Shown one piece after another: positions 1-64,000 of a DNA stretch of 64,000 nt. The DNA lies in contig JAUWMI010000004.1 in assembly GCA_030613245.1 (NCBI GenBank), positions 32,610 to 96,609 on the forward strand, given 5' to 3'. Positions within the stretch are counted from its first letter, which is position 1. Every line of letters begins with the position of its first letter. The notes under the pieces are model-generated. The model saw only the letters and a list, made by a program, of their open reading frames with translations. It did not search any database and was not told where the DNA came from. Made by a program: the position numbers and the translations under genes. The DNA comes from Candidatus Sumerlaeota bacterium (GTDB lineage Bacteria; Sumerlaeota; Sumerlaeia; MWCT01; JAUWMI01).

Positions 1-1323
1 TGGGCATTTGCCATTCTTTCTTTTCCAATATTTGTAGCCTTTGGGATTACTCGCCAGGTGTCCCTGTTATTTTATCCGCTTACGATTCTTTTGGTTATCC
101 CCTTTCTGGTGATTCCTGCTGGCATTGGCGCAATGCTGACCATGGTATTTGCCGCCTATTTCCCTGCGCGAAAGACACGCACAGTTTTTATCATTCTGGC
201 AGCCGCGGCAATTGGAATTACGGTATTGCTTATGCGGATGCTGGGGACACGGGACATCTTCTTGTCGCTTGATACAGGCGACTTCAGCCAGATTATGTCG
301 CTCTTGCAGTTTGGATCCTTGCCGCTACTGCCGAATTTCTGGCTCACCCAGGGTACTGTGGCTGCTGGAGCCGGCCGCTACGGCGCCTTCCTTTACTGGT
401 TCCTGATACTTGCTAGTACGGCGTTGATGTGTCTGCAGGTTTGTTTCTGGCTCATTCCCAGGCTATATTACCGGGGATGGGCTCTTGCCAAGGAGTCGTC
501 TGCAGTTGCAAGATCATATGCGAGACGCGCAGGCTTTGGTCTGGTGGACACACTCTTAAGGCCCCTGCGTCCGGCAATGCGTGCATTAGTGTCAAAAGAC
601 GTCAAAACCTTCTGGCGCGACCCGACTCAGTGGACACAGCTGATTATTCTTTTTGGCCTTTTGTTTATTTACATCGCAAATATTCGCAGCGCAGCTGCCC
701 ACACCGGAACTATTGACATCTTCATTCCCCGCTGGCAGACGATCCTATCGTTCTTCAATATGGGCGCGACTTGCTTCATTCTCTCGATTCTGACGACGCG
801 CTTCGTCTATCCAATGCTTAGTCTTGAAGGACGCCAATTCTGGGTTATTGGCCTCGCGCCGATCAAACGGGAGCACCTGGTGTGGGAAAAATACTGGATG
901 AGCTGGGCCACTGCTTTCATAATCACTGAAAGCCTGATGATCTTCTCAAATGTGATTCTGAACGTCTCAACATTTATGATGGTGTTATCTACGGTTACCA
1001 TCCTTGTGATGTCATTTGGCCTGACCAGCCTCTCAGTCGGTCTGGGTGCCATGACACCAAATTTTAAGGAGGATAACCCGGCCCGCATCGCAAACGGCCT
1101 GGGAGGAACTCTCAACGTCATTCTCAGCCTGATTTATATCGGAGTAATAATTGCGCTGGAAATCTACCCGACCTACATGTATGAGACTGGCAATTATTGG
1201 AACCTAGCCGTGTGGAAACGCTATATGGTACTGTGCATTGCTGTGCTGATCGCAATAAACGTTGTGACCATCTGGCTGCCCATGCGGTTGGGTTTGCGAC
1301 GCTGGCGCCAGATCGAATTCTAG
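1..1323 (+). CDS. Polytopic membrane protein, ABC-2/putative-ABC-exporter permease-like; 5' end probably outside the window (the frame is open back to nt 1)
   Basis: 421-aa ORF with many hydrophobic segments and GTG at 58. The same frame stays open to the window edge. There are no catalytic motifs, and the family assignment is by general resemblance only. Confidence 0.4.
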   Translation, partial: WAFAILSFPIFVAFGITRQVSLLFYPLTILLVIPFLVIPAGIGAMLTMVFAAYFPARKTRTVFIILAAAAIGITVLLMRMLGTRDIFLSLDTGDFSQIMSLLQFGSLPLLPNFWLTQGTVAAGAGRYGAFLYWFLILASTALMCLQVCFWLIPRLYYRGWALAKESSAVARSYARRAGFGLVDTLLRPLRPAMRALVSKDVKTFWRDPTQWTQLIILFGLLFIYIANIRSAAAHTGTIDIFIPRWQTILSFFNMGATCFILSILTTRFVYPMLSLEGRQFWVIGLAPIKREHLVWEKYWMSWATAFIITESLMIFSNVILNVSTFMMVLSTVTILVMSFGLTSLSVGLGAMTPNFKEDNPARIANGLGGTLNVILSLIYIGVIIALEIYPTYMYETGNYWNLAVWKRYMVLCIAVLIAINVVTIWLPMRLGLRRWRQIEF

Positions 1324-1440
1324 CGCCTTATGGCTCCGGAAAAACAGTGGGAATAGTCGAAATCAGTGGCAGAATGTTGCCTGGAGGGACTGAAAGAGGA
1401 GGGTGCAAGACTACCAGAAGGTGTATAATGCAAAACGACA

Positions 1441-2439
1441 CTATAGATCATAGTGCCGTCGGTAATACTCCTGAAATTCACCGCCCTTGATTTTTTTCCA
1501 CCACTCTACATTCTCGGTGTACCACGCAACGGTTTGCTTGAGCGACTTCTCGAAATTCGCCTCGGGCTTCCAGCCCAGTTTGCGGAGTTTTGATGAATTC
1601 AAGGAATACCGCCGGTCATGTCCTTTGCGATCTGTGACGTGGCGAATCAGACTCTCTTGTTTGCCCAGATAGGCAAGTATCAGGTGCACAACGTCCAGAT
1701 TTTTCTTCTCTTCATTGGCCCCGACGTTGTAGATCTCGCCTTCTTTCCCCTTGTGCAATATCAGGTCAATCGCCGTACAGTTATCTCTGACGTACAGCCA
1801 GTCTCGTACATTCAACCCGTCCCCGTAAAGCGGCAGCTGTCTGTCCTCCAGTGCATTAGTAATAAAGAGGGGGATGAATTTTTCTGGATGCTGATATGGC
1901 CCGTAGTTGTTGGAGCTGCGCGTAATGAGAACCGGAAGACGGTACGTTGTCCAGCTGGAAAGAGCCAACAGATCGGCACCTGCCTTGCTCGCCGCGTAGG
2001 GGCTGCTGGGGTTCAGCGGCGACTCTTCAGTAAACGAGCCTCGATCAATGCTACCGTACACCTCGTCGGTGGAAATCTGAACGTACCGCTCAATTTTGAA
2101 CTCCTTTACCGCTTCAAGCAAAATGTACGTTCCCAGCACATCTGTTTCAACAAATGCCTGGGGGCTAGAGATTGAGCGATCCACGTGGGTCTCTGCGGCA
2201 AAATTAACAATCCAGTCTGCATTGCGGCACGCCTCATCCACATCACGCTTGTTGCAAATGTCACCTTTCTGAAAGGAAAAGTTCCGTTCTCCTCGACAGG
2301 ATTCAAGATTCGCCATGTTCCCTGCGTATGTAAGCTTATCCAGAACGTGAACCGAATAATCAGGGTAAAGGCCAAGTATGTATTTGACAAAATTACTGCC
2401 AATGAATCCTGCCCCACCCGTAACGACGATACGCTTCAT
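1441..2439 (-). CDS. rfbB: dTDP-glucose 4,6-dehydratase
   Basis: N-terminal MKRIVVTGGAGFIGSNFV Rossmann motif and the YxxxK catalytic region (PYAASKAGADLL). The 332-aa length is typical of RmlB. Confidence 0.9.
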   Translation of the reverse strand: MKRIVVTGGAGFIGSNFVKYILGLYPDYSVHVLDKLTYAGNMANLESCRGERNFSFQKGDICNKRDVDEACRNADWIVNFAAETHVDRSISSPQAFVETDVLGTYILLEAVKEFKIERYVQISTDEVYGSIDRGSFTEESPLNPSSPYAASKAGADLLALSSWTTYRLPVLITRSSNNYGPYQHPEKFIPLFITNALEDRQLPLYGDGLNVRDWLYVRDNCTAIDLILHKGKEGEIYNVGANEEKKNLDVVHLILAYLGKQESLIRHVTDRKGHDRRYSLNSSKLRKLGWKPEANFEKSLKQTVAWYTENVEWWKKIKGGEFQEYYRRHYDL

Positions 2440-2712
2440 TGACCCTCTCTTATCTCCTTGAAATGGGCTAGCTACCTTGGGCTAAATACTCAGAGTCGCC
2501 TCTGGCATGCATGGTACCTGAACGTGGCGTCTGGCCATTGCTCAATGTCTGTTGACATAATACCAATGCATATACTAAAAGAAGTTTCAGCTCTTCACGC
2601 AAGCTTCTTGGCTCTGCTCCTATCAGTTTCAGGAGATGTGGTCAACTGGAATTTTGATAAGCGTGTGGAAAACACGCTTCAATTGCAAGTCCGACATTTC
2701 AATTGGTGAAAA

Positions 2713-3186
2713 ATGGAAGCTACGATTCGCAAAGCGCGTTTTGAGGACATTGACCGGATTGTTGAGCTTTGGATGGAAATGATGAGAGCTCACCATCGGT
2801 TTGAGCCGCGTATTGTCTTGGCTGCAAATGCTGCTGGGGAATATCGCAAATTTGTCTCCCATTATATCGCACATGCCGATTCATCTATCTATGTTGCTGA
2901 GCGCAACAACAACGAGGTTGTAGGCTATTGCCTTGCGTTTATCTCCCAGAACCTGCCAATGTTTGAGCCAGAAACATGTGGTTTTATCTCAGATCTCGTC
3001 GTAACAGAAAAACAAAAACGCCAGGGTATTGGCGCGGCATTAATCAGCCAGGTCAAGCAGTGGTTCCAGCGCCGGGCCGTTAAGAATATTCAGTTGCAGG
3101 TCTATTCGCACAACACTGTGGGTAAACAGTTCTGGAAGAAGACTGGCTTTGAGAACTTTTTCGAGCGTCTCTGGCTGGATCTCTGA
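2713..3186 (+). CDS. GNAT family N-acetyltransferase
   Basis: 157 aa. The GNAT acetyl-CoA motif region RQGIGAALI and overall layout fit the family. Confidence 0.7.
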   Translation: MEATIRKARFEDIDRIVELWMEMMRAHHRFEPRIVLAANAAGEYRKFVSHYIAHADSSIYVAERNNNEVVGYCLAFISQNLPMFEPETCGFISDLVVTEKQKRQGIGAALISQVKQWFQRRAVKNIQLQVYSHNTVGKQFWKKTGFENFFERLWLDL

Positions 3187-3246
3187 CGAGCGTTGCCAGC
3201 ACAGTCAAAATCGCACTAATCCAGTTTAGATTTCCCGGAACATTCC

Positions 3247-4632
3247 GTGACGAAAACTGAAACAATTCGCAGGTGGGAGCTGGCAGCAGTTGCGTTTACG
3301 AGCCTGGTTGCCATTGGATTCCTCTGCAGCCGATACCCGGCACACGCACCGTACATCATCGCTGCGCTCCTCACCCTGACTGTATTTTTTCTGCTGGGGC
3401 CTTTTGTCGGATTCTTGCTCTATTTCCCAACCACCTTTTTTCAAACCATTCCCATTGGAACATACCCAATCTCACTCAATCAATTTGCAGGACTGGCGTT
3501 CATCATTTCCTGGATCAGCTGGACATGGCGCAAAAAGATCACCATCCCCCGAAGCCGGTATCTCACTCTCCTCGTGCTGATCTCTGGCTATTTTGCTCTC
3601 TCGGCCCTGACCGGGGAAGACTTTGAGGCAGGACTTACCCATTTCTGGTACCTGGGCATTTATCTCCTCGTCGCCATTGTTATCGGCTCGATGGTAAAGG
3701 ACGAAAGAACGGTAAAGATTTTCTTCTGGCTTGTACTTCTCGTGACCTTTCTCTCATCCTGTATCGGTTTTATCGAATTTGTGTTTAACACGGATTTGTT
3801 TGAAAAATCGCGGGCGTTCTGGAAGGGCAGATTCCGCATCAATGCCACGGCGCCAAATTCCATCGTCTTTGCCTATAACTCGCTCTATGCTTTCCCATTT
3901 GGCTACTACCTTTTTTCTGAAACTCGGCGCAACTTTCCACGTTTCGCCGCACTAGCAATCGCTGTGTTCATCAATGTCATTGCCCTCTTCACCTTTAATC
4001 GCCAGACTATTATCCTGATCATGGTACAGTTTGTGCTGGTCGCTATCCTGTTCAAAAATAAATATACGAAGATCTTTCTGACACTTATCGTTATTCTCAG
4101 CATCGTCTCCGCGCCGTTTCTCATCACTAAGGTCTTCACACGGCTGGGAACGATTACGGAGATCTCCCGCGATTACTCAATACTTACACGCCGCGATGGG
4201 TTTCTGATCGGCATGGAGATCCTGCGCAACAAACCTCTGTTCGGCATTGGGTTCGGCAGCTTTCCAACCACATGGCCCAGCTATCTCCCCGACAATACGT
4301 ATTTACTCCAGTACGACAAGCTTGGAAAACACTATCCTGATTTTGGCTATAATCAGATTCTGTCTGAAACAGGAATAGTAGGATTGACGATCGCTCTAGT
4401 GTTCTTTTGTCTTACGCTCCGTATACTGTTCATGATGCGGCGCGAAGGGATTAACAAACAGCGCCGCGATCTGGCTAATTATGCCAGTGCCTTGCTGGTG
4501 CTTATGGCCGTTTTTCTTATCGCAAGCTTCATCCAGGACACGTTCCTTTACGTTCGCACCTGGATCATGTTTGGTATGATACTGGCATTGTCGAAGCCGC
4601 GGCTATTTCCGGAAAGAGAAAAAGTCCCCTGA
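3247..4632 (+). CDS. O-antigen ligase/polymerase (Wzy/WaaL-type) family membrane protein
   Basis: 461 aa with roughly 10-12 predicted TM helices and a periplasmic loop near the C-terminus (FGIGFGSF). The stop overlaps the start of the next gene (ATGA). Confidence 0.55.
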   Translation: MTKTETIRRWELAAVAFTSLVAIGFLCSRYPAHAPYIIAALLTLTVFFLLGPFVGFLLYFPTTFFQTIPIGTYPISLNQFAGLAFIISWISWTWRKKITIPRSRYLTLLVLISGYFALSALTGEDFEAGLTHFWYLGIYLLVAIVIGSMVKDERTVKIFFWLVLLVTFLSSCIGFIEFVFNTDLFEKSRAFWKGRFRINATAPNSIVFAYNSLYAFPFGYYLFSETRRNFPRFAALAIAVFINVIALFTFNRQTIILIMVQFVLVAILFKNKYTKIFLTLIVILSIVSAPFLITKVFTRLGTITEISRDYSILTRRDGFLIGMEILRNKPLFGIGFGSFPTTWPSYLPDNTYLLQYDKLGKHYPDFGYNQILSETGIVGLTIALVFFCLTLRILFMMRREGINKQRRDLANYASALLVLMAVFLIASFIQDTFLYVRTWIMFGMILALSKPRLFPEREKVP

Positions 4633-5780
4633 TGCGCGTGATTTTTATTTCTCACTCAAGCGAATGTTCTGGTGCGCCTCTGGTTTTGCTTTCCATTGTG
4701 CAGCACCTGAATCCCGATAGCTTCAAACCATTGGTCGTGTTCCCGGATTATGGTGGAGCAGAAGAAATGGCTCGCTTGCACGGGGCGACCACACGGGTAA
4801 TCCGCAATCCCGCTATTGGAATCAGCGAAACGGATGGTCTCTGGCCCAGGCTCAGGCTACTTCTCAGGCGTCTGGCTTATGTCTGGCAGCTGGTCGGCCT
4901 GCTCCGACGCGAGCGCGCCGTGATTGCATACGTGAATTCTGCAGTAAGCATTTTCCCTGGCATCGCTGCAGTGATAGCTGGCAAACGCGTCTGTTGGCAC
5001 GTCCACGAAGACATCATACCAGTATGGACCAACCGAGTGAAAATATGGCTTATCAAGCGTATAGCGCGCGTCATCATCTTTGCAGGCTCATCCAGTCAGA
5101 AACCCTTCCTGCCTCGACCCAAACGAGCACTGTGGTTCGTAGTGCCGAATGGCATTGACGTTGACAGATTTGCCAGCGGTCGCGCATCTGCCCAGCTCTA
5201 TAAGGAGCTTAATCTTACACCCGAAGATTTGGTTGTGACAACAACGGCAATGTTGGCTTGGATAAAGGGCATTGACATACTGCTCGAAGCAGCAGCTGAG
5301 GTGGCTGCCCATTTTCAACGAGTGAAGTTCTTAATTGCTGGTGAATCATCACACACGCATAAGCCATACCTCGATGCGCTACAACACCTGATGCAGCGCC
5401 ACGGGTTGGCCCGCAACGTGTTCTTAATCGGCCGACGCCAAGATATTTCAGACATCCTGGCCCTCTCAACGCTCTTCGTTCTTCCTTCGCGACGAGAGGT
5501 TTGTCCGGTTTCGCTCATTGAAGCAATGGCGGCGGGAAAACCCATTATCGCAACAGACGTCGGAAGCGTGAGTGACATCCTCGACAACGGCCGCTGCGGC
5601 GTGATCGTGCCACCCGAAAACCCCCGTGCACTCGCAAAGGCCATAACGCAGCTCCTTGAGAGTGCTGATGCACGCGAACGCCTGGCACAAGAGGCTCGCG
5701 CAAAAGCCCTCCGTGAATATCGCCTCGATGGCTTTATCCAGCAGATAGCGCACGCAATTACACGCACCTTAGGAAATTAG
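4632..5780 (+). CDS. Glycosyltransferase family 4 (GT-B, group 1)
   Basis: The C-terminal EX7E-like region (PSRREVCPVSLIEAMAAGKPIIATDVGS) is typical of GT4. Confidence 0.8.
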   Translation: MRVIFISHSSECSGAPLVLLSIVQHLNPDSFKPLVVFPDYGGAEEMARLHGATTRVIRNPAIGISETDGLWPRLRLLLRRLAYVWQLVGLLRRERAVIAYVNSAVSIFPGIAAVIAGKRVCWHVHEDIIPVWTNRVKIWLIKRIARVIIFAGSSSQKPFLPRPKRALWFVVPNGIDVDRFASGRASAQLYKELNLTPEDLVVTTTAMLAWIKGIDILLEAAAEVAAHFQRVKFLIAGESSHTHKPYLDALQHLMQRHGLARNVFLIGRRQDISDILALSTLFVLPSRREVCPVSLIEAMAAGKPIIATDVGSVSDILDNGRCGVIVPPENPRALAKAITQLLESADARERLAQEARAKALREYRLDGFIQQIAHAITRTLGN

Positions 5781-5879
5781 CGCCACTATTGAGACATCAA
5801 CCATGTATTGCTCGCGCTGTAGTCGCAAAATGAAGGAACAAAAACGCAGCTACCATAAAAAACGCAAGTGGATTTGCCC

Positions 5880-5995
5880 ACGTTGTGGAAAAGTTCGCAT
5901 GCAAGATATTCGGTCGAAGACGGATAAGGTGTGGAAGTGAAATGAGCAGACATATTGTGCAATGATCGAAGCTGCTCATTGTAAAGATTCGTAGG
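5880..5995 (-). pseudogene. 5'-truncated remnant of a paralog of the TMTC-like TPR membrane protein encoded at 8331..10637
   Basis: A 19-nt exact match (gatcgaagctgctcattgt) links 5965-5983 to 10496-10514, with about 35 nt of flanking similarity. The remnant translates to ...YNEQLRSLHNMSAHFTSTPYP, compared with ...HNEQLRSWRNLPALFTSSFPP in the intact gene. It ends abruptly at the 5994 repeat. Confidence 0.35.
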
Positions 5996-6061
5996 GGCGA
6001 CCCGCCGGGTCGCTCATGCCTGTCTTTGATCTTAGAGGTACTACTCGATCTCTGATGAGGG
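5994..6061. repeat. Roughly 70 bp direct repeat, copy A (GGGGCGACCCGCCGGGTCGC hairpin ... CTCTGATGAGGG); copy B is at 8282..8351
   Basis: About 90% identity to 8282-8351 by eye. It contains the perfect inverted repeat gcgaccc(g)cc(g)ggtcgc. Confidence 0.8.
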
Positions 6062-6314
6062 TAGAATGCGGAGGTAGAATGCGGGGACATGTTATAGATT
6101 AATCTTGACGTTAGGTTGCGGACGAGAGTAGAAGTGCATTAATTATGGCTCCTATTGTGAGAACAGTTATTCAGGGATATGCATATATTGCGTCATAATG
6201 AATAACGAGAATTTCAAAAATCAAGACCTGACCTCAAAACCTGGTCTGTATGATAGCAAATTAGTAAAAGAAATTGTTTTTATAATTTTTTGCTTTAAAA
6301 GAGGCGATGTTAAA

Positions 6315-7709
6315 ATGATGTTTAAAAAAATTCTGATGGTTCTTTCTCTGCTTTTCTTACACGTGTTCATCATGGACAGCATAGGACAGACCAACTACTG
6401 GCAGGAGAATGGGTTAAGAATTTGTCAGAAAGATACATTCGAGGGTACTCCGAAGATATGTCCCGCACCTCAAAATGGCGCTATTGTCATCTGGAGAGAT
6501 CTACTTGAGGGTGGTTTGCCCAACGATGTCTGTGGGCAGCGAATCACAGGAATAGGACAGACTCTCTGGGCAACAAATGGTGCTACTTTATTACACTTCA
6601 TTCTAGATAGTTACATGTTGCTGCGTACCTTCACCAGTGAGGGTAATACAAGTTATTATTATGGCTACGAAGAAACCCCCGATTTGTACGTTCAAAAGAT
6701 GGACGTGAATGGCAGTACACAATGGGGTGTATATGGTACAAACACATCTCTTCCGGTAAACGCTGGATATTATCCGACAACCAGAACCGATATGATCTGC
6801 GATGGCTCAGGTGGAGTGATTATGGTATCCCACCCAGTACAGATAATGCCCACCAGTGGGGGCTATCTCTACTGTCAACGCGTCGATAGCTCTGGTTCCA
6901 ACGTTTGGGGAGCAGGAGGCATACAATTACATGGAACAGATGTGGATGAATTTGGGCTTTGCAGCGATGGCGCTGGTGGCGCAATCTTTGCCTGGGTAGA
7001 TAGGAGGGATGCCGGTGATTATAAGGTTTACGCCCAACGTCTAAATGCCAGCGGGACAAAACTCTGGGGTTCAGACGTCCCTGTCTGCAACGAGTCAGGT
7101 TACCAGATCTTTCCACTGGTCATTGCCACTGCTGATGGTGGTGCAATCATTGCCTGGCGAGACACTCGTGCAACTCCACACACACTATACGCGCAACGCC
7201 TGAACAGCAATGGAGCCCCTCAGTGGACCGCTAATGGTATCCCGGTTGCCGGGGGTGATTTTTCACCCCCCAAAGTTTTCCTTAGTGATGGTCAATCAGG
7301 GGTTTTAGTTGTATTTAAAGAAGGATCTTCCCTTTACGTAACTCGTATTTATGCTAACGCAACAATGTGGGCATCAAAGCTTCTCATTGCCAGTGATCTC
7401 AATCTTACTGAATATGTCGCTGTGGAAAGTTCCGGAGGAGACATCATTGTAGCCTGGTTTTCTGGTTCCAACGACATTATATATTGTCGGAGAATCAGTT
7501 CGACAGGCACAAAACTCTGGGATTCTGATAAAACCATCTGCGCTATCGAGCAGGAAAAAGATGATATCGTAATTTGCTCTGACGGCAACGGTGGAGCTAT
7601 TATTAGCTGGGAACAAGATTTCGATATATATGCACAACGAGTCACAGCCGATGGAACACTCGGGCACAATGCCAGCCTCCCGGTGAATAACTGGAAGCTT
7701 TATTACTAG
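6315..7709 (+). CDS. Secreted repeat protein, roughly 7 x 50-aa repeats (beta-propeller-like); function unknown
   Basis: AAGAGG sits 11 nt upstream of ATGATG. The N-terminus MMFKKILMVLSLLFLHVF is signal-like. Recurrent blocks GGAI(I/F)AW...YAQRLN(A/S)(S/N)G(T/A)(K/P)(L/Q)W recur about every 50-55 aa. The local sequence is AT-richer than the flanks. Confidence 0.6.
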   Translation: MMFKKILMVLSLLFLHVFIMDSIGQTNYWQENGLRICQKDTFEGTPKICPAPQNGAIVIWRDLLEGGLPNDVCGQRITGIGQTLWATNGATLLHFILDSYMLLRTFTSEGNTSYYYGYEETPDLYVQKMDVNGSTQWGVYGTNTSLPVNAGYYPTTRTDMICDGSGGVIMVSHPVQIMPTSGGYLYCQRVDSSGSNVWGAGGIQLHGTDVDEFGLCSDGAGGAIFAWVDRRDAGDYKVYAQRLNASGTKLWGSDVPVCNESGYQIFPLVIATADGGAIIAWRDTRATPHTLYAQRLNSNGAPQWTANGIPVAGGDFSPPKVFLSDGQSGVLVVFKEGSSLYVTRIYANATMWASKLLIASDLNLTEYVAVESSGGDIIVAWFSGSNDIIYCRRISSTGTKLWDSDKTICAIEQEKDDIVICSDGNGGAIISWEQDFDIYAQRVTADGTLGHNASLPVNNWKLYY

Positions 7710-7721
7710 GGACAGAATACG

Positions 7722-8028
7722 CAATACGGGGAGGGGCTGGAGGAAGCACAACAGAAAGAAATCACGAAGAACACATACACGGGGCGACCGAGCGGCACGG
7801 CCGATTTCATAAAAAAATTAGAAACACTTCTCGGCCGTTATCTGAAACATCAGAAGCCAGGACGAAAAAAGGGAAATACATAACCTATCCCACCATTTCC
7901 ACCATTTATCGTCCTACCATTTATCGCGCCAGATTGACGCGACGGACGCGAAGATTGACCGGCTGGTGTATGAGCTTTACCAGCTGACAGACGAGGAAAT
8001 CGCCATCGTGGAAGGAGAAAAACATTAA
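7722..8028 (+). pseudogene. Gene remnants; 7930-8028 encodes the characteristic C-terminal tail of an N6-adenine DNA methyltransferase / type IIG restriction-modification (RM) enzyme (QIDATDAKIDRLVYELYQLTDEEIAIVEGEKH*)
   Basis: The ...IDRLVYELYGLTEEEIAIVEG-type tail is a well-known C-terminal signature of Eco57I/PglX-like methyltransferases. No upstream catalytic region is present. The piece at 7722-7882 (EEAQQKEITKNTYTGRP...) is partly repeated at 8238-8290. Confidence 0.4.
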
Positions 8029-8175
8029 CCACGAAGACACAAAGACACCAAGAAAATCTTAGTGCCTTACTGGTGAAAAAAAAGTAAGAAGGGGAGAAAT
8101 TCTAACCACCAAGACACCAAGACACGAAAATATAAAAACACGAAGAATTTTTTGTGCCCGCCTTTGTGTCTTTGT
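8027..8175. repeat. CA-rich degenerate tandem units with a long imperfect inverted repeat (accaccaagacaccaagacac ... gtgtctttgtgcctttgtggt)
   Basis: Two roughly 70-bp units begin accacgaagacacaaagacaccaag / accaccaagacaccaagacacg. The second forms arms of about 21 bp with 3 mismatches. Confidence 0.5.
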
Positions 8176-8281
8176 GCCTTTGTGGTAAAAAAAATAGGAA
8201 AGGAACAATGAAAGAGCACGACCCCATTCCCCAACGTGCGGAGGAAGCACAGGAGGAAGAAATCAGAAAGAACACTTACAC

Positions 8282-8351
8282 GGGGCGACCCGCGCCGGGT
8301 CGCTCATGTTTGTCTTTGATCTTAGAGGAACTACTCGATCTCTGATGAGGG
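8282..8351. repeat. Roughly 70 bp direct repeat, copy B; overlaps the last codons and stop of the TPR-protein gene
   Basis: See copy A. The preceding 45 nt (8238-8281) also match 7737-7780. Confidence 0.8.
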
Positions 8352-10637
8352 GCTAGGCAATTGAATTTGTGGTGGGGATGATGGCGGTCGAATTTCTTTA
8401 CCTTTTTCGAGTTTCTGGCGGGCATAGACATTCTGCGGATCCAGTGTCAGCACCTGCTTCCACATTTCTCTGGCCTTTTCAATATTTCCCGCCAGCTCCA
8501 GCGCATTACCCATTCCCACATAGGCCATTGCATCTTCTGGATTGAACTTCAGCACTTGAGAATAGGCCTTCGCTGCCTTTAAATACTGTCCGCTCCTCAC
8601 CAGCACATCACCGAGAAAGTAGTACATGCGCGGCTCGAATGCGTTGACCTTTCGATAGGCGTAAACAGTCTCAAATGCCTTTTCCAGATGCCCAAGTTGC
8701 ACGTACAGACTGCCGAGGAGAAAGTAAATTTCGAAATCTGGTGGCTGGACTTTCTGAAGTGCGCCCTCCAGAATCGCTATAGCTTTCTCGGGCTGCTGCC
8801 TGCGAAGGTAAATCTCGGCAAGCTTAAGATACGGGCGCGACAGCTCAGGTGCAAGCCGAATGGCGCGTTCTAGATCATTAAGCGCAGCATCCTGATTATT
8901 GAGCTTATCGTGGGCAATCGCACGATTATTAAGAATCCCGGCCAGAATACTTCGAAGATTTTGCTCCTCGGCCCGGCTGTAAAGCTCAATGGCCTTCTCA
9001 TACTTCTCCTCTTCGCAAGCAAAATTACCGAGCTCATAAAGCGCCATTGCATTTGAAGCATTCACCGTGAGCGCATTCTCGAATGCCAAGCGCGCTTTAG
9101 TTGCCTGACCCAGTTCGTTATATAAACTGCCAATCGTTGCATAATGGTTCCCCGTAAGATCGCCCTCCTGTGCCAGCGCCTCTGCCAGAACCTGTTCTAC
9201 TTCGCGGAACTTTTTTTGGCCTATCAATACCTTCGCCAGATGGTGGTGGGCGACGTAATGTGTCGCATCCAGCTGGATTGCCTTGCGAAATTCCCTCTCA
9301 GCAAGACCCACCCGTCCCTCCTCGTAGTGGCTGAATCCCAGAGTATTGTGAGCGACCGAGCTGGTCGGATGCATTCTCACCTCTGCCGTCCAGAAGTCAA
9401 CTCCTTTGCGCCACTCCTGACTGCGTGCATAGGCTTTGACCGCATAGAGAGTAAGTACCACAAGAAGCACAGTGACTGCAGCCAGGCCTATGGGGCTTTC
9501 CATCCCGCGACGCCCTTTTTGGAATGCCATGTGAAAAACTGCCCCACCGATCATGCAAAAGCCAACTGAAGGAAGGAAGAGCAGACGCTCTGCCACAATA
9601 GTCCCAATCGGAATAATATTGACCGCTGGAAGCAAGGTGATACCGAGAAAGGCAATCCCCACAGCCAGAAGCCTCGATTTTCGCCATGCGTAGACTGCAG
9701 CACCAATAACCACGATAATAGCCAGAAGCGAAAGTACGCTCCCCAACGGGTAGAAGTTTGGCTCAAGCGCCGGCTCGTAAACAACCGTAAGCCTATGAGG
9801 GAAGAGCAGAATCCAAAAATTCTTGAACACAATCTGTGGCACAAGACTGAGGCGCTCTATCAGCCCAAGCGTTCCAAGCGCACGGTGCTCACCTTGCGGT
9901 CCAATAGTCCCCAAAATGGACATGCGTATCCCCAGATAGATTAGCGTCATTCCAAAAACAGGCACGTAGAACGGAAGTATCCTATTTTTAATAAACGACT
10001 GCACCGTTTCCTTTGCACGCGGATAGGCAAAATCCAGCAGAACGAGAAGCAGTGGAAGCACGAGCGCGTTTTCGTACGACCCCACGGCAAGAAGATACGC
10101 TGCCAGCATACCTCCGATCAGCAGGCCGCGCTTCTGCTCGCGCTCTATTGCCCACCGATACAGAATCAGCGCACAAAGCAGAAACAATGCCGACAGTATT
10201 CCTGCACGTCCTACAGCCCAGTTGACGTTCTCGGCATGCACCGGATGAGCTGCAAAAAGAAGCGCAGCTACAAAACTCAACGTCTTCTCCCGCGTCAATT
10301 CCAAACAAAGAAGATAAACCAGACAACAGCAGATCAGGTACAGGACAAGGTTGGTCGTGTGATAAACCCCGGGCTGAATATCCGCGACCTGATACTCCAG
10401 CAGGAATGAGAGCGAAAGGATTGGACGATATAATCCCTGCTCCCGTGCGCCCGGTGGAAAGGAAGATGTAAAAAGAGCGGGCAGATTGCGCCACGATCGA
10501 AGCTGCTCATTGTGGACAATATAAGCATAGTCATCGTAAACAAATTCATTCTTGACGCTTCCGCCATAAATAAGCAGTGCCAGCACTACAATTATGCCAA
10601 GTCGAGCATACGTAGTCTTGTCAAATCGCCTCTTCAC
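8331..10637 (-). CDS. TMTC-like membrane glycosyltransferase (GT-C fold, DUF1736-type N-terminus FVYDDYAYIVHNEQL) fused to a C-terminal TPR-repeat domain
   Basis: 768 aa. The N-terminal roughly 430 aa are polytopic membrane, with the F(V)YDD motif typical of TMTC/PMT-like O-mannosyltransferase homologs. The C-terminal roughly 330 aa carry at least 8 TPR-like 34-aa repeats (AxxxY/LG...). Confidence 0.65.
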   Translation of the reverse strand: MKRRFDKTTYARLGIIVVLALLIYGGSVKNEFVYDDYAYIVHNEQLRSWRNLPALFTSSFPPGAREQGLYRPILSLSFLLEYQVADIQPGVYHTTNLVLYLICCCLVYLLCLELTREKTLSFVAALLFAAHPVHAENVNWAVGRAGILSALFLLCALILYRWAIEREQKRGLLIGGMLAAYLLAVGSYENALVLPLLLVLLDFAYPRAKETVQSFIKNRILPFYVPVFGMTLIYLGIRMSILGTIGPQGEHRALGTLGLIERLSLVPQIVFKNFWILLFPHRLTVVYEPALEPNFYPLGSVLSLLAIIVVIGAAVYAWRKSRLLAVGIAFLGITLLPAVNIIPIGTIVAERLLFLPSVGFCMIGGAVFHMAFQKGRRGMESPIGLAAVTVLLVVLTLYAVKAYARSQEWRKGVDFWTAEVRMHPTSSVAHNTLGFSHYEEGRVGLAEREFRKAIQLDATHYVAHHHLAKVLIGQKKFREVEQVLAEALAQEGDLTGNHYATIGSLYNELGQATKARLAFENALTVNASNAMALYELGNFACEEEKYEKAIELYSRAEEQNLRSILAGILNNRAIAHDKLNNQDAALNDLERAIRLAPELSRPYLKLAEIYLRRQQPEKAIAILEGALQKVQPPDFEIYFLLGSLYVQLGHLEKAFETVYAYRKVNAFEPRMYYFLGDVLVRSGQYLKAAKAYSQVLKFNPEDAMAYVGMGNALELAGNIEKAREMWKQVLTLDPQNVYARQKLEKGKEIRPPSSPPQIQLPSPSSEIE

Positions 10638-10650
10638 TGTTTAACCTCGA

Positions 10651-11838
10651 TCACGCTTCGTCCTCGTCCCAGGAGATCTCTTGCAGACGTTCAATCACAA
10701 TTTTAAGGCGCTCAACTGGCACAGTCAGGGCCAGCCGTACGTATCCTTCGCCAGCATCACCAAGGCCATGACCTGGTGTAGCGACGATCGCCGCCTGGGT
10801 TACCAGCTTCCTCGTCATCACTGCTGACGTAATGCCAGGTTTCGTTCTCAGCCAGCAGTAAAATGTCGCGCGCGGAATTTCGAGCTGCCACCCCTGCTGG
10901 CGCAGTCCCGTAACCAGCACATCGCGACGTTCCTGATAAATTCGCACACTTTGCGGCACAACTTGGTCATACAGGTCAAAAGCCGCGATTCCCGCTTCCT
11001 GAATTGCACCAAAAATACCTGTATCAAGATGCGATTTCACGCTAGCTAGCCCACTGATGACCTCCGCATTGCCACACGCTGCCGCAATTCGCCATCCTGT
11101 CATGTTAAACGTCTTGGAGAGCGAATAAAACTCGATGCCTACGTCCTGCGCTCCTGGCGTTTGAAGAAAGCTCGGTGGCCGATAACCGTCAAACGCAATA
11201 TCAATGTACGCTGCATCATGACATGCAATGAATCCGTACTTCTTTGCATAGAAAACCACTTGCTCAAAGAACGCCGCGTCTGCCACTGCGGTCGTTGGAT
11301 TGTTTGGGTAGTTGAAAAAAAGCAGCTTCGCACGCTCCAGCACGGAACGCTCCAGTTTGTCCAGCTGCGGCAGAAAGCCTTGCTCTTCTGAGAGGGGCAG
11401 TCTGAACGGCTCGCCTCCAGCAAGGAGCGTGCCGGAGACATACGGCGGATAACATGGATCAGGCACAAGAACCAGCTCGCCGGGATTTACGAAGGCTAGC
11501 GGAATGTGGCCGATACCCTCCTTTGACCCAACAAGCGCAAGAATTTCTTTATCGGAGTCCAGCGCAACGTTAAATCGCCGCGCATAATACTCTGCCACCT
11601 TCTCCCTAAAGGCCTTGAATCCTCTGCCAATCGGGTAGCGATGATTGAACGGATTCTCCGCAGCCCGCTTCAGTGCCTCTACAATTGGCCCCGGAGTCGG
11701 CAGGTCTGGATCCCCAATACCCAGATTGATCACATCCTCGCCTCGCGCAATTGCCTCTTCCTTGAGGCGATCCAGCTCAACGAATAGATACGGCGGCAAT
11801 TGCTTCAGTCGTCTTGACGTTTCAAATGCCATGCTCAT
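10651..11838 (-). CDS. PLP-dependent class-I aminotransferase (LL-diaminopimelate aminotransferase-like)
   Basis: The N-terminal LPPYLFVELDRLKEEAIARGEDVINLGIGDPDLPTP is typical of the DapL-like subgroup. The 395-aa length fits. Confidence 0.6.
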   Translation of the reverse strand: MSMAFETSRRLKQLPPYLFVELDRLKEEAIARGEDVINLGIGDPDLPTPGPIVEALKRAAENPFNHRYPIGRGFKAFREKVAEYYARRFNVALDSDKEILALVGSKEGIGHIPLAFVNPGELVLVPDPCYPPYVSGTLLAGGEPFRLPLSEEQGFLPQLDKLERSVLERAKLLFFNYPNNPTTAVADAAFFEQVVFYAKKYGFIACHDAAYIDIAFDGYRPPSFLQTPGAQDVGIEFYSLSKTFNMTGWRIAAACGNAEVISGLASVKSHLDTGIFGAIQEAGIAAFDLYDQVVPQSVRIYQERRDVLVTGLRQQGWQLEIPRATFYCWLRTKPGITSAVMTRKLVTQAAIVATPGHGLGDAGEGYVRLALTVPVERLKIVIERLQEISWDEDEA

Positions 11839-11961
11839 TCACCTAAGTCCTGGAATGAAAAACCACCGGTGGATTTGCAGCGATTAACGAAATGGCCACA
11901 AACACATCCACTCCGGTCTTCTGTTTCGCTGAAGTGAGATAAGATGATTTGTAGCATTTTT

Positions 11962-12756
11962 TTAGCCTGTGCCATGTGCACGACTCGGCTGAAAGAGAAC
12001 TTTTTCCGGCGGATATTCAACGCCCATCAGGATCAGCCCGTGGGGCGGAACGGTCGAGACCAGCCGGTGGCGCTTCTGCGTGTCCAGCATCCGCTTTACC
12101 GCATCAAGGGAGATTTTCTTTCGCCCAACAGCAATGAGAGTCCCTACGATAATTCGTGCCATATTGTACAAAAACGAGCGACACGCCAGGTCAACGTGAA
12201 TGATGCTCTCCTGCCGCTGAATTTCAAACTTTTCCAGGGTCAGCACGGTGCGCCGTGCTGTGCACTGCTGACCGCGAAATGCCGCGAAATTATGCCGACC
12301 ACGCAATATCCGAGCGCCTTCTTCCATCCTCTCTATGTCGAGGCCATAAGGAACATGGGCATAGTAGTGGCGCAGCAACGCAGGCCCTTCAGGGCGATTC
12401 ATTATCTGGTAGCGATACCACCGCAGGATCGCATCGTGGCGCGCATGAAATCCCACTGGAACTTCACATGCCTCCAGAATGCGAATATCAGCCGGCACGA
12501 TGCTGTTACATCCCTTCTTGATTGATTGAGGCGCCAGACGGCTCGCAGTTATGAAATTCCCCACCTGACCCAAAGCGTGCACGCCAGCATCCGTACGACC
12601 GGCACCGTAGAGGGTTACGCGCTCCTGAACAACCTTGCCCAGAGCCGCCTCGATCTCCGCCTGTATTGACGGCGCATTCTTCTGGCGCTGCCACCCGCTA
12701 TAGCGCGTGCCATCGTATTCGATCAAAAGCTTAATGTTTCGTTGCCGCGTATGCAT
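11962..12756 (-). CDS. truA: tRNA pseudouridine(38-40) synthase
   Basis: IEYDGTRYSGWQRQ ... GAGRTDAGVHALGQV, with the catalytic Asp motif RTDAGVHA. Confidence 0.9.
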   Translation of the reverse strand: MHTRQRNIKLLIEYDGTRYSGWQRQKNAPSIQAEIEAALGKVVQERVTLYGAGRTDAGVHALGQVGNFITASRLAPQSIKKGCNSIVPADIRILEACEVPVGFHARHDAILRWYRYQIMNRPEGPALLRHYYAHVPYGLDIERMEEGARILRGRHNFAAFRGQQCTARRTVLTLEKFEIQRQESIIHVDLACRSFLYNMARIIVGTLIAVGRKKISLDAVKRMLDTQKRHRLVSTVPPHGLILMGVEYPPEKVLFQPSRAHGTG

Positions 12757-12770
12757 TTGGGGAAAAACAT

Positions 12771-15422
12771 CTACTTGCTCTGCTTGATTAAATCATCCAG
12801 AATCTTTACAGCTTCAAGCGGGGTAATGGTGTTAATGTCCATTCGGCGCAAGCGCTCCAGTACCGGATGGGTGAGGCCTTCAAACAGCGACAGTTGTACC
12901 ATTGGCTCCTTTGACGCCGCACCAGGCTTGCCCTTACTCCCTGCCTTCACAGTAATAGCTTTTCCGCACTCAAGATTAATAAGAAGTTCTTTTGCGCGAT
13001 TAATAGCCTCCATGGGAACGCCAGCCAGCGTGGCCGCGTAAATACCGTAGGAGCGATCCGTACTGCCCGGAACGATCTTATAAAGAAACACGATGCGCTC
13101 TTTTTCTTCCAGCACCGCAACGTTATAGTTTTTCACGCGCGGTAATGCTTTCTCAAGATCCGTCAGCTCGTGATAATGCGTCGCAAACAAAGTCTTTGGC
13201 ATACAGCCCTTGGTCTCGTGTAAATATTCAATCACCGCCCAGGCAATGCTCAGACCATCGTATGTGCTTGTTCCTCGACCTATCTCATCCAGGATCACCA
13301 AACTCTTGCTGGTGGTATTGTTCAGAATGTTTGCGGTTTCGTTCATTTCAACCAGAAACGTGCTCTGGCCTTTAATCAGGTAGTCCATCGCGCCAACCCG
13401 GGTAAAGATACGATCAACCAGGCAAATTGATGCTGATTTTGCAGGAACAAACGAACCTATATGCGCCATTAATGTAATCAAGGCAACCTGGCGAATATAG
13501 GTTGACTTCCCCGCCATATTCGGACCTGTGATCAGCAGAATTTGATGCTCGCGATTATCGAGACATGCATCGTTCGGCACAAACGGTTGATCCAGCTGCA
13601 TCGCCTCCAGCACCGGGTGTCTGCCCTCCGTAATATGAATTTTATCCGATTCGTTAATCTGCGGTTTCGTATAGTGGCCCGTAATAGCTGCTTGCGTCAG
13701 GGAATGAATGCAATCGAGGATCGCCACGATCCGGCCAATCTGCTGAATCTGCCGTGTGTGTCGCGCAACCTCGTCACGAAGCTTCTCAAACAGTTGATAC
13801 TCGCGGTCGTTGATTTTTTCTTCAGCATTGAGGATGATGTCTTCCTTTTCCTTCAAATCTGGCGTAATAAAACGCTCTGCATTCACGAGGGTTTGCTTGC
13901 GAATATACTCTGGCGGCAGCTCTGGCAGATTCCTGAGATTCGCATTTGTGATTTCAATGTAATAGCCAAAAACCTTGTTGAAGCCGATTTTCAAATTCTT
14001 AATTCCGGTTCGTGCAATTTCCGTCTTGCGCAACCGATTGATCCAGCCCTTGCTATCGCGCGTAATGGCGCGAAGGTCATCGAGATCCGAGTCGTAGTGA
14101 TCCTTTATCAGTCCACCTTCACGGAGTGATAGGGGAGGGTTATCAACAATCGCACGCGCCAGGTGGTCTCGTAAGTCCGGCAAAGGATCAATCTCTTGGA
14201 GCAGGCGTGTGAAAAGAGGACTGACGCACTCTTGAAGCAGCGCCAGCAGTGTGGGGATGCGCTCGAGCGACTGCTTCAGCGATTGCAGGTCCCGAGCATT
14301 CGCCGTACGGCAGCCCACGCGGCTGATAATGCGCTCCAGATCATAAATCCCCTTTAATTGTTCAACCAAAGCACGATGGCGTGAACTGTTGACGTACAAT
14401 TCTTCAATTGCATCCAACCTCTCCTCGATTTCCACCTTGTTTTTCAACGGTTGCAAAATCCATTGCCTCAGCAAACGCCCACCCATTGCTGTTAATGTAT
14501 AATCCAGAATACTGAGCACTGTTCCCTCTGTACCAGCGCTTTGCAGGTTGCGCACCAGCTCGAGGCTTCGCTGGGTAGTATGGTCAAGAATCATAAAATC
14601 AGAAGTTGAATAGACCTTCAGGGAATTAATGTGGCCGACCACGGTTTTCTGTGTCTCGCGCAGGTAACTAATGATGGCACCCGCTGCGGAAATCGCAGGC
14701 TCATACTGATCCGCGCCAAATCCTTCCAGGCCCTGAACCTCCAGCTGCTCAAGCACAAGTGCCCGGCTTGAGACATAGCGGAAGTAGTCATCCGATAGCT
14801 TCGTGATGGTCATTCGGAGCGAGGAATCAATATGCTGAAATGCAATGGACTCGAATTTTTCTGGAACCAGCAACTCTGCAGGATGCAAACGACAAATCTC
14901 GGAAAACAACTCATCCTGCGCGCGATGTCCCGAAAATTCCGTGATTCCAAAATCTCCAGTCGAGAGATCCACTACAGCCATGCCCCAGCGCTTCTTACTC
15001 TGGTAAAGCGCAAGAAGAAAATTGTTCGTCTTCTCCTCCAGGATAGACTCTTCCACCACCGTGCCCGGCGTGACAACACGGATCACCTCACGCTTGACAA
15101 TGCCCTTGGCCTGCTTGGGATCCTCGACCTGCTCGCAGATCGCGACTTTGTAGCCCGCTTTGATCAGTTTCGCCAGATAGCCATCAATGCTGTGGTAAGG
15201 AACACCAGCCAGTGGAATTGCCCGATTCTTGCCAAGACTTTTCCGCGTCAGCGCAATGTTGAGCACATGGGACGCTATCTTCGCGTCCTCATTGAACATT
15301 TCGTAAAAATCACCCAGACGAAACATCAGAATATAGGCGGGGTATTGGGCCTTGATCTGATTATATTGTCTAAGAAGTGGAGTCGCCAGCTCAGTCATGA
15401 ATACGTCCTCATTGTTGATCAA
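12771..15422 (-). CDS. mutS: DNA mismatch repair protein MutS
   Basis: The N-terminal mismatch-binding motif GDFYEMF, the Walker A ITGPNMAGKSTYIRQ, and the 883-aa length. Confidence 0.95.
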   Translation of the reverse strand: MINNEDVFMTELATPLLRQYNQIKAQYPAYILMFRLGDFYEMFNEDAKIASHVLNIALTRKSLGKNRAIPLAGVPYHSIDGYLAKLIKAGYKVAICEQVEDPKQAKGIVKREVIRVVTPGTVVEESILEEKTNNFLLALYQSKKRWGMAVVDLSTGDFGITEFSGHRAQDELFSEICRLHPAELLVPEKFESIAFQHIDSSLRMTITKLSDDYFRYVSSRALVLEQLEVQGLEGFGADQYEPAISAAGAIISYLRETQKTVVGHINSLKVYSTSDFMILDHTTQRSLELVRNLQSAGTEGTVLSILDYTLTAMGGRLLRQWILQPLKNKVEIEERLDAIEELYVNSSRHRALVEQLKGIYDLERIISRVGCRTANARDLQSLKQSLERIPTLLALLQECVSPLFTRLLQEIDPLPDLRDHLARAIVDNPPLSLREGGLIKDHYDSDLDDLRAITRDSKGWINRLRKTEIARTGIKNLKIGFNKVFGYYIEITNANLRNLPELPPEYIRKQTLVNAERFITPDLKEKEDIILNAEEKINDREYQLFEKLRDEVARHTRQIQQIGRIVAILDCIHSLTQAAITGHYTKPQINESDKIHITEGRHPVLEAMQLDQPFVPNDACLDNREHQILLITGPNMAGKSTYIRQVALITLMAHIGSFVPAKSASICLVDRIFTRVGAMDYLIKGQSTFLVEMNETANILNNTTSKSLVILDEIGRGTSTYDGLSIAWAVIEYLHETKGCMPKTLFATHYHELTDLEKALPRVKNYNVAVLEEKERIVFLYKIVPGSTDRSYGIYAATLAGVPMEAINRAKELLINLECGKAITVKAGSKGKPGAASKEPMVQLSLFEGLTHPVLERLRRMDINTITPLEAVKILDDLIKQSK

Positions 15423-15651
15423 ACATGCTGATGCCCTATATTCGGAGAAGAATTCTGCGTTGTCTTCTACCGAATCTCAAGACAAAATACAAGGAGATTA
15501 TGCCACTGCGACTGAATTCGCAACATGTAATCAAAAACGCGCAATTTGCTTGAATTTCGTCACCCGTTAGGACACGTATACTAAGCAATAGCTCTCAGTG
15601 CAGATCTGGCATGTTTTAGCGGGCTAGCCGATATAGCACGCACGAAGCCGT

Positions 15652-16437
15652 GTGACCTCCATCATGCGCACAACTACTCTGCCCCTACTCATAGCACTGA
15701 AGGAAAAACTGAGAATGTTACGGACTTGTACATGGCTGTTTAAGGGGTTCATTGACTTCTTCTTCCCTCCATTATGCGCTGCGTGCGGTGAGCGTCTCGG
15801 AGAAGACGAGGAGGTAGTGTGCGACACCTGCCGCCAGAGCTTTACGCGGGTGCCCAAGCCATTGTGTCTGCGCTGCGGCGCAGGAGGAGTTAAAGCGAAG
15901 CAGAAAGATTGCAAGGCCTGTCCGGAGAAACCTGTGTTCTTTGATTTGGCCCGCGCCGTGGTCCTGTTTAGGGGATCCGCCCGTGAGGCGATTCACACAT
16001 TGAAATACAAGACAAGACCAGAGGTAGGCCCTGTTCTTGGCCGGCCTATGTTTCTCTACCTGAAGCGCGAGCTGGGAGACGAGACCTTCGACGCTATTAT
16101 CCCGGTGCCGCTACACTCCTCACGAGAAAGGAAACGCGGCTTCAATCAGGCGGAACTCGTTGCAGAAGAAATGGCGCGCCTGGCCCACATTCCCTTGATT
16201 CCAGAAGTCTTGGTTCGGATCAAGAGCACGAAGCAACAGACCCAGTTGCCCCCGGAGAAGCGGCGCCAAAATGTGGCTGGCGCATTCGCTCTGCGCATTG
16301 CGGAGCCAATCCTCGGCAAAACCATACTGCTAATTGACGATGTCTACACGACCGGAAATACAGTGAATGAGGCAAGCCGTGTGCTCAAAGAGGGTGGAGC
16401 TAGCAGGGTATGCGTCTTGACTTTTGCCCGGGTCTGA
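15652..16437 (+). CDS. comF: ComF family protein (double zinc-ribbon + phosphoribosyltransferase domain)
   Basis: CAACGERL...CDTC and CLRCGA..C zinc ribbons, plus the C-terminal PRTase motif LLIDDVYTTGNT. The true start may be Met22 (15715). Confidence 0.75.
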   Translation: MTSIMRTTTLPLLIALKEKLRMLRTCTWLFKGFIDFFFPPLCAACGERLGEDEEVVCDTCRQSFTRVPKPLCLRCGAGGVKAKQKDCKACPEKPVFFDLARAVVLFRGSAREAIHTLKYKTRPEVGPVLGRPMFLYLKRELGDETFDAIIPVPLHSSRERKRGFNQAELVAEEMARLAHIPLIPEVLVRIKSTKQQTQLPPEKRRQNVAGAFALRIAEPILGKTILLIDDVYTTGNTVNEASRVLKEGGASRVCVLTFARV

Positions 16438-16466
16438 GAATGCATAATGTGGGGACACGTATGAAT

Positions 16467-17741
16467 CTAGGGGGGAGAGATAACGTCGGCGTGCAGATAC
16501 GGGCGCAGCACCTCGGGCATGAGAACCGAGCCATCAGCCTGCTGAAAGTTCTCCAGCAGCGCGATCACTGTGCGCGGCAATGCCACACCCGACGCGTTGA
16601 GCGTGTGAATATATTCCGGCTTGGCACGCGCCTGGCGTCGAAATCGAATACCCGCTCGACGCGCCTGAAAATCTTCAAAATTACTGCACGATGATACCTC
16701 CAGATACTTATTCATTCCCGGCGCCCATACTTCAATATCATAACACTTCGACGCTGCAAAAGAAAGATCAGCACTACAGAGCTCTATAATTCGATACGGA
16801 ATCTCTAAGCGCTGCAAAACATCTTCCGCGTTTGCAAGCAAGCTTTCCAGCTCCTCGTATGAACTTTCCGGCATCACAAACTTTACCATTTCCACCTTAT
16901 CGAACTGGTGAATCCGCGTGAGTCCACGCGACTCTTTGCCATACGACCCTGCTTCACGCCGGAAACATGCTGTGTAGGCCACGTAATAGAGCGGAAGATC
17001 AAAGCCGTTCAGAATCTCATCTTGATGGAGATTGGTGACCGGTACTTCAGCAGTGGGATTGAGAAACAAGTCCTCCTGCTCAACCAGATACATATCACCC
17101 TCGAGTTTGGGCAGCTGCCCAGTCCCAGTCATACTCTTGCGGTTAACCATAAATGGAGGCCAAATCTCGGTATAGCCATGCTTGTCTATATGCAAATCCA
17201 GCATAAAGTTGATTAGTGCACGCTCGAGCCGTGCCCCCATGCCTTTGAACATAATGAAATTCGATCCGGATATTTTTGTGGCGCGCTGGAAATCCAGAAT
17301 GCCCAGCATCTCACCGATCTCCCAGTGCGGCCGAACAGTAAAGTCAAATATTGGCTTAACGCCCCACTCGCGCACGAAGCGATTATCCGCCTCGCTTGTA
17401 CCCGCAGGGGCGCTGGGGTGGGGGAGATTGGGCACAGTCAGAAGCAGACTCTGCAAGTCATTGTCAATTTGCCGCAGCTCGTCATCGTAGCTCTTAATCT
17501 TGTCACCAACCGCACGCACCTCCTCTCGTAACGCAGCAGGATCCTCACCTGCTTTCATGCGCTGCCCGATGTCTCTGGAGGCCTCGTTACGGCGCTGCTT
17601 CAACGAGTCGCTCTCGCTCACAAGCTGCCGACGCCGAGCGTCTAGCGAGAGAATCTTATCTAAGTCAACAGTCACCTGCTTCTTTTGAGCTCCGCCCTTG
17701 ACCAATTCCCGATTCTCACGGATGAACTTCAAATCCAACAT
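16467..17741 (-). CDS. serS: Seryl-tRNA synthetase
   Basis: The N-terminal [10 protein letters not shown] coiled-coil arm and the class II aaRS motifs (FRREAGS..G.TRIHQF). Confidence 0.95.
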
Positions 17742-17782
17742 TGCTTCAGTCCCTAAATTGCTTCCTGTTTAGGCAATATACA

Positions 17783-18493
17783 TTAAGACTCAGACCGCGT
17801 GCCTGACGCTTTGGTTGCAGCTGCCGATGCCAGCCTATCAGCCCGCTTGTTCTGATCGCGTGCGATATAGCTTATGGTAAATTTTCCCAAATGCCTGATC
17901 AATTGCCTGGCCTCACACTGTAACGCAAACAATGTTTTGTTACGAATTTTATACTCCCCAAGCATCTGCTTGGCTAATAACTCGCTATCGGTGAAAACAA
18001 AGACCTGTTTCACACCACTGTCAAGCGCTTTTTTCAGTCCTTCCACCAGGCTTGAATATTCCGCATAGTTATTTGTCTGCCTGCCAATGAATTTCTTATC
18101 TTCCTCAATTATCCGACCCTCAAGGTCCGTAAATACCAGCCCGATTCCCGCGGGTCCCGGATTGCCCTTTGAACATCCGTCAATGAAGAGCTTCACCTTC
18201 TCAGCAGTCGCCAGCTGTTTGGGGGACTTTTCTTCGCCGGGAAGCGATGCAGCATTTTCCGGCAATTGCCTTCGGAGATATGGCTCAAGTGCGCGTAAAA
18301 GTTGCGCACAGCTGTGAAATGCTTCGCGCAGCGGCCGTTCCTTCACTTCACGGAAAAAATTCGCCACTTTACTAACATCCCCATCCTCCGAAGCCAGCAC
18401 GTCAAGAATCTTGCAAACAGGTACGCTTGTGCCCTTTACGCGCATACACTGCCTGAGCAGCTTGAGCACGTTGGGTGAAAGTTGTGGCTTCAA
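17783..18493 (-). CDS. RNase H (RVT_3/RnhA-like) domain protein with an uncharacterised roughly 100-aa N-terminal extension
   Basis: The C-terminal half LFIDGCSKGNPGPAGIGLVF..NNYAEYSSLVEGL..FTDSEL..IARDQNKRADRLA fits the RNase HI DEDD fold. The N-terminal region has no recognisable motif. Confidence 0.65.
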   Translation of the reverse strand: MKPQLSPNVLKLLRQCMRVKGTSVPVCKILDVLASEDGDVSKVANFFREVKERPLREAFHSCAQLLRALEPYLRRQLPENAASLPGEEKSPKQLATAEKVKLFIDGCSKGNPGPAGIGLVFTDLEGRIIEEDKKFIGRQTNNYAEYSSLVEGLKKALDSGVKQVFVFTDSELLAKQMLGEYKIRNKTLFALQCEARQLIRHLGKFTISYIARDQNKRADRLASAAATKASGTRSES

Positions 18494-18668
18494 TGTCCGC
18501 CTCCGAAGTATCTGTCATCCCAGCGCCATGCCCGACAGGCGTGAGATTTTCTATATGCAATAGCATGCAACCTTGTTACGGTTTCTAAATTTTGAAAAAG
18601 GACGATGTTCTTCAGAGGAAGGTGGGCTGAAATGATGCGGCTATTAAGCTTCCAGATAATTGGCACGG

Positions 18669-19472
18669 CTAACATACCACACGTCGCAGGCATGCCTCCA
18701 GCAATGCCACATCCTCCTCAAGCATGGTCGGATGATCTTTCGTATAGATTCCTACGCAGACTCCGTCTTGAGAACGCAGATGCTTCGCCGCGAAGGTGAA
18801 GGCTTCCTCTGGATCATTGCGCCCTGCTGCCAGCACCTTGTAATGAATCACTGGCCGAGAGAGCTCCTTAATGACCTTGACCATAGCATCGCGATCTGCG
18901 GCATGGAACCATTCCGACCTACCCGATACATGTTCTGCCTGCTTATCTCGATGCGCAGAATTGTAATATGAGCACAGGTAAAAATCCACATCGAGATGCT
19001 CTTCCGCCCACTCAAATACCTTCGGATTGTGCCCAGCGATACCCGCAGGCATCCCTGCCTCTCTGATCTTTGTAATTGCCGGTGGCACCTCGTTGAGCCG
19101 TTTCTGCGCCAGAAGAAAATCCATCACTCCACCGTGAATAAAGCAGGCCTTTGCTCCGCCGGAAATTGCATTTTGAACTCCGCGCTCCGTGCTGCCGATC
19201 TCCGGGCACGTCTGAGCAATCCACTGGACCGCGCCCCCTGCATCCCAGTATTCAAGCAGCACACGCATAACATGATGGTCAGCCCGCCCAATGTGCGTAT
19301 TTATGCCGAGCGCCTCAGATTGACGAAAAATCTCCATAATACGTTCAGCCGTATAGTAGTGTTTCAGTTCCAGGTCAATCTCAGGCCTCTGATGAGAAAA
19401 GCCGCTGAAAGGATTCCCACCCAGAATGAACCGGCTGACCGTAAGATTCCCGATCTTAACCGTCCCAAGCAC
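18669..19472 (-). CDS. Hypothetical protein (267 aa, soluble)
   Basis: Long ORF flanked by other minus-strand genes; no motif recognised. Confidence 0.4.
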   Translation of the reverse strand: MLGTVKIGNLTVSRFILGGNPFSGFSHQRPEIDLELKHYYTAERIMEIFRQSEALGINTHIGRADHHVMRVLLEYWDAGGAVQWIAQTCPEIGSTERGVQNAISGGAKACFIHGGVMDFLLAQKRLNEVPPAITKIREAGMPAGIAGHNPKVFEWAEEHLDVDFYLCSYYNSAHRDKQAEHVSGRSEWFHAADRDAMVKVIKELSRPVIHYKVLAAGRNDPEEAFTFAAKHLRSQDGVCVGIYTKDHPTMLEEDVALLEACLRRVVC

Positions 19473-19601
19473 TTCTTCTTACCAGGCCCTTCGCCACTTC
19501 AGCACTCTATGATCTAGTGATGCCTTCTCTAAGCAAAGTCTTAATGAAGAAACTATGAATATCTTGCAGCCAGTTATTGGACTAATACGGATTCTACGTT
19601 A

Positions 19602-20741
19602 TCAAACCTTGATGTAAATCTTCTTCTTGTAAAGAGGTGTCAAGACTAGGAGCCAAAACACAATATAGCTGATGGCAAACAAGAGGGATGCCATCTTCAG
19701 GTCGTCTGACCATGGGACAAAGATATTTTGGTAAATCCAGGGCTTTAGCGCCAGCTCTCCATCCGCTATGGGTACTGTTATATACCTGCCTATTAATCTG
19801 CCTACGATTCCTGATGCGAAAAAGACTGCAATAGCGTTTGTTCCATAAATAACAAAAGGTGTTGCCCATCGCTTGTAGCCCTTTATGTCTATTAGCCAGT
19901 AACACATCGCCAGGAAATGCAGCGCCATGCCTGCCATGAAGACAACGTAAGAACTGGTCCAGATTTTCTTGTTAATTGGAAACCAGACATGCATGATCAC
20001 TCCGACCACGATTGCCACGTTTGCCATGATAAAAAGACCAGTCAACTTCTCCATCTTGCTTCGCGCAGAATGAAGCCAGTTGCCTGTCAGCACACCCAAT
20101 AGCGTCGTCGAGATCGCAGGAATCGTACTTAATATCCCTTCTGGATCAGGTCTTTCTCTGTACAGATGCCCGCCTAGAACCTTCGTATCAATATAGTCAT
20201 GGAGAAGTCCTTCCTGTCCTGTCACCGACGCTTCGTAACCAATAGGGGCGTGAAAGAGCTTCACGATTGCCCAATAGATAACGATTATCGCAAATGCCCA
20301 GAACGCACGTCCCTTCCAGCCCGTATACATAACAATAATAGCCGCGAAGAAATAACAGACAGCGATCCGCTGCAACACACCAGGGATGCGTATGGTCCCA
20401 AGATTGAATTTGGGAAACCCGGCGAGAATAAGACCCAGCAGAAAAAGAATTGCACTTCGCCTTACCACGTTGGCAAAGAGCTGGCTGCGAGTATCACCCC
20501 GCTCCAGACGCTTCGCAAAAGAAAACGTCATCGCAACTCCCACGATAAACATAAAGAACGGAAAGATCGTATCCGTCATCGTCCATCCATTCCATTTGGC
20601 ATGAAGCAGTGGAGAGTAAACGTGACCCCAGCTCCCTGGATTGTTCACCAGAATCATCATCGCAATCGTAATGCCCCGAAAGGCATCCAGTGAAACCAAA
20701 CGTTCACCTTTCTGCTCTTTGATCTGTTCGTTCATGGTCAC
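19602..20741 (-). CDS. Acyltransferase-3/HGSNAT-like membrane protein (DUF1624/DUF5009 family)
   Basis: The N-terminal RLVSLDAFRGITIAMMILVNN motif is characteristic of the heparan-alpha-glucosaminide N-acetyltransferase-like family. About 10 TM helices. Confidence 0.6.
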   Translation of the reverse strand: MTMNEQIKEQKGERLVSLDAFRGITIAMMILVNNPGSWGHVYSPLLHAKWNGWTMTDTIFPFFMFIVGVAMTFSFAKRLERGDTRSQLFANVVRRSAILFLLGLILAGFPKFNLGTIRIPGVLQRIAVCYFFAAIIVMYTGWKGRAFWAFAIIVIYWAIVKLFHAPIGYEASVTGQEGLLHDYIDTKVLGGHLYRERPDPEGILSTIPAISTTLLGVLTGNWLHSARSKMEKLTGLFIMANVAIVVGVIMHVWFPINKKIWTSSYVVFMAGMALHFLAMCYWLIDIKGYKRWATPFVIYGTNAIAVFFASGIVGRLIGRYITVPIADGELALKPWIYQNIFVPWSDDLKMASLLFAISYIVFWLLVLTPLYKKKIYIKV

Positions 20742-21606
20742 AGACTCTAGGCTCCTTTCTTGATGGTTTGCAGAACTTCAATTACCCTTTCAAAGAAAAC
20801 ATCATCCTGCATGCGACCTAACGCCACTCCTCTGCTAGCCGGATGAGGACTCTTCCTTGCAGAAAGCAGAATGAAACATGCCATCTTATTCTGGATTTGC
20901 CCTATTAAAGAAAGATGGGCTTTGTATTATTGCCAGATGGTGCCCTGAGACTTAGGGGTCGTCAAGCTTGAATTTGGCAATAACATAGAAGCGTCAAGTT
21001 TGCCGGAGCCAATATTTCAAACTATCACATCGACCAATGCCAGCATGTCGAGCCGTGACTCTACCATGAGGAACTTACTGTTTATGAACCATTTTGCAGC
21101 AGGTTATTAAGGATAAAATAGGAGTTTCGCTCAAATTAATTGCATAAAATGCATTTTGCCCTTGACATGAAGGCGATATTCGAATAATCAAGTACATTTA
21201 GTATACTTAAATTAAGATATTTAGTGTGTGCGCCCATTTTTTTGTACCTATTTCCGTCCCAGTTGTAACCGGTGTTACAAGAAGTTTTCATAATAAAGTG
21301 CATATATGAATTTAAAAAGAAGTAATATTATACTTGCATGTTAATTTTGCTCTTGATAGAATGAAATTAATATACACATAAAAAGCAAGTATATTTCGTA
21401 TACTCCTTTTTCATGTTTCTATTCTAACTCAGTGCGTATCTTTTCCTGTTCCAGCCGCAGCTCCTGCTCAAAGACATCCTGAGAAACATCCTATAACGCA
21501 TTCCAAGATCTCGCAGGAATGAAAACGATGTATTTCTTGATCTGTTTTAAGCGCAGATCATTAACTGGGTCTTTGTATTTGTATTAAACAATAACCTGCT
21601 AAATGG
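20742..21606. promoter_or_regulatory. Roughly 0.9 kb AT-rich ORF-free divergent intergenic region, with a TTGACA hexamer at 21162 and palindromes at 21141-21153 (TGCATaaaATGCA) and 21264-21279 (TGTAACcggtGTTACA)
   Basis: No six-frame ORF of 60 aa or more. Locally about 30% GC against about 50% in the flanks. The perfect 6-4-6 palindrome is operator-like. Confidence 0.4.
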
Positions 21607-21623
21607 AAAGGAGGTGATTTAGA

Positions 21624-22139
21624 ATGCTTAAGCGATACCGCTTTCTGCTGTTTGCTGTTGTTGCGATCGTAACCGTGGCAATTGGAACCAGCGCAATATG
21701 GGCTGTTTGCCAATATAAGTTTACAAAGGGCATCAGTGGCCCAATGCAGGTGTATGTCAAGGAGTACAACCAATGGGACTTATACATACACATCTCCGGG
21801 CCTGGCCTTAGCGACCTCGTAATAACAGACGTTATCCCGGCTGAATTGGACGTACTTTGGTACACGGCAGACATGGGAACTGTGTCCATTGAGGAAACTG
21901 GAAAGTCTGGCAAATCCGCGACTAAAGTTACATGGACCATCAATGGCCCCATCCCGGATAATGAGTTTACCACCCTACGCTTGCGCATTGCCACGAGACT
22001 CAGTCCATCTGGTAAGTTCTACCGGTTTACTGACGCTGGCTGCTACTATTTGAACGAAGGCGCGCATATGGAAGGCATCCGCGATTTGTTGCCGTGGTCT
22101 GATGACACAAATGGTATAACTATAACGGTACTGCCATAA
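21624..22139 (+). CDS. Small secreted/membrane-anchored hypothetical protein (171 aa)
   Basis: Canonical SD AAAGGAGGTGA (21607-21617) 6 nt before the ATG. The N-terminal hydrophobic anchor is LLFAVVAIVTVAIG. Confidence 0.55.
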   Translation: MLKRYRFLLFAVVAIVTVAIGTSAIWAVCQYKFTKGISGPMQVYVKEYNQWDLYIHISGPGLSDLVITDVIPAELDVLWYTADMGTVSIEETGKSGKSATKVTWTINGPIPDNEFTTLRLRIATRLSPSGKFYRFTDAGCYYLNEGAHMEGIRDLLPWSDDTNGITITVLP

Positions 22140-22762
22140 GATTAACTCGGTACGAGTACAAATTGCATTGTGAGGAGCCGTGGGTTTACTGACGTGTCCT
22201 CCCCTTGGCACACCTAAAATCTGGGGTTTTCAGTAATCGAGGGCAGCACTGAGTGAAAACAAGCTGCTCATGCAGAGCCGATTATGGGTCGGAGTCCACG
22301 GTTTCTCATCTCTTTTTAGAAAATGTGAGGTACTTCAGGTAAAATGCTGTCTCTTACGATTTCAACAAAGTTGCATACAAGGGGATGTTTTTTCTTAAAG
22401 GAGCGACAACTCCTAAAATTTATGGGACATATCCTAACCGATTGAAATGGTCTTTTCTTATTCTATTCTGAGGACGATTTAGTCTCATTGATGTTATTTA
22501 ACAAGCAAGTTATGCATTGTTGGCCAAAAGAGATTTCGAAAAGGCGGAGCGTTTAGTTAATCACTGCAATGTGTGGAAGGAATGGCTGCTGATGAAGAAT
22601 GAGCTATTTTTATTATACCAAGTATACTTAGTTCCGTGGGAAAACGTCGATAAATTACCAAATCTTAATGCGAGAATTTAATGAAAATCAAAGGTTGCAT
22701 TAAAAAAGTGCATTTTTTTCTTGACACGGCGAAATTGCCTGTGATAGCGGAAACCATACTTG

Positions 22763-22789
22763 CTATACCATGTAATAGATTTGGTATAG
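22763..22789. promoter_or_regulatory. Inverted repeat CTATACCA-N11-TGGTATAG upstream of the HTH-PilZ gene, with a TTGACA at 22721
   Basis: Perfect 8-bp arms lying in the long leader of the regulator gene; a candidate operator. Confidence 0.3.
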
Positions 22790-22977
22790 TAAAACGTGCG
22801 CCCTCACGTCCGTTCCTGCTCCAACTACAGAAGAACATTAAAGCTGAAAGATCCCCTTACGACCCAGCAGGCAACCTACTCAGCAGCTACAGAAAACCAG
22901 GGGTGCTGGAGAGGTATACGCATTTTTCTGTCTTACGTAAATTACTACATCCTATCAACCGGCGGGTCAGGGGAGAT

Positions 22978-23532
22978 ATGAAAACTTATTCAACCTTAGA
23001 AGCAGCCAAGAGAATTGGCGTTAGTAAATCAACATTGTTCGCTTGGTTTAAACATGGTAAAGTAAAAGACGTTGCGCGTGATCACCGTGGCTGGCGAATT
23101 TTCACCAGGGAGGATATACATCGGCTCATTGAATTCCGGCGCAATCGTCGAGCTATGCCTCAGAGCGCAGCTGGAATAGAACGGAGGCATTTTACGCGAG
23201 CGAAAGCCGCCATCCCAATCGTCTATGCACTTCGTGAAAGCCCAAAGCGGTCTGGGAAAGAGAAAATCGAAACAGTTACCGTGAATGTGAGTGGTGGTGG
23301 CTTCATGATAGAACAAAACAAGCCTCTCCAGACCGATGGCTTCCTTGATATTAAGTTCAATTTGCCTTCCCCTGCAAAGAAAGTCAAAGCAATTGGGCAA
23401 ATAAGATGGGTACGGGAAGTTAAGAAAGATCAAGAATCTACTTTTCTTCTCGGGTGTTGGTTCAGGTCAATAAACCCACATCAAAGAAAGCAGGTGATAG
23501 ATTACATTTTTGGATCAAAACCAAAAACATAA
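22978..23532 (+). CDS. Excisionase/MerR-type HTH DNA-binding domain fused to a PilZ (c-di-GMP-binding) domain
   Basis: GGGGAG lies 6 nt before the ATG. The N-terminal STLEAAKRIGVSKSTLFAWFKHGKV matches the Xis-family HTH. The PilZ motifs are RHFTR (RxxxR) and NVSGGG (D/NxSxGG), 27 aa apart. The upstream part of the 283-aa ORF (22681-22977) is probably leader, not coding. Confidence 0.7.
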   Translation: MKTYSTLEAAKRIGVSKSTLFAWFKHGKVKDVARDHRGWRIFTREDIHRLIEFRRNRRAMPQSAAGIERRHFTRAKAAIPIVYALRESPKRSGKEKIETVTVNVSGGGFMIEQNKPLQTDGFLDIKFNLPSPAKKVKAIGQIRWVREVKKDQESTFLLGCWFRSINPHQRKQVIDYIFGSKPKT

Positions 23533-23815
23533 GTATGTACCAAATTCGTTATCCACTTGTAGATGATGGCTGTTGCGCCTCTGATGTTACTCTTCTGTTC
23601 CTCTTCTCGCTGAATATCTTTTCTGACTATACTCTCCTGATGCCCAGATCCGTGTTCTTAACACAGTAGCCTGTTGAATTAGTTGTTGCTTAACCAGGTG
23701 TTTGCCTGCTGCCCTGACGGGCTGCCAAAAGTTACCTGCGAAAAGTTATCTGCAGACACCATGTAAGTTCATTTTGGTTCTGGTTTTACCAAAGGCAAAA
23801 TCGCTGGAGGATTTA

Positions 23816-24529
23816 ATGGAAAACATCTCAAGAGTTTTTCGTACGGTTGCCCTGATTGCCAGTGCTCTGTGCCTCTTACTCCTTGTTGCATGTGCTGCCA
23901 CATTGAGTTTACCAACCATGCCTCTGGATACCAGTATAAGGGGTGTGACTATCCCACAAGAGGTGCGACTTGCGCCAGGAGACGAGATTGAAATCAAGTT
24001 CTATTATACGCCGGACCTGAACGAGAGCCTGACCATTCGGCCAGATGGGAAAATTACCCTCCAGATGGTTGATGACGTCGAGGTAAAGGGTCTCACTCCA
24101 GACGAACTCAGAGTCGAGCTTGAAAGGCTATATACGCCATACATTAAGGAACCTGCTGTCAGCGTGATAGTGCGCACACTTGCCAGCCAGCAAATTTTTG
24201 TTGGCGGGGAGGTGCGCACGCCCGGAGCACTCCCTCTAAACGGTAACACTACGTTGCTCCAGGCTATTATACAGGCTGGTGGATTTATCAAAGTGAGTGC
24301 GAAATTATCGAATGTTATCGTAATGCGCCAGGACGAAGGAAAGTGGTACGGAGGAGCTTTTGACCTAAGAAAGGTGGTTAAAGGCAAGGAAAGCGATTCG
24401 TTTTACCTTAAGCCTATGGATATTGTTTACGTGCCGCGCACCAGAATTAACAAGCTTAACCAGTGGGTTGATCAGTATATCACGAGGATGATTCCAGGGA
24501 TGGGCAGCATTACAGCTTTTGCTCCGTAG
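23816..24529 (+). CDS. Polysaccharide export outer-membrane lipoprotein (Wza/EpsA-like, Poly_export + SLBB)
   Basis: Lipobox LLVAC. The Poly_export motif is PGDEIEIKFYYTPDLNESLTIRPDGKITLQMVDDVEVKGLTPDEL. Confidence 0.8.
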   Translation: MENISRVFRTVALIASALCLLLLVACAATLSLPTMPLDTSIRGVTIPQEVRLAPGDEIEIKFYYTPDLNESLTIRPDGKITLQMVDDVEVKGLTPDELRVELERLYTPYIKEPAVSVIVRTLASQQIFVGGEVRTPGALPLNGNTTLLQAIIQAGGFIKVSAKLSNVIVMRQDEGKWYGGAFDLRKVVKGKESDSFYLKPMDIVYVPRTRINKLNQWVDQYITRMIPGMGSITAFAP

Positions 24530-24567
24530 ATAAGGCCAAAACGATTGGTTCAACAAGAGGTGGCAGA

Positions 24568-26172
24568 ATGGAGCCGATGGAATTAAAATCAAACGTTCCA
24601 GTGCATGGGAATCCGTATTTACGGAATATCTCAGAAATTCCCGAACAGTCGCGCCGTGACTTCTTTCGCATCATATTTCGGCAAAAATGGAAGATCTTGC
24701 TCTGCTTTGTCTTTGTAGTGGGTGCTGCAGCATTCATGGCTTCTCGTACATCAAAGACTTATGAATCGCAAGCAAAGATAATGGTTCGGATGGGACGTGA
24801 GATGCTTTCCGATGACCCGGTGATTCGTAGCGGAGAAGAACGCGGGACTACCAGCAGCCGGGATCAGATGGAATCTGAAATTACAATTCTGAAAAGTAGT
24901 ATCGTTGCCGCGCAGACAGTTGATGAGATTGGAGTAGAAGCCTTTCTTGCGAACGCAAAGGGACAGCCTGCAAAACTTCCTCGCACGCAAATTGCTGAAC
25001 TGGAAACCCTTTCTGAAATTGCGCCTCGCGAGAGAGTTATCAACAGGGTGATGAATAATCTCACTGTGAAAAACAGGGGAAGCATTATTTCAGTAGGTTT
25101 TACCGCAACGGATCCCTATCTCGCGCAACGTGTACTTGACACACTTTTGCGTGTCTATATAAAGCGCCATATTGCTGTGTTTCGGTTAGAAGTTTCCTCG
25201 CAGTTCTTTAGCGAACGCAGCGCTGCTCTTGCAGCTCAGCTCGCACGTAGTCAATCTGAATTCGAAGAATTCTGTAAAACGCATGGCATAATTAACATTG
25301 AAGAGCAAAAAAGCGGGCTGCTGGCTCAGGTGGATGATTTACATGCCCGCCTCTATGATATGAACGCGGAAATCAGTGGATCCCTTGCCATGATCTCCTC
25401 ATTCAAGAATGAGTTAGAAAACCCTGCAGAACGGAATTCCGAAGCTTCAACAGCGGTTCCTGGTGAGCTGGCAAGAATACTGAACACAAGGTTACTTGAG
25501 CTAATGTTCAAGCAAGCGGAGATTTCTCCAAAATATCCGGAAGATTCAAAGGAGATGCGCGATATCAGGCAACAAATCGAAGTTACACGATCATTAATCG
25601 CAACGGAGAATGAAAATGAATCTGGAGCACTTACAGGGATTGATACGGATAAGGCGGCGCTTGAAAGTGCAATGAAAAGCGAGCAAGCCCATCTGGCGTC
25701 ACTCAGGGCGAGGAAGAAATCCTTGGCTGGGGAGCTGGCGAAACGAGAAAAGGCCCTCAACGAACTTTCACCACTTGAGGGAAAGATTGCAAAGATGAGG
25801 CGTAATATCAGCCTGAGCGAACAGGAATACCTGAATTACCGTAATAACCTGCAGGCTACTGAAATCTCGGCCGCTCTGGACAGTGCACATGTTTCTAATG
25901 TTAAAATCTTACAGCCCGCTACTCTGCCAGTGACACCAGTCAAGCCAAGGAAAACGCGTATGATTGCTATCGGATTATTCATCGCATTTTTCGGAAGTAT
26001 AGGTTTTGCCTTTGTTATAGAGTATTTTGATCACTCCTTTAAAACGAATGAAGAAGTTGAACGTCGTTTGGGACTGCCCGTTCTGGCCACTATCCCGAAG
26101 GTGAGGAAACGGGAGTTATTATTAGCCACAGGCCAGCCCGGGAGAAACGAGAGGTTATTGTCTCATGAATAA
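24568..26172 (+). CDS. Polysaccharide chain-length determinant (PCP/Wzz-GumC family)
   Basis: TM helices at both ends with a long coiled-coil periplasmic region. The Wzz-type N-terminal motif is VKNRGSIISVGFTATDPYLAQRVLDTLLRVY. Confidence 0.8.
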   Translation: MEPMELKSNVPVHGNPYLRNISEIPEQSRRDFFRIIFRQKWKILLCFVFVVGAAAFMASRTSKTYESQAKIMVRMGREMLSDDPVIRSGEERGTTSSRDQMESEITILKSSIVAAQTVDEIGVEAFLANAKGQPAKLPRTQIAELETLSEIAPRERVINRVMNNLTVKNRGSIISVGFTATDPYLAQRVLDTLLRVYIKRHIAVFRLEVSSQFFSERSAALAAQLARSQSEFEEFCKTHGIINIEEQKSGLLAQVDDLHARLYDMNAEISGSLAMISSFKNELENPAERNSEASTAVPGELARILNTRLLELMFKQAEISPKYPEDSKEMRDIRQQIEVTRSLIATENENESGALTGIDTDKAALESAMKSEQAHLASLRARKKSLAGELAKREKALNELSPLEGKIAKMRRNISLSEQEYLNYRNNLQATEISAALDSAHVSNVKILQPATLPVTPVKPRKTRMIAIGLFIAFFGSIGFAFVIEYFDHSFKTNEEVERRLGLPVLATIPKVRKRELLLATGQPGRNERLLSHE

Positions 26173-26857
26173 CAAAATGATTACCAATAAGGTGGGGGAG
26201 GGAATCGTTATCAGCTGGAAGATCCCCAACCGAATGGAAGAACAGTGCGGCGCGCTAAAGCATGCAGTCATGGCTTCCATGGATGGCAGAGCCTACGTGC
26301 CATCTGTCCTGGCATTCACCAGCTGCCATGCAGGCGAGGGGGTCACAACGGTAGCAACAAGTTTTGCTCTAACGATTGCTGAGGATCGCGAACGATTTGT
26401 TCTACTGGTTGATTGCAATATTAAGGACCCCTGGTTGCACACACTTTTACAAGCACAGAGAGCTCCAGGATTGGTTGAGGCTCTTACAACAGAGTCTGAT
26501 CTTCCGTGGCCAGTACATCGCATTGGCCAGAGACTTGATGTCCTTTTTGCAGGAAAGGAGACGTTGAAGCCCTGGCGTGTTTTCGGCGGTGGCGAGTTTA
26601 GCAATTTTTTGCGAGAGGCCAAAAGAAACTACGACATGGTAATCCTTGACTGTCCGCCCGTGATTGACTCTGCCGGCTCGCTAGTATTGGCGACAAAAGC
26701 AGATGCCATTGTTTTGGTGCTAGAAGCTGAACGTACTCGGCGTGAAGTTGTACAACGCGCTCAAAGGGCAATTATGAGTTCCGGTGCTAAAATACTCGGA
26801 GTCGTTCTGAATAAAAAGCGCTACCATATTCCCAAGGTGCTGTACAAACATCTTTGA
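26165..26857 (+). CDS. BY-kinase-like P-loop ATPase (CpsD/CapB/EpsB-type) with a non-canonical Walker A (GEGVTT, Lys replaced by Val)
   Basis: Walker A' is VLLVDCNIKDP and Walker B is MVILDCPPV. The short C-terminus has only two Tyr. It overlaps the PCP stop. Confidence 0.65.
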   Translation: MNNKMITNKVGEGIVISWKIPNRMEEQCGALKHAVMASMDGRAYVPSVLAFTSCHAGEGVTTVATSFALTIAEDRERFVLLVDCNIKDPWLHTLLQAQRAPGLVEALTTESDLPWPVHRIGQRLDVLFAGKETLKPWRVFGGGEFSNFLREAKRNYDMVILDCPPVIDSAGSLVLATKADAIVLVLEAERTRREVVQRAQRAIMSSGAKILGVVLNKKRYHIPKVLYKHL

Positions 26858-26885
26858 TCGCAAAGATTCGAAACAGAAACTTTCA

Positions 26886-28238
26886 GTGAAAGGAAGAAGA
26901 CGCGTGCCATCGAGAATTCTCCGCTGGCTAATATCTGGCTCAGGAAAGCGCACAGGCATCCGCTCTGAGATTCCAGATCTCTGGAGTGCTGAGGCTTTTA
27001 ATGAGCAGCTGAAAAAGGAGAAGCTGCGTGCTGAACGGAGCAACTCGCCCTTCGTGCTTCTTGTGTTTGATGTGCGCTGCACGTCGGGGAAAAGAGACGA
27101 CTGTATCCGGAGCTTAACTTATCTGGCTAAACTGATACAAGAATGCACCAGGGCCAGCGATACGCGGGGCTGGTATCGTGAAGATGGCAAAGAAAGGGTT
27201 GGGATTATTTTGCCAGATACGTTTCGAAAAGGTGCGCTCCAGGTTGTTGAAAAAGTTGAAGCGTCTTTTAAAAGGCATTTATTGAAGGTACACAGTGGAG
27301 ACGGAGATTCGATGTGGCTGGTTTACAAGATGTATTGGTACCCTGGCAACCATAATTCTTCCGATCGAGATGATTCCCGTCTTGGTGTAAATCGGGCCCA
27401 AAGTAACGAAAACCGACCTGGGGACTCAGAGACACAGGACGCCGACTCTCAAACATCCCGCCAAACAATGGTACCCTATAATATAGAGAGTTGCTCGTTT
27501 ACAACTTCTCTTAATACAGAACAACTTCACAATGAGGTTCAAATCGTTCACCCGGGAAAATTGTTTCAGCTACTCGCATACCATCTTCCCAGATGGAAGC
27601 GCACGGTAGACATAGTAGGAGCTTCGTTAGGACTGGTCGTACTTTCTCCCATCATGTTCTTAGTTGCGCTATTGATCAAAATGACTTCCCGAGGGCCGAT
27701 TTTTTTCAGGCAAGAGAGAGTCGGCTACCTGGGTAAACAGTTCCAATTCCTGAAATTTCGCTCAATGCGAACGCACGCTGACGAATCAATCCATCAAAAA
27801 CATCTCAAGGAACTGATATGCAACGGCAACGGCAATGGCAACGGATCCGATAAGCCGATGACAAAAATTCGTAACGATCCGCGGGTTACAAAATTGGGGC
27901 GATTGCTTCGTGCATGGTGTCTTGATGAATTACCGCAATTGATACACGTGTTGAGAGGAGAAATGTCATTAATCGGTCCCAGGCCACCCATTCAATACGA
28001 GGTGGAAGATTATCAGGATTGGCACAAGCAACGCCTAAATATAGTTCCGGGAATTACTGGACTTTGGCAGGTTAACGGCAAGAACGCCATGACATTCGAC
28101 GAAATGGTTCGTGTGGACCTTCGATATATGAAGAATCTCTCCTTTTGGACAGATATAAAGATTTTGGCGAAGACCATTCCCACGGTACTTCGTATTGGGA
28201 TTGGCGCGAAATCTACGGCGAGTTGCCAGGAAGGATGA
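26886..28238 (+). CDS. Priming polyprenyl-phosphate phosphoglycosyltransferase (WbaP/PglC 'bacterial sugar transferase' family) with an N-terminal roughly 210-aa degenerate GGDEF-like domain
   Basis: The C-terminal catalytic domain reads ...FRSMR...DPRVTKLGRLLRAWCLDELPQL...IGPRP...VPGITGLWQVNG. The N-terminus aligns to the GGDEF fold (FNEQL..PFVLLVFDV..RASD-TRGWY-REDGKE-RVGIILPDT). A single re-entrant/TM helix lies between the domains. Confidence 0.8.
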   Translation: MKGRRRVPSRILRWLISGSGKRTGIRSEIPDLWSAEAFNEQLKKEKLRAERSNSPFVLLVFDVRCTSGKRDDCIRSLTYLAKLIQECTRASDTRGWYREDGKERVGIILPDTFRKGALQVVEKVEASFKRHLLKVHSGDGDSMWLVYKMYWYPGNHNSSDRDDSRLGVNRAQSNENRPGDSETQDADSQTSRQTMVPYNIESCSFTTSLNTEQLHNEVQIVHPGKLFQLLAYHLPRWKRTVDIVGASLGLVVLSPIMFLVALLIKMTSRGPIFFRQERVGYLGKQFQFLKFRSMRTHADESIHQKHLKELICNGNGNGNGSDKPMTKIRNDPRVTKLGRLLRAWCLDELPQLIHVLRGEMSLIGPRPPIQYEVEDYQDWHKQRLNIVPGITGLWQVNGKNAMTFDEMVRVDLRYMKNLSFWTDIKILAKTIPTVLRIGIGAKSTASCQEG

Positions 28239-28245
28239 AAAGAAA

Positions 28246-29301
28246 ATGATTAAAGTTGCAGTAGTGGGGTGTGGCTACTGGGGCCCTAACTTGATTCGCA
28301 ATTTTTGTTCTGTTCCCCAGTGTGTTATGAGCATGGCGTGTGACACAAAGCCAGATCGGTTGGAATACATACAACGCTTATATCCGTCAGTCGCAGTGAC
28401 CAGCGACTTCCAGGACATTATCAACAATGACGACATTGATGCTGTGGCAATCGCAACACCTGTTGCAATGCACTTTCCCATGGCTCAGCAATGCCTGCAA
28501 CGCGGCAAACATGTTTTGCTTGAAAAGCCTATAACTGCGTCGGTCAAGGAATGTCAAGAACTTATCCGGCTTGCCGTTAAGCATGGCAGGACGCTAATGG
28601 TGGACCATACCTTTGAGTATACAGCTGCGGTCAACAAGATAAAAGAAATTATCCAGAGTGGAGAGCTTGGACAAATATATTATATTGATTGTGTCAGGGT
28701 AAATCTTGGTCTGTTTCAAAACGATATCAACGTCGTATGGGATCTGGCGCCCCATGACGTATCCATTGTTCTCTATCTGCTTGACCAGCAGCCGGAAAGC
28801 ATTAGTGGGCAAGGCAAGGCACACCTCAAGCCGGGCATTGAGGACGTAGCAGCACTGGCTCTGAATTTCCCCGACAACCTTGGGGTCTACATTCAGAGTA
28901 GCTGGTTGCATCCGAACAAGATTAGGAAAATCACAATCGTGGGGAGTAAGAAGATGCTGGTCTACGATGACGTTGACCCATTGGAGAAGATCAAGATCTA
29001 TGACAAGGGTGTGGAAGTTCCGGCGCATTACGAAACTTTTGGTGATTTCCACTTTTCCTACAGGTACGGCGATATTTATAGCCCACGGCTGGAAGAGACG
29101 GAACCTCTCAAAAAGGTATGTCAGCACTTTATCGAATGCATCGGTAATGGAACGCAACCAAGAACCAACGGCATAAGCGGTCTGCGCGTCGTCTCGGTGC
29201 TTGAATCGGCGAATATATCCTTGAAGAACGGAGGAAGCCCGATTGCGATTGATTGGAATCGCGTAACTCCAGAAGAAATATCCGCCAAAGATTCAATATA
29301 A
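28246..29301 (+). CDS. Gfo/Idh/MocA family NAD-dependent sugar oxidoreductase (WbpB/UDP-GlcNAc 3-dehydrogenase-like)
   Basis: MIKVAVVGCGYWGPN Rossmann start and EKP motif (LLEKPIT). Confidence 0.8.
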   Translation: MIKVAVVGCGYWGPNLIRNFCSVPQCVMSMACDTKPDRLEYIQRLYPSVAVTSDFQDIINNDDIDAVAIATPVAMHFPMAQQCLQRGKHVLLEKPITASVKECQELIRLAVKHGRTLMVDHTFEYTAAVNKIKEIIQSGELGQIYYIDCVRVNLGLFQNDINVVWDLAPHDVSIVLYLLDQQPESISGQGKAHLKPGIEDVAALALNFPDNLGVYIQSSWLHPNKIRKITIVGSKKMLVYDDVDPLEKIKIYDKGVEVPAHYETFGDFHFSYRYGDIYSPRLEETEPLKKVCQHFIECIGNGTQPRTNGISGLRVVSVLESANISLKNGGSPIAIDWNRVTPEEISAKDSI

Positions 29302-29640
29302 TAACCTATAGTGCCAGATAGAAAAAAGTGTTTTGACGTAAAGATGTTCCTCTGAGTGTTTTTACAATGCTTGTTAGGCCGAAGGTGTTACCTCGAAACT
29401 ATGTAACATAAACTCCAATCACCTGATCAAATATTGTTAAGTAGAGCATTCAGATTCGTGTCTGACTGAATTCTTTTCAGTGTCCGTTTTTTAGACATTA
29501 GTCTTGCTCAATCCTATAAGGATTCGCAGATTTTTTTCTGAAAATCTTCAACTCATTCACCCATTTTGGATCTGCAATAGATTGTATCGCCTATTGGTAT
29601 CTAAACAGCAATGTACGAATAATAGCCGTGAGGCCTGAGC

Positions 29641-30720
29641 ATGAAAATAAGTTTCGTTTTGCCAGGCAGAGCACGATCTGGTGGCGTGCTCTGTACGGTT
29701 CATTGTGCAAATGGTCTCCTTAAGCGAGGCCATAGTGTTCGTATTCTTTATAAAGGGCCTTATATCCGCAGGTTAGTCCGAAAGACATGGATCTCGGCTA
29801 GGTATGGGCCGAATGCCGACGGCCTGCAGCGTTACAGAGGTGCACGTTCACCATACAAATCCATAACAAACTGTGCTTTCGATAAAGATGAGCTGGTAGT
29901 AGCAACAGGGCCTCATTGTGCACTGGAGGTCGCTAAGTTAGCTTCGGGTCAAGGAATTAAGGTCCAGTATGTGCGCGGCATCACGCTTCCTAACAAGGAA
30001 GACATGTACCGTGCTTGGAGGCTGGACATTCCGATAATTGTTGTGGCCTCGTATTTGGTGGAGGAGATTCGGAACAAGGTCGGCAAGGATGTTGTTGGAA
30101 TTGTTCGGGATGGAGTCAGCACCGAGGATTATTATCCTTGCGATGAAGAATCTAAGCGCACAGGGATCGGAACTAGTTTTGGGGTTGGGCCTGCGAAGGA
30201 CCCAAAAACAATTTTAGCTGTTCTCAGCTCACTAAAGCAGCAATTTCCGAATGTAGCTAAGCACGTTTATGGCTCATGCCCTCGACCAAAGAAGGTTGAT
30301 CGAAAGTCCTTTGTGAGATTCCCCTCCATATCTCAAGCGCGATCGATGTATTCAAAATCGCTAGTTTGGTTTTGCGCAAGTCGCTCGGAAGGCTTCGGCC
30401 AGCCAATTTTAGAGGCTATGGCCTGCGGATGTGCCGTTGTCAGTACAGATTGCGGCGGGCCGCGCGATATTATTAGACACGGCGAAAACGGATTTTTAGT
30501 CGAAGTTGGAAACGTAGAACAAGTTGCCAAATACATTGCTCTGCTTTTGAAAAATAATGATTTGCGTATAAGAATAAGCAAGGAAGCGCAGCTCACCGCA
30601 AAGCAATTTACATGGCATAGAACTATTGACCTGTTGGAAGCGTACTTATTACGGATTCTTGATGAAGCCAAAGGATCGCATTCGGACCAAGGAATCCTAG
30701 AGAAAGTGACTGCCCAATAG
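29641..30720 (+). CDS. Glycosyltransferase family 4
   Basis: The C-terminal SEGFGQPILEAMACGCAVVSTDCGG matches the GT4 signature. Confidence 0.75.
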   Translation: MKISFVLPGRARSGGVLCTVHCANGLLKRGHSVRILYKGPYIRRLVRKTWISARYGPNADGLQRYRGARSPYKSITNCAFDKDELVVATGPHCALEVAKLASGQGIKVQYVRGITLPNKEDMYRAWRLDIPIIVVASYLVEEIRNKVGKDVVGIVRDGVSTEDYYPCDEESKRTGIGTSFGVGPAKDPKTILAVLSSLKQQFPNVAKHVYGSCPRPKKVDRKSFVRFPSISQARSMYSKSLVWFCASRSEGFGQPILEAMACGCAVVSTDCGGPRDIIRHGENGFLVEVGNVEQVAKYIALLLKNNDLRIRISKEAQLTAKQFTWHRTIDLLEAYLLRILDEAKGSHSDQGILEKVTAQ

Positions 30721-30807
30721 CAATAGGGACGACTTTTTAGTGGAATGAGGATGCATAAGAAAAGCCAGACGTGAGGGTAAGTTTGATTTTCCAGCACTTG
30801 CGGGACT

Positions 30808-32130
30808 ATGATTAGGCAAGAGACACAGATAAAGGTTTGCTTACTTGGCGTTTCATTTGAAACGGGGAATATGGGGGTACATGCGCTTACTCATGCTACC
30901 ATAAAATGCATCCTCGCGCAATTGGCCGACGCCCAAATTACAATCCTGGACTACGCACATCAGCCAAAGGAATACAATCTGAGGATTGGCGATAAGAAAA
31001 CCACCGTACGCATGGTGAATATGAGATTTTCTAAAAAGTTTTATCTTAAGAATAATGTTGCCGTGCTTTTCTTACTTTCGTGCATTCTGAAACTAATCCC
31101 GATTCCATTTGTCAGAAGGCGCATAATCGAGAACAACGCTTGCCTAAGGACATTAGTGAACGCCGATATTGTGGCAGACATCAGCGGGGGAGATAGCTTT
31201 ACAGATATGTACGGCTTACGCAGAGTCTTTTATATATGCCTTCCCAAAATACTGGTTATCATGCTGAAAAAAGATCTCATTCTCCTGCCGCAAACTATCG
31301 GACCCTTTAAAAGTATCCTGGCAAAAGCTATTGCCAGATATATTCTGAACCGTGCCAGTATAATCTATTCCAGAGACCGTATTGGTCTGAGCGAATATGT
31401 AAGCTCTCTGAAAATGAATGCTGTAAACGGAAAGGCTAGGTTTTGCTACGACGTAGGTTTTGTGCTTGAGCCAGCAAAGCCCAATAAGATTGAGATTAGT
31501 TCTCTTCTCAATACAGGCAACAGCAGGTATATGGTGGTTGGGCTTAACATCAGTGGCCTACTTTATAACGGCGGCAGAACCCGCAACAATATGTTTGGAT
31601 TAAAAGTCGATTACCAACAGCTAATTCTTAAAGTTATAACTTTACAGATGCAGCACGAGAACGCAATCGTCCTGCTTGTACCACACGCTTTCCACCCGCC
31701 TGAGCATTTTGAAAGCGACCAGGGTGTATGTGCCCAGGTTTATGATTTGCTTAGAGAGAGGTATGGAAACCGGATCAAGCTCGTTCCGGGAACTTATGAC
31801 CAAAGCGAGATTAAATATATTATTGGGATGTGTGATTTTTTTGTTGGCTCACGGATGCATGCGTGCATCGCGGCACTTTCGCAGAGCATTCCCACAGTGG
31901 CTATTGCGTATAGCAAAAAATTCAAGGGTGTTATGGACTCAATTGGAGTTGGAAATCTTGTAGCAGACCCTCGGGAAATGGAAGAGCAGGAAATACTCGG
32001 TGTAATTAATAAAGCATACGCGGAAAGAGACATCATTAGCAATCATTTAGAGCGGACCATGCCTGATGTGAAGAAGCGCGTGCTGAATCTTTTTGCAGAG
32101 ATCCAAGAGTTCAGTATGAAGCGGCAATGA
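30808..32130 (+). CDS. Polysaccharide pyruvyl transferase (CsaB/WcaK family)
   Basis: GGDSFTDMYG and the C-terminal SRMHACIAALSQSIPTVAIAYSKKFKGV are typical of the PS_pyruv_trans family. Confidence 0.8.
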   Translation: MIRQETQIKVCLLGVSFETGNMGVHALTHATIKCILAQLADAQITILDYAHQPKEYNLRIGDKKTTVRMVNMRFSKKFYLKNNVAVLFLLSCILKLIPIPFVRRRIIENNACLRTLVNADIVADISGGDSFTDMYGLRRVFYICLPKILVIMLKKDLILLPQTIGPFKSILAKAIARYILNRASIIYSRDRIGLSEYVSSLKMNAVNGKARFCYDVGFVLEPAKPNKIEISSLLNTGNSRYMVVGLNISGLLYNGGRTRNNMFGLKVDYQQLILKVITLQMQHENAIVLLVPHAFHPPEHFESDQGVCAQVYDLLRERYGNRIKLVPGTYDQSEIKYIIGMCDFFVGSRMHACIAALSQSIPTVAIAYSKKFKGVMDSIGVGNLVADPREMEEQEILGVINKAYAERDIISNHLERTMPDVKKRVLNLFAEIQEFSMKRQ

Positions 32131-33305
32131 AGATAACCGATCAAAATATCAGTTTGATTGTCAAGAAGCGCATTTGCTGCGGCTGTGGCGGTTGCACCGT
32201 CATCTGTCCGCAGGCATGTATAGAAATGATCAGTGGCCGGCACTTCAACTATCCTCAAGTTCAGGTTGACGGATGTATAAAGTGTGGAAAATGCATTCAG
32301 GTATGTCCGAGCACGCACTTGCTGGAAAACCTAGATGAGAAACTGTATGTGTCGCATTTAAATGAGGCCTATAACTACTGGATTGCTCATGCTAATGACG
32401 ATGCAATACGGACAGAAGGAGCTTCAGGAGGATTTGTTTCGGCGTTCTTGATCTATCTGCTGCGCGCGCAAGAGATAGACGGAGCTGTAGTAGCATGCGG
32501 AGATGATTCCGATCCGCTTTTGAACCGGTCGTTTCTTGCTACTGATGAGAAAGGGATTCTGGCGGCGTGTGGGTCCAGATATGGTCCGGTTTCAAATTGT
32601 ACGGCCCTTGAACAAATAATAAAGAAACCAGGAAACTACGCATTTGTTGGGAAGCCGTGTGAAATTCAGGCTTTGCGCAAATTGCAAGATCTTGTCCCTG
32701 AGCTGAAAAAGCGCATTCACTTATCAATAGGAATCTTTTGCGCATGCACTCCTCCGCGCAGCAACACAGCATCTTTTCTATCCCGATGGGGTGTGAGATT
32801 GCAAGACGTACGGAAGATTCAATACCGGGGGCACGGCTGGCCTGGTTTGTTCCGGGCATCGAATGGTCGCAAGATATTGCTTGAAAGGCCATACATGGAT
32901 GCCTGGCGGCACCTCGTGGCAACTAATCCATCAATCAGATGCATGCTGTGTTTCGATACATTTGCCGATGCTGCGGACGTATCGGTCGGTGATCCGTGGG
33001 GCGAAGAACTCATTGCCTCGGAACAAAGAGGACTATCACTGGTTGTGGTAAGAAGTAAACGAGCGAAGGATAACATTCGATCTGCAGAAAAGTCCGGCGC
33101 TATCAGCCTTATAGAAACCACACGAGCCGACGTACTCACATGTCAGAAGGCGCTTGTGGGTAAGGTCCAAAAAGCAAGGGCAAAAGTTCTTGTTTATCAG
33201 ATCATCTCTCAGAAGCGGGTGCAAGAACCACTAACGCTATGGAAAAATAGATTTTCGATGGCAAGGTCACTGTTGAGACAATATGCGAAGCGCCATTACT
33301 ATTGA
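32127..33305 (+). CDS. FrhB/FdhB-like (coenzyme F420 hydrogenase beta subunit-like) protein with two N-terminal 4Fe-4S ferredoxin motifs
   Basis: CCGCGGCTVICP and CIKCGKCIQVCP. It overlaps the pyruvyl-transferase stop; these two families are well known to pair in EPS loci. Confidence 0.7.
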   Translation: MKITDQNISLIVKKRICCGCGGCTVICPQACIEMISGRHFNYPQVQVDGCIKCGKCIQVCPSTHLLENLDEKLYVSHLNEAYNYWIAHANDDAIRTEGASGGFVSAFLIYLLRAQEIDGAVVACGDDSDPLLNRSFLATDEKGILAACGSRYGPVSNCTALEQIIKKPGNYAFVGKPCEIQALRKLQDLVPELKKRIHLSIGIFCACTPPRSNTASFLSRWGVRLQDVRKIQYRGHGWPGLFRASNGRKILLERPYMDAWRHLVATNPSIRCMLCFDTFADAADVSVGDPWGEELIASEQRGLSLVVVRSKRAKDNIRSAEKSGAISLIETTRADVLTCQKALVGKVQKARAKVLVYQIISQKRVQEPLTLWKNRFSMARSLLRQYAKRHYY

Positions 33306-33396
33306 TGTGCGCACTGAATTGGATTATGTATCCATTACAATAATAGAACTTGGGCATGTGCAGGGAGTTTGCGCTGAAGGAGAATAAAAAGAAACC

Positions 33397-34764
33397 ATGG
33401 AGCCAGTAACATTATTAATAGCCGCAATAGGCTCTTTGGCTGTGTTCTCCGTTCGTCCAATTATGGGGATTATTTTTTATGTAGCGGTCCTTGCGTGGTA
33501 TCCTTCGTATTTAACATTGAAGGTAGGTACGCTTGATTTTTCTGCAAGCCGTATAGTAATTCTAGCACTCTACGCCAGTATTTTGTTCCGAACCAAACTT
33601 GCGCAGCAATTTAAATGGTGCTGGCTCGACCGGCTCCTTATCATTGCACTCCTTGGCACCGTTATATCTGGTATGATGAACGAGCCATTCTGGAAAATAG
33701 TAGAAAACCGCAGTGGAACAGCCTTCAACACATTACTCCCGTATTTTGCGGTGCGGATGATTGTAACTTCTCGAGAGAAATTCCTGACGGTTCTGAAAGG
33801 CTTTTTAGTTATCGGAACCCCACTGGCTATAGTAGGTGCTTATCAGAGTCTTACCGGTCATAATCCGGTCGGATTTCTTCACCAATATGGCGCGTGGACA
33901 CCCAGAGAAGCTCATAGATATTTCAGATATGGCCTGTATCGCGCGGAGGTGACATTCTCAGTTAGCATCCTTTTTGGGCTGTTCTTTGCCATGATTGCAC
34001 CATGCTGTGCAGGCTTATGGGGACATATAAAGCACCTTCGGCTTCCCATTGCTGCTGGGATTGGATTAATGTTGATTGGCCTAGTATCATCTGCCTCCAG
34101 TGCAGCTTTCCTTGCAGGTTTAGTGGCATTGCTTTTGCTTTCAATGTTTCCAATTAGACGTTATTGGCCTGCTTTGCTTATAGTGTTGGTTGCGGGATGC
34201 ATATTTGTAGAGGTGTTCAGCAACAGGCACTTCTACTCAGTTCCGGCCAGTTTCACATTCAGTTCGGCAACTGCTTACTACCGGATTGGTCTTATAGAGG
34301 AGGCTTTCGGTGGTGGCATGACGGGTCACTGGATTGAGGGCTATGGATTGATTGGCATGCAGCCTGATCGCCTTGGTTGGGTACACTGGGATCTTACCAA
34401 TCAATACATTGGCATACTGGCTCGTTTCGGACTGCTGGGGCTTTTGCCTTTCTTGGTTGTCATAGTTGCATCGTTAATTCGGCTGCGAAGAGCCTTTGTC
34501 TTGGCTAGCCCCAACAAGGCTGATCAGTGGATGATCTGGTGCTTGCTAGCTTCAGTGGCGGGTATACTAATTGCAATGAATACTGTGTCTTTATTCGACC
34601 AATCAGGCAACTTATTCTATATCTTACTTGGTCTAAGCGGAGCTATGCCCGTGATTCTTTCATCAGTCCCCGCGAAAACAAAGCCACTAGTTGAGACATG
34701 GCGTTATAGAGTTGACTTTCCTTTTCCTGAAATGGCTGATACGAAGAATTTTCAACAAGGTTGA
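33397..34764 (+). CDS. O-antigen polymerase/ligase (Wzy-type) family membrane protein
   Basis: 455 aa with roughly 11 TM helices and a large periplasmic loop. Confidence 0.55.
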   Translation: MEPVTLLIAAIGSLAVFSVRPIMGIIFYVAVLAWYPSYLTLKVGTLDFSASRIVILALYASILFRTKLAQQFKWCWLDRLLIIALLGTVISGMMNEPFWKIVENRSGTAFNTLLPYFAVRMIVTSREKFLTVLKGFLVIGTPLAIVGAYQSLTGHNPVGFLHQYGAWTPREAHRYFRYGLYRAEVTFSVSILFGLFFAMIAPCCAGLWGHIKHLRLPIAAGIGLMLIGLVSSASSAAFLAGLVALLLLSMFPIRRYWPALLIVLVAGCIFVEVFSNRHFYSVPASFTFSSATAYYRIGLIEEAFGGGMTGHWIEGYGLIGMQPDRLGWVHWDLTNQYIGILARFGLLGLLPFLVVIVASLIRLRRAFVLASPNKADQWMIWCLLASVAGILIAMNTVSLFDQSGNLFYILLGLSGAMPVILSSVPAKTKPLVETWRYRVDFPFPEMADTKNFQQG

Positions 34765-34840
34765 TTGGCAGAACTGTGCAGATAGAGGTCCAGGCACGGC
34801 CTACCAAGGTGTTAACACCCATGACATCAGGAAGCTGAGG

Positions 34841-35788
34841 ATGGACGTATCGATTATTATAGTTAGCTGGAACACGAAGGAAATTCTGCGCAATTGTTTA
34901 CGCTCAGTCTATGAACAAGCGGGCCCTATTAGCTTCGAAGTATTCGTCGTTGATAATGCGTCCTCAGATGGATCCGCACAAATGGTGGAGAATGAGTTCC
35001 CGCAAGTATGTCTTATTCGCAATGCCGAGAATAGAGGCTTTGCAGCGGCGAATAATCAAGCAATGGCTCGTGCGATGGGAAGATACATTCTCCTGCTTAA
35101 TCCGGACACGATTGTGCTTAATGGTGCCATTGCTAAGACAGTGTCCTTTGCAGATGCACATCGTGAAGCTGGGGTGATAGGTTGCAAGATCCTTGGCAGC
35201 GATCGTACTTTGCAGCGAAGTTGTTCTACGTATCATAGCCCTTTGAACCTGTTGATATTAACGTTTGGCTTGCACCGTCTCTTTCCTCGAAGTCGCTTTT
35301 TTGGGCGCGGACGGATGACATGGTGGGATTATGGAAGCGTACGTGAGGTACAGACGGTAAGTGGTTGCTTTATGTTGGTTCGACGAGAAGCCATCAATCA
35401 AATTGGTCTTATGGATGAAAGATTTTTTATGTATACCGAAGAAATGGACTGGTGTTGGCGGATGTGGTCCAAGGGATGGAAGGTGATCTACTTTCCAAAT
35501 GCCGAGATAGTTCACCTTGGAGGATCAAGCTCTGCTTTAACCTGGGAAACTATGATATTAGAACAAAGGAGAAGTTTATTACGATTTATTGAAAAACGAC
35601 AGGGGCAATTGGCAAAGGGGGTTGCCAATGTACTGTTGCTTCTTGGGACACTCGTCAGGCTCTTGTACTGGTGGTGCTCAATCCCTCTGCGCACGCCGCA
35701 TGTGGCAAGCAAATTAAAAAAAAGAATTAAGCTGGGTCTCTTAACGGCCAAGTTCCATCTTGGCTTTGGTAGAGAATCCCCGCCATGA
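34841..35788 (+). CDS. Glycosyltransferase family 2
   Basis: MDVSIIIVSWNT...DNASSDGS...NRGFAAANN (DxD/GT-A). Confidence 0.8.
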   Translation: MDVSIIIVSWNTKEILRNCLRSVYEQAGPISFEVFVVDNASSDGSAQMVENEFPQVCLIRNAENRGFAAANNQAMARAMGRYILLLNPDTIVLNGAIAKTVSFADAHREAGVIGCKILGSDRTLQRSCSTYHSPLNLLILTFGLHRLFPRSRFFGRGRMTWWDYGSVREVQTVSGCFMLVRREAINQIGLMDERFFMYTEEMDWCWRMWSKGWKVIYFPNAEIVHLGGSSSALTWETMILEQRRSLLRFIEKRQGQLAKGVANVLLLLGTLVRLLYWWCSIPLRTPHVASKLKKRIKLGLLTAKFHLGFGRESPP

Positions 35789-35827
35789 GGTGGCGTTTCG
35801 GCCAACGATAGTTAAAGTTTTCAAAAG

Positions 35828-36793
35828 GTGATGGGCGATAGAATGAATAGGACACACTTACAACAGACTGGTTTAATAGCAGGCGAGAAGTACATAGTAA
35901 TAACTCCGGCCCGGAATGAGTCTGCCCATATCGAGAAAACAATAAAGTCTATGATCAGCCAGACTGTTCTTCCGTCCGAATGGATCATTGTGGATGATGG
36001 CTCAACGGATGGTACGCCTGAGATTGCGGAGAAATACTCCCAGCAATATGGCTGGATAAGGCTAATCAGAAATCCAGCGGACAGGAAGAAGCGAGACATT
36101 GGCGGAGGTGCTCCAGCAAAGGCTTTTAACCTTGGACTTAAACACATGAGTACTGACAACTACGAATTTCTCGTTAAGCTGGACGCAGACCTGTCGTTCG
36201 AGGCAAACTATTTTGAGCTGCTGCTCAAGCAGTTTGCCGAAGATCCCAAGCTGGGTATAGCTGGGGGGAATATCCATGAATTCAGGCATGGAGTTGCCCG
36301 GCCGCGTAAAAGCTACCTCTTACATGTTGCAGGGGCCACGAAGGTATACCGACGAGAATGTTTTCTGGATATAGACGGGCTCGTTGAAAGTGTAGGATGG
36401 GACACCATTGACGAGATTTCCGCCCGTATGAAGGGCTGGAAAACCCGAACTATTGAGAATCTGAAGATATTCCATCATAGAAGGACATTTTCGTCGGAAG
36501 GAAATATTCTTGTGGGATTTATACGCAGAGGTCGAATTGATTATCTCTTAGGTTTCCATCCCTTTTTTGAACTTCTGAAATGCTCGCACACCATGGCACG
36601 CGCCAGGCCTTACCTATTAAGCGGGCTTTTCATGGCCTATGGCTACATAAAAGCGGCATTGAAAAGAGAAAAAAGACCGGTCACTCCTGAGTTCATTAAG
36701 TATCTCAGAGGAACACAGATGCAAAGGCTGAGACGTCTATTTTCTTTCAGGAATAGTTCTGAGATGGGAATAGTTCATAAGAAAGCTAATTGA
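35828..36793 (+). CDS. Glycosyltransferase family 2
   Basis: YIVITPARNESAHIEKTI...WIIVDDGSTDGT. Confidence 0.8.
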   Translation: MMGDRMNRTHLQQTGLIAGEKYIVITPARNESAHIEKTIKSMISQTVLPSEWIIVDDGSTDGTPEIAEKYSQQYGWIRLIRNPADRKKRDIGGGAPAKAFNLGLKHMSTDNYEFLVKLDADLSFEANYFELLLKQFAEDPKLGIAGGNIHEFRHGVARPRKSYLLHVAGATKVYRRECFLDIDGLVESVGWDTIDEISARMKGWKTRTIENLKIFHHRRTFSSEGNILVGFIRRGRIDYLLGFHPFFELLKCSHTMARARPYLLSGLFMAYGYIKAALKREKRPVTPEFIKYLRGTQMQRLRRLFSFRNSSEMGIVHKKAN

Positions 36794-36952
36794 AGCGAAA
36801 AAATAGCAGCGATACCAAGGCATGAGAAGGATTAGTTCGACCTTCCAGCGCAAGATAATCCAGATTGTTTTGAACAAAAACAAGGTGTCGTGCCATTGAT
36901 TTCAAGATCATATTTTACAATTCATGCGCATACGGAGTGACAAGAGCGAACG

Positions 36953-38248
36953 ATGAACCTGGCAAGGTTTATATTTAACTCTCGGGGGATCAGTAATCTT
37001 TTGCACCGTTTTTGGAGCTTGTTTTGCCGCTTTGGCTTTACGCCGGCACGCATGGAGAAGCAGTTGCAAAAGATGACGGATATTTGCAAGGCCCACGATA
37101 TTCTGCCAACATTTCCAGCCACTGCTTGCATCTTAAGGCGGTACCCGAAGCCAATTACGAGACTGCAGGCACAGGGTGTGGAGTTTGCTGTGCATGGACT
37201 AGTGCACACGGATTACACGCAACTTCCGTTTGAGAAACAGCGAGAGCATTTTGAGCAAGCGATAGAGATTTTTGAAAAAGCCGGGATTCGCATGTGTGGG
37301 TTTCGCTCGCCTTATTTGCGCAGTAACAACGACACTCATCTAGCGGTTAGCGATTGCAATTTTGTATGGGCAAGTAATTTTGTTATCCATTGGCCAGTGG
37401 TGGAGCAGGGTGAGTTTCCTCCTCAGGCATGGGAGGCCTACCAGAAGGTTCTGGAGCTTTATAGCAGCCAGTCAGCAACACAATATCGCGTCATTCCACA
37501 CCTGCTAGACGGTCATGTGGAAATTCCGGTTTCCGTCCCAGATGACGAAGCCTGCGTGGATCGTCTGGAGCTTAAACGTGACAAGAGGCGCATCGGGCGC
37601 ATCTGGCAATCAATCTTGGAACAAAGCCATGCGCGTGGGGAAATCTTCACAGTGCAGCTCCATCACGAACGCCTGCCATTTTGCGATGAGGCGCTGGACT
37701 ATGTTTTGACAATAGCAGACCAGCTATCGCCGCCGGTTTTCAAGGGACAGCTAGCAACAATTGCTAATTGGTGGAAGCAGCGCAGGAGCTCAATCTTTCA
37801 TCTCGAGGTTGCGAGGGATAGCTACACACTCGAGCTTAAGACGCCCAAGGAAGCAACAATACTCTGCCGGGGCATGGAGGGCTCCAAAGACCACCTATTC
37901 TTTGCCAACTATACTCTGACAAGCAAACGGGTCTTCTCTGGTAGAGGGATTCTACCAGGAGTTGCGCTTAGTAGCCAGTGCCATCCGAGCTGGCGAGATT
38001 TTTTACAGGAAGAAGGATTCCTCACATTGGATCCGATGCACTGCGCTCGAGCTGCGTATGTGGTGGAGGAACCCAATATGCTAACCGAGGAAGGTGCTTT
38101 TAATGTACTTCAGGCAATAGACTCTGCGGATACTCCTATGGTGAGGCTTTGGCGATGGCCGCAAGGCTGCCGGAGCGCCCTATGTGTAAGTGGTGATATT
38201 GATTGTATGACGCTCCAGGATTTCTTATGGCGAATTTGGGAGGTATGA
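36953..38248 (+). CDS. Polysaccharide-deacetylase-like (NodB-related) family protein, putative
   Basis: It has a HGLVHTDY H-x-x-x-H-like motif, but the TFDDG motif is not evident, so the call is tentative. Confidence 0.4.
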   Translation: MNLARFIFNSRGISNLLHRFWSLFCRFGFTPARMEKQLQKMTDICKAHDILPTFPATACILRRYPKPITRLQAQGVEFAVHGLVHTDYTQLPFEKQREHFEQAIEIFEKAGIRMCGFRSPYLRSNNDTHLAVSDCNFVWASNFVIHWPVVEQGEFPPQAWEAYQKVLELYSSQSATQYRVIPHLLDGHVEIPVSVPDDEACVDRLELKRDKRRIGRIWQSILEQSHARGEIFTVQLHHERLPFCDEALDYVLTIADQLSPPVFKGQLATIANWWKQRRSSIFHLEVARDSYTLELKTPKEATILCRGMEGSKDHLFFANYTLTSKRVFSGRGILPGVALSSQCHPSWRDFLQEEGFLTLDPMHCARAAYVVEEPNMLTEEGAFNVLQAIDSADTPMVRLWRWPQGCRSALCVSGDIDCMTLQDFLWRIWEV

Positions 38249-39297
38249 TGGCTGTCTTTTGTACCAATCCATTAAACGATGCGCGCTGGCCAGGATTGCT
38301 GGAGAGACACGCCGACGCTTCTATTTTTCACACCCGCGAATGGCTGGAAGCATTATATCGTACTTACGGCTATGAACCCGTTGTGTATACAACTTCCAGT
38401 CCGGCATCAGATCTGACCGATGCAATTGTGTTTTGCAAAGTAAATAGCTGGTTAACTGGAAAACGTATGGTTTCTTTACCATTTTCAGACCATTGCCAGC
38501 CACTCATAGATTCTGCCGATGCCCTGCATGAAATTCTGGAGAAGTTGCAAAGTGATCAGACTGAACAGCAGCGGAAATACATCGAATTAAGACCGCTGCA
38601 TATGGACGAGGACTGGCTGCTGGAAAATGGATCACTTGCTGAAAGCGACACCTACTTTTTCCACTGCCTGAATCTGAAACCTACGCCTAATGAACTGATG
38701 CAAGGCTTCCATAAAGACTGCATCCAGCGACCAATTCGGCGTGCCCAGCGCGAGAATTTAACATTCAAGGAGGGGACGTCGGACGAGCTACAGTCGGCCT
38801 TCTATCACATGCTGCTTATGACACGCCGCAGACATCAATTGCCGCCTCAGCCGAAACAATGGTTTCGCAACTTGCAACAGTGCCTGGGCGAAAGATCTAA
38901 AATACGTATTGCGTTTAAGACTGATCAACCCATTGCTGCAATTGTAACACTTTCTTATAAGAATAAACACTACTATAAGTATGGATGCTCGGATCCAAGG
39001 CATAAGAACCTGGGAGGCACGGTTGCCCTTCTTTGGCGTGCCATGCAGGAGGCGCGGCAAGACGGAGCCCAAGAATTCGATATGGGGCGCAGCAGCATTG
39101 ACAATACTGGCCTGACTACGTTCAAAGATCGATGGGGGACTATGCGTAGAAGAATGTCATATTTCAGATCAGCTAACGTGTGCACGCATGATACTACCGA
39201 GGGATGGAAAATGAGAGTTGCAAAACAGGTCTTCTCGCACCTCCCGAATCCAATGCTGACTCTTGCAGGTAACTTACTATATAAACATATGGGCTAA
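38245..39297 (+). CDS. FemAB-like/GNAT-fold acyltransferase (resembles the PEP-CTERM-system-associated FemAB family)
   Basis: ATGA overlap with the upstream gene. The N-terminus reads NDARWPGLLERHADASIFHTREWLEALYRTYGYEP. Confidence 0.55.
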   Translation: MMAVFCTNPLNDARWPGLLERHADASIFHTREWLEALYRTYGYEPVVYTTSSPASDLTDAIVFCKVNSWLTGKRMVSLPFSDHCQPLIDSADALHEILEKLQSDQTEQQRKYIELRPLHMDEDWLLENGSLAESDTYFFHCLNLKPTPNELMQGFHKDCIQRPIRRAQRENLTFKEGTSDELQSAFYHMLLMTRRRHQLPPQPKQWFRNLQQCLGERSKIRIAFKTDQPIAAIVTLSYKNKHYYKYGCSDPRHKNLGGTVALLWRAMQEARQDGAQEFDMGRSSIDNTGLTTFKDRWGTMRRRMSYFRSANVCTHDTTEGWKMRVAKQVFSHLPNPMLTLAGNLLYKHMG

Positions 39298-39433
39298 GAG
39301 CCAATAGCCGTTTTTTTTTCTCGAAATAGGAAAGAAACACTTAATATACCGGCGCTTGTACCTATTACATCATAGCCGCAAGTCGTCTCTGACGTAAAGG
39401 TGAACAACATAGAAATACCTGGAAAGTTGTAAT

Positions 39434-40141
39434 ATGTGGATCGAAATAATACTATCAGCTATCGCCATAATGGCCGTCTTATATATTCTCTTCCCATGGG
39501 TAGTAAAACTAATTTTGCGGAAGGAGTTCTTGCGATTGGCAAACAAGAGTTCCGGCGTCTGTCTGACATTTGATGATGGTCCGGATCCTGTGTTCACGCC
39601 CAAGGTACTTGATATTCTTGCAAAGTTTAACGCAAGAGCTACCTTCTTCCCAATCGGCAAGAACGTAGAACGATATCCAGCTCTTATGAAAAGAATCATC
39701 GAGGAAGGACACGAATTGGGCGAACATGGTTACGATCATAAGCATCCATGGCTCACTGGGCCCTATGGTACGTGGATGGACGTATGGAAAGGCGGACGCC
39801 AGCTTGCGGCATATGCCAAGAATGGAGCCGTTAACCTCTTTCGACCTCCTTATGGGAAACTCAATCTTGTCTCAATGCTATATATTTACCGAAAGAAAAA
39901 GACAACCGTGTTTTGGAACCTTGATCCCAAGGATTACAGACTCTCGTCAGAAAATATGCTTATCCCGAACATCCAGAATCACATTACCAATGGAACGGTA
40001 ATATTATTTCATGACGGACGTTGCAATTTGGCGAAGGGCGGGCGTGATGCTACGCTTCGAGCCCTCGCAATGGTTCTTGAGTCAGCGCGCAATAAGGGAT
40101 TAGAGCCTGTTACCATTAAAGAGCTCTACCTAATTAAGTGA
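39434..40141 (+). CDS. Polysaccharide deacetylase (NodB domain)
   Basis: N-terminal TM anchor. LTFDDGPDP, ATFFPIG and HELGEHGYDH are the canonical NodB motifs 1-3. Confidence 0.85.
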   Translation: MWIEIILSAIAIMAVLYILFPWVVKLILRKEFLRLANKSSGVCLTFDDGPDPVFTPKVLDILAKFNARATFFPIGKNVERYPALMKRIIEEGHELGEHGYDHKHPWLTGPYGTWMDVWKGGRQLAAYAKNGAVNLFRPPYGKLNLVSMLYIYRKKKTTVFWNLDPKDYRLSSENMLIPNIQNHITNGTVILFHDGRCNLAKGGRDATLRALAMVLESARNKGLEPVTIKELYLIK

Positions 40142-40191
40142 AAAATCGACACCGCGGCTACTTGAAAAGAGAATATTAAAATCAGCCGTAT

Positions 40192-40689
40192 GTGCCAGAG
40201 GATTATATGAAAAACATTGCTTCTGACGTTAAGCTTGGGAAAAATGTTAAGATTTATGACTTCGTGAATCTTTATGGCTGCGAGATTGGCGATAACACGA
40301 AGATCGGAACCTTTGTAGAGATTCAGAAAGGAAGCAAGATAGGCAAGAATTGCAAGATTTCGAGTCATTCATTTATTTGCGAAGGGGTAACTATTGAGGA
40401 CAATGTATTTATTGGCCATAATGTAACGTTCATTAACGATGCGTATCCCCATGCAACAAAAGAAGATGGCACATTGCAGACAGATGAAGACTGGGTCTGC
40501 GTGCCAACCCTGGTAAGAAAGGGGGCCTCAATCGGTTCGAGTACCACTTTACTCTGCGGAATCACAATTGGTGAGAAGGCTGTTGTAGGTGCAGGAAGTG
40601 TTGTGACAAAAGACGTTCCACCGTTAACAATCGTCGCAGGCAATCCAGCTCGAATTCTGCGCAAAATCAACGAGGAGAAAAAGCAATGA
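40192..40689 (+). CDS. Left-handed beta-helix (hexapeptide-repeat) sugar N-acetyltransferase
   Basis: Repeated [LIV]G.N..I hexapeptides throughout; WbpD/PglD-like. Confidence 0.8.
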   Translation: MPEDYMKNIASDVKLGKNVKIYDFVNLYGCEIGDNTKIGTFVEIQKGSKIGKNCKISSHSFICEGVTIEDNVFIGHNVTFINDAYPHATKEDGTLQTDEDWVCVPTLVRKGASIGSSTTLLCGITIGEKAVVGAGSVVTKDVPPLTIVAGNPARILRKINEEKKQ

Positions 40690-41789
40690 CCGTTCCATTT
40701 CTGGACTTGAAAGCACAATATGTTTCAATCCGAGATGAGATACACGAAGCACTAACACGGGTTATGGATAACACGGCGTTTGCAGGCGGTCCGGCTGTTG
40801 CAGGATTTGAAAAAGAGTTTGCTTCATTTTGCGGCTGTGAGTTTGCCGTGGGTGTGGGCAGTGGCACAGAAGCCCTTTGGCTAAGCCTTCTTGCTCTTGA
40901 AATTGGTTCCGGGGATGAAGTGATCACTGTCCCGAATTCGTTCATTGCCACAGCAGAAGCTATTAGTTTCACTGGCGCTAGGCCCGTTTTCGTAGATGTT
41001 GATGAGCAAACCTACAATATGAATCCTGATTTGCTCGAAGCTGTGATTACGAAAAAGACAAAGGCCATTATTCCTGTTCATCTATTTGGTCACACTGCCG
41101 ATATGGACGCAATCCTGGCAATCGCAAAGAAAAAGGGACTTTATGTCGTAGAAGATGCGGCCCAGGCTCATGGGGCTCAATACAAAGGACAGCCTGCGGG
41201 CTCACTGGGCATCGCGGGATGTTTTAGCTTCTACCCGGGCAAGAACCTGGGTGCATACGGTGAGGCAGGCGCTGTAGTTACAAACGATGCGTCTCTTGCA
41301 GAGAAAATTCAGATGCTGCGCGATCACGGCCAAAAAAAGAAGCATGAACACGCGTGGATCGGGTGGAATTCGCGCATGGACGGTTTCCAGGGTGCCATTC
41401 TGAGTGTAAAATTGAAATATCTATCCGAGTGGAACGAGGCACGGCGTAGGTGTGCACGGCGCTATAATGAGCTGCTTGAGAATTCGAGCATTGTCACTCC
41501 CACTGAAGCAGACTATGCCAGGCATGTTTATCACATCTACGCAATTTGCACAAGGAATCGTGACAATTTGAAAAACTCCCTGGCTCAAAAAGGTGTGCAC
41601 TGTGGAATTCACTATCCGATTCCAATTCATCTGCAGCCAGCGTACGCATTTCTTGGCTATAAAAAGGGCTCGTTTCCAGTGACTGAAAAGTGCGTTCAGG
41701 AACTCCTCTCCTTGCCTATGTATCCGGAATTAAGCGCCGAGCAAATTGAAACTGTGACTACGGCAATTTTGGCCGAAGTCCACAATTAG
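40686..41789 (+). CDS. DegT/DnrJ/EryC1/StrS family PLP-dependent sugar aminotransferase
   Basis: The N-terminus is MTVPFLDLKAQY. The PLP-lysine region is FSFYPGKNLGAYGEAG. Confidence 0.9.
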   Translation: MTVPFLDLKAQYVSIRDEIHEALTRVMDNTAFAGGPAVAGFEKEFASFCGCEFAVGVGSGTEALWLSLLALEIGSGDEVITVPNSFIATAEAISFTGARPVFVDVDEQTYNMNPDLLEAVITKKTKAIIPVHLFGHTADMDAILAIAKKKGLYVVEDAAQAHGAQYKGQPAGSLGIAGCFSFYPGKNLGAYGEAGAVVTNDASLAEKIQMLRDHGQKKKHEHAWIGWNSRMDGFQGAILSVKLKYLSEWNEARRRCARRYNELLENSSIVTPTEADYARHVYHIYAICTRNRDNLKNSLAQKGVHCGIHYPIPIHLQPAYAFLGYKKGSFPVTEKCVQELLSLPMYPELSAEQIETVTTAILAEVHN

Positions 41790-41815
41790 GTAAATTTAAC
41801 ACATGGAAAAGTCCT

Positions 41816-43030
41816 ATGAATAATAAAACGGCAATAGTTATTCCCTGTCTCATCCCAGGACTGGCAGTTATTCGGAGCCTTGGCCGGAAGGGTGTCCCTA
41901 TTATAGCCCTGCACCATCAGAACAGTGAGATGGCGCAGGTGTCAAAATACGTCCGGGAGAGAATTTGCGTGCCGGACCTACAAACCTCAGAAGACGCATT
42001 CATCTCTTTTCTTCTTGACAAAGGAAAGGATTGGAAGGGAAGTCTGCTATTTCCCTGCGGTGAGTTTGAGCTCGTTGCTATTTCCAAGCATAAGCATGAA
42101 TTGCAATCGGCATATGTTGTGGCTGCTCCCGATTGGGATCTCGTCGAAAAAGTAATAGTAAAGAAACACACCTACCAGATTGCAGAGAAACTGGGAATAC
42201 CATCTCCTAAGACGATGGTCCCTAATTCAATAGATGATATTGAAAGATTTAAAAATGACATAGACTACCCTTGCCTGGTCAAGCCATGCGAAGCCCACAA
42301 GTTCTACGAAGTCTTCGGATGCAAGATGTTTGAAGTTAAAAATGAGGACCAGTTATATACATCCTTCAACAGAGCATCAGACGCGGGATTGGAAGTAATG
42401 ATTCAAGAACTGATCCCGGGCGACGATACATGTGGTGTAAATTACAACTCATACTTCTGGGAGGGCTCACCTGTAGCAGAATTCACTGCGGAAAAAGTCA
42501 GGATTCATCCGCCCAAGTTTGGATCCCCGAGAGTGCTTCTGAGCAAGTGGATTCCGGAAATCATTGAGCCCGGCAGAACTTTGCTTAAAGAGCTAGGTCT
42601 TTCTGGCTTCTCATGCACAGAATTTAAGCGTGATATTCGCGACGGTGTTTACAAATTTATGGAAGTAAATGCCAGAACTAACCTTTCCGGCTCTCTGGCA
42701 GTAAAATGCGGCATAAATTTCCCATGGATCATATACCGACACTTAATGTACAACGAAATCCCACCTTTTGGTGAGCAGAAAATGGGAATATATTGGATGG
42801 ATATTGTAAAAGATGTGACGCACTTAATTATGTCACGCAATATAGAGCATTTTACAATGAGGCAGTACGTAAAGCCTTATTTGAAGAAGAAGATTTATGC
42901 TATTTTTTCCTGGAAAGATCCGATGCCTTTTATTGTGTTGATGCGGTACATCGTAACCAAGGCATTTACAAAAGTCCGAGAGGGCTTGCGCAGACATTGC
43001 AAATATTTGAATCCCAGAAAGAGTAAATAG
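41816..43030 (+). CDS. ATP-grasp domain protein (carboxylate-amine ligase-like)
   Basis: ATP-grasp core EVMIQELIPGD...FMEVNAR. Confidence 0.7.
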   Translation: MNNKTAIVIPCLIPGLAVIRSLGRKGVPIIALHHQNSEMAQVSKYVRERICVPDLQTSEDAFISFLLDKGKDWKGSLLFPCGEFELVAISKHKHELQSAYVVAAPDWDLVEKVIVKKHTYQIAEKLGIPSPKTMVPNSIDDIERFKNDIDYPCLVKPCEAHKFYEVFGCKMFEVKNEDQLYTSFNRASDAGLEVMIQELIPGDDTCGVNYNSYFWEGSPVAEFTAEKVRIHPPKFGSPRVLLSKWIPEIIEPGRTLLKELGLSGFSCTEFKRDIRDGVYKFMEVNARTNLSGSLAVKCGINFPWIIYRHLMYNEIPPFGEQKMGIYWMDIVKDVTHLIMSRNIEHFTMRQYVKPYLKKKIYAIFSWKDPMPFIVLMRYIVTKAFTKVREGLRRHCKYLNPRKSK

Positions 43031-43044
43031 TCCGGTAACCCGCC

Positions 43045-43920
43045 ATGTGGCAACGAATGAGTATAGATGAATACGCTGAGTTCAACAGGGGGATGGGAGT
43101 AAAAGTACGTCAAGAAAATGGGGTCTGGTGGCAACAACAGCATCCTTTCTTCTATCGCCCAGTTTTCCCTTTCTTGCAATTGACCTCCAGAGATGTAGGT
43201 GAACATCCGCGATGCCTGGGTGCAGTGCAACATGCAGTGCCTCAGGGAGAGCCCTGCAATTCTCATATGAATTTCATCGTTTATGAACAGCCGGGCTCGT
43301 ATAAACTTAGTACATTGCCAAAGGTTAACAAAAAAAGAATCTTGAAGACGCATAAACATCTGACGATACGTCCCATACTTGATCAGAAGGAGTTTATTGC
43401 TCAAGGATATCCTGTATACCTGTCTTTCTATAAACGGACGCGTTACTCTTACAAGAGCGATCGAAGAAACCCAAAGATATTCGCCGAGTGGACTCGTACC
43501 CTGTTCCGCTTCCCTAAGGTTGTGGTTTTGGGGGCGTATTCCCAGCATAAATTGCTGCAAATTGACATCAGCTGCTTGGTAGAAGATACCTTGTTTCAGC
43601 TAAGCACCATCAATTCCAACGAAGCACTGGAATTGCAAATCTCAGATCTGGTGCTCCACATAGAAAGAGAGCTTGCTGCAAAGCATGGAGAAATCAAACA
43701 CATATTTTCTGGATCGCTCGCACAGAAGGAGAGTTTAAACAAGTTCAAGATCCAGCGAGGGGCGTGTGTTCTTATTATGCCTGCTTATCTACATTGTCAT
43801 CGTGCGCTCCTTTCTTTGATCAAATTTACCCGAAAAAATCTGTACGATCGACTGATAGGGTTGGATAAAACACAGGTCCAAAACAAAATGAAAACGGCAG
43901 TCTGCACAGAATTGGTGTGA
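43045..43920 (+). CDS. Hypothetical protein (possibly FemAB/GNAT-like acyltransferase); its N-terminus is duplicated at 44753-45043
   Basis: 291 aa. No firm motif; there is weak resemblance to the FemAB fold. Confidence 0.4.
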   Translation: MWQRMSIDEYAEFNRGMGVKVRQENGVWWQQQHPFFYRPVFPFLQLTSRDVGEHPRCLGAVQHAVPQGEPCNSHMNFIVYEQPGSYKLSTLPKVNKKRILKTHKHLTIRPILDQKEFIAQGYPVYLSFYKRTRYSYKSDRRNPKIFAEWTRTLFRFPKVVVLGAYSQHKLLQIDISCLVEDTLFQLSTINSNEALELQISDLVLHIERELAAKHGEIKHIFSGSLAQKESLNKFKIQRGACVLIMPAYLHCHRALLSLIKFTRKNLYDRLIGLDKTQVQNKMKTAVCTELV

Positions 43921-43943
43921 TTTTTGCATCCCGGTAAAGGAAC

Positions 43944-44750
43944 ATGATGCGCGTACAAAGCTCAAAAGAAAGATCCGTTATAGATTGGCCAAACAAACCT
44001 ATTATTTCACCGGAGGACTTCGTTAAAGCCGAGTATTCCAATCCTGAGTTTGTCCGGAAATACATGACTGTCGGCTTATGGCGATCAGAGGAAGTCTTGA
44101 TGGAGCGCTACTTTGAGCCGAAGAGTTCTGTGCTTGATTTAGGATGTGGGGCAGGCCGAGCAACCATTGCCATGGCACAAAAAGGATTTAAGGTTACTGG
44201 GATTGACCTGATTCCGGAAATGATTGAGGCCGCGAAAAGTCAGGCGGCTATAAACGGTCTTCAACTTGATTTCAGGGTGATGGATGCACGAAATCTATCT
44301 TTTCCCCATGAGTCCTATCAGAATGTCCTTTTTTCATTCAATGGATTTGACCAAATACCAGGAAAAGCCAGCCGTAGGCAATTACTCGAGGACGTCCACC
44401 GCATACTCAAACCAGGCGGATGCTTCATTCTTTCCTGCAGATCTGGGCTGGCATTTGGTAAAAGATGGGCCACGTGGATCTGGCTTGCCCTGGAGTTCCT
44501 TGTGCGAAAAGTTAGCGGTCGCATTAAACCAGGTTGGGAGTGGGGGGACAAGATTCGCAAGGGCTGGTATCACCATTATTCCACACCATTTAGCATCCGG
44601 AAGGCTCTTCAACAGGTCGGATTAGAGCTAGTCTATTTTAATTCCAGCCGTAATATCGAAAAAGGCAAGCGACCCACTTTCCTGACTAACTTCTCTCCGG
44701 ACAAGAGTCTTTTCTTTGTCGTTAGAAAATCAGCGGATAGCAAGAAATAA
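43944..44750 (+). CDS. Class I SAM-dependent methyltransferase
   Basis: Motif I is VLDLGCGAGR and the post-I acidic residue is GIDL. Confidence 0.8.
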   Translation: MMRVQSSKERSVIDWPNKPIISPEDFVKAEYSNPEFVRKYMTVGLWRSEEVLMERYFEPKSSVLDLGCGAGRATIAMAQKGFKVTGIDLIPEMIEAAKSQAAINGLQLDFRVMDARNLSFPHESYQNVLFSFNGFDQIPGKASRRQLLEDVHRILKPGGCFILSCRSGLAFGKRWATWIWLALEFLVRKVSGRIKPGWEWGDKIRKGWYHHYSTPFSIRKALQQVGLELVYFNSSRNIEKGKRPTFLTNFSPDKSLFFVVRKSADSKK

Positions 44751-44752
44751 CT

Positions 44753-45043
44753 ATGAGAACACTGACTCAGAAGCTTTCTGGAGACACTGCAATAGACCCA
44801 ATTTCCCTGTGGGAGCGCATGAGCATAGATGAGTACGCCGAGTTTGAAATGGTGATGCGCGTAAAGCTTCAGAAGAAAGGGGGAGTTTGGTGGCATCAAA
44901 TACGCCCATATTTCTACAGGCCCCTGTTTCCCTTTGTAGAATTGTCCCCCAACCAAACGAAAGGACTCTTTGGCAAGTTTGCAGCCTTTCAACATCCTGT
45001 GTCCCCGGTACATCAGCACAATTCTTACATAAATTTTCAGTAA
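44753..45043 (+). pseudogene. Truncated duplicate of the N-terminal ~85 aa of the 43045-43920 protein
   Basis: Compare WERMSIDEYAEF..GVWWHQIRPYFYRPLFPF with WQRMSIDEYAEF..GVWWQQQHPFFYRPVFPF. It ends after 96 codons. Confidence 0.5.
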
Positions 45044-45500
45044 AGTTCGAAAGAATCTCTTTAAGCGGTTGAAAGGAATGGATGAAAGGCAGATCCAGAG
45101 CCTAATCAAGAGGACACGTCCTGGTAACAAATAACCACCCGCTGGCTGAGACACAATTATAAGCAAGAGTCAAATCGCAGAATAAATGAGATTTTCAGAT
45201 TGACTATGCAAATGCTCCTCTTCGCCCATGCATCTGATCGCGGCAGAATATTCTAATCCGTTTCGTGAAAAAGGAACATCTGGAGACTCACGCAAGTAAA
45301 CTTGCATCAGAGGAATCTAAAAGTTTCCTAGCCTATCTTTATGAGTTGCAACAGAAGTTATTTTTCGATCATGAGCTCTTCCAAATTGTCAAAAAAGGAA
45401 AGGGCGTGTTTAGCTTAACTAAGAGCGTCTGTTCAAGCTCCGCTTTGAGAAACTATAGTACATAGATTGATCGCGTTTTTGGCAAGCAGGTGTTTAAACT

Positions 45501-47132
45501 ATGTCAATAGGAAATGTCGGCAAGAAAATAGGGGAACAGGTTTATATAACCGGCGAAACAATAGGGATCCATAAAGCAGACAATAAAGGGCGACAAATAT
45601 GGTGGTTTGGGAGTGACCCATCCGAGGGTATTCCATCCCCTGGAGCATTCATAAAAGACCTTCAAGCCAAACGTCTCCGCAAAATAGCTCCGCCCTGGGC
45701 AGCGGTTACTGTTGGAAAGAAAGATGAAGGCGTTTGGGCCTGCACAGACGCCATAGGGTTGCAACACCTATTCCTTAGAAAAGTTGGCAAAGATACTATT
45801 GTTGGACCAGATGTTTTTAAACTCGCTGCGCATGCACCAGTGTATATTGACTCCATAGGTGCGTATGAACTCTTTTGCATGGGAAATCCCCAAGGCGGGA
45901 GAACTCTGTTTTCAGACGTACGCCTAATACCTCCAGCCACCCAGATTCGGCTCGACACTCCTTACACAGTGGATACATACTGGTCCTTACCTCAGCCATC
46001 CCCAGGTCATCCGGAGCATGCCATTAAAACATTCATTGATGCATTGATAAAGGCAGTTACCAGGAGCTGGCGACCCGGCTGTGCACTGGAGCTTACGGGT
46101 GGGCGAGATAGTATGCTAAATTTGCTTGCTTACTTAAAAGCAGGTATTCCTGTAAAAACTTGGACACATGGGTTAAAAGGGAATTTTGATATGGTTGCAG
46201 CACGTGCCCGCGCAAAAAGCCTGGGGGTCCCTCACCAGCCCATCTTCACGGAACGTTTAGAGAAACTAAGTCCTTTTGAGGCGGGGAACTTGGCAATTAA
46301 CTTTTTGAATGCCTCGGGAGGACAAGCGAATATCCTTGAATACTGGCACCTACGTTGGATACTTCAGCAGCTTAAGGCTACCGGCTCAATTAGCGGTGTA
46401 GGAGGCGAAGTATTCCGCGGTTTCTACTATGAATGGACCGGTCGAGGAGTGCTTCCTAAATATATCACCGAGCTAATGCTTCTTCGTGGAAAAGCCAGAC
46501 ACAGTATGCCTTTTCCTGCTTCCTTTCTCGATAAAAGATTCATACAGTTAGGGGAACCAGCAGTACATGATGAGTTAAGGCAGCTTCTAGAATATAGAAA
46601 GACTTCGTGCCATAGCCTGGATGCTTACTACTTGGCCAAGCGTATGCATCATTTCTGTGGCACCACGTGGTCGGCTACAGGCCGCTGGCGCCCAGTACGA
46701 GCGCCTCTTTTCGATCCAGACGTTATCGATTGTCTGTCGCTAGTGCCAATTGAATTCCGCTTCCATTCACGCCTAGTGGATGAAGTCACTCGGCGTCTGT
46801 TGGGGGATCTACCGTCAGTTAGCCTGCCGAAGTTACAAAAGACAAGACGAATTGTGCGCTTGTATAGAAAGGTAAGGAACGCTCGGGGAGCTGTTTTTAG
46901 AAATTTCCAGAATGTTACTGCTCGTCTTGTTTTGAATTCGCCCCAGGCACTCGTTGCGCTTGCACTAGATGACATGCGCACAGGCTGTCTTTACAATAGA
47001 TCTGTTCTTAAGCGACATATTGCAAAAACAACAGTGGGAAGGCAAGCGGTTAGCATGCCATTGGGTGCTTTGCTAACCATCGAGCTCGCAGCCCGGGCCG
47101 TTGGAGACGCATTTAGAGGAATAGACATATGA
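45501..47132 (+). CDS. Asparagine-synthetase-B-like (PP-loop ATP pyrophosphatase) amidotransferase, lacking the N-terminal Cys nucleophile
   Basis: PP-loop is LTGGRDSM. There is no Cys2, so glutaminase activity is doubtful. Confidence 0.65.
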   Translation: MSIGNVGKKIGEQVYITGETIGIHKADNKGRQIWWFGSDPSEGIPSPGAFIKDLQAKRLRKIAPPWAAVTVGKKDEGVWACTDAIGLQHLFLRKVGKDTIVGPDVFKLAAHAPVYIDSIGAYELFCMGNPQGGRTLFSDVRLIPPATQIRLDTPYTVDTYWSLPQPSPGHPEHAIKTFIDALIKAVTRSWRPGCALELTGGRDSMLNLLAYLKAGIPVKTWTHGLKGNFDMVAARARAKSLGVPHQPIFTERLEKLSPFEAGNLAINFLNASGGQANILEYWHLRWILQQLKATGSISGVGGEVFRGFYYEWTGRGVLPKYITELMLLRGKARHSMPFPASFLDKRFIQLGEPAVHDELRQLLEYRKTSCHSLDAYYLAKRMHHFCGTTWSATGRWRPVRAPLFDPDVIDCLSLVPIEFRFHSRLVDEVTRRLLGDLPSVSLPKLQKTRRIVRLYRKVRNARGAVFRNFQNVTARLVLNSPQALVALALDDMRTGCLYNRSVLKRHIAKTTVGRQAVSMPLGALLTIELAARAVGDAFRGIDI

Positions 47133-47224
47133 ATGGTTATGAATTTTCCTATAGCAACGTTGCGTCATCGGGGAATAATCTATAATCTTTAGGCAGGAAC
47201 CCTCTATAGTCTTACTTACGTACA

Positions 47225-47255
47225 ACCAATAAAATGCCCGGTCGAGACCGGGCAT
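47225..47255 (-). terminator. Rho-independent terminator downstream of the beta-helix protein gene, in the convergent intergenic gap
   Basis: Perfect 8-bp stem ATGCCCGG/CCGGGCAT with a 6-nt loop, followed on the minus strand by TTTTATTGG. Confidence 0.45.
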
Positions 47256-47358
47256 CGGGTAATTTCAATTCATATGCCATCTATGTCCCAATCAGGCGCC
47301 TCCTGAGGTCTTTCCACACCTTCGAGAACAAGAACAACAATTCTATCCGGTAAATCAA

Positions 47359-50300
47359 TTAAGGATAAGGAATCGTGAGATAATCGACTGCAACGCTGTC
47401 CATGTAGATGGTACCGCCCTTCGCCGCGTTGAAGTCAAGCAAATCGATCGTCACGACGAACCCATCCTCTGACGGCGTTGGTGAGCCGGGCAAGATTGGG
47501 GTCTCCCAATAGAGCTCATACCCAGTACCACCAACTGTTGGCATTGCGCCTGGGCCACCGGCGCCTTGGCTATTCAGTTCCATCGTCTTCGTCATCTGTG
47601 CGTCGTCATTCTGGCACCGCAGCCTGATCTGTGGCATGTCATTTCGGGCCGCATCAGTCGCGCACCTCAGCGTGTATGTCGCCCGATAGAGCTTATCCGC
47701 CACATAGGTTAGCTCATTTGCCGTCCAGCTCGACTGCCAGAATCCCGAATTGCTCGAGTCAGCAAGGCTGGACGCAATGGAGAGCGTGCCAGTACCATCA
47801 CCACCTGACGTAACTGGACCGTAGCCAACGTTTGTTAAGAATTGCCAGTTCGCAAAATCAGCAGATGAGCTATACGTCTTAACCGATGTGCCAGATGCCA
47901 AACGTGGGAACCGCTCCACTGTAATCCGATCCACATAGTGCGTGCCATACTGCCCCGCGTCGAAGTCAACCATATCAAAGGCAACACCAAGGTTATATGC
48001 CAAGATCGGCGCAAAATAGATGGCGTATTCTCGCTGTATTGGATCAGTTGGTAAGGAGTTGCTGTACGAGCCTGACGGGTTCACGACGTGCGATGCCGAC
48101 TCCAGAGATTGATCCTGGGTCCACCGCATGCGAAACTGCGGATTCGCAGAAGCCGTGGCTTGACTGGAGGAAGCCAAGAACCGGGCCCGATACACATTAT
48201 CCGCCAAGCAAGGAATGTCCAGCGGCCCAATCCAGAATCCGACGCGGTTTGTCGTATCATTCGCCGAACTGATGCTTATTCGACCACCGCTATAGCCGGA
48301 CCATGCCCCGGAGAAGCCCGGACCACTTAGCGGTAGAAATGACCAGCCTTCAAGAGAGGCATCAAACGTATATTGCGGGAGAGGCATAATAGGAGCTGCA
48401 TCATAGATAGCTTGAATCTCTTCCTGGCCCAGAGCTCGGTTGTAGATACGGACATCATCGATGATTCCATTAAATGTATTGCTAAAAGGCTGCCATGTAA
48501 TACTATCACCAATTAAAACTTGTGAAGTGCCCTGGTAAATTCCCCCATTATAACCTTGAGGGCTTCCGCTTGATGAACCATCAATATATAATTGTACATA
48601 ACTCCCGTCGTAAGTAGCTGCTATATGATGCCAGGTATTTAAAGTCATACCAGAATCTGCCCAAAATCTAATATGGTTCCCACTTGAACCATCAGGACTT
48701 AATAGAAAAAGAGGTGTCGTACCTCCTACCCCAAGCCAATAAGAAACTTGTTCATCCTTAGTTAATACAGCACTCCATGCTTTTGATTGCTCCAAATAAA
48801 CCCATGCAGCAATTGTCATTGATTCAGGGTCTAGATCATCATGGTGAGGAATTGTAACCTTATCATTACTTCCGTCAAAATCTAAAGCATAATTAATCCT
48901 TCCCTCTGTCCATAATGGGCCATTGATTAAAGTTCCATCATGACCATTACCTGAGGAGTCTTGTGCAGTTGTGCCAGCTTCTTCATCAAGTTTCCAGTGT
49001 GCAATTAAACCATCAGTTACATCAGCTCTATATACATAATCTATCTGGGTTGGCTGGATTGGATTCAAAGCGGTATCTTTTACATCTTCTACTGTTAAGG
49101 TATATGTCAGCCCATCTGTATGAGAAGAGGTTGTTAAAGTAACAGTTATAAGATCAAACCCAAGCGAAGCCTGCGTTATTGATATGCCATTGTTGATACT
49201 ATAATTTGTTATATTTTCTGCTGACAATGTATCTAGGGCCTCATTGAAAACAATATTAATGGATGTCTCTTGTGTTATAACTGAAACAATAGAAGGTGGG
49301 GTTGTATCAGCCAATGTAGTAGCTGAGACAGGGGGCGATTTATCAGATTCATTTCCTGCAAAATCATATGCTAGAACTTGGTATGTATATGTAGTAGAAG
49401 GAGTAAGCTCTGTATCAGAATAGGTAACTGTAGTAGATGTTGCTATTTCAACACCCTCTCTGTATATCTTATATCCTGCCAGTGCTACATTATCAGTCGA
49501 TGCATCCCAGGATAGGTCTATTTGCTGATGGGATACTGCAGTAGCAATTAGAGTCTGTGGTACTGTAGGCGGTTCTGTGTCAATGACACCAGGATATTCA
49601 TAAGCACCTATATCCCAGCCAGCACCTTGTGGTCTTGGGTCTCCAGCAATGTCTTTTGTGAAATCATAATACTCGCCATATTTTAATTGAAGTTCATTAA
49701 GTATGCTAGTTATGTCAGTTCCTGCATCAATTGCAATACTGCCTGGTTTTAGATGATAATTCCAGTCAGCACGATTAGCACCACTAACATCAGCAAGTAT
49801 TTTTGTTAAATCTGGTTCATAAATTTCATTTGTGCCTGAGCTTGAACCTAAAACAGTATAAATATTATGTGAGATATCTGCTCCAGGTTTATCCACTGGT
49901 CGAGCTATAATATTATTTTTCATGATTAAATTATCAATAGCGCCTATACCATAAAGAGTAATTGGTGGGGTATAACCACTGAAAAGAACATTGTTTAGAA
50001 CTTTCACATTTTTGGCACCAGATCCCCAAACAGTAATAGGGCATGTGCCTGATCCTTCTTTTGCTATTAAAATATTGTTGTAAACAGTTAGGTCATCTGC
50101 CCTATGTATTGCAAGAGGTCTTTGGCCTCCAAAAACCACATTACCAGCAACTAGAATATTTCTGGTAAAACATGAAGGACAAACTTCAGCTGCCGCGTGG
50201 TCATGATATATTGTAATTACATTGGTATGGCCTGAAGGAGCACAGTCATAGAATTTATTATTTATTACTACTATTGTCCCACCGCCACTCTCAATCCTCA

Positions 50301-50940
50301 TTCCATTAGGAGTTCTTTCGAGAGTATTGTTTCTGATAATAAGTTTGCCTCCCTCCGCACCAGCGTATATTCCTCTTGAGTCTGTATCATGTATATAATT
50401 ATTTTCAATAATACAAACATCGTCACTAGCCTCAAACCTCACATCGTAAATATCTCCAAGATCTACTGCTCCAGAGAGGCCACTATTGCCACTTACTTCA
50501 TTATTTCTTACAATCATATTTAATCCAGGAGTGTCTCCTAAAATTCCGGCATTCTGTACTCTAAATCCTTCTATAGTTATATAATTATAACCAGTATTTT
50601 TTATATGATTTCCATTCACGATAGCTTTTGTTCCTTCTAAATCGGGCCAATTGTCTCCTCTGTATGTTATATGATTTCCAGATACACCACTTGCTTTAAT
50701 ACTTATGCTCCCTCCATAAATCACTCCTCCTTTAAATAATACAGTGTCTCCAGGCTGCAAGCTGGCAGAAGCTGGGTTGCCTGTTGCATTTGGGTCACCG
50801 GGGGCATGTTTCCAAGGGGTAGATGCCGATAAACCAGTGTTTGTATCACGGCCATTTTCAAAATCTACATAGTAGTCTGCCTGAGCAAAACTGCATAACA
50901 AGAAAAAGGGAACCAGAAAAACCACAACTACGTACTTCAT
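47359..50940 (-). CDS. Large secreted multidomain protein: right-handed parallel beta-helix (pectin-lyase fold) + FN3 + Ig-like + LamG/ConA-like + two C-terminal beta-sandwich (CBM-like) modules
   Basis: Signal peptide MKYVVVVFLVPFFLLCSFAQA (start at 50940 with GGAGTGG SD). PbH1-type repeats (IENNYIHDTDSRGIYAG...). The FN3 region is PPTVPQ...YKIYR...TYTYQV. The LamG region is ...HWKLDE..GNGHDGTL....DFDGSNDKVTIP. Confidence 0.8.
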   Translation of the reverse strand: MKYVVVVFLVPFFLLCSFAQADYYVDFENGRDTNTGLSASTPWKHAPGDPNATGNPASASLQPGDTVLFKGGVIYGGSISIKASGVSGNHITYRGDNWPDLEGTKAIVNGNHIKNTGYNYITIEGFRVQNAGILGDTPGLNMIVRNNEVSGNSGLSGAVDLGDIYDVRFEASDDVCIIENNYIHDTDSRGIYAGAEGGKLIIRNNTLERTPNGMRIESGGGTIVVINNKFYDCAPSGHTNVITIYHDHAAAEVCPSCFTRNILVAGNVVFGGQRPLAIHRADDLTVYNNILIAKEGSGTCPITVWGSGAKNVKVLNNVLFSGYTPPITLYGIGAIDNLIMKNNIIARPVDKPGADISHNIYTVLGSSSGTNEIYEPDLTKILADVSGANRADWNYHLKPGSIAIDAGTDITSILNELQLKYGEYYDFTKDIAGDPRPQGAGWDIGAYEYPGVIDTEPPTVPQTLIATAVSHQQIDLSWDASTDNVALAGYKIYREGVEIATSTTVTYSDTELTPSTTYTYQVLAYDFAGNESDKSPPVSATTLADTTPPSIVSVITQETSINIVFNEALDTLSAENITNYSINNGISITQASLGFDLITVTLTTSSHTDGLTYTLTVEDVKDTALNPIQPTQIDYVYRADVTDGLIAHWKLDEEAGTTAQDSSGNGHDGTLINGPLWTEGRINYALDFDGSNDKVTIPHHDDLDPESMTIAAWVYLEQSKAWSAVLTKDEQVSYWLGVGGTTPLFLLSPDGSSGNHIRFWADSGMTLNTWHHIAATYDGSYVQLYIDGSSSGSPQGYNGGIYQGTSQVLIGDSITWQPFSNTFNGIIDDVRIYNRALGQEEIQAIYDAAPIMPLPQYTFDASLEGWSFLPLSGPGFSGAWSGYSGGRISISSANDTTNRVGFWIGPLDIPCLADNVYRARFLASSSQATASANPQFRMRWTQDQSLESASHVVNPSGSYSNSLPTDPIQREYAIYFAPILAYNLGVAFDMVDFDAGQYGTHYVDRITVERFPRLASGTSVKTYSSSADFANWQFLTNVGYGPVTSGGDGTGTLSIASSLADSSNSGFWQSSWTANELTYVADKLYRATYTLRCATDAARNDMPQIRLRCQNDDAQMTKTMELNSQGAGGPGAMPTVGGTGYELYWETPILPGSPTPSEDGFVVTIDLLDFNAAKGGTIYMDSVAVDYLTIPYP

Positions 50941-51590
50941 TACAACCACTCCTTTCCAACAGGAACAAGAACTTTTCCGGCATGCGCAAGAATTTAAAAA
51001 ATTCAATTAGGCTGTTATCCCCTTAATTCAAACAAATGGAAGCCTTACATTAAGAAGACGAGAGAGTCAATAAACAACCATACTGCGTGGATGTTGAAAG
51101 ACATAAAATATCGCAATCTGATGAGACATTGCCGTTTCGCAACCTAAATGGCATTAATACTTTGCATCTCCGATCAGTGGTCATTATTAAACTAGGCATG
51201 ATTTTCTTAAGAGCCACACGGCCACTTTGCTTCAGTCGCATGATCACACTGGACTATATATAAGCCTGGAAATCAGCAACATGTTAAAGATTTTCAATAC
51301 ATTCGTGTGCAAAGCCCACAAGAAATACATACTATATCACTTAGCAAAAATAGACTGCTAAATTTCCGGTTGGCCAAGCAACTGTGCCACAGAGCATTGA
51401 TTTGCCTTCCCTTAAAGCTCTAAGTCTGGCAAGGAGTCGAATTCGCTCTTCATGCATTTTCCCTAACCAATACAAATGCTATGCTTTTGCATCGCGGAAC
51501 ATCGGCAAGAAATAGAAAGGTAATATTCGGTCTCGTTTTTGTTGCAAAGTTATGGAACAACCACGCAGGCGCAAAACTATAGATTATTTT

Positions 51591-52541
51591 CTACCTCCAA
51601 GTACTCTTGCGCCTCCAGCGCATAGCCCATGGGAAGCAAAGCACAACAAGACATCTTAAATATGTTCTTAAATAACCCCCAAAGCGCAGACCATCGAAGG
51701 CATAACGTCTGGCGTCGTACATATTCTTTTCTATACAACAAATTTCCGCCATGGTTGCGAGAAAAGAGCCCAAGGTTTGCCTAACTCTCCGAATAATTCT
51801 CCTTCCTTTTTGTTCACAACGAAAATAGACTTCAGAAAGAATCGTAATCCCTTCTTTTGTCCTTACTTTAACTGAATCCAGCCGATTGTTTATCAGCCCT
51901 TTTCTCTCAGCTGAGCGATGAATAATGGTGAGCGGTGTAGTTATATACGCAAAGGCCGTTTCGAAGGCTAAATTAAAAATCATCCGAGTATCGTCCGCAA
52001 TCTGTAACCGCTCATCGAAATATCCTACATGAGCAAAGAGGCTGCGCTTAACCAACATCGATTGTACGTAGTTTTTTGTTGAACTATCCAAAACCATTTC
52101 AAGAGGCTCACCATATAACTTATATCTCATTTCTTTCTGTTCTGTAGCAACGAGGGATGTGTGCTCATCGGGTTCGCTCTCATATATAATATTAGTAAAA
52201 CAAACTTGTGCGTCGCTTTGAGTTACGCAGTCCATTTGGTAGGCAAGTTTTTCAGGTATCCACCTGTCGTCTGAATCAAGAAAAGCTACCCATTTTGCGT
52301 TCGCGGACTTAATGCCTAAATTACGAGCAGCTGCCACACCGCGATTTTCCTGATATATATAGCGTATACAGTCCTGATAAGGTTCCAGAGCTTGCCGAGT
52401 GCCATCTGTGGAACCATCGTCAACAACAATAATCTCATAATCTTTATACGTCTGAGCTAAAGCGCTGTCTATTGCTTTTGTCACATACCTGGCTCGATTG
52501 TAAGTTGGGATTATCACGCTGATACTTACCCGCTTTTCCAT
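51591..52541 (-). CDS. Glycosyltransferase family 2
   Basis: VSISVIIPTYNRARYV...EIIVVDDGSTDGT. Confidence 0.8.
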   Translation of the reverse strand: MEKRVSISVIIPTYNRARYVTKAIDSALAQTYKDYEIIVVDDGSTDGTRQALEPYQDCIRYIYQENRGVAAARNLGIKSANAKWVAFLDSDDRWIPEKLAYQMDCVTQSDAQVCFTNIIYESEPDEHTSLVATEQKEMRYKLYGEPLEMVLDSSTKNYVQSMLVKRSLFAHVGYFDERLQIADDTRMIFNLAFETAFAYITTPLTIIHRSAERKGLINNRLDSVKVRTKEGITILSEVYFRCEQKGRRIIRRVRQTLGSFLATMAEICCIEKNMYDARRYAFDGLRFGGYLRTYLRCLVVLCFPWAMRWRRKSTWR

Positions 52542-52702
52542 GATTAAAGGGCCCCCTGGCTTATATTGCTTTCCCTGCTTTCTGAAGCCGTCTATCAACT
52601 GTATCAGTCTTCTAGAGCCTTATAGTTTTACACAAGACAAATAATCTTGCCTTTGTCTTCTCTCGGTCAGGCCCTGTAAAATTCTCCAAGGTTATATCTG
52701 TG

Positions 52703-54244
52703 TTAATCTTTGCTTCCAGTTTCGGCATATTGGGGGAGTTTTATGATCCCCAATTTGTTAAAAAGCCATTTCTTTTCTTGTGAGTCCAAAACCCAAAAAA
52801 ACGAAACCCCCAGCGTCAATATAACTATTATTGCAATTGGCGGTGCCAATCCAACAATTCCGATGCCAATGAAATGGCGGCTGAATAGCCACCATGAGAG
52901 AAAAAACACAAGAGAAATTTTAACAAAGGCCTTGCCAAGGACGCTATAGTAGTAGTCCTTATAGGGCATTTTTAGACATTTACATACATAAAAAGGCTGC
53001 ACAAGTAGCCTCATGACAATCATTGGAATAGCATAGCCAAGAGCTATGCCCAGCATCTTGTATTGAGATACTAATAGTAAACTGAGCGAGAGATTGAGCA
53101 ATGCTTCCACAGAATTGCAATAAGCGTAAAATTTATGGCGCGCTATGCCATAGAGAAAACCCACAGAGGGCGCTTGGGCGAGATCAACGGTTGTTCCTAT
53201 AATTAACAGAAAAAGAGGAACATAGGCATCTATATAATCAACACCCATCCAAGCAGCAATGAATGGTTTTCCATATAGGAGAAGACACAGCCCTACGCAC
53301 ATCGAGAAAATAGTGGAAAGTTTTGTCCCTGTGACGAAAGTCCGGCGCATCGCATCTTCATCTTGGCGGCCCAATTGCTGGCTGAACATTGGGCCAATGC
53401 CACCCATGAGAGAGATTATTAGATTTCTAAAATACATGGTTAATCGTTTGGCAATGGCGTAGTGCGTTATCATGCCGATACCAAGAAAAGCACCAATAAT
53501 GAAGGCGTCTATGTTGAATCTGATTTGATCAGCTATTTTTGCAATGAACGTGAAAATGCTATAGGCGAATAGATCCTTAAAGACCTTGCGACTTGCTGTT
53601 CTAATTGACAGGCGAAATCTCGGTCGCACTATCTTAAGAAGCACGTAGCGTGCTGAGTGGTTAGAAAGCTCAATCAACATCGTCACAAGGGCCAGTGCCA
53701 CTATACCATATCCTGCTTTTAGCAAGAGGAAAATTAAGACAGCTCTCACCAGGGTACCTGCGATGTTGAGTCCAGATATAAGATCGAAACGCAACTCGGC
53801 AGACAAAGCTCCAAGAAAAGCTCGACACGGAAACCCAGCCACGAAGCCTGCACCCATGATTAATAGCACTTTGCTAAAAAGAGCTGCTTCCGTAGGATCT
53901 TTAATTATGCGAGAGGAGAAGAACGCCGCAACTATGGTAATTGCGAAAATGAGCAAACCCAGTAATCCGAACATGACAAATGCGGTGGAAACTGAGCGGT
54001 TTATCTCCTCCTCATCCCGCTCTCCTATACATCGTGCAACCCGATACTGCACGGCAGTGACAATTCCAAGATCAAAAAGGCCGTAGTATCCAAGAAAGGC
54101 AGCGACCAATACCCAATAGCCATAGATGCGATCACCAAGGGTATGGATGATAAAAGGCATCAGGAACATACCGACAACAACCTGAACCACAAGGTTGGTT
54201 GTCCGCATGGCTGATCCTAAGGCTAGTTTACGAGCAGCGTTCAT
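52703..54244 (-). CDS. Wzx-type oligosaccharide flippase (MOP/polysaccharide biosynthesis protein family)
   Basis: 513 aa, roughly 14 TM helices, matching the usual Wzx layout. Confidence 0.75.
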   Translation of the reverse strand: MNAARKLALGSAMRTTNLVVQVVVGMFLMPFIIHTLGDRIYGYWVLVAAFLGYYGLFDLGIVTAVQYRVARCIGERDEEEINRSVSTAFVMFGLLGLLIFAITIVAAFFSSRIIKDPTEAALFSKVLLIMGAGFVAGFPCRAFLGALSAELRFDLISGLNIAGTLVRAVLIFLLLKAGYGIVALALVTMLIELSNHSARYVLLKIVRPRFRLSIRTASRKVFKDLFAYSIFTFIAKIADQIRFNIDAFIIGAFLGIGMITHYAIAKRLTMYFRNLIISLMGGIGPMFSQQLGRQDEDAMRRTFVTGTKLSTIFSMCVGLCLLLYGKPFIAAWMGVDYIDAYVPLFLLIIGTTVDLAQAPSVGFLYGIARHKFYAYCNSVEALLNLSLSLLLVSQYKMLGIALGYAIPMIVMRLLVQPFYVCKCLKMPYKDYYYSVLGKAFVKISLVFFLSWWLFSRHFIGIGIVGLAPPIAIIVILTLGVSFFWVLDSQEKKWLFNKLGIIKLPQYAETGSKD

Positions 54245-54569
54245 GGAAAGATACCAATGATTTCGAGAAGTTGCTTTTAGGCTACCTATTTTTGTCTTGC
54301 GACTCTTGCATTAAAAATAGGGATGAAGAATTACCTTGTATTTCTCCGACCTTAGAAGGCTTTGCAAAGCGGCGCATTTTAAAACACCACGGTGCTGTGA
54401 TAATTATTAGAGGCGGTCTCCTCGGGGAAGTCAATCTGACACGTACGCGCCGCCTCCTCAACGATCAATGCATTACATTTCAATGGATATATAACAAGTC
54501 CAAAAAGCCACTCTCAAAAATTTATACCTGCCTCCGTAACCTAAAGCGAGGACAACTAGGTGGCCGCCC

Positions 54570-55751
54570 TTATTTTTGCCAGTCTTTTAGACGATATAAT
54601 TGCATGAACCCCCGTCGCGGCGAGATATAGATGAGCTCATAGCCTTCCTTGAGTTGTCTAAAGATGGATTTCGCATCTTCATTGTCGCTTTCTGGCTCAT
54701 GCATGCACCAAACAAGCACGTAGTCCACACTTCCTCCTGTTCGTTGGGGATACGTGAGAAAGTCTACCCGCGGGGGCTGTAATGCCAGTTCCGCCCCAAT
54801 GCCCATGTGCTTGAACGGATCGAGGTTAGAACGGAAGATAATCGGGAAGTAGCCCGTCGTGGCTTCATAATTCAAGAGGTTCACGACGTGCCTTTGCGCA
54901 GTTGCATAAGCCGAGGCATGCAGAAAAGGGCTAACCTTATACAAGAGATCCGGTTCGTGAGATGGGTGTAGTTGATGTGAAAAGCAAAGTGGCAGAAGTG
55001 TTGTATTCGTTTCGATAAGATGTGTTCCCGAGAGATATTCTTCCAAGTAGTCATTGATCTGCACGTATTTGGTTGTGTGGAGTCCAAGTAGAACTAGGGC
55101 GATTACCGCCGCAACGACTCCGATTTTCAACTTAACAATCCTATGATACGACTGAGCGCCGAACCAGAGAATCAGGACAAAGAATGGATATAAGTTCATC
55201 CGATGGCTGATGAAACTACCTCCGGACATATGTTTAGGGGCGGTAAAATACAAGATGATATACGCGGCAAATATGCGGATAAACCCATCCCAATGATTTA
55301 CGTGAAAACGAACTCCCTTCAATACAAAAAGGTACAGAAAGACTGCAGCAAATAGTGCCGCAAACGGCGTCGAAAACCATATTTCCTGTTTCTGGTACGA
55401 GACGAGCGAGTTAAGGCTAATGAGACGGCCCCACAGTTCCCACACGGGCGGCCTGGCGAAGCTTTGCGTTCCCTTTTGGAGGAGAAACGCGGTGACGAGA
55501 ACAAGTGTTGGCAGAAACGAGTAGAGCAGCACAAGCGCTCGTGTCGAAACGGCCTTCCAGAGGGCTCGTACGTTATATTGCCGCTTACTTATCTGTTGAG
55601 CGAGGTCGAGAATGAGCGAGCCTTCGGAGGCATCATCAGTGTCACGGATCAAGGAGAAAAATATGTTTAATAATTTCGGGAGGGAGGTATCGCTATACTG
55701 TATACTTGAGGTGATAAACGCGAAAATAGTATGACACTTCGGCCGGAACAA
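54570..55751 (-). CDS. Hypothetical membrane protein with a C-terminal soluble domain
   Basis: 393-aa ORF. The multi-TM N-terminal half has no recognised motif. The true start is uncertain. Confidence 0.4.
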   Translation of the reverse strand: MFRPKCHTIFAFITSSIQYSDTSLPKLLNIFFSLIRDTDDASEGSLILDLAQQISKRQYNVRALWKAVSTRALVLLYSFLPTLVLVTAFLLQKGTQSFARPPVWELWGRLISLNSLVSYQKQEIWFSTPFAALFAAVFLYLFVLKGVRFHVNHWDGFIRIFAAYIILYFTAPKHMSGGSFISHRMNLYPFFVLILWFGAQSYHRIVKLKIGVVAAVIALVLLGLHTTKYVQINDYLEEYLSGTHLIETNTTLLPLCFSHQLHPSHEPDLLYKVSPFLHASAYATAQRHVVNLLNYEATTGYFPIIFRSNLDPFKHMGIGAELALQPPRVDFLTYPQRTGGSVDYVLVWCMHEPESDNEDAKSIFRQLKEGYELIYISPRRGFMQLYRLKDWQK

Positions 55752-55892
55752 ACATGAGGTCCCGGCCGAAGTGAAATACTAATCACTGCAAAGGTGATGA
55801 TAAACTGGCAAAAGTGAACTCGCCTAAGTCAAATCTCCATATACTCGTCTATGCTGCCACGATGAGCGTTTTATCTGTATGCTTGTTTATTC

Positions 55893-56153
55893 CTACTGAA
55901 GTAAATCTTTTGCTGCATCCTCTGCTTTCTCAACTTCTTCTTCAGCTTTCTTCTCTAATTGCGCGGCTTCTTCTTTTGCTGCTTCCAGTGCTTCTTTAGC
56001 TTCTTTCTCAGCCTCTATTTTTGCTTTTTCAGCTTCCTCTACTTCTGCCTGTGGTACAGCTGGCGCTTGGGCTTGTTCCTGCCCCCCACAGCCGCTCATA
56101 ATTAGTGCCAATAATCCAAGAACTACCACCAGTACTGTCATCAATCTCATCAT
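55893..56153 (-). CDS. Small Ala/Glu/Lys-rich coiled-coil lipoprotein
   Basis: Signal plus lipobox MMRLMTVLVVVLGLLALIMSGC. The remainder is low-complexity (EAEKAKIEAEKEAKEALEAAKEEAAQLEKKAEEE). Confidence 0.5.
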   Translation of the reverse strand: MMRLMTVLVVVLGLLALIMSGCGGQEQAQAPAVPQAEVEEAEKAKIEAEKEAKEALEAAKEEAAQLEKKAEEEVEKAEDAAKDLLQ

Positions 56154-56299
56154 TGACCTTCTCCTTTCTTTTTTTACAGATAAAACAGCAATAAACATGC
56201 GATATTCTACACTTTGCGTCAATCAAAATCTATTTTCTTAGATCCTTGTCTTCGCAGGGCCTAACTCATGCCAAATTCTTCCTCTGATCTTTATAGAAC

Positions 56300-56376
56300 T
56301 GGTCGGGGCGACTGGATTTGAACCAGCGACCACCTGAACCCCATTCAGGTACGCTACCAGGCTGCGCTACGCCCCG
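56300..56376 (-). tRNA. tRNA-Pro (anticodon GGG), CCA encoded
   Basis: Reverse complement: CGGGGCG-TA-GCGC-AGCCTGGTA-GCGT-A-CCTGA-ATGGGGT-TCAGG-TGGTC-GCTGG-TTCAAAT-CCAGT-CGCCCCG-A-CCA. The 7-bp acceptor is perfect, U33 and G37 are present, and there is a T-loop TTCAAAT. Confidence 0.85.
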
Positions 56377-56569
56377 ACCAAAAGTATGTATTGGAATTCT
56401 GTACTTATGAATGCCTGTGAATCTCCGTCGATAACTTGACCTTAGATTTTGCTCCCCCTGGCAAGCGGTAGGCCGCAAACACGAAACTCTTCTTGCACTT
56501 CATACCATTACTGTTCACGTTCTGTGAGCTACTGGGTTACAAAAGCCAATTCTCTACGAAACTGAGATT

Positions 56570-56962
56570 CTAGCGGTTCAGGGAGTTAGCCAATTGGTGC
56601 AAATCTTTCTGTACAGAGTTAAGCTTTTTGCTGATCGTCTTAAGCTCGCCACTACGCTTGCGCGTTGAACGCCTGGCGTTTTGCTCCGAGGCTCGACTTT
56701 GACGATACATCTCTCTGATTTTGTTCTTTGCTCCCGCAATTTTAAAACGCTCTTCATAGAGCAGCTTCTTAATAAGAAGGATCATTTCGATGTCGCTCTT
56801 ACGATATCGGCGCTGGTCGCTCTGATCCTTTTGCGGCTGGAGCTCCTTAAACTCAGTTTCCCAATAGCGTAGAACGTAGGGCTTGATGCCCGTAATCATG
56901 CTTATTTCGTTAATGCGGTAGAACAGCTTGTCCCTGTGCGTCTTGATCGCAGCATCTGCCAT
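56570..56962 (-). CDS. MerR family transcriptional regulator
   Basis: HTH is YRINEISMITGIKPYVLRYWETEF. A coiled-coil dimerisation helix follows. Confidence 0.75.
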   Translation of the reverse strand: MADAAIKTHRDKLFYRINEISMITGIKPYVLRYWETEFKELQPQKDQSDQRRYRKSDIEMILLIKKLLYEERFKIAGAKNKIREMYRQSRASEQNARRSTRKRSGELKTISKKLNSVQKDLHQLANSLNR

Positions 56963-57548
56963 CAGTATCACCCTTTCTTCATCAACTGTGCCAATCAGCG
57001 GGTCATGACATCACAACACATCACACTTGCATGAGAACTGCTAAGGTAACTGGTGCCCTATGGAAAAGAATTGCCGCACTTACCACAGCACTATACAGGA
57101 AAACACACAAAGAAGTCTTCACATAATAAGCGCCAGGCAACTTTTTACTTAAGTATGTCCTCACCTCCTTCTTATCGAAAGCAGTACTAACCTCTGAAAC
57201 TTTCGGCTTGCGACTCTTTTACATTACTTATTTTTAAGTACTTAATGGCACGCACTGAAAGCGAAATCAAGCCTTTTTTACGCTCTTGGCACAGATTTTA
57301 CAACTGCATTCGGCTCCATGGGCAGAATAGACATGCAAAGCGGTGCTGCATTGAAGAGGCGGGTGAGGAAAACAATCGTGCTAACAGCATGTACGGAACA
57401 AATTGTGCTGCGCAATCCAGGCGCTGTGTACGAGGCCTGCCGCTATGGGTTGCGTTAGTGTTTCGGTGGTCTCTGCGGGGAAACACGGGGGTGTACGGGC
57501 TAGGCCGGTGCCTGGGTCAGTGGTGAAAGAATAATTGCTATGCCACTG

Positions 57549-58574
57549 TTAGTAAATTTCAGGCTTTGGGCTGCGACGCATAAGCTTGGCAACGGCATCC
57601 TTTGGCGGCCGATCTTTGAAGATAATATTATAGACTTCCTCGGTAATTGGCATTGAAACATCATGCCGCTTAGCCAATTGACGAGCAGCCTGAGTAGTTG
57701 TGATGCCTTCCACGACCATGCCAATTTGGCGTTGTACCTCTTTTACGGTTAAGCCTCGAGCAATCCGCTCGCCAAAAGCACGATTTCTGCTATGGCGGCT
57801 CAGGGCGGTCACAATCAGGTCACCCACGCCAGCGAGGCCAGTAAAAGTCTGGACGTCGGCACCCATGGCCTTGCCCAGGCGAATAATCTCAGCCAGACCG
57901 CGTGTTAGCAGCGCAGCTTTCGCGTTGTCGCCAAGCTTGAGGCCGTCGCACACACCCGCCGCAATCGCAATGATATTTTTTAGCGCACCTCCCAGCTCGA
58001 CACCCAGAACATCCTGATGCGTATACACACGGAATGTGGGCGTCATGAAGAGCTGCTGTACGGTTCCTGCAGTTTTCTTATGATAGGCAGACACAACTAC
58101 GGAGGTGGGTGCCCCTCGCGACACCTCCTCGGCATGGCTCGGGCCGGACAGCACGCACAGCTGATCCCGAACCGCTTCCCCAATAACATCGAGCGCCACG
58201 CACGATAGCGTCGTCAGTTGCTTGGTGTCCAGACCCTTTGCCCCAATGATGATTGGCGCATTGAGGCGCGCAATGCCCAGCGATTTTAGCTGCTCACACA
58301 GCGCTCGCATCCCGTGCGACGGAATTGCTATGACAATCGTATTTGCTTGGCGGAGGGCCTTCTGGAGGTCGTTGGTAATCATAATCCTCTTGGGCAGATA
58401 CACATGGGGAAGGCGGTGAGGGATACGGCTTTTTACCAGAGACGCGACAACCTTTTCATCAATATCCCAGATCTGTACTTTAAAGCGCTTCAGCGAGAGC
58501 AGGTGGGCGAGCGTTGTTCCCCAGGTTCCGCCACCCAGAACGCAGACGACAGGTTTGGCGCTGGTTTGGCTCAT
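57549..58574 (-). CDS. gpsA: NAD(P)H-dependent glycerol-3-phosphate dehydrogenase
   Basis: VCVLGGGTWGTTLAHLL Rossmann motif. The GpsA-type C-terminal domain ends the 341-aa protein. Confidence 0.9.
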   Translation of the reverse strand: MSQTSAKPVVCVLGGGTWGTTLAHLLSLKRFKVQIWDIDEKVVASLVKSRIPHRLPHVYLPKRIMITNDLQKALRQANTIVIAIPSHGMRALCEQLKSLGIARLNAPIIIGAKGLDTKQLTTLSCVALDVIGEAVRDQLCVLSGPSHAEEVSRGAPTSVVVSAYHKKTAGTVQQLFMTPTFRVYTHQDVLGVELGGALKNIIAIAAGVCDGLKLGDNAKAALLTRGLAEIIRLGKAMGADVQTFTGLAGVGDLIVTALSRHSRNRAFGERIARGLTVKEVQRQIGMVVEGITTTQAARQLAKRHDVSMPITEEVYNIIFKDRPPKDAVAKLMRRSPKPEIY

Positions 58575-58673
58575 ATCCGCTTGTTCCTTCCATCAAGCTG
58601 CCCGAGAATGAACATGTGGCAAGAGATGTTTGTGCATTTTAGAATAATCCTGCTGGTGTCTTAGTGACACCAG

Positions 58674-59282
58674 CTAAAAAATCTTTGACTCTGTTCCTTG
58701 CGCCAAGCGCTTTATATTCTCACGGTGTCTCCAGACGACCAGGCCTCCGAGAAGAACAGTAAGCATCACAAGCGGCAGCGAACGTGGTCCAACAAGCAGC
58801 AGAAAGATCGGAAGCAGGATAGCGCCGGTTAATGACCCGAGTGACACGTAACGCGTGCTGGCTATCAAAATCAGACAAATGCTGAAGGTCAAGAGCAGTG
58901 CCTTTGGAGCAAGGGCGAGATACACCCCTATCGTAGTGGCCACTCCTTTGCCCCCTTTAAACTTCAAGCAAATTGTGAACATATGGCCGATAACCGCTGC
59001 AAGACCAATGCAAAGCGCCTGGTTCTCTTGACTCAAGAAACCCGATGCGCTCCCTCCAGTGATGAGCGGAAAGAGAAGCGTTGGAAAGAAGCCTTTAGCA
59101 GCGTCCAGGATAAGTACGGCAATTCCCACGGGTTTGCCGAGCACACGCATGGCGTTCGTCGCACCGACATTTCGGCTTCCATGCTCGCGCAGGTCAATGC
59201 CACGCAGTATTTTCCCGAGAATAAAGCTTGTCGGGATTGACCCAATCAGATATGCAATCAACAATAGTGCAAGAAACGCCAT
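58674..59282 (-). CDS. plsY: Glycerol-3-phosphate acyltransferase PlsY
   Basis: LIGSIPTSFILGK...EHGSRNVGATNAMRVLG is the canonical PlsY motif. 202 aa. Confidence 0.9.
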   Translation of the reverse strand: MAFLALLLIAYLIGSIPTSFILGKILRGIDLREHGSRNVGATNAMRVLGKPVGIAVLILDAAKGFFPTLLFPLITGGSASGFLSQENQALCIGLAAVIGHMFTICLKFKGGKGVATTIGVYLALAPKALLLTFSICLILIASTRYVSLGSLTGAILLPIFLLLVGPRSLPLVMLTVLLGGLVVWRHRENIKRLAQGTESKIF

Positions 59283-59396
59283 TAAACTCCCTTTGCACGA
59301 GCAATCTTTTCAATTTATCACTAAAGGCGACACTATTCGAGTCAGGTAACCATGCGGATACCTGTTACTGCTCAATTCAGACCGGCAGCGCTCATG

Positions 59397-60767
59397 CTAT
59401 CTTCTGCGCGGCCGGGATGCCGAATCGGCTCTCCTTCGGAGTTTTAGCCGAATGGGAACTCCCTCAAATTCAAATTCTTCACGCAGTTGATTCACTAAGT
59501 AGCGTTGATATGAAAAGTGCATCAGTGTCGGGTCGTTGACAAACAACGCAAAGCTCGGCGGTAGAACGCCTATTTGAGTGACATAGTGAATCTTCAGCGC
59601 CTTGCCCTTCCGGACAGGAGGAGGGAATTGTTTGAGGACACGCTCCATTGTCTTGTTGAGCAGCGGGGTTTTGATTTCTTTGAGAGCCAAAGCATACAGC
59701 TTATCAACCAGCGGCAAGATCGTCATGACTCGTTGTCCAGATAGTGCGGACACGAAGACAATCGGCGGAAAGGGCAAGAAATTGAATTCGCGACGCAAAA
59801 TCTTGGCATAAGCGCCACTGGTGTCTGTGTCTTTCTCAACGGCATCCCACTTGTTAACAACAATAATACAAGCCTTACCGGCTTCCAGTGCGTACCCGCC
59901 AATATGTGTGTCCTGCTGCACAACGCCGAACTGCGCATCGAGCACCAGCAGTGCAATATCGCAACGCTCCAGACTCATAATGGAAGAGGCTACTACGAGT
60001 CTTTCGATTCCTCTGGCGATTTTCCCACGGCGCCGGATGCCTGCAGTATCAATAATCGTATAGCGGCGTCCTGCAAGTTCAAATGTGGTGTCAATGGCGT
60101 CGTGTGTAGTGCCAGGCGTTGCGTGGGCAATTACCCGCTGCTGTCCGAGAAGCGTATTAATGAGGGTAGATTTCCCCACGTTCTGGCGCCCCACTACGGC
60201 AATGCGAATACCGCCTGCCTGATCTCCTACATCCGTCGTCGGAGCAGGAAGTGCAGCCACCGCATCATCAAGTAGCTGGCTGATTCCCAGTCCGTGCGTG
60301 GAGGAGACTGGATAGATTGTGGATACACCAAAACGGCTGAAGCTATAAGCCTGGGCTTTGCGCTTTGAATCGTCACACTTATTCACGACGATAAAGAAGG
60401 GCTTTCCGGTGTTCCGCAGCTCATGCACAATATCTTCATCTAAGGGATTAAGAGTCTCGGAAACATCCGTCAGAAAAAGAACCAGATGAGCTTCTTCAAT
60501 TGCCAGACGTGTTTGTTCACGCATGTGTGCGACTATCTCTTCCTGACTGTCAGGCTCGTATCCCCCTGTATCCACCAGCAGGAAGTCCTTGCCCTCCCAG
60601 CTGCTGCGGGCATACTTACGGTCGCGCGTCAGGCCGGGCGCAGCCGATACAACAGCCTTTCGAAATCCAATAATTCGATTAAAGAGAGTAGACTTGCCGA
60701 CATTAGGCCTTCCGATAATAGCCACGATTGGAAGTGGGGGAGTGACGATGCTGACCTTAGCGCTCAT
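59397..60767 (-). CDS. der: Ribosome-associated GTPase Der (EngA), two tandem GTPase domains + KH-like domain
   Basis: GRPNVGKSTLFN and GRQNVGKSTLIN G1 motifs. The start was chosen at MSAKVS (60767) to avoid overlap with the DUF512 gene. Confidence 0.9.
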   Translation of the reverse strand: MSAKVSIVTPPLPIVAIIGRPNVGKSTLFNRIIGFRKAVVSAAPGLTRDRKYARSSWEGKDFLLVDTGGYEPDSQEEIVAHMREQTRLAIEEAHLVLFLTDVSETLNPLDEDIVHELRNTGKPFFIVVNKCDDSKRKAQAYSFSRFGVSTIYPVSSTHGLGISQLLDDAVAALPAPTTDVGDQAGGIRIAVVGRQNVGKSTLINTLLGQQRVIAHATPGTTHDAIDTTFELAGRRYTIIDTAGIRRRGKIARGIERLVVASSIMSLERCDIALLVLDAQFGVVQQDTHIGGYALEAGKACIIVVNKWDAVEKDTDTSGAYAKILRREFNFLPFPPIVFVSALSGQRVMTILPLVDKLYALALKEIKTPLLNKTMERVLKQFPPPVRKGKALKIHYVTQIGVLPPSFALFVNDPTLMHFSYQRYLVNQLREEFEFEGVPIRLKLRRRADSASRPRRR

Positions 60768-62073
60768 GTATTGCTCCAAGGGCTTCGGCAATGAATACCT
60801 TAACATCATTAGGCACAACTCTCACGTCAGACTTGGTTGACGCTGCGAGCTGGTACAGGCTCATATTGTCGAGAAAGAGATCATCTTCCGGCCGCAGGCA
60901 ATTTGCCGGGATAAAATATGTGTCGTAGCCAGGATGCCTGCGAATGGTGCGCAAAATATCCTTGCCTGCCAATAGTCCAGTCACAGTCACTGTGGGGCCG
61001 AACAGACGGTTTGAAACAACCAGGGGGTCAAGCCGCAAATTCCTGATCTGGTTCAATCGCATAATGATGCGACGCAGAACGCTCTCTCCGAGCTTGCTGG
61101 TTATTACGCCGACACGCCGTTGTTGTGACAAGGATTTCGGCAGTCTGCGAACGGCCTTGCCGTAGTGCTCATAGAATTGCCACACCATGCCTATGCCGTT
61201 TTCCAATTGCGGCACCATGTCGAATCCGCGGTACGATGGAGGGTTTCTGCCTGCCAGCAGGTAGAACTCGTCGCTTAAGAACAGGATACAGCGGCCAAGA
61301 TTCCTGGTCAATGTTTGCCTGAGCGGCTCTATCTGGTGCAAGAATCCCCGGGCGTAGGCGGGCGTTACACGCATGAGCTGCGCTGCGCGAGGACGATATT
61401 TCGTCAGCCCCACGGGCACAATAGCAATCGAAAGGAGGTAGGGGTAAAATTGCGCAAGCTCAGTAATGGTACGTTGTAGATACGTCCCGTTATTCAAGCC
61501 AGGGCAGAGCACGATTTGGCTGTGGAACGAGATGGTGTGCCTCCTGAGCCGCCGGAGAATCTGGAGAATGTCAGGTGCCTGTTTGCGACCGAGCATCTTA
61601 AGCCGAAGCACGGGATCAGTGGTGTGGACAGAGATGTAAAGCGGCGACAGGCGCTGCCGGGCAATTCGGGTAAAATCTGCTTCGGTCAAATCCGTAGCTG
61701 TTATATAGTTGCCGTGCAAAAACGACAGCCGGTAATCCTCATCTTTGACGTAGAGCTCCTTGCGCAGGTTCGGAGGAAGCTGGTGAAAAAAGCAGAAGAG
61801 ACAACGGTTCCGGCAACGACGGATTTGCAATGGCTCAGCGGTCAAACCCAGCGGGTATTCTTCAGAGCGTTTCTGGATGCAGACGGTCTTCAGGCCACCT
61901 GTGCGCGATTTGATCTCAAGGCGAAGTCGCTTTCGGGCTGAGAAGTAAAGAAAATCGAGCGCGTCATGCACAGGGTAATTGTTAATTCTAAGCAGATGGT
62001 CGCCCGCACGAATGCCATAACGCGCAGCAAGCCCATCTGGTTCGACGTGTTGAACGCGGACACCGTGGCGCAT
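60757..62073 (-). CDS. DUF512-family protein with an N-terminal PDZ domain (radical-SAM-like fold; typical der-neighbour in Firmicutes/Cyanobacteria-like genomes)
   Basis: PDZ-like region GVRVQHVEPDGLAARYGIRAGDHLLRINN. The DUF512 core includes CRNRCLFCFF. The start was set at the internal Met (62073) so that it abuts the pgsA stop. Confidence 0.7.
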   Translation of the reverse strand: MRHGVRVQHVEPDGLAARYGIRAGDHLLRINNYPVHDALDFLYFSARKRLRLEIKSRTGGLKTVCIQKRSEEYPLGLTAEPLQIRRCRNRCLFCFFHQLPPNLRKELYVKDEDYRLSFLHGNYITATDLTEADFTRIARQRLSPLYISVHTTDPVLRLKMLGRKQAPDILQILRRLRRHTISFHSQIVLCPGLNNGTYLQRTITELAQFYPYLLSIAIVPVGLTKYRPRAAQLMRVTPAYARGFLHQIEPLRQTLTRNLGRCILFLSDEFYLLAGRNPPSYRGFDMVPQLENGIGMVWQFYEHYGKAVRRLPKSLSQQRRVGVITSKLGESVLRRIIMRLNQIRNLRLDPLVVSNRLFGPTVTVTGLLAGKDILRTIRRHPGYDTYFIPANCLRPEDDLFLDNMSLYQLAASTKSDVRVVPNDVKVFIAEALGAIHER

Positions 62074-62077
62074 ACCG

Positions 62078-62713
62078 CTAACCCGTTGCTGGGCGTGAGT
62101 CTTTATAGTGCGAAAGCATTTTGGTTCCAATAAGAATGTAATGTAGTCCGGAGAAAATCGTAATTGCAAGGGTTATGTGGGAGATCAAACTTGTAGGGAA
62201 GAGGAATTGCTCGACCGTACCGCGGCCGCTGGTGATCAGGTAATTGGCCAATGCAACTTCAAAAATCGTGAAGGTCTGACAAACTGTTGTGGCTTTGCTC
62301 AGAAGCGTGGGCCGATACTCGAGATCCTTGATGAGAATTTGCAGGATGCCCACACCCAGTAAAATCACGACATCGCGAAAAATAACTACAATAGTGAGCC
62401 AAGCACGGACAGTAATCACTCCCGTCGTATCGCGAATGAGGAATGACATCGAGATAAAGGCAGTAACCAGAAGCAATTTATCGGCAATCGGATCGAGAAA
62501 ACTGCCCAGCCATGTCTTTTGCTTTAATGCCCGAGCAATGATGCCATCTGCTGCATCCGTCAAAGCGGAAAACACAAACACTAAAAGCACCCAGCCCCAC
62601 CTACCGTAGTAAACCAAAATTGCCAACAGCGGCACGCAGACAATGCGGAGTAAGGTCAGCTTGGTTGCGTGATTAATCTTTAGCGGATGCAGCTTTACCC
62701 GAAGCATTACCAC
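62078..62713 (-). CDS. pgsA: CDP-alcohol phosphatidyltransferase (PgsA-like)
   Basis: LTDAADGIIARALKQKTWLGSFLDPIADK fits the D-G-x2-A-R...G...D-x3-D signature. Confidence 0.85.
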   Translation of the reverse strand: MVMLRVKLHPLKINHATKLTLLRIVCVPLLAILVYYGRWGWVLLVFVFSALTDAADGIIARALKQKTWLGSFLDPIADKLLLVTAFISMSFLIRDTTGVITVRAWLTIVVIFRDVVILLGVGILQILIKDLEYRPTLLSKATTVCQTFTIFEVALANYLITSGRGTVEQFLFPTSLISHITLAITIFSGLHYILIGTKMLSHYKDSRPATG

Positions 62714-64000
62714 TTCCTTTCACTGTTACCAGAACCTTGCGTACAGTAGTATTGCCCTCGTCATCCGTAACCATAAGACTGAGCGTATGTTCACCAACTG
62801 TTAATGATTCCGTATCAAAGGCAAATAGTTCCTCAGCAGCGTCAAAAATGCCATCTGTAGGCATGAGGTACAGCCAGTCGTCGGCGTCAACGTTATACTG
62901 CACCGCAGCAATAATGCTCGCCCCGTCCTTTGCAGTGGCGGTGATCGTAAAAATGCCCGCTGACTTCTCACGTGCACTGAACGTGGCAATCTCGGGTGGG
63001 GTATTATCTACAACAAAGAGCTCGCTGACCAGCGATGCAGTCCGTGCCAGCGGCTCAGGGTTGCTCGGCAAATCGGTCACCCCCACTTTGATCCTGTACG
63101 GGCCATCTGGAATAGATACGGTCTCAAACGTATACCGGGTGTTTGTAATCTCGTCTTCGATTTCCTTCCAGGTTGTCTCGCTTTCACCTTTGAAATAGAG
63201 GGTAGCTTCCAATTCATCGTCGTTAGCGTCGGAAACGTCCCAGGAAATTGTAATTTTTTTCGGATTGGAGTCGGCAGCTTTGCCAACGGCTTTCTCATCC
63301 GTTCCAGGACGCCCTCTCAGATTACCAACCAAAGGGGCTTTCTTGTCTATTCCAGGCTCAGTGGGTCTCTTGATCTCGGGCTTCGCTGCAACTCTGGCCT
63401 TTTTGACAGTAATTCGTTTAATCCGAGGAGCCAGATTCGGCATAGTGTAGTAGATTTCTGCAAAATCCAGGACAGGCCCTGCAGCCGCTTTCTTTTTCTT
63501 CTGTAGTTTAACTTGCCACTGGAGAAATTGCGCAATGGGGCTTGTGATCGGGACTCTTTGATTGGGCACCGGTGCGAACTCCGACCACGGGCTCCAGGTG
63601 TCGTCGGGCTCAGAACTGTTGCCACTGCGCGTGGCAAGACTTAGCTGCACCCCGGCAGGCATCTCAGCCTGGATGAAACAATTTCCCCATTTCACCGCGG
63701 TCTTTGCATCAACAGCACGTGACCAGAAGATTCCCTCTTCAGCCTCATCAAACTGTAACTGGTAGACCACCCCGCCACTCCCTGTTGAAACAGCAAGCCC
63801 GCCAGCACGAGGCCCTATAGACAGAAGATACTTCTCCTCGACGCTGCGCAGAAGCGTGAAGTCCCCATTATCCTTCACGACGTAGAGATTCCCTTTCTCG
63901 CCAGCGGCAGCCAGAAGGTGCTTCCGTTGAGGATCAAAATAAAGGCAGTGAATCGGAGTTTCTTCTGGTCTCCAGATTTCCTCGACGTATCCCTGCGGAT
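62673..64000 (-). CDS. Secreted FN3/Ig-like + beta-propeller-repeat protein, 5' end outside the window
   Basis: The frame is open to nt 64000 (...NLYVVKDNGDFTLL...). FN3-like blocks follow (ITISWDVSDANDDELEATLYF). The C-terminus is GSGNASGKAASAKD. Confidence 0.5.
   Translation of the reverse strand, partial: PQGYVEEIWRPEETPIHCLYFDPQRKHLLAAAGEKGNLYVVKDNGDFTLLRSVEEKYLLSIGPRAGGLAVSTGSGGVVYQLQFDEAEEGIFWSRAVDAKTAVKWGNCFIQAEMPAGVQLSLATRSGNSSEPDDTWSPWSEFAPVPNQRVPITSPIAQFLQWQVKLQKKKKAAAGPVLDFAEIYYTMPNLAPRIKRITVKKARVAAKPEIKRPTEPGIDKKAPLVGNLRGRPGTDEKAVGKAADSNPKKITISWDVSDANDDELEATLYFKGESETTWKEIEDEITNTRYTFETVSIPDGPYRIKVGVTDLPSNPEPLARTASLVSELFVVDNTPPEIATFSAREKSAGIFTITATAKDGASIIAAVQYNVDADDWLYLMPTDGIFDAAEELFAFDTESLTVGEHTLSLMVTDDEGNTTVRKVLVTVKGSGNASGKAASAKD

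Follow-up and report, generated by a model that had tools for sequence, protein, structure and literature searches.

A probable PslE-type BY pseudokinase, proposed as the detached part of a split PCP-2, from an EPS locus of a Candidatus Sumerlaeota bacterium

A BY-kinase-like gene with an altered Walker A motif

What does a BY-kinase-like protein do in an EPS locus when the lysine of its Walker A motif has been replaced? This question is raised by the stand-alone gene at 26165..26857 (+ strand; 230 aa in the ORF list) of the window, by which we mean the whole 64-kb stretch of Candidatus Sumerlaeota DNA analysed here. A preliminary description had read Val in place of the Walker A Lys, and this holds: in the ORF translation and in the sequence readout, residue 60 is encoded by GTC at 26342-26344, within SCHAGEGVTTVA. 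We consider it probable that the gene encodes a PslE-type BY pseudokinase, which would be the cytoplasmic part of a split PCP-2, detached as a gene of its own and serving as a phosphorylation-independent scaffold in a Wzx/Wzy-type EPS locus. The missing Lys is real, yet it is the normal state of a large and widespread family that includes PslE, a context not known to the preliminary description, and no oddity of one genome. It is also not new in kind, as phosphorylation-independent PCP-2 proteins with a BY pseudokinase have already been published (EcpK/HfsB in 2025 and the PslE structure in 2026). Because the state is normal in a widespread family and the concept is already published, the missing Lys in itself matters little for the window.

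Motifs and predicted fold

The degenerate Walker A motif SCHAGEGVTT (residues 53-62; 26321..26350, + strand) has Val60 in place of the catalytic Lys, and AGEGVTT departs from the canonical GxxGxGK[ST]. All other P-loop features had been described as present, which is correct only in part. Walker B, MVILDCPP (residues 158-165; 26636..26659, + strand), is intact, with VILDCPP fitting the canonical hhhhDxxP, and the string MVILDCPPV occurs as quoted at residues 158-166. The string VLLVDCNIKDP likewise occurs as quoted (residues 79-89), but the Walker A' motif that it contains, counted as normal in the preliminary description, is not canonical. In an alignment with CapB, using reference residues taken from PMC2422856 (D77/D79/R81 for Walker A'), the Walker A'-like strand VLLVDCNIK (residues 79-87; 26399..26425, + strand) reads D83-C-N85-I-K87, with Asn where CapB has its second Asp, D79. 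LLVDCNIK is thus of the form DxNxK and not the canonical hhhhDxDxR, and the change from DxD to DxN had been overlooked. Such an alignment had been proposed as a check on the valine; it locates departures at the Lys, at the second Walker A' Asp, and at the ring-interface ExxRxxR motif (helix alpha2), which reads E26-x-x-G29-x-x-K32.

Two further motifs are found toward the C-terminus. TRREV (residues 191-195; 26735..26749, + strand) follows the strand next to Walker B and is typical of the clade described below. The conserved C-terminal tail NKKRYHIPKVLYKHL (residues 216-230; 26810..26854, + strand) replaces the Tyr cluster: in KKRYHIPKVLYKHL, two Tyr are set in a fixed conserved motif. The earlier count of two Tyr at the C-terminus is accurate, as the last 11 residues, YHIPKVLYKHL, hold exactly Y220 and Y227. 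The canonical kinases recovered by the family search described below end in clusters of the YYYY or YGYGY type.

The AF2 monomer model of the protein has a pLDDT of 78.9 and a pTM of 0.82, with a pLDDT below 50 in the tail. Its best Foldseek matches are the kinase domains of VpsO, Wzc and CapB (TM about 0.75-0.8, E about 1e-16), and sequence matches in the PDB are to VpsO, CapB and Wzc as well. The protein thus has the BY-kinase fold of a P-loop NTPase (MinD-like). A fold of this kind with catalytic residues missing, a tail that is not a Tyr-rich phosphoacceptor, and a PCP-2 partner without a kinase domain of its own encoded alongside together mark the protein as a probable pseudokinase of the PslE, EcpK and HfsB type. 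The reading as a pseudo-kinase or scaffold, already offered in the preliminary description beside a non-canonical mode of nucleotide binding, gains comparative support: the protein has the BY-kinase fold, and it has lost the Tyr cluster, the Lys and the second Asp of Walker A', as has the large clade around it, to which PslE belongs. That the protein cannot phosphorylate is what its motifs and the comparison with PslE suggest.

Public annotation is misleading in this respect, since members of the family are named 'protein-tyrosine kinase' or 'CpsD/CapB family tyrosine-protein kinase'; databases present the clade as kinases, and recent papers present it as pseudokinases. The best NCBIfam match of the window protein is TIGR03018 (XrtA-associated tyrosine autokinase) with 100.4 bits against a cut-off of 230.65, and TIGR01007 (polysaccharide biosynthesis tyrosine autokinase) gives 97.1 bits against 108.05. 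Membership in the curated kinase families TIGR03018, TIGR01007 and TIGR03029 was rejected, all scores being under the cut-offs, and none of the curated NCBIfam models captures the pseudokinase family.

Family survey

We searched 1.84 billion representatives with a profile and considered the best 148, nearly all of which carry the tail motif at their end. Among the 139 tail-bearing family representatives used for tallies, the column of the Walker A Lys holds V in 51, T in 31, A in 25, C in 12, S in 10, K in 4 and N in 4, Lys being absent from 135. No change at all is seen in G59, S/T61, D162 or P223 (139/139 each), and N216 and Y227 are each found in 138 of the 139, with the protein ending 3 residues past Y227. 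D83 is kept in 135; position 85 is N in 114 and D in 21, and position 87 is R in 83. Within the TRREV motif, position 192 holds R in 115 representatives and K in 15, and position 194 holds E in 97 and Q in 28. The ExxRxxR positions are not conserved in these 139 sequences, of which 31 are fused PCP-pseudokinase forms.

A second tally covers 89 homologous ORFs from 80 GTDB genome loci and 8 metagenome or NCBI contigs (L001-L088). Here the Lys column holds T in 36, V in 23, A in 16, G in 6 and K in 3, Lys being absent from 86 of the 89. The GTDB loci belong to Desulfobacterota, Gemmatimonadota, Acidobacteriota, Planctomycetota, Nitrospirota, Latescibacterota, Pseudomonadota and other phyla. Members of the family occur in Syntrophaceae MAGs.

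By sequence, the window pseudokinase is part of a large clade that spans many phyla and shares both its substitutions and its fixed tail. The family signature, as read from these alignments, is GEG[V/T/A/C/S][S/T]T rather than GEGK[S/T], a Walker A' of the form DxN, an intact Walker B and the tail N-[KR]-R-[KR]-[YF]-x-[IV]-P-x-x-[LI]-Y-[KR]-x-L; TR(R/W)E is also part of the clade definition. This definition joins stand-alone and fused forms to PslE. In a re-rooted NJ tree of the domain without its tail, the canonical kinases come apart from the tail-bearing clade: 23 of them fall in a clade of 26 leaves, with only one tail-bearing protein inside. The tree is crude, samples few canonical kinases and carries no support values; the midpoint-rooted tree was uninformative on monophyly of the tail-bearing clade. 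Both Lys and DxD are retained in a few tail-bearing relatives, among them P0050, which has the subclade of the window pseudokinase as its nearest neighbours in the tree. Therefore the clade is not uniformly dead.

Comparison with PslE, EcpK/HfsB and CapB/Wzc

PslE is the PCP-2 of the Psl pathway of P. aeruginosa (PDB 9v75 and 9v6l), and in a 2026 cryo-EM study its kinase-like domain was described as having neither the catalytic Lys nor a Y-cluster, with the active site absent (PMC13434223). Its sequence contains TSARHGEGVTF, VVLLDAP and IINRRRFEVPSKV. PslE and the window pseudokinase share GEGVT, with the same Val at the position of the Walker A Lys, a Walker B motif kept as hhhhDxP, and the absence of the Tyr cluster. 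The PslE tail start IINRRRFEVPSKV aligns with the window tail (NRRRFEVPSK against NKKRYHIPKV), the shared pattern being an opening N-R-R-R-[FY]-x-[VI]-P, with one Tyr close to the end. PslE works together with an OPX protein and a Wzy polymerase, and the window locus encodes an OPX protein and a probable Wzy polymerase.

PslE also differs from the window pseudokinase in several ways. It joins the PCP and the kinase-like domain in one polypeptide, whereas the window module is a separate, translationally coupled gene. Its kinase-like domain is shorter (485-642) and lacks the Walker A' region, because only about 20 residues lie between the P-loop helix and Walker B; the window pseudokinase keeps that region. 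The similarity between the two is low and local (E = 2e-4 for the C-terminal 54 residues of the window protein, E about 4e-8 for its full length), and the match spans only the P-loop and residues 582-651, so that PslE is seen as a distant and further reduced relative. For a fused family member (P0128), PslE is the top PDB match over the whole length (E = 5.6e-37). Past residue 651 the PslE tail, including Y658, is not aligned with the window tail; therefore the equation of Y227 with Y658 is an analogy and not an alignment.

In the cryo-EM study, the PslE tail (645-662) lies at the interface of inner membrane and cytoplasm, beside TMH2 of the neighbouring protomer; Y658C cross-links with S2C of PslJ; when 644-662 is deleted, Psl is no longer made and PslJ is bound more weakly; and disulfide-locked octamers are still functional, so that ring disassembly or phosphorylation cycling is not needed (PMC13434223).

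EcpK of Myxococcus xanthus and HfsB of Caulobacter crescentus are BY pseudokinases that bind the kinase-less PCP-2 proteins EpsV and HfsA (PMC12004946). They are needed for EPS or holdfast synthesis and were proposed to bind the cytoplasmic C-terminal peptide of the PCP independently of phosphorylation; the same paper proposes a third, phosphorylation-independent PCP-2 subfamily, terms it widespread, and cites SYN_00779/00780 of Syntrophus aciditrophicus (PMC12004946). We set these proteins against the window pseudokinase by their published descriptions and not by their sequences. The arrangement is alike, with a stand-alone protein of the BY-kinase fold and a kinase-less PCP-2. In EcpK, however, Walker A, A' and B are all absent and the C-terminus is a Lys/Arg helix without Tyr (PMC12004946), whereas in the window pseudokinase Lys and the second Asp of Walker A' are the only nucleotide-binding residues lost, and the tail is of the Pro/Tyr type.

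With CapB, VpsO and Wzc the window protein shares the fold; its gene arrangement is that of CapA/CapB, and its PCP has a CapA-like activator peptide. It differs from them in four ways: the catalytic Lys is missing, DxD is replaced by DxN, ExxRxxR reads ExxGxxK, and the Tyr cluster is absent. The natural change from K to V mimics the laboratory changes K55M in CapB and K540M in Wzc, both of which abolish activity (PMC2422856); such mutants are inactive proteins in an ADP-Mg-bound, ring-forming state. CapB K55M is known to retain ADP-Mg and to form the ring (PMC2422856), and several PDB entries of Wzc K540M among the Foldseek matches carry MgADP in their titles. E. coli with Wzc K540M makes no capsule, whereas the family of the window pseudokinase is evidently functional as it is.

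The PCP partner and the EPS locus

The separate PCP partner that had been noted directly upstream is confirmed as a PCP-2 of 534 aa with Wzz and GNVR domains and without a kinase domain (24568..26172, + strand). Its stop overlaps the start of the pseudokinase gene by 8 nt (ATGAATAA), and the pseudokinase gene is translationally coupled to it. A same-strand PCP gene is found within 6 kb in 72 of the 80 GTDB loci, being adjacent in 31 and fused in 6. The cytoplasmic juxtamembrane segment of the window PCP, YFDHSFKTNEEVERRLGLPVLATIPKVR (26023..26106, + strand), resembles the CapA activator peptide and aligns with the CapA1 C-terminal fragment of CapAB chimeras, over a short stretch and with a weak score (E = 0.06).

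Upstream of the PCP gene lies the gene for a Wza-like OPX outer-membrane export protein with Poly_export and SLBB domains (23702..24529, + strand), whose best NCBIfam match, TIGR03027, is under the cut-off. The pseudokinase gene is followed by a gene for a priming polyprenyl-phosphate sugar transferase (26886..28238, + strand; Bac_transf, 221 bits) with a degenerate N-terminal GGDEF domain, which reaches 25.6 bits (gathering score, 23.8) and has an RxxD that is conserved in orthologs. This GGDEF domain and a MerR-PilZ protein are the c-di-GMP-related items of the locus. A probable Wzy-type polymerase is encoded at 33397..34764 (+ strand); its match to Wzy_C is weak (E = 0.0048, below the gathering score), and it is 63% identical to a syntenic gene of L001 with a recorded Wzy_C match. 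By analogy with PslJ, its product is a candidate contact of the pseudokinase tail.

No second BY-kinase homolog was found when the six-frame ORFs of the 64-kb window were compared with the family HMM, which recovered 26165-26857 only. Other Walker A matches occur in two long ORFs (12774-15476 and 59400-60821, minus strand), for which the comparison covered the family HMM alone. A regular-expression search of the same six-frame ORFs found no tyrosine phosphatase of the LMW-PTP or HCX5R type; the single LMW-PTP-like match, in an ORF of 61 aa, was taken as spurious. Other parts of the genome may still encode kinases or phosphatases.

Proposed role of the pseudokinase

By analogy with PslE, EcpK and HfsB, the pseudokinase would dock beneath the PCP octamer via the C-terminal juxtamembrane peptide of the PCP and build a cytoplasmic ring without autophosphorylation. 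Its short basic and aromatic tail may then extend to the interface of membrane and cytoplasm, where its contacts would be an adjacent transmembrane helix and the Wzy polymerase, which it would stabilise within the PCP cage. With a ring of this kind and a polymerase held by the tail, polymerisation and export would run without a kinase/phosphatase cycle of assembly and disassembly. Should phosphorylation not be the means of regulation, c-di-GMP may take that role in the EPS locus.

It is probable that a nucleotide still occupies the pocket as a structural ligand, as in CapB K55M and Wzc K540M, and that the pocket is not an empty relic, because the Mg-binding residues S/T61, D83 and D162 and the base-contacting N216 are essentially invariant. 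Since the PslE paper reports no nucleotide, the case for nucleotide binding by the clade comes from conservation. The invariant ligands raise the question of whether ATP is a structural cofactor of such pseudokinases.

A pure protein scaffold, with an empty or vestigial pocket as in EcpK and HfsB and with P-loop residues kept for folding only, would be in line with the action of these two as scaffolds without any Walker motifs (PMC12004946), with the lack of a reported nucleotide in PslE, and with the Val that corresponds in the window PCP to the adenine-stacking F221 of CapA. We regard it as unlikely, however, since the ligand-contacting residues are 97-100% conserved across phyla while surrounding positions vary freely. 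Such conservation is hard to explain via folding alone, as the EcpK fold tolerates complete motif loss, and the CapB and Wzc mutants without Lys retain ADP-Mg.

It seems distinctly improbable that the clade is instead a nucleotide-dependent device, either an ATP-locked switch or a 'with-no-lysine' BY-kinase that phosphorylates Tyr227 via R192 or the K-R run after N216. If it were, the conservation of S/T61, D83, D162 and N216 would reflect a working nucleotide site, and in an ATP-locked switch occupancy and not hydrolysis would set ring assembly and tail release.

There is very little chance that the window protein itself is a non-canonical active kinase or ATPase that passes phosphate to Tyr227 (or Tyr220), with a relocated basic residue replacing the Lys in the manner of 'with-no-lysine' kinases. 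Candidate substitutes would be R192/R193 of TRREV, K217/K218/R219 beside the base-binding Asn, and a residue of the PCP peptide. It is true that all other nucleotide and Mg ligands (G59, S/T61, D83, D162 and N216) are invariant, that an invariant Tyr227 sits a constant number of residues before the C-terminus, that position 192 is R or K in 130 of the 139 representatives, that a few clade members retain the Lys, and that in one locus (L005) only 2.4 kb separate the homolog from a tyrosine-phosphatase-like gene. Yet most of the clade shows a joint change of two catalytic residues (K to V/T/A/C/S, DxD to DxN), and the replacing residues are small or hydrophobic and variable, which suggests relaxed identity at the site and not a new catalytic residue. 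The Tyr cluster is absent, and the LMW-PTP and HCX5R motifs are missing from the window and from within 6 kb of the gene in the 80 GTDB loci. The loss of activity in K55M of CapB and K540M of Wzc, the contact of the PslE tail Tyr with the polymerase, and the function of the locked PslE ring also argue for the phosphorylation-independent scaffold and against a kinase.

That the missing Lys is an artefact, be it an error of sequencing or assembly or the decay of a formerly active kinase gene into a pseudogene, has next to no probability: a change of one codon could in principle arise by error and the source is a metagenome-assembled genome, but the same Val codon is present in independent assemblies, the reading frame is intact and translationally coupled, and the loss of Lys is common to the whole clade. 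Error, which the preliminary description had named as a possible refutation of Val60, is thereby excluded, and the orthologs, codon changes and family tallies likewise refute a pseudogene. Orthologs at 97, 87 and 84% identity keep Val, and so do the homologs on GTDB MAG contigs, with 99% and 95% identity. Comparison with the 84%-identical syntenic ortholog gives 105 synonymous against 36 non-synonymous codon differences, with synonymous changes flanking the retained GTC, so that the pseudokinase gene is under strong purifying selection. The order MerR-PilZ, OPX, PCP, pseudokinase and PGT is syntenic in L001-L003.

Sequence, conservation and predicted fold of the kinase-like protein

The kinase-like gene (26165..26857, + strand) is an ORF of 230 amino acids. 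As stated in the preliminary description, residue 60 is valine (codon GTC, 26342-26344, inside SCHAGEGVTTVA) where BY-kinases have the lysine of GxxGxGK[ST]. The Walker B sequence MVILDCPPV (residues 158-166) and the string VLLVDCNIKDP (residues 79-89) are present as quoted there, and the C-terminus, KKRYHIPKVLYKHL, has the two tyrosines that were claimed. The further statement that all other P-loop features are present holds for Walker B but not for Walker A': in an alignment to CapB, whose catalytic residues (PMC2422856) were used for the motif comparison, the protein reads D83-x-N85-x-K87 rather than DxDxR. The ring-interface position ExxRxxR is E26-x-x-G29-x-x-K32 in the same alignment. 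Thus, the lysine is not the sole catalytic or interface residue to have changed. Directly upstream, as the preliminary description says, lies the gene of the polysaccharide co-polymerase (PCP; 24568..26172), with Wzz and GNVR domains and with no kinase domain in domain scans. An 8-nt overlap (ATGAATAA) between the PCP stop codon and the start of the kinase-like gene suggests that the two genes are translationally coupled.

The same valine is found in homologs at 97, 87 and 84% identity. GEGVTT also occurs in GTDB MAG contigs with 99% and 95% matches, assigned to "uncultured Candidatus Sumerlaeota bacterium"; the 99% match, in amino-acid identity, is to contig CAYVXD010000009.1. Between the gene and its syntenic 84% ortholog (locus L001) there are 105 synonymous and 36 non-synonymous codon differences, and GTC is kept with synonymous changes on both sides, a pattern that indicates purifying selection. 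A sequencing error, for which the preliminary description had advised a check, and a pseudogene are therefore both ruled out by the independent homologs and the codon pattern.

The best family scores (TIGR03018, TIGR01007 and TIGR03029) are each below the curated cut-off. A sequence search of the PDB matched VpsO, CapB, Wzc, Etk and BceF, each through its kinase domain. An AlphaFold2 model built from an alignment of 23 sequences (pLDDT 78.9, pTM 0.82) reaches about 90 in the P-loop region and is poorly defined only at its ends (13 N-terminal and 12 C-terminal residues); its top Foldseek matches in the PDB are VpsO, Wzc and CapB (E ~1e-16, TM 0.75-0.8). Taken together, these results show a BY-kinase fold.

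A clade of lysine-less homologs

A profile of lysine-less homologs, searched against 1.84 billion representative proteins, retrieved 22,047 proteins at E <= 1e-30, canonical kinases among them. The same Pro/Tyr tail (Pro223, Tyr227) is found at the end of 139 of the 148 top-ranking new representatives. In these 139, the residue in the lysine column is Val in 51, Thr in 31, Ala in 25, Cys in 12, Ser in 10, Asn in 4 and Lys in 4, and the second Walker A' position is Asn in 114 and Asp in 21. G59, S/T61, D162 (Walker B) and P223 are each found in all 139, N216 and Y227 in 138 each and D83 in 135. Stand-alone proteins account for 103; in another 31, the module is the C-terminal domain of a PCP protein. 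A GTDB scan with one genome per species, from which 80 of 211 confirmed relatives were kept, gave relatives in Desulfobacterota, Gemmatimonadota, Eisenbacteria, Latescibacterota, Krumholzibacteriia, NC10, Nitrospirota, Acidobacteriota, Planctomycetota, Verrucomicrobiota, Binatia and Pseudomonadota. Across these 80 loci and 8 earlier metagenome/NCBI contigs (L001-L088), the lysine position of 89 homologous ORFs is Thr in 36, Val in 23, Ala in 16, Gly in 6, Lys in 3, Ser in 2, Cys in 2 and Asn in 1.

A crude NJ tree, computed from the domain minus its tail, places 23 canonical kinases (Lys and DxD present, tail absent) in a 26-leaf clade that contains only one tail-bearing protein. The lysine-retaining minority (representatives P0050, P0146, P0156 and P0169; loci L057, L068 and L083) consists of matches to the family profile in which at least the proximal tail segment (YxIP) is shared. 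P0050 keeps both the Walker A lysine and DxD, and its nearest neighbours by distance are the window's own subclade. This minority within the clade implies repeated loss of the lysine or its occasional retention.

The gene context is conserved. The order of outer-membrane export protein (OPX), PCP and pseudokinase, with or without a priming sugar transferase or Wzy gene, is found in L001-L008, and 72 of the 80 GTDB loci have a same-strand PCP gene within 6 kb (adjacent in 31, fused in 6, with intervening gene(s) in 35). In L004, an AAA_16/AAA_22 ATPase (ExeA-like; 9141-10004, +) lies between the PCP and the pseudokinase, an arrangement known from XrtA/PEP-CTERM EPS loci; no exosortase was seen among the window ORFs scanned. 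No LMW-PTP or HCX5R phosphatase motif was found within 6 kb of the gene in the 80 GTDB loci or anywhere in the 64-kb window, which also has no second BY-kinase homolog. In L005, a gene (5715-6353, -) that matches the Pfam families Y_phosphatase2, DSPc and PTP-like lies 2.4 kb downstream, on the opposite strand, of the lysine-less homolog P0007 (GEGVSS); this could be a coincidence or hint that some members have a tie to phosphotyrosine.

Relation to known pseudokinases

BY pseudokinases are an established idea. EcpK of M. xanthus and HfsB of C. crescentus are stand-alone proteins with a BY-kinase fold and no catalytic motifs. Each is required for polysaccharide synthesis and binds a PCP-2 partner that has no kinase domain (PMC12004946). 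The authors of that study propose a third, phosphorylation-independent PCP-2 subfamily, which they term widespread, citing Cuthbertson et al. 2009.

The PDB searches also found P. aeruginosa PslE (9v75, 9v6l), which is the best match of the C-terminal 54 residues of the window protein and, over its whole length, the top match of the fused family member P0128 (E = 5.6e-37). In the P0128 alignment, the PslE P-loop TSARHGEGVTF has the identical valine, its Walker B is VVLLDAP, and its tail starts IINRRRFEVPSKV, compared with LNKKRYHIPKV in the window protein. By cryo-EM, PslE lacks the catalytic lysine and the Y-cluster, and its tail (645-662, one Tyr) is placed beside TMH2 of the neighbouring protomer, where membrane and cytoplasm meet (PMC13434223). 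In the same study, a cross-link forms between PslE Y658C and residue 2 of PslJ, the Wzy polymerase, a deletion of residues 644-662 leaves no Psl production and weaker binding of PslJ, and disulfide-locked octamers keep full function, so that a cycle of assembly and disassembly is unnecessary (PMC13434223).

The pseudo-kinase reading put forward in the preliminary description is thus supported by the BY-kinase fold without lysine, the clade-wide loss and PslE with the same valine. The protein belongs to an already described class and is not a novelty; what stays of interest is a family-level definition that ties both the stand-alone proteins and the fusions to PslE, the systematic naming of members as kinases, which is incorrect, and nucleotide binding as a testable question.

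Proposed role and probable nucleotide binding

From homology and context, we infer that the PCP-2 is split here and that the kinase-like protein is its cytoplasmic module, detached from it. It would probably dock on the cytoplasmic C-terminal peptide of the PCP, YFDHSFKTNEEVERRLGLPVLATIPKVR, which resembles the CapA activator fragment (28 residues) in a short and weak match. It would then probably form a cytoplasmic ring without autophosphorylation, with the conserved Pro/Tyr tail at the membrane face probably holding the Wzy polymerase. The candidate polymerase (33397-34764) shares 63% identity with a syntenic gene that carries a Wzy_C annotation.

The lysine position varies among small residues, while there is essentially no variation in S/T61 (Mg ligand), Asp83, Asp162 and Asn216, which contacts the base. 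It is therefore probable that nucleotide still binds in the pocket but is not turned over. Engineered CapB K55M is inactive and ring-forming and retains ADP-Mg from the expression host (PMC2422856), and several Wzc K540M structures bear MgADP in their PDB titles. The main alternative to nucleotide binding, an empty scaffold, seems unlikely to us; in EcpK no Walker motif survives (PMC12004946), whereas the window clade keeps the nucleotide-pocket residues named above. An active "with-no-lysine" kinase is possible but unlikely, given the joint loss of the lysine and the second Walker A' Asp, the absence of a Y-cluster and of a nearby LMW-PTP or HCX5R phosphatase motif, and the contrary precedent of PslE.

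c-di-GMP-related domains and the rest of the EPS locus

The priming sugar transferase (Bac_transf; 26886-28238, +) has an N-terminal degenerate GGDEF domain (residues ~32-136; PF00990, 25.6 bits, gathering score 23.8). In orthologs with as little as 29% identity, (R/H/C)(E/D)(D/G)(G/A) stands in place of GG(D/E)EF, while the RxxD I-site (R89, D92) and the GWY after it do not vary. On these motifs, the first enzyme of the pathway seems to carry a fused c-di-GMP receptor domain. The EPS locus opens with a gene for a fusion of MerR-type HTH and PilZ (22681-23532, +), which is kept in the syntenic contigs L001 and L002. Together, the two domains suggest that the locus is controlled by c-di-GMP and not by tyrosine phosphorylation.

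A long co-directional EPS cluster (29641-47132, +) follows the pseudokinase gene in the window, whose GC content is 47.5%. It encodes GT1 and GT2 glycosyltransferases, two polysaccharide deacetylases, a pyruvyl transferase adjoining an FrhB/F420-dehydrogenase-beta-like Fe-S protein, a FemAB/GNAT-like protein, a hexapeptide acyltransferase, a DegT aminotransferase, an ATP-grasp-like protein and a methyltransferase; no Wzx flippase Pfam match was found among the window ORFs scanned. Just past the cluster, on the opposite strand, a 1215-aa protein (47359-51006, -) with beta-helix/NosD, fn3 and Laminin_G_3 domains may be secreted and glycan-binding or glycan-degrading.

What the first reader, a model, noticed from the sequence alone, without database searches (positions are those of the whole stretch)
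26967..27276. Priming phosphoglycosyltransferase carries a degenerate GGDEF-like domain with an intact RxxD I-site: a candidate c-di-GMP receptor built into the first enzyme of the EPS pathway
The N-terminal roughly 210 aa of the WbaP/PglC-family enzyme (26886-28238) align to the GGDEF fold (FNEQL...PFVLLVFDV...RASD-TRGWY-REDGKE-RVGIILPDT...ALQVVEKV). The layout matches PleD-type RESD-VVARY-GGEEF, but the catalytic GG(D/E)EF is replaced by REDGK while RASD (27150-27161) keeps the I-site RxxD. Degenerate GGDEF domains that retain an I-site are established c-di-GMP receptors, PelD being the textbook case. Fusing one directly to the lipid-carrier priming transferase would gate EPS initiation post-translationally. 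I do not recall this architecture as a described paradigm. The locus is also headed by an HTH-PilZ regulator.
Basis: partly seen in the sequence, partly recalled or inferred. Interest (0 to 1): 0.85.

Follow-up and report, generated by a model that had tools for sequence, protein, structure and literature searches.

The report
Sugar-priming enzyme with built-in c-di-GMP sensor
The enzyme that starts synthesis of a bacterial slime polysaccharide carries a dead diguanylate-cyclase domain that keeps only its c-di-GMP-binding site, and over 250 related protein clusters share it, so the biofilm signal c-di-GMP may switch this pathway on at its first step; binding is predicted, not shown.

Summary
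ORF 26886-28238 (+) encodes a small monotopic phosphoglycosyl transferase (Bac_transf, E 1e-65). A soluble N-terminal domain (residues ~30-155) is joined to it by a disordered linker. That domain is a truncated, catalytically dead GGDEF fold:
- Pfam GGDEF scores 25.6 bits (E 1.2e-5).
- A family profile matches solved GGDEF sequences at E 8e-12.

RASD (27150-27161) aligns exactly on the WspR I-site R242xxD245. R51 aligns on WspR R198, the second I-site arginine.

This is not a one-off. At least 250 clusters at 50% identity share the domain, either fused to a PGT in 1-3 copies or stand-alone inside EPS loci. In 265 non-redundant copies, the helix-1 R is 98% conserved, and the R, D, G and W of RxxDxxGW are 99, 97, 98 and 89% conserved. 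The GGDEF-motif columns are unconserved. No Pfam or NCBIfam model covers the family, and I found no paper describing it.

A MerR-PilZ regulator does head the locus. The best reading is an I-site-only c-di-GMP receptor gating Wzx/Wzy EPS initiation. Ligand binding and the direction of the effect remain untested.

The parts
26886..28238 (+). Whole gene: GGDEF-like domain, linker and monotopic phosphoglycosyl transferase (450 aa from GTG 26886; the likely true start is GTG 26904, giving 444 aa)
26973..27350 (+). Folded N-terminal GGDEF-like core, residues 30-155 (helix 35-52, strand 56-65, helix 70-87, strands 93-99 and 102-110, helix 114-135, strand 143-152)
27018..27038 (+). Helix-1 motif E45-x-x-R48-x-x-R51. 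R51 aligns with WspR R198, the secondary I-site arginine
   Evidence: R51 column 98% conserved, R48 93%, E45 94%
27150..27161 (+). R89-A-S-D92, aligned on the I-site RxxD (WspR R242xxD245)
   Evidence: R 99% and D 97% conserved in 265 non-redundant domains
27168..27173 (+). G95-W96, the family-specific continuation of the motif (RxxDxxGW). W replaces the Arg of canonical '...aRyGGDEF'
   Evidence: G 98%, W 89%
27186..27200 (+). G101-K-E-R-V105, the degenerate counterpart of GG[DE]EF. These columns are unconserved in the family
   Evidence: alignments
27351..27551 (+). Disordered low-complexity linker, residues 156-222. It is longer here than in most homologues
   Evidence: pLDDT below 50; composition; alignment
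27597..28190 (+). Bac_transf catalytic domain, residues 238-435. It includes the only hydrophobic segment (about 240-268, the re-entrant helix with L-S-P at 253-255), KFRSM 290-294, the D347-E348 dyad (27924-27929) and PRPP 365-368
22681..23532 (+). MerR-type HTH plus PilZ regulator heading the locus. PilZ motifs RRHFTR and NVSGGG are intact. The conserved part begins at M100 (about 22978), so the real start may lie there
   Evidence: same gene in the related locus L011
23702..26857 (+). Export and chain-length module directly upstream: Wza-like Poly_export/SLBB (23702-24529), Wzz/GNVR co-polymerase (24568-26172) and a ParA/AAA_31 BY-kinase-like ATPase (26165-26857)
   Evidence: the same order occurs in loci L001, L011 and L012
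28195..43030 (+). Rest of the EPS cluster: GFO/IDH/MocA oxidoreductase, GT1, pyruvyl transferase with FrhB-like partner, Wzy-like polymerase (33397-34764), two GT2, deacetylases, FemAB-like acyltransferase, hexapeptide acetyltransferase, DegT aminotransferase and ATP-grasp
52703..54244 (-). Wzx-type flippase candidate (Polysacc_synt_3/MatE)

Best explanation
The gene encodes the initiating enzyme of a Wzx/Wzy-dependent exopolysaccharide pathway. This is a small monotopic phosphoglycosyl transferase that puts a sugar-1-phosphate on undecaprenyl phosphate. Its cytoplasmic N-terminus is a minimal, catalytically dead GGDEF domain that has kept only the allosteric I-site.

Proposed mechanism (inferred): at high c-di-GMP, an intercalated c-di-GMP dimer binds R89/D92 of one N-domain and R51 of a second N-domain, as in the WspR and PleD I-site cross-link. 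The second N-domain could belong to another PGT subunit, to a tandem copy, or to a stand-alone paralogue. This pairing brings two PGT subunits together or releases autoinhibition, and raises priming of the lipid carrier. EPS synthesis would therefore be gated post-translationally at its first committed step. The MerR-PilZ regulator upstream would give c-di-GMP control of transcription of the same locus.

Shown here by computation: the two-domain architecture, the GGDEF fold, loss of the catalytic residues, exact alignment and near-invariance of the I-site triad, and exclusive association of the domain with PGTs and EPS loci.

Inferred: that the ligand is c-di-GMP, that it acts by dimerisation, and that the effect is activation.
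For: **Fold and homology**
- all place the N-domain in the GGDEF family.

**Dead A-site**
- No GG[DE]EF motif is present.
- The DxFKxxND..GH..GD segment is replaced by a variable loop.
- The domain is truncated after strand 4.

**I-site**
- R89/D92 align with WspR R242/D245, and R51 aligns with WspR R198.
- Both R242A and R198A mutations abolish c-di-GMP retention in WspR (PMC2270323).

**Selection on the I-site**
- R51, R89, D92, G95 and W96 are the only invariant N-domain columns among 70 fused homologues of 17-65% identity.
- They are 89-99% conserved in 265 domains that share less than 60% identity.
- 100 of 109 PGT-selected homologues carry R..D...[WFY].

**Dedicated association with PGTs and EPS loci**
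- Every longer protein examined that carries the domain is a PGT, with 1-3 tandem copies.
- Stand-alone copies sit inside EPS loci that also encode a fused copy (L002 and L004).
- The flanking order Wza-Wzz-kinase-[PGT]-GFO oxidoreductase recurs.

**Topology**
- There is no hydrophobic segment before residue 240. The N-domain therefore lies on the cytoplasmic side, together with the active site of a monotopic PGT.

**Context**
- A PilZ regulator with intact motifs sits in the same locus and in the 65%-identical relative.

**Precedent for regulated PGT dimerisation and nucleotide sensing**
- PMC12802240 and PMC10312794.
Against: - No binding data exist, and no ligand docking or coordinate-level check of the I-site geometry was possible.
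- The E-x-x-R-x-x-R pattern of helix 1 is also common in active cyclases, so R51 could be conserved partly for structural reasons.
- The third I-site arginine used by PleD (R390) and PelD (R402) is not conserved here.
- W96 replaces a conserved Arg, and the hairpin carries an insertion, so the pocket differs from canonical I-sites.
- The PilZ regulator is absent from more distant loci, which use sigma-54 response regulators or NusG paralogues instead.
- The conservation statistics from the profile-selected set are partly circular. The one search count is not.
- Activation rather than inhibition is assumed only by analogy with other EPS systems.
Confidence: 0.6

Rival explanations
1. The N-domain is a degenerate GGDEF scaffold that binds no nucleotide. 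The conserved R/R/D/GW patch would be a protein-protein interface, for example constitutive dimerisation of the PGT or docking of the Wzc-like kinase or co-polymerase encoded just upstream.
For: Accessory domains of large PGTs mediate dimerisation (PMC10312794; PMC12802240). Tandem and stand-alone copies also fit a pairing module. The neighbouring BY-kinase-like ATPase is conserved in synteny, and tyrosine phosphorylation of a small PGT (CapM) is documented.
Against: The conserved residues are exactly those that contact c-di-GMP in WspR. Degenerate GGDEF domains that do not use the I-site, such as those of LapD and FimX, are known from the literature to have lost RxxD (own knowledge), so the fold does not require it. 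A charged Arg/Arg/Asp patch next to an exposed Trp is more typical of a nucleotide site than of a protein interface.
Confidence: 0.17
2. The domain is a nucleotide sensor, but for a ligand other than c-di-GMP. Candidates are feedback by UMP, UDP or a UDP-sugar (as proposed for the WbaP accessory domain), (p)ppGpp, GTP or another cyclic dinucleotide.
For: The WbaP DUF binds UMP/UDP/UTP, and UMP inhibits the enzyme (PMC10312794). PleD structures with (p)ppGpp now exist (PDB 9g85 and 9g86, listed). The family-specific Trp and the loss of the PleD R390 equivalent show that the pocket is remodelled.
Against: All characterised ligands of the RxxD I-site are c-di-GMP (own knowledge of PleD, WspR, PelD, PopA, SgmT, CdgA, PssE and YdaK). 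A PilZ regulator in the same locus points to c-di-GMP as the controlling signal.
Confidence: 0.15
3. The GGDEF resemblance and the RxxD are chance features of an unrelated or decaying N-terminal extension with no function.
For: The single-sequence Pfam score is borderline (25.6 against 23.8 bits, and 22.7 for the isolated N-terminus). Most homologues fall below Pfam's threshold.
Confidence: 0.02

Closest known systems
I-site of active diguanylate cyclases (WspR R242xxD245 plus R198; PleD R359xxD362 plus R313; GcbC 5euh; Marinobacter 3ign)
   Same: These are the best sequence and structure matches. The RxxD and the helix-1 arginine align residue for residue. In WspR and activated PleD, these residues cross-link two GGDEF domains through a c-di-GMP dimer.
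   Different: Those proteins are enzymes in which the site mediates product inhibition. Here the catalytic half is gone (no GG[DE]EF, no GTP/Mg residues, no C-terminal third of the fold). A Trp replaces the conserved Arg before the hairpin, and the output is a membrane glycosyl-phosphate transferase.
PelD (P. aeruginosa Pel), and by the same logic Listeria PssE and B. subtilis YdaK: degenerate GGDEF I-site receptors that switch on EPS machines
Accessory cytosolic domain (DUF, CoA_binding_3-like) of large monotopic PGTs such as S. enterica WbaP
   Same: It is a non-catalytic cytosolic domain on a PGT that senses nucleotides and mediates dimerisation, and so regulates the first committed step (PMC10312794).
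   Different: The fold is unrelated (Rossmann-like), it lies behind a four-helix membrane bundle, and the ligand is UMP or a UDP-sugar. The window protein has no N-terminal TM helices and matches WbaP/WcaJ models only over their C-terminal catalytic part.
EpsW~P-EpsZ of Myxococcus xanthus
   Same: A signalling input acts post-translationally on the initiating PGT of a Wzx/Wzy EPS pathway, proposed to work by promoting the active dimer (PMC12802240).
   Different: The input there is a separate phosphorylated single-domain response regulator, not a fused second-messenger sensor, and EpsZ is a large PGT.
Small monotopic PGT PglC (Campylobacter)
   Same: The catalytic domain is 38% identical over about 200 residues, with TM-score 0.78 on the target. 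It has the re-entrant helix, the Asp-Glu dyad and the PRP motif.
   Different: PglC is the bare catalytic core, without any regulatory extension.

Membership tests
Monotopic phosphoglycosyl transferase superfamily (Pfam Bac_transf; PglC/WbaP) | Significant match to the Bac_transf catalytic domain over its full length | tested here: met
   PF02397 at residues 238-435, profile positions 1-178 of 179, E 9.7e-66. Foldseek matches PglC 8e37 at 7e-14 and WbaP 8t53 at 1e-10.
Monotopic phosphoglycosyl transferase superfamily (Pfam Bac_transf; PglC/WbaP) | A single re-entrant membrane helix broken at Ser-Pro, an Asp-Glu catalytic dyad, and the KFRSM and PRP motifs | tested here: met
   The only hydrophobic segment is at about residues 240-268. 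L-S-P is at 253-255, with helices 236-252 and 254-267. KFRSM is at 290, D347-E348 lies in DELPQ, and PRPP is at 365. All are invariant or nearly invariant in 70 homologues.
Monotopic phosphoglycosyl transferase superfamily (Pfam Bac_transf; PglC/WbaP) | Transfer of a sugar-1-phosphate to polyprenyl phosphate | not testable with these tools
   Requires an enzyme assay. The sugar substrate is unknown; the conserved neighbours (GFO oxidoreductase, hexapeptide acetyltransferase and DegT) hint at an acetamido sugar.
Large monotopic PGTs (WbaP/WcaJ type) | An N-terminal four-helix membrane bundle plus a CoA_binding_3-like DUF | tested here: not met
   No hydrophobic segment in residues 1-225. The TIGR03022/03023/03025 models match only over their C-terminal parts and score below their cut-offs.
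GGDEF domain superfamily (fold) | GGDEF/palm fold, with sequence homology to PF00990 | tested here: met
Active diguanylate cyclases | The GG[DE]EF active-site hairpin and the GTP/Mg-binding residues (DxD...N...D, C-terminal K/R) | tested here: not met
   GGEEF aligns with GKERV. The DYFKSYND..GH..GD segment is replaced by a short variable loop, and the C-terminal third is absent.
Degenerate-GGDEF I-site c-di-GMP receptors (PelD, PopA, SgmT, CdgA class) | RxxD at the I-site position just upstream of the (former) GGDEF hairpin | tested here: met
   R89-A-S-D92 aligns with WspR R242-P-S-D245 in phmmer and profile alignments. It is 99% and 97% conserved across the family.
Degenerate-GGDEF I-site c-di-GMP receptors (PelD, PopA, SgmT, CdgA class) | An additional arginine that completes the site | tested here: inconclusive
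   The helix-1 arginine (R51, equivalent to WspR R198 and PleD R313) is 98% conserved. The equivalent of PleD R390 and PelD R402 in helix 3 is not conserved.
Degenerate-GGDEF I-site c-di-GMP receptors (PelD, PopA, SgmT, CdgA class) | Specific c-di-GMP binding that depends on RxxD | not testable with these tools
   Needs ITC, DRaCALA or MST with wild type and R89A/D92A/R51A variants.

The most novel reading that the evidence does not exclude
A widespread, uncurated family of minimal 'I-site-only' GGDEF domains (signature ExxRxxR...RxxDxxGW...[YF]P) is a dedicated c-di-GMP sensor for Wzx/Wzy-type and exosortase-type exopolysaccharide pathways. By cross-linking two such domains with a c-di-GMP dimer, it assembles or activates the initiating phosphoglycosyl transferase. 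The paired domains may be on two PGT subunits, in tandem copies, or on a PGT and a stand-alone paralogue encoded in the same locus. This would be the first direct second-messenger switch on a priming PGT, and would extend c-di-GMP's post-translational control from synthase-dependent to Wzx/Wzy-dependent polysaccharide synthesis.
Probability: 0.45. Interest if true: 0.82.

Novelty: new variant of a known kind. Interest (0 to 1): 0.72.

Why it matters
c-di-GMP is the master signal for biofilm matrix production. Its known direct, post-translational targets are synthase-type machines (cellulose, alginate, Pel, PNAG-like systems). For the far more common Wzx/Wzy-dependent pathways, only transcriptional c-di-GMP control is established. 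A 2025 paper explicitly calls their post-translational regulation incompletely understood (PMC12802240).

A sensor fused to the priming enzyme would control the step that commits scarce undecaprenyl phosphate. It would therefore explain how cells avoid draining the lipid carrier, and it is directly testable with one soluble 130-residue domain and three point mutants.

The family is large. It is found in Acidobacteriota, Hydrogenedentota, Spirochaetia, Nitrospinota and Syntrophobacteraceae MAGs, mostly uncultured soil and water bacteria. It is almost invisible to current annotation: only 4 of 120 close homologues carry a precomputed GGDEF call, and stand-alone copies are labelled 'hypothetical'. 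A dedicated HMM would therefore re-annotate many EPS loci as c-di-GMP-responsive.

Tried and rejected
**Searches that returned little or nothing**
- Word-index search with the N-terminal 230 aa found only 2 fragments. The exhaustive phmmer search and a full-length query were needed to find the family.
- Exact look-up of the 450-aa ORF failed because databases use the GTG 26904 start.
That figure is a sample, not a census.
- The afdb50 fold library was unavailable.
- O'Toole et al. 2021 (PNAS) and the 2021 Biochem Soc Trans review could not be read. I cannot exclude that GGDEF-PGT fusions are listed there among 'regulatory domain' fusions.
- Ten literature searches gave no description of the architecture.
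- An Rfam scan found no c-di-GMP riboswitch in the window, only one tRNA.
- The source organism could not be identified. Cluster look-ups returned no informative names; the only named members are Microcystis-MAG fragments of about 50 aa, probably from associated bacteria.

**Interpretations considered and rejected**
- Active cyclase: rejected because the motifs are missing.
- Large WbaP-type PGT: rejected because there are no N-terminal TM helices.
- Dedicated Pfam or NCBIfam family for the domain: none exists.
- All stand-alone copies being gene fragments: L003 is a frameshifted fused gene, but L002 and L004 carry intact stand-alone genes plus a separate fused PGT.

- Coordinate-level superposition on c-di-GMP-bound structures. 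Model coordinates are not exposed to scripts.
Full report
**1. What is in the sequence.**
The ORF at 26886-28238 (+) is real. It is 100% identical to a database protein of 444 aa (P0003) that starts at GTG 26904. An AAAGGAAG ribosome-binding site lies 9 nt upstream of that codon, so 26904 is the more likely start. The flagged span 26967-27276 is residues 28-130, and RASD is residues 89-92, at 27150-27161.

**2. The C-terminal half is a competent priming enzyme.**
- Pfam Bac_transf covers residues 238-435 over the whole profile (E 9.7e-66).
- NCBIfam EPS/WbaP/WcaJ models match only over their C-terminal catalytic parts.
- The AF2 model matches PglC (8e37, E 7e-14, 38% identity) and WbaP (8t53, E 1e-10).
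- The single hydrophobic segment (about 240-268) is the re-entrant helix with its Ser-Pro break. KFRSM, the D347-E348 dyad and PRPP are present and invariant among homologues.
- There is no hydrophobic segment in residues 1-225. This is therefore a small monotopic PGT core with a soluble cytoplasmic extension, not a WbaP-type large PGT.

**3. The N-terminal domain is a truncated, dead GGDEF fold.**
- Pfam GGDEF matches residues 32-136 (profile 9-115 of 161) at 25.6 bits (gathering score 23.8, E 1.2e-5). That is borderline, and it drops to 22.7 bits for the isolated N-terminus.
- Single-sequence phmmer against PDB sequences returns only GGDEF domains, at E about 0.1.
- A profile of 41 family members raises this to E 7.8e-12 (3ign), 2.8e-11 (GcbC, 5euh) and 6e-9 (WspR).
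- AF2 with a 70-sequence alignment gives pLDDT above 90 for residues 30-155, with the order helix, strand, helix, strand, strand, helix, strand.
- The Foldseek top 50 are all GGDEF domains.

The catalytic apparatus is gone. GGEEF aligns with G101-K-E-R-V105, with R98-E-D as an insertion. The DxFKxxND..GH..GD segment after strand 1 is replaced by a short variable loop. The fold stops after strand 4. Residues 156-222 are a disordered S/T/N/Q/D-rich linker.

**4. The I-site.**
In every alignment, R89-A-S-D92 lies on the RxxD of the I-site (WspR R242-P-S-D245). R51 in helix 1 aligns without gaps with WspR R198: query residue 34 corresponds to residue 181 of 3bre. De et al. 2008 show that c-di-GMP at the WspR I-site is held by R242 and by R198 from a neighbouring GGDEF domain, as in activated PleD. 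They also show that both R242A and R198A proteins purify nucleotide-free (PMC2270323).

A bare RxxD would be expected by chance in about 200 residues. Its position and its conservation are what make this one meaningful.

**5. It is a family, not a one-off.**
- A full-length search returned more than 100 PGTs of 370-450 aa that share the N-domain at 17-65% identity.
- Those hits were selected essentially through their PGT domain. Even so, 100 of the 109 with an N-terminal region of at least 120 aa carry R-x-x-D-x-x-x-[WFY], almost always as RxxDxxGW.
- In 70 aligned homologues, the only invariant N-domain columns are R51, R89, D92, G95 and W96. F38, E45, R48, L58, G106 and P153 are at least 90% conserved.
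- An exhaustive phmmer search of 1.84 billion representatives with residues 1-170 found 250 clusters at E up to 1e-3. Of the 147 newly fetched among the 150 listed, 121 carry the exact RxxDxxGW motif.
- Across 265 domains sharing less than 60% identity, conservation is 98% for the helix-1 R. For the R, D, G and W of RxxDxxGW it is 99%, 97%, 98% and 89%. The GGDEF-equivalent columns show no consensus. This set was profile-selected, so that figure is partly circular; the count is not.
- No Pfam or NCBIfam model describes the domain. Only 20 of 41 members reach E up to 1 against PF00990, and the window copy is the best of them. Only 4 of the 120 listed homologues had a precomputed GGDEF call.

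**6. Architectures and contexts.**
- Every longer protein examined that carries the domain is a PGT, with one, two or three tandem copies. Most copies keep ExxRxxR and RxxDxxGW.
- About half of the representatives are proteins of 150-200 aa. One of these is a frameshifted fused gene (L003).
- In L002 and L004, by contrast, an intact stand-alone gene lies in an exosortase/PEP-CTERM-style EPS locus. That locus contains a NusG paralogue, a sigma-54 response regulator, Poly_export, an AAA ATPase and an ATP-grasp gene. It also encodes a PGT with its own fused copy 3 kb away, and both copies read RETDVTGW.
- Fused genes sit in the order Wza, Wzz/GNVR, ParA-like kinase, PGT, GFO/IDH/MocA oxidoreductase in the window and in loci sharing 65% and 41% identity.
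- Organisms named for carriers include Hydrogenedentota, Bryobacteraceae, Terracidiphilus, Terriglobia, other Acidobacteriota, Spirochaetia, Nitrospinota and Syntrophobacteraceae MAGs.
- The window's own organism could not be named.

**7. The locus.**
- The window carries a complete Wzx/Wzy-type EPS cluster.
- It is headed by a MerR-HTH plus PilZ protein (22681-23532) with intact RRxxxR (RRHFTR) and NxSxxG (NVSGGG) motifs.
- The same regulator heads the 65%-identical locus L011, but more distant loci lack it.
- No c-di-GMP riboswitch is present.

**8. Mechanism.**
Shown here:
- A catalytically intact PGT is tethered to a cytoplasmic GGDEF remnant.
- The remnant's only strongly selected surface is the I-site triad plus a family-specific Gly-Trp.
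- The domain occurs only with PGTs and EPS loci.

Inferred:
- The ligand is c-di-GMP. All characterised RxxD I-sites bind it, and a PilZ regulator is in the operon.
- The helix-1 arginine, which in WspR and PleD reaches across from a second GGDEF domain, is conserved. So are the tandem and stand-alone-plus-fused arrangements. These suggest that a c-di-GMP dimer pairs two N-domains.
- Pairing would dimerise or de-repress the PGT. Regulated dimerisation as the activation step of a PGT has a precedent in EpsW~P-EpsZ, and nucleotide sensing by a PGT accessory domain has one in WbaP (PMC12802240; PMC10312794).
- Activation rather than inhibition is assumed by analogy with other EPS systems.

I put 0.6 on the c-di-GMP receptor reading, about 0.17 on a ligand-free interaction module, about 0.15 on another nucleotide, and about 0.02 on chance.

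**9. Comparison and novelty.**
- Functionally this resembles PelD-type degenerate GGDEF receptors. Structurally it is closer to the I-site half of active cyclases.
- It fails the test for an active cyclase and for a large WbaP-type PGT.
- It passes every testable criterion for a monotopic PGT and for an I-site-bearing GGDEF domain. Ligand binding is untestable here.
- The kind (I-site receptor, accessory regulatory domain on a PGT) is known.
- The variant appears undescribed in the searchable literature: an I-site-only mini-GGDEF fused to the priming enzyme of Wzx/Wzy pathways, with stand-alone and tandem forms.
- From memory, the abstract of O'Toole et al. 2021 mentions 'regulatory domain' fusions of monotopic PGTs. 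I could not read that paper, so a catalogue mention cannot be excluded. Because most members fall below Pfam's GGDEF threshold, a Pfam-based survey would have missed most of the family.

**10. Verdict.**
The function remains a prediction. Interest is 0.72, and the novelty class is a new variant of a known kind.

Noticed in passing
window 27822-27845 (residues 313-320 of the PGT): An Asn-Gly dipeptide repeat (AAC/AAT-GGC hexanucleotide units) sits in a loop of the catalytic domain. The copy number differs among very close relatives: 4 NG in the window, 3 in P0002 and 2 in P0001. This looks like in-frame slippage. NG runs also occur in the linkers of P0007 and P0012.
   Followed up: partly
L002 8001-8450 and 11489-12622; L004 8001-8531 and 11510-12646: Exosortase/PEP-CTERM-style EPS loci encode a stand-alone copy of the mini-GGDEF domain, immediately upstream of an ATP-grasp gene, and also a PGT with its own fused copy. 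Both copies carry RETDVTGW. This suggests a trans-acting partner, or a second regulated enzyme.
   Followed up: partly
proteins P0236, P0270 (3 copies); P0141, P0164, P0185, P0207, P0252, P0108 (2 copies): Some PGTs carry two or three tandem copies of the domain. Most copies retain ExxRxxR and RxxDxxGW, and a few are degenerate.
   Followed up: partly
window 22681-23532: This is the MerR-HTH plus PilZ regulator. Similarity to the L011 orthologue is weak over the first 100 or so residues and strong from M100 on, and a 184-aa database member exists. The true start is therefore probably near 22978. HTH-PilZ transcription factors are themselves little studied.
   Followed up: partly
window 21624-22139: A 171-aa ORF with an N-terminal hydrophobic anchor has no Pfam match. 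It is 68% identical to the ORF at the same position in L011. It sits where other loci have a NusG paralogue, and its function is unknown.
   Followed up: partly
L012 4251-4712: A 153-aa ORF upstream of Wza in the P0007 locus gives a weak partial hit (E about 1e-3) to the mini-GGDEF profile but lacks the RxxDxxGW motif.
   Followed up: no
window 28195-29301 and homologous loci: A GFO/IDH/MocA oxidoreductase immediately follows the PGT in all four fused-gene loci examined, often alongside a hexapeptide acetyltransferase and a DegT aminotransferase. This hints that the primed sugar is a di-N-acetylated amino sugar. The TTG start listed for this ORF overlaps the PGT gene; the database call starts 8 nt after the PGT stop.
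   Followed up: no
window 30808-33305: A polysaccharide pyruvyl transferase is paired with an FrhB/FdhB-like Fe-S protein. The same pair occurs in L011.
   Followed up: no
window 47359-51006 (-): A 1215-aa protein with beta-helix/NosD, fn3 and Laminin_G_3 domains lies next to the EPS cluster. It may be a secreted glycan-binding or glycan-degrading protein.
   Followed up: no
window 17783-18493 (-): An RNase H / RVT_3-type protein lies between seryl-tRNA synthetase and the EPS region. MutS (12771-15422, -) and a ComF-like phosphoribosyltransferase (15652-16437) show that the window is chromosomal.
   Followed up: no

Follow-up and report, generated by a model that had tools for sequence, protein, structure and literature searches.

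Predicted amide-bond-forming enzymes beside a 3-amino-sugar gene trio in an exopolysaccharide locus of a Candidatus Sumerlaeota bacterium

The Wbp/Vim system of Porphyromonas gingivalis makes 2-N-seryl-3-N-acetylglucuronamide; a FemAB-like transferase of the TIGR03019 type, a family that VimA matches, acylates the freed C2 amine with Ser or Gly (PMC7468200). Peptidoglycan cross-bridge building involves an asparagine synthase homolog, AsnH (PMC4155827). We compared these systems with a window of 64,000 nucleotides (the whole stretch of DNA analysed) from a Candidatus Sumerlaeota bacterium. A Wzx/Wzy-type exopolysaccharide locus extends over ~22.7-55.8 kb of the window, with positions 40192-47132 as its distal end; Wza, Wzz, a tyrosine kinase, a priming transferase, glycosyltransferases, Wzy and Wzx were all found in it. 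The kind of locus is ordinary and some of its parts are unusual: the region encodes three kinds of putative amide-bond-forming enzyme, two of which belong to very rare, uncharacterised families. All nine genes tested are under purifying selection. An earlier note had named five genes in the region, for a hexapeptide N-acetyltransferase, a DegT aminotransferase, an ATP-grasp ligase, a methyltransferase and an AsnB-like protein; all five lie where it had placed them and are intact, and their dN/dS values against relatives (0.07-0.29) identify them as real genes and not chance ORFs. A GC-rich hairpin (47233-47256, no strand assigned) lies between the AsnB-like gene and a convergent gene for a 1215-aa protein.

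A candidate 3-amino-sugar trio

Three genes are well supported by homology as a WbpB/WbpE/WbpD-like trio for a 3-acetamido sugar, as the earlier note had proposed, and the same three are contiguous in two other loci. The Gfo/Idh/MocA oxidoreductase (28195-29301, plus strand; Pfam GFO_IDH_MocA 7e-27), whose presence was confirmed, is a candidate UDP-GlcNAc 3-dehydrogenase for the WbpB-like step; its best NCBIfam match is the UDP-GlcNAc 3-dehydrogenase family NF040723 (7e-53), with 180 bits against a cut-off of 450 that is not reached. The hexapeptide-repeat protein (40192-40689, plus strand; Pfam Hexapep 3.6e-29) is predicted to be a left-handed beta-helix N-acetyltransferase of the WlbB/QdtC/FdtD type; among proteins of solved structure it matches 3-amino-sugar N-acetyltransferases best (4mzu 2e-28, 7s43, WlbB 3mqg 3e-22 and QdtC 4e-19). 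The DegT-family PLP aminotransferase (40686-41789, plus strand; DegT match 1.2e-121) appears to be of the sugar C3 type, with the C3 aminotransferases QdtB (7e-113), DesV (6e-99) and WbpE (4e-89) among its best solved relatives and a lysine motif, SFYPGK, visible in its translation.

Transferases, deacetylases and a partly decayed cassette

Between the oxidoreductase and the other two trio genes lies a pair that the earlier note had missed and that is the source of the Wbp/Vim resemblance (36953-39297). Its first member encodes a 431-aa CE4-type polysaccharide deacetylase in a VimE-like position (36953-38248, plus strand; Pfam Polysacc_deac_1 2e-11; TIGR03006, the XrtA-system deacetylase, 1.8e-8), predicted to be cytoplasmic, with no transmembrane-type hydrophobic segment. 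The second encodes a VimA-like 364-aa FemAB-like/Acetyltransf_6 protein (38203-39297, plus strand; Pfam Acetyltransf_6 3e-13, FemAB 3e-12) that matches TIGR03019 (pepcterm_femAB) at 9e-33, under the cut-off. The curated families that the pair matches are those of VimE and VimA (PMC7468200), and the pairing is kept in L005 and L012. Together with the Gfo oxidoreductase, this pair makes Wbp/Vim of P. gingivalis the closest known system. A 235-aa NodB-type deacetylase follows at 39434-40141 (plus strand; Pfam Polysacc_deac_1 5e-27), whose hydrophobic residues 1-19 form an N-terminal membrane anchor.

Downstream of the DegT gene is an accessory gene for an ATP-grasp ligase (41816-43030, plus strand), identified by weak but consistent matches (PRK12767-type 9e-15, PDB 2pn1 8e-7) and by the LVKP, QELIPG and MEVNAR motifs readable in its translation. 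The family is large (888 matches at E<=0.001, the best 120 listed being at least 47% identical), and in Geobacteraceae loci it sits within Gfo/hexapeptide/DegT modules. Sources name its members either 'predicted ATP-grasp superfamily ATP-dependent carboligase' or, by automated annotation, 'D-aspartate ligase'; given the latter, the earlier suggestion that the enzyme adds an amino acid is reasonable.

Next comes a gene that the earlier note had overlooked (43045-43920, plus strand), encoding an intact 291-aa protein of an orphan family. Its predicted double-GNAT fold is that of aminoacyl-tRNA-dependent transferases (FemX, MprF, Sbb17), which points to a Fem-type enzyme. The protein could instead be an acyl-CoA-dependent tandem-GNAT N-acyltransferase that places an acetyl or short acyl group on an amino sugar without aminoacyl-tRNA, a serious alternative that we nevertheless consider rather unlikely. 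A class I SAM-dependent methyltransferase gene (43944-44750, plus strand; 8e-23; VLDLGCGAGR) always accompanies the 291-aa gene (L012, L009, L017).

The earlier note also missed that the genes for the ATP-grasp ligase, the 291-aa protein and the methyltransferase make up a mosaic, partly decayed cassette. Among related strains this cassette is whole, partial or missing, unlike the AsnB-like gene, which is constant. Of the ATP-grasp gene, L017 retains just the first 48 codons and L005 nothing. In the window, part of the 750-bp gap 5' of the AsnB-like gene (44751-45500) is taken up by what an internal deletion has left of a paralog of the 291-aa gene (44753-45110, plus strand), also previously missed, in which tblastn finds residues 1-77 of the 291-aa protein at 44807-45037 (47% identity) and residues 262-283 at 45045-45110. 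In L009 this paralog has its full length (308 aa), and in L012 nearly so.

A rare AsnB-like family without the Cys nucleophile

The last gene of the region (45501-47132, plus strand) encodes a 543-aa protein that begins with MSIGNVGKK; a TAA stop lies two codons 5' of its ATG. No Pfam family matches the protein at E<=0.01. What places it in the asparagine synthetase B superfamily is only weak sequence similarity (1.9e-6 to NCBIfam TIGR01536; 4.8e-5 for a family profile compared with human asparagine synthetase, ASNS) and a predicted fold that covers both domains (TsnB9 5e-16, beta-lactam synthetase 9e-15, AsnB 1.6e-10). The family has no name and is very rare, with ~17 close homologs among 5.8 billion proteins. 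The loss of the Cys nucleophile, noticed earlier in this one protein, is common to all 15 family members in the alignment and to 26 relatives further away; the whole canonical glutamine-binding segment with Cys1, RGPD, NGEIYN and SDTEV is without counterpart in the window protein. Its ELTGGRDS aligns with the PP-loop and its PVRAPLFD with the ELRVPLLD motif, and SGEGGDE has become SGVGG-E, with Val at the position of the AsnB catalytic Glu. GGEVFRGFYY is invariant in the family except for the Val, and the Arg between Gly and Asp of the ELT.G.DS motif is conserved in at least 90% of members. In two lineages an alanine racemase gene lies directly 3' of the AsnB-like gene (AsnB-like proteins 51% and racemases 44% identical); none adjoins it in the window lineage.

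The earlier note read these genes as a Wbp route to a 2,3-diacetamido uronic acid, which the Cys-less protein, as a WbpS-type enzyme that may use free ammonia, would convert to a uronamide. The WbpB/E/D-like trio and the retained PP-loop fit this model, and the nearest known pathway, Wbp/Vim, does finish with a uronamide made by the AsnB-type WbpS (PMC7468200). However, no UDP-sugar 6-dehydrogenase (WbpA) or 2-epimerase (WbpI) was found among the ORFs of at least 180 aa in the 64 kb, all of which were scanned except four inside larger opposite-strand genes, so that a uronic acid is unsupported here; Wbp genes are scattered in some genomes, and WbpA could sit outside the window. The best match of the Gfo protein, NF040723, is an archaeal enzyme annotated for UDP-GlcNAc, not GlcNAcA. 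Nor does the label 'WbpS-like' hold: the WbpS model TIGR03108 gives no match to the AsnB-like protein even when the threshold is relaxed to E<=10, and in Scalindua japonica a true WbpS-type enzyme (TIGR03108, 5e-174) is encoded beside a Cys-less homolog, so the two are not interchangeable. With the catalytic Glu replaced by Val as well, we regard the uronamide model as improbable.

Catalytic competence of the family is only assumed, since most members have TAGRDS as PP-loop, compared to the canonical SGGxDS, and the catalytic Glu is missing. These losses, with that of Cys1 and the glutamine site, could mean that the protein is a non-catalytic remnant, such as a scaffold or substrate-binding subunit, but we think this very unlikely: across members only 34-48% identical the motifs are strongly conserved (61 invariant columns, ELT.G.DS included), dN/dS is 0.16-0.25, and the next-best structural matches after TsnB9, the Cys-less beta-lactam and carbapenam synthetases, are active enzymes. 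Least credible is a macrolactam (lasso-type) cyclase or other peptide-modifying enzyme unrelated to the sugar pathway: lasso cyclases are also Cys-less AsnB relatives, and the albusnodin/ikarugamycin macrolactam cyclase family of NCBIfam is matched weakly (2.4e-4), but with 20 bits against a family cut-off of 300; a lasso precursor, leader peptidase and RRE gene are all absent nearby, and every context examined for the AsnB-like family is a glycan or polysaccharide locus.

Proposed pathway and comparison with known systems

We favour a pathway of 3-amino-sugar synthesis, Fem-type aminoacylation, an optional ATP-grasp step and AsnB-like amide formation, and give the proposal as a whole a probability of roughly 0.5; we infer the chemistry past the 3-acetamido sugar. 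The trio would convert UDP-GlcNAc via 3-keto and 3-amino intermediates to UDP-2,3-diacetamido-2,3-dideoxy-hexose, the step well supported by homology. Amino acids may then acylate the sugar amines, in place of acetyl or after its removal, on either the DegT-made C3 amine or a C2 amine freed by the cytoplasmic 431-aa deacetylase. The candidate enzymes are two Fem-type transferases, the canonical FemAB-like protein, working as VimA does, and the orphan 291-aa protein, with aminoacyl-tRNA as probable donor for both; the methyltransferase that accompanies the latter would methylate the new substituent. The ATP-grasp ligase, where present, could add or extend an amino-acid substituent via an acyl phosphate. 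Finally, the AsnB-like protein might, by means of its retained PP-loop, adenylate a carboxylate that the glycan or its substituent carries and form an amide with an amine of non-glutamine origin; an amino acid or a substrate amine is a likelier partner than free ammonia. Against this last step, the locus encodes no uronic acid pathway, its sole carboxylate-introducing gene is that of a pyruvyl transferase (30808-32130), and the alanine racemase gene that follows the AsnB-like gene in two lineages is missing beside it here.

With Wbp/Vim of P. gingivalis and Tannerella forsythia (WbpA/B/E/D, WbpS, VimE, VimA; PMC7468200), the window shares the three enzyme types of the candidate trio (Gfo-type 3-dehydrogenase, DegT aminotransferase, hexapeptide N-acetyltransferase), the pairing of a CE4 deacetylase and a FemAB-like transferase of the TIGR03019 type, and an AsnB-superfamily enzyme. 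It differs in that neither WbpA nor WbpI was found in the 64 kb, the AsnB-superfamily protein lies outside the WbpS family and has no glutaminase site, and the window showed neither a sortase-type system nor PEP-CTERM cargo. Its extras are the ATP-grasp ligase, the second, orphan Fem-fold protein with its methyltransferase, and what remains of a third Fem-fold gene.

Over both domains, the AsnB-like model is matched best in structure by TsnB9, beta-lactam synthetase and carbapenam synthetase, AsnB-superfamily amide formers that use nucleophiles other than glutamine-derived ammonia. Beta-lactam and carbapenam synthetases lack the N-terminal Cys and have a non-Glu residue at the AsnB Glu348 position, both of which the window protein shares. 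It is only 12-15% identical to the three, its N-terminal domain is ~50 residues shorter, and its context is a polysaccharide locus whereas theirs is an antibiotic cluster.

As in the peptidoglycan cross-bridge systems (FemX/FemAB, Asl, AsnH; PMC4155827, PMC12945691), three enzyme classes co-occur in the window: proteins with the fold of aminoacyl-tRNA transferases, a ligase of the ATP-grasp type and an AsnB-type enzyme, which in cross-bridges caps a carboxylate as amide. The likeness of the window ligase to Asl, an ATP-grasp D-aspartate ligase, is one of automated annotation name, and the proposed acceptor is a sugar amine of a Wzx/Wzy polysaccharide and not a stem-peptide Lys. AsnH, moreover, we take to be a Cys-type enzyme, which the window protein is not. 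The C-terminal amidoligase of Cj1438 from the Campylobacter jejuni capsule is likewise of the ATP-grasp type and makes an amide on a sugar of the capsule (PMC11800379); the window ligase is of the carbamoyl-phosphate-synthase-like (PRK12767) type, with no uronic acid pathway encoded nearby. By analogy, the logic of the proposed pathway would match both the Wbp/Vim linking-sugar route and the building of peptidoglycan cross-bridges by Fem transferases, Asl and AsnH.

A probable 3-amino-sugar pathway within an exopolysaccharide locus

The genes of 40192-47132 form one same-strand run in the ORF listing and translation, and Pfam and NCBIfam scans assign a hexapeptide transferase (40192-40689, 165 aa; 3.6e-29), a DegT aminotransferase (40686-41789, 367 aa; 1.2e-121) and a class I methyltransferase (43944-44750, 268 aa; 8e-23). 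An ATP-grasp protein (41816-43030, 404 aa) has weaker but consistent matches, a 291-aa gene (43045-43920) and a 96-aa ORF (44753-45043) emerge from the ORF listing and translation, and the run ends with an AsnB-like gene (45501-47132, 543 aa). All nine genes between 36953 and 47132 have dN/dS values of 0.07-0.29 (two relatives compared per gene), and are therefore real and constrained. The five genes that the earlier note had named are thus borne out by ORFs, domain scans and dN/dS, while its gene list had overlooked the 291-aa gene and the content of a 750-bp 'gap'.

From domain scans, the rest of the window reads as a Wzx/Wzy-type exopolysaccharide locus. Its plus strand encodes, in order, a MerR-PilZ protein (22681), Wza (23702), Wzz (24568), a tyrosine kinase (26165), a priming phosphoglycosyl transferase (26886), a Gfo/Idh/MocA oxidoreductase (28195), a GT4 glycosyltransferase (29641), a pyruvyl transferase (30808) paired with an FrhB-like Fe-S protein (32127), Wzy (33397) followed by two GT2 glycosyltransferases, a 431-aa deacetylase (36953), a FemAB-like protein (38203) and a membrane-anchored deacetylase (39434), after which the 40192-47132 region begins. 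A 1215-aa beta-helix/fn3/LamG protein, a GT2 glycosyltransferase and Wzx are encoded on the opposite strand. The closest genomic relative is a contig (L012) from a MAG of 'uncultured Candidatus Sumerlaeota bacterium', the AsnB-like protein of which is 89% identical; its DNA is 84-94% identical to the window over 36894-58770, except for a decayed stretch (44956-45500) and an indel (54360-56293). The latter is strain-specific, adjoins tRNA-Pro (56300-56376) and holds a 393-aa membrane ORF (54570-55751) without a family match, where L012 has ~410 bp instead.

Several other features of the locus deserve mention. The MerR-HTH and PilZ protein (22681-23532) is encoded directly upstream of the polysaccharide operon, and the priming phosphoglycosyl transferase (26886-28238) has a GGDEF-like domain at its N-terminus (25.6 bits), which together suggest c-di-GMP control of the locus. 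The gene for the 1215-aa protein (47359-51006, minus strand) is convergent with the AsnB-like gene and conserved in L012 and in a second relative, L005. With an N-terminal signal-type hydrophobic segment and beta-helix, fn3, Ig-like and LamG domains, its product could be an enzyme that modifies or degrades the polysaccharide. At 3247-7709, genes for a second Wzy_C protein and a GT4 glycosyltransferase precede that of a repeat-rich 503-aa protein, which has a near-N-terminal signal-type hydrophobic segment and no family match. An Rfam scan of 39000-48000 gave no match, and promoter and terminator scans were at background level, the sole notable site being a hairpin at 47233-47256.

The earlier note had proposed a WbpB/WbpE/WbpD-like route to a diacetamido-uronic sugar. 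Among the best matches of the DegT protein to solved structures are the C3 aminotransferases QdtB (7e-113), DesV (6e-99) and WbpE (4e-89); the single best is 7b0d (1.2e-128), deposited as glutamine--scyllo-inositol transaminase. For the hexapeptide protein, the closest solved structures are those of 3-amino-sugar N-acetyltransferases (FdtD-like 4mzu, 7s43, WlbB at 3e-22 and QdtC at 4e-19). By homology, the two proteins are thus candidates for a WbpE-type C3 aminotransferase and a WbpD-type N-acetyltransferase. The best NCBIfam match of the Gfo protein is UDP-GlcNAc 3-dehydrogenase (7e-53, 180 bits, below the cut-off of 450), and its match to WlbA (3q2k) reaches only 2e-12. The same three genes are contiguous in two unrelated loci, L003 and L018, which together with the structure and family matches supports the WbpB/E/D-like part of the proposal. 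The uronic acid is not supported here: scanning all ORFs of at least 180 aa in the 64-kb window, minus four inside larger opposite-strand genes, revealed no UDPG_MGDP_dh or Epimerase_2 domain, as would be expected of the WbpA 6-dehydrogenase and the WbpI 2-epimerase. The locus therefore supports a 2,3-diacetamido hexose and not its uronic acid.

A rare AsnB relative without the glutaminase nucleophile

The AsnB-like protein begins with MSIGNVGKK, and two codons ahead of its ATG lies an in-frame TAA. As noted earlier, the protein has no N-terminal Cys nucleophile, and this extends to its family: none of the 15 members has an aligned Cys directly after Met. The glutamine-binding segment (RGPD, NGEIYN, SDTEV) falls into gaps in an alignment with two canonical AsnBs, the Cys1-bearing segment of canonical enzymes (human asparagine synthetase and two bacterial AsnBs) has no counterpart, and the N-terminal domain is ~50 residues shorter than the canonical one. 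The PP-loop is kept (ELTGGRDS aligned to LSGG[IL]DS; TAGRDS in most family members), as is the RxPxxD motif (PVRAPLFD versus ELRVPLLD). SGEGSDE/SGEGGDE has become SGVGG-E, placing Val at the AsnB catalytic Glu, a position that varies among V, A and L across the wider clade. Beta-lactam synthetase and carbapenam synthetase, which are Cys-less too, likewise have a residue other than Glu there.

Pfam gave nothing for the protein at E<=0.01, and its only curated matches are to the TIGR01536 asparagine synthase (1.9e-6, 27.2 bits against a cut-off of 267.1) and to a macrolactam cyclase family (2.4e-4). A direct PDB sequence search gave three marginal matches, to human asparagine synthetase (E ~0.1). 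Since such searches were of little or no help for this and the 291-aa protein, profile and fold searches were needed. An AlphaFold2 model (pLDDT 84, pTM 0.87) retrieved TsnB9 (5e-16, TM 0.65), beta-lactam synthetase (9e-15) and E. coli AsnB (1.6e-10) in Foldseek, with human asparagine synthetase and carbapenam synthetase also among the best structural matches, and the protein is thus predicted to have the whole two-domain AsnB fold. Reading the gene as part of a lasso-peptide system was rejected, as the partner genes are absent.

The suggestion that the protein performs a 'WbpS-like' amidation is not supported, as it does not match TIGR03108 (WbpS and the XrtA-system amidotransferase) even at E<=10. 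A canonical AsnB from the Scalindua japonica locus (L002) scores 580 bits (5e-174) with the same model, so that in this organism a WbpS-type enzyme and a Cys-less AsnB-like homolog are encoded in one locus; another canonical, Cys-type AsnB is encoded in L007. This co-occurrence argues that the two kinds of enzyme do different jobs.

Close homologs of the AsnB-like protein number about 17 in 5.8 billion proteins, and ~6 of 1.84 billion 50%-identity clusters score better than 1e-78. These are followed, after a gap in score, by a broad clade of ~600-aa proteins (36 at E<=1e-30, 1105 at E<=1e-10) that is covered by no curated family and in which none of the 26 members retrieved has a Met-Cys start. 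In the family alignment 61 columns are invariant, among them PPW, D..GL.H, ELT.G.DS, with a nearly invariant Arg between Gly and Asp, and GGEVFRGFYY, in which all but Val are invariant. Profile-based scans of genome and metagenome contigs contributed no more than eight further loci, of which five encode close relatives; this confirms the rarity of the family and limits co-occurrence statistics. One AsnB-like gene (L009, 5547-7175) matches the window protein in three successive pieces, with a called product of 383 aa, and could be a pseudogene or reflect assembly errors in the Logan contig.

In two lineages an alanine racemase gene lies immediately 3' of the AsnB-like gene (L002, 10001-12926; L022, 9914-12858). 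The pairing has been kept even though the AsnB-like proteins are only 51% and the racemases 44% identical, which hints at a D-amino acid (D-alanine) as co-substrate in that branch. Other frequent neighbours are genes for hexapeptide transferases, Wzy, FemAB-type proteins and the pyruvyl transferase/FrhB pair. Checked as a possible constant partner of the AsnB-like gene, the pyruvyl transferase is present in three of the six lineages; it is absent within 10 kb in L003 and was not detected in L022 and L025. The pair with the FrhB-like Fe-S protein occurs at 30808-33305 in the window, at 6291-9234 in L007 and at 17293-18597 in L002, and in a lineage other than that of the window it directly precedes the AsnB-like gene. 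No other carboxylate-introducing function is encoded in the locus.

An orphan protein of predicted Fem-like fold and a mosaic cassette

The 291-aa protein has no match in Pfam, NCBIfam or PDB sequence searches, and in particular none to FemAB, Acetyltransf_6 or FemAB_like. Within its family, Acetyltransf_6 is reached by two of 14 members (best E 0.021) and FemAB_like by one (0.0029), with ATE_C also among the weak Pfam hints from other members. Only 13 homologs were found in 5.8 billion proteins. AlphaFold2, run on the family alignment, gives a model (pLDDT 88) with a double-GNAT fold, which the protein is accordingly predicted to adopt, and the best whole-chain structural matches of the model are aminoacyl-tRNA-dependent transferases. 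The family has an invariant Lys235 in an FKxxRG motif; FemX depends on Lys305, and Gly-tRNA is what the Fem-like Orf11 uses to glycylate an amino sugar (PMC12945691). Aligning the family profile in hhalign with the neighbouring FemAB-like protein gave no signal (probability 0.1%), nor did a 312-aa protein encoded next to a Geobacteraceae ATP-grasp gene; the idea of a universal pair of ATP-grasp and 291-like genes was consequently dropped.

The 96-aa ORF at 44753-45043 derives from a paralog of the 291-aa gene, whose N-terminal 77 residues it retains (47% identity). A match to residues 262-283 follows directly, identifying the whole as an internally deleted paralog remnant. L009 and L012 encode ATP-grasp, 291-aa and methyltransferase genes, a full or nearly full paralog, a second Acetyltransf_6 gene and the AsnB-like gene. 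In the window only the remnant of the paralog is left and the second Acetyltransf_6 gene is gone. In L017 the ATP-grasp gene is cut to 48 codons and the paralog to fragments, with the 291-aa, methyltransferase and Acetyltransf_6 genes kept. The whole cassette of ATP-grasp, 291-aa and methyltransferase genes is missing from L005 and L006, in which DegT is followed by a 400-bp spacer with a 58-bp relic and then by the AsnB-like gene (76% identical). Across this series, the AsnB-like gene is constant, the 291-aa and methyltransferase genes are paired and the ATP-grasp gene is optional.

The ATP-grasp protein matches CPSase_L_D2 (1.6e-4), a PRK12767-type model (9e-15) and PDB 2pn1 (8e-7), and nucleotide/Mg-binding motifs (LVKP, QELIPG, MEVNAR) are readable in its translation. 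Its family has 888 matches at E<=0.001, the best 120 of which are at least 47% identical. Automated labels of homologs are 'D-aspartate ligase' or 'predicted ATP-grasp superfamily ATP-dependent carboligase', the former having as its sole basis the JGI names of homologs ~50% identical. On Geobacteraceae contigs, two such genes are embedded amid Gfo, hexapeptide, DegT and methyltransferase genes, which supports a putative role on amino sugars. The protein differs in type from the TupA-like amidoligase of C. jejuni (PMC11800379). The gene order of one Geobacteraceae locus (L018, 1352-6161), consisting of Gfo, hexapeptide transferase, ATP-grasp, a phosphatidylserine-decarboxylase-like protein and DegT, points to a further amino-acid-derived N-acyl group on a 3-amino sugar.

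A putative route to peptide-like branches, and known counterparts

We propose that a 2,3-diamino sugar would first be made and then be aminoacylated by Fem-type enzymes. Optionally, the ATP-grasp ligase may extend the substituent and the methyltransferase methylate it, and the AsnB-like enzyme would finally convert a carboxylate into an amide via an acyl-adenylate, with an amine from a source other than glutamine. Candidates for that carboxylate are a pyruvate ketal, an acidic amino-acid substituent and a uronate whose genes lie elsewhere. Strong homology underlies only the first of these steps; the later ones we infer from fold, motifs and gene neighbourhood. Carried further, an enzyme set working as in peptidoglycan cross-bridge assembly would give short peptide-like branches on an exopolysaccharide 2,3-diamino sugar. 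Their amino acids would come from two or three Fem-fold aminoacyl-tRNA transferases and be extended by an Asl-like ATP-grasp ligase. The AsnB-type enzyme, as a glutaminase-less adenylating ligase, would either cap a carboxylate or join it to an amino acid, which in the Scalindua branch would be D-Ala. Secreted proteins might be anchored to the polymer through the free amine that results, as in the Wbp/Vim linking-sugar pathway of Porphyromonas gingivalis, and the Cys-less AsnB-like and 291-aa families would be two new glycan-aminoacylating enzyme families. Taken as a whole, we give this speculative reading a chance of about one in five.

A sugar-decoration module in a polysaccharide locus is of a known kind; what is new is the make-up of this enzyme set, which includes two very rare orphan families and a cassette that varies between strains. 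Amino acids on surface sugars are known from the linking sugar of P. gingivalis, and many O-antigens and capsules also carry them. For most such sugars we know of no enzyme that attaches the amino acid. The glutaminase-less AsnB relative and the Fem-fold 291-aa protein, both from very rare, conserved and unnamed families, are candidates for the missing enzymes, in a locus that would join three amide-forming chemistries (aminoacyl-tRNA transfer, acyl-phosphate ligation and acyl-adenylate ligation) around a 3-amino-sugar pathway. Being whole, partial or absent in related strains, the cassette offers a natural series for linking genes to glycan structure, and it illustrates how surface-polysaccharide decoration diversifies in an uncultured phylum. 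If, as in the type IX secretion system, proteins are anchored through the free amine, the locus would also bear on how they are tethered to exopolysaccharide. A link to exosortase was dropped, as neither PEP-CTERM-like tails in a six-frame scan nor an exosortase domain in domain scans of the window were found.

The best literature match for the module is the Wbp/Vim pathway, in which WbpA/B/E/D produce UDP-GlcNAc3NAcA, the AsnB-type WbpS generates the uronamide, the CE4 deacetylase VimE frees the C2 amine, and VimA, which matches TIGR03019, attaches Ser or Gly; secreted proteins are attached to the product, 2-N-seryl-3-N-acetylglucuronamide (PMC7468200). The window likewise has a B/E/D-like trio, an AsnB-superfamily gene and, at the level of protein families, a VimE/VimA-like pair, in that a CE4 deacetylase gene (36953-38248; Polysacc_deac_1, 2e-11) adjoins that of a TIGR03019-type FemAB-like transferase (38203-39297; 9e-33, below the cut-off of 260; FemAB, 3e-12). 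Unlike the Wbp/Vim pathway, it lacks WbpA and WbpI among the scanned ORFs of the 64 kb, its AsnB relative is a different, glutaminase-less one, and it has extra ligase, transferase and methyltransferase genes. The combination in the window mirrors the enzymology of peptidoglycan cross-bridges, where Fem transferases, an Asl ATP-grasp ligase and AsnH amidation occur together (PMC4155827).
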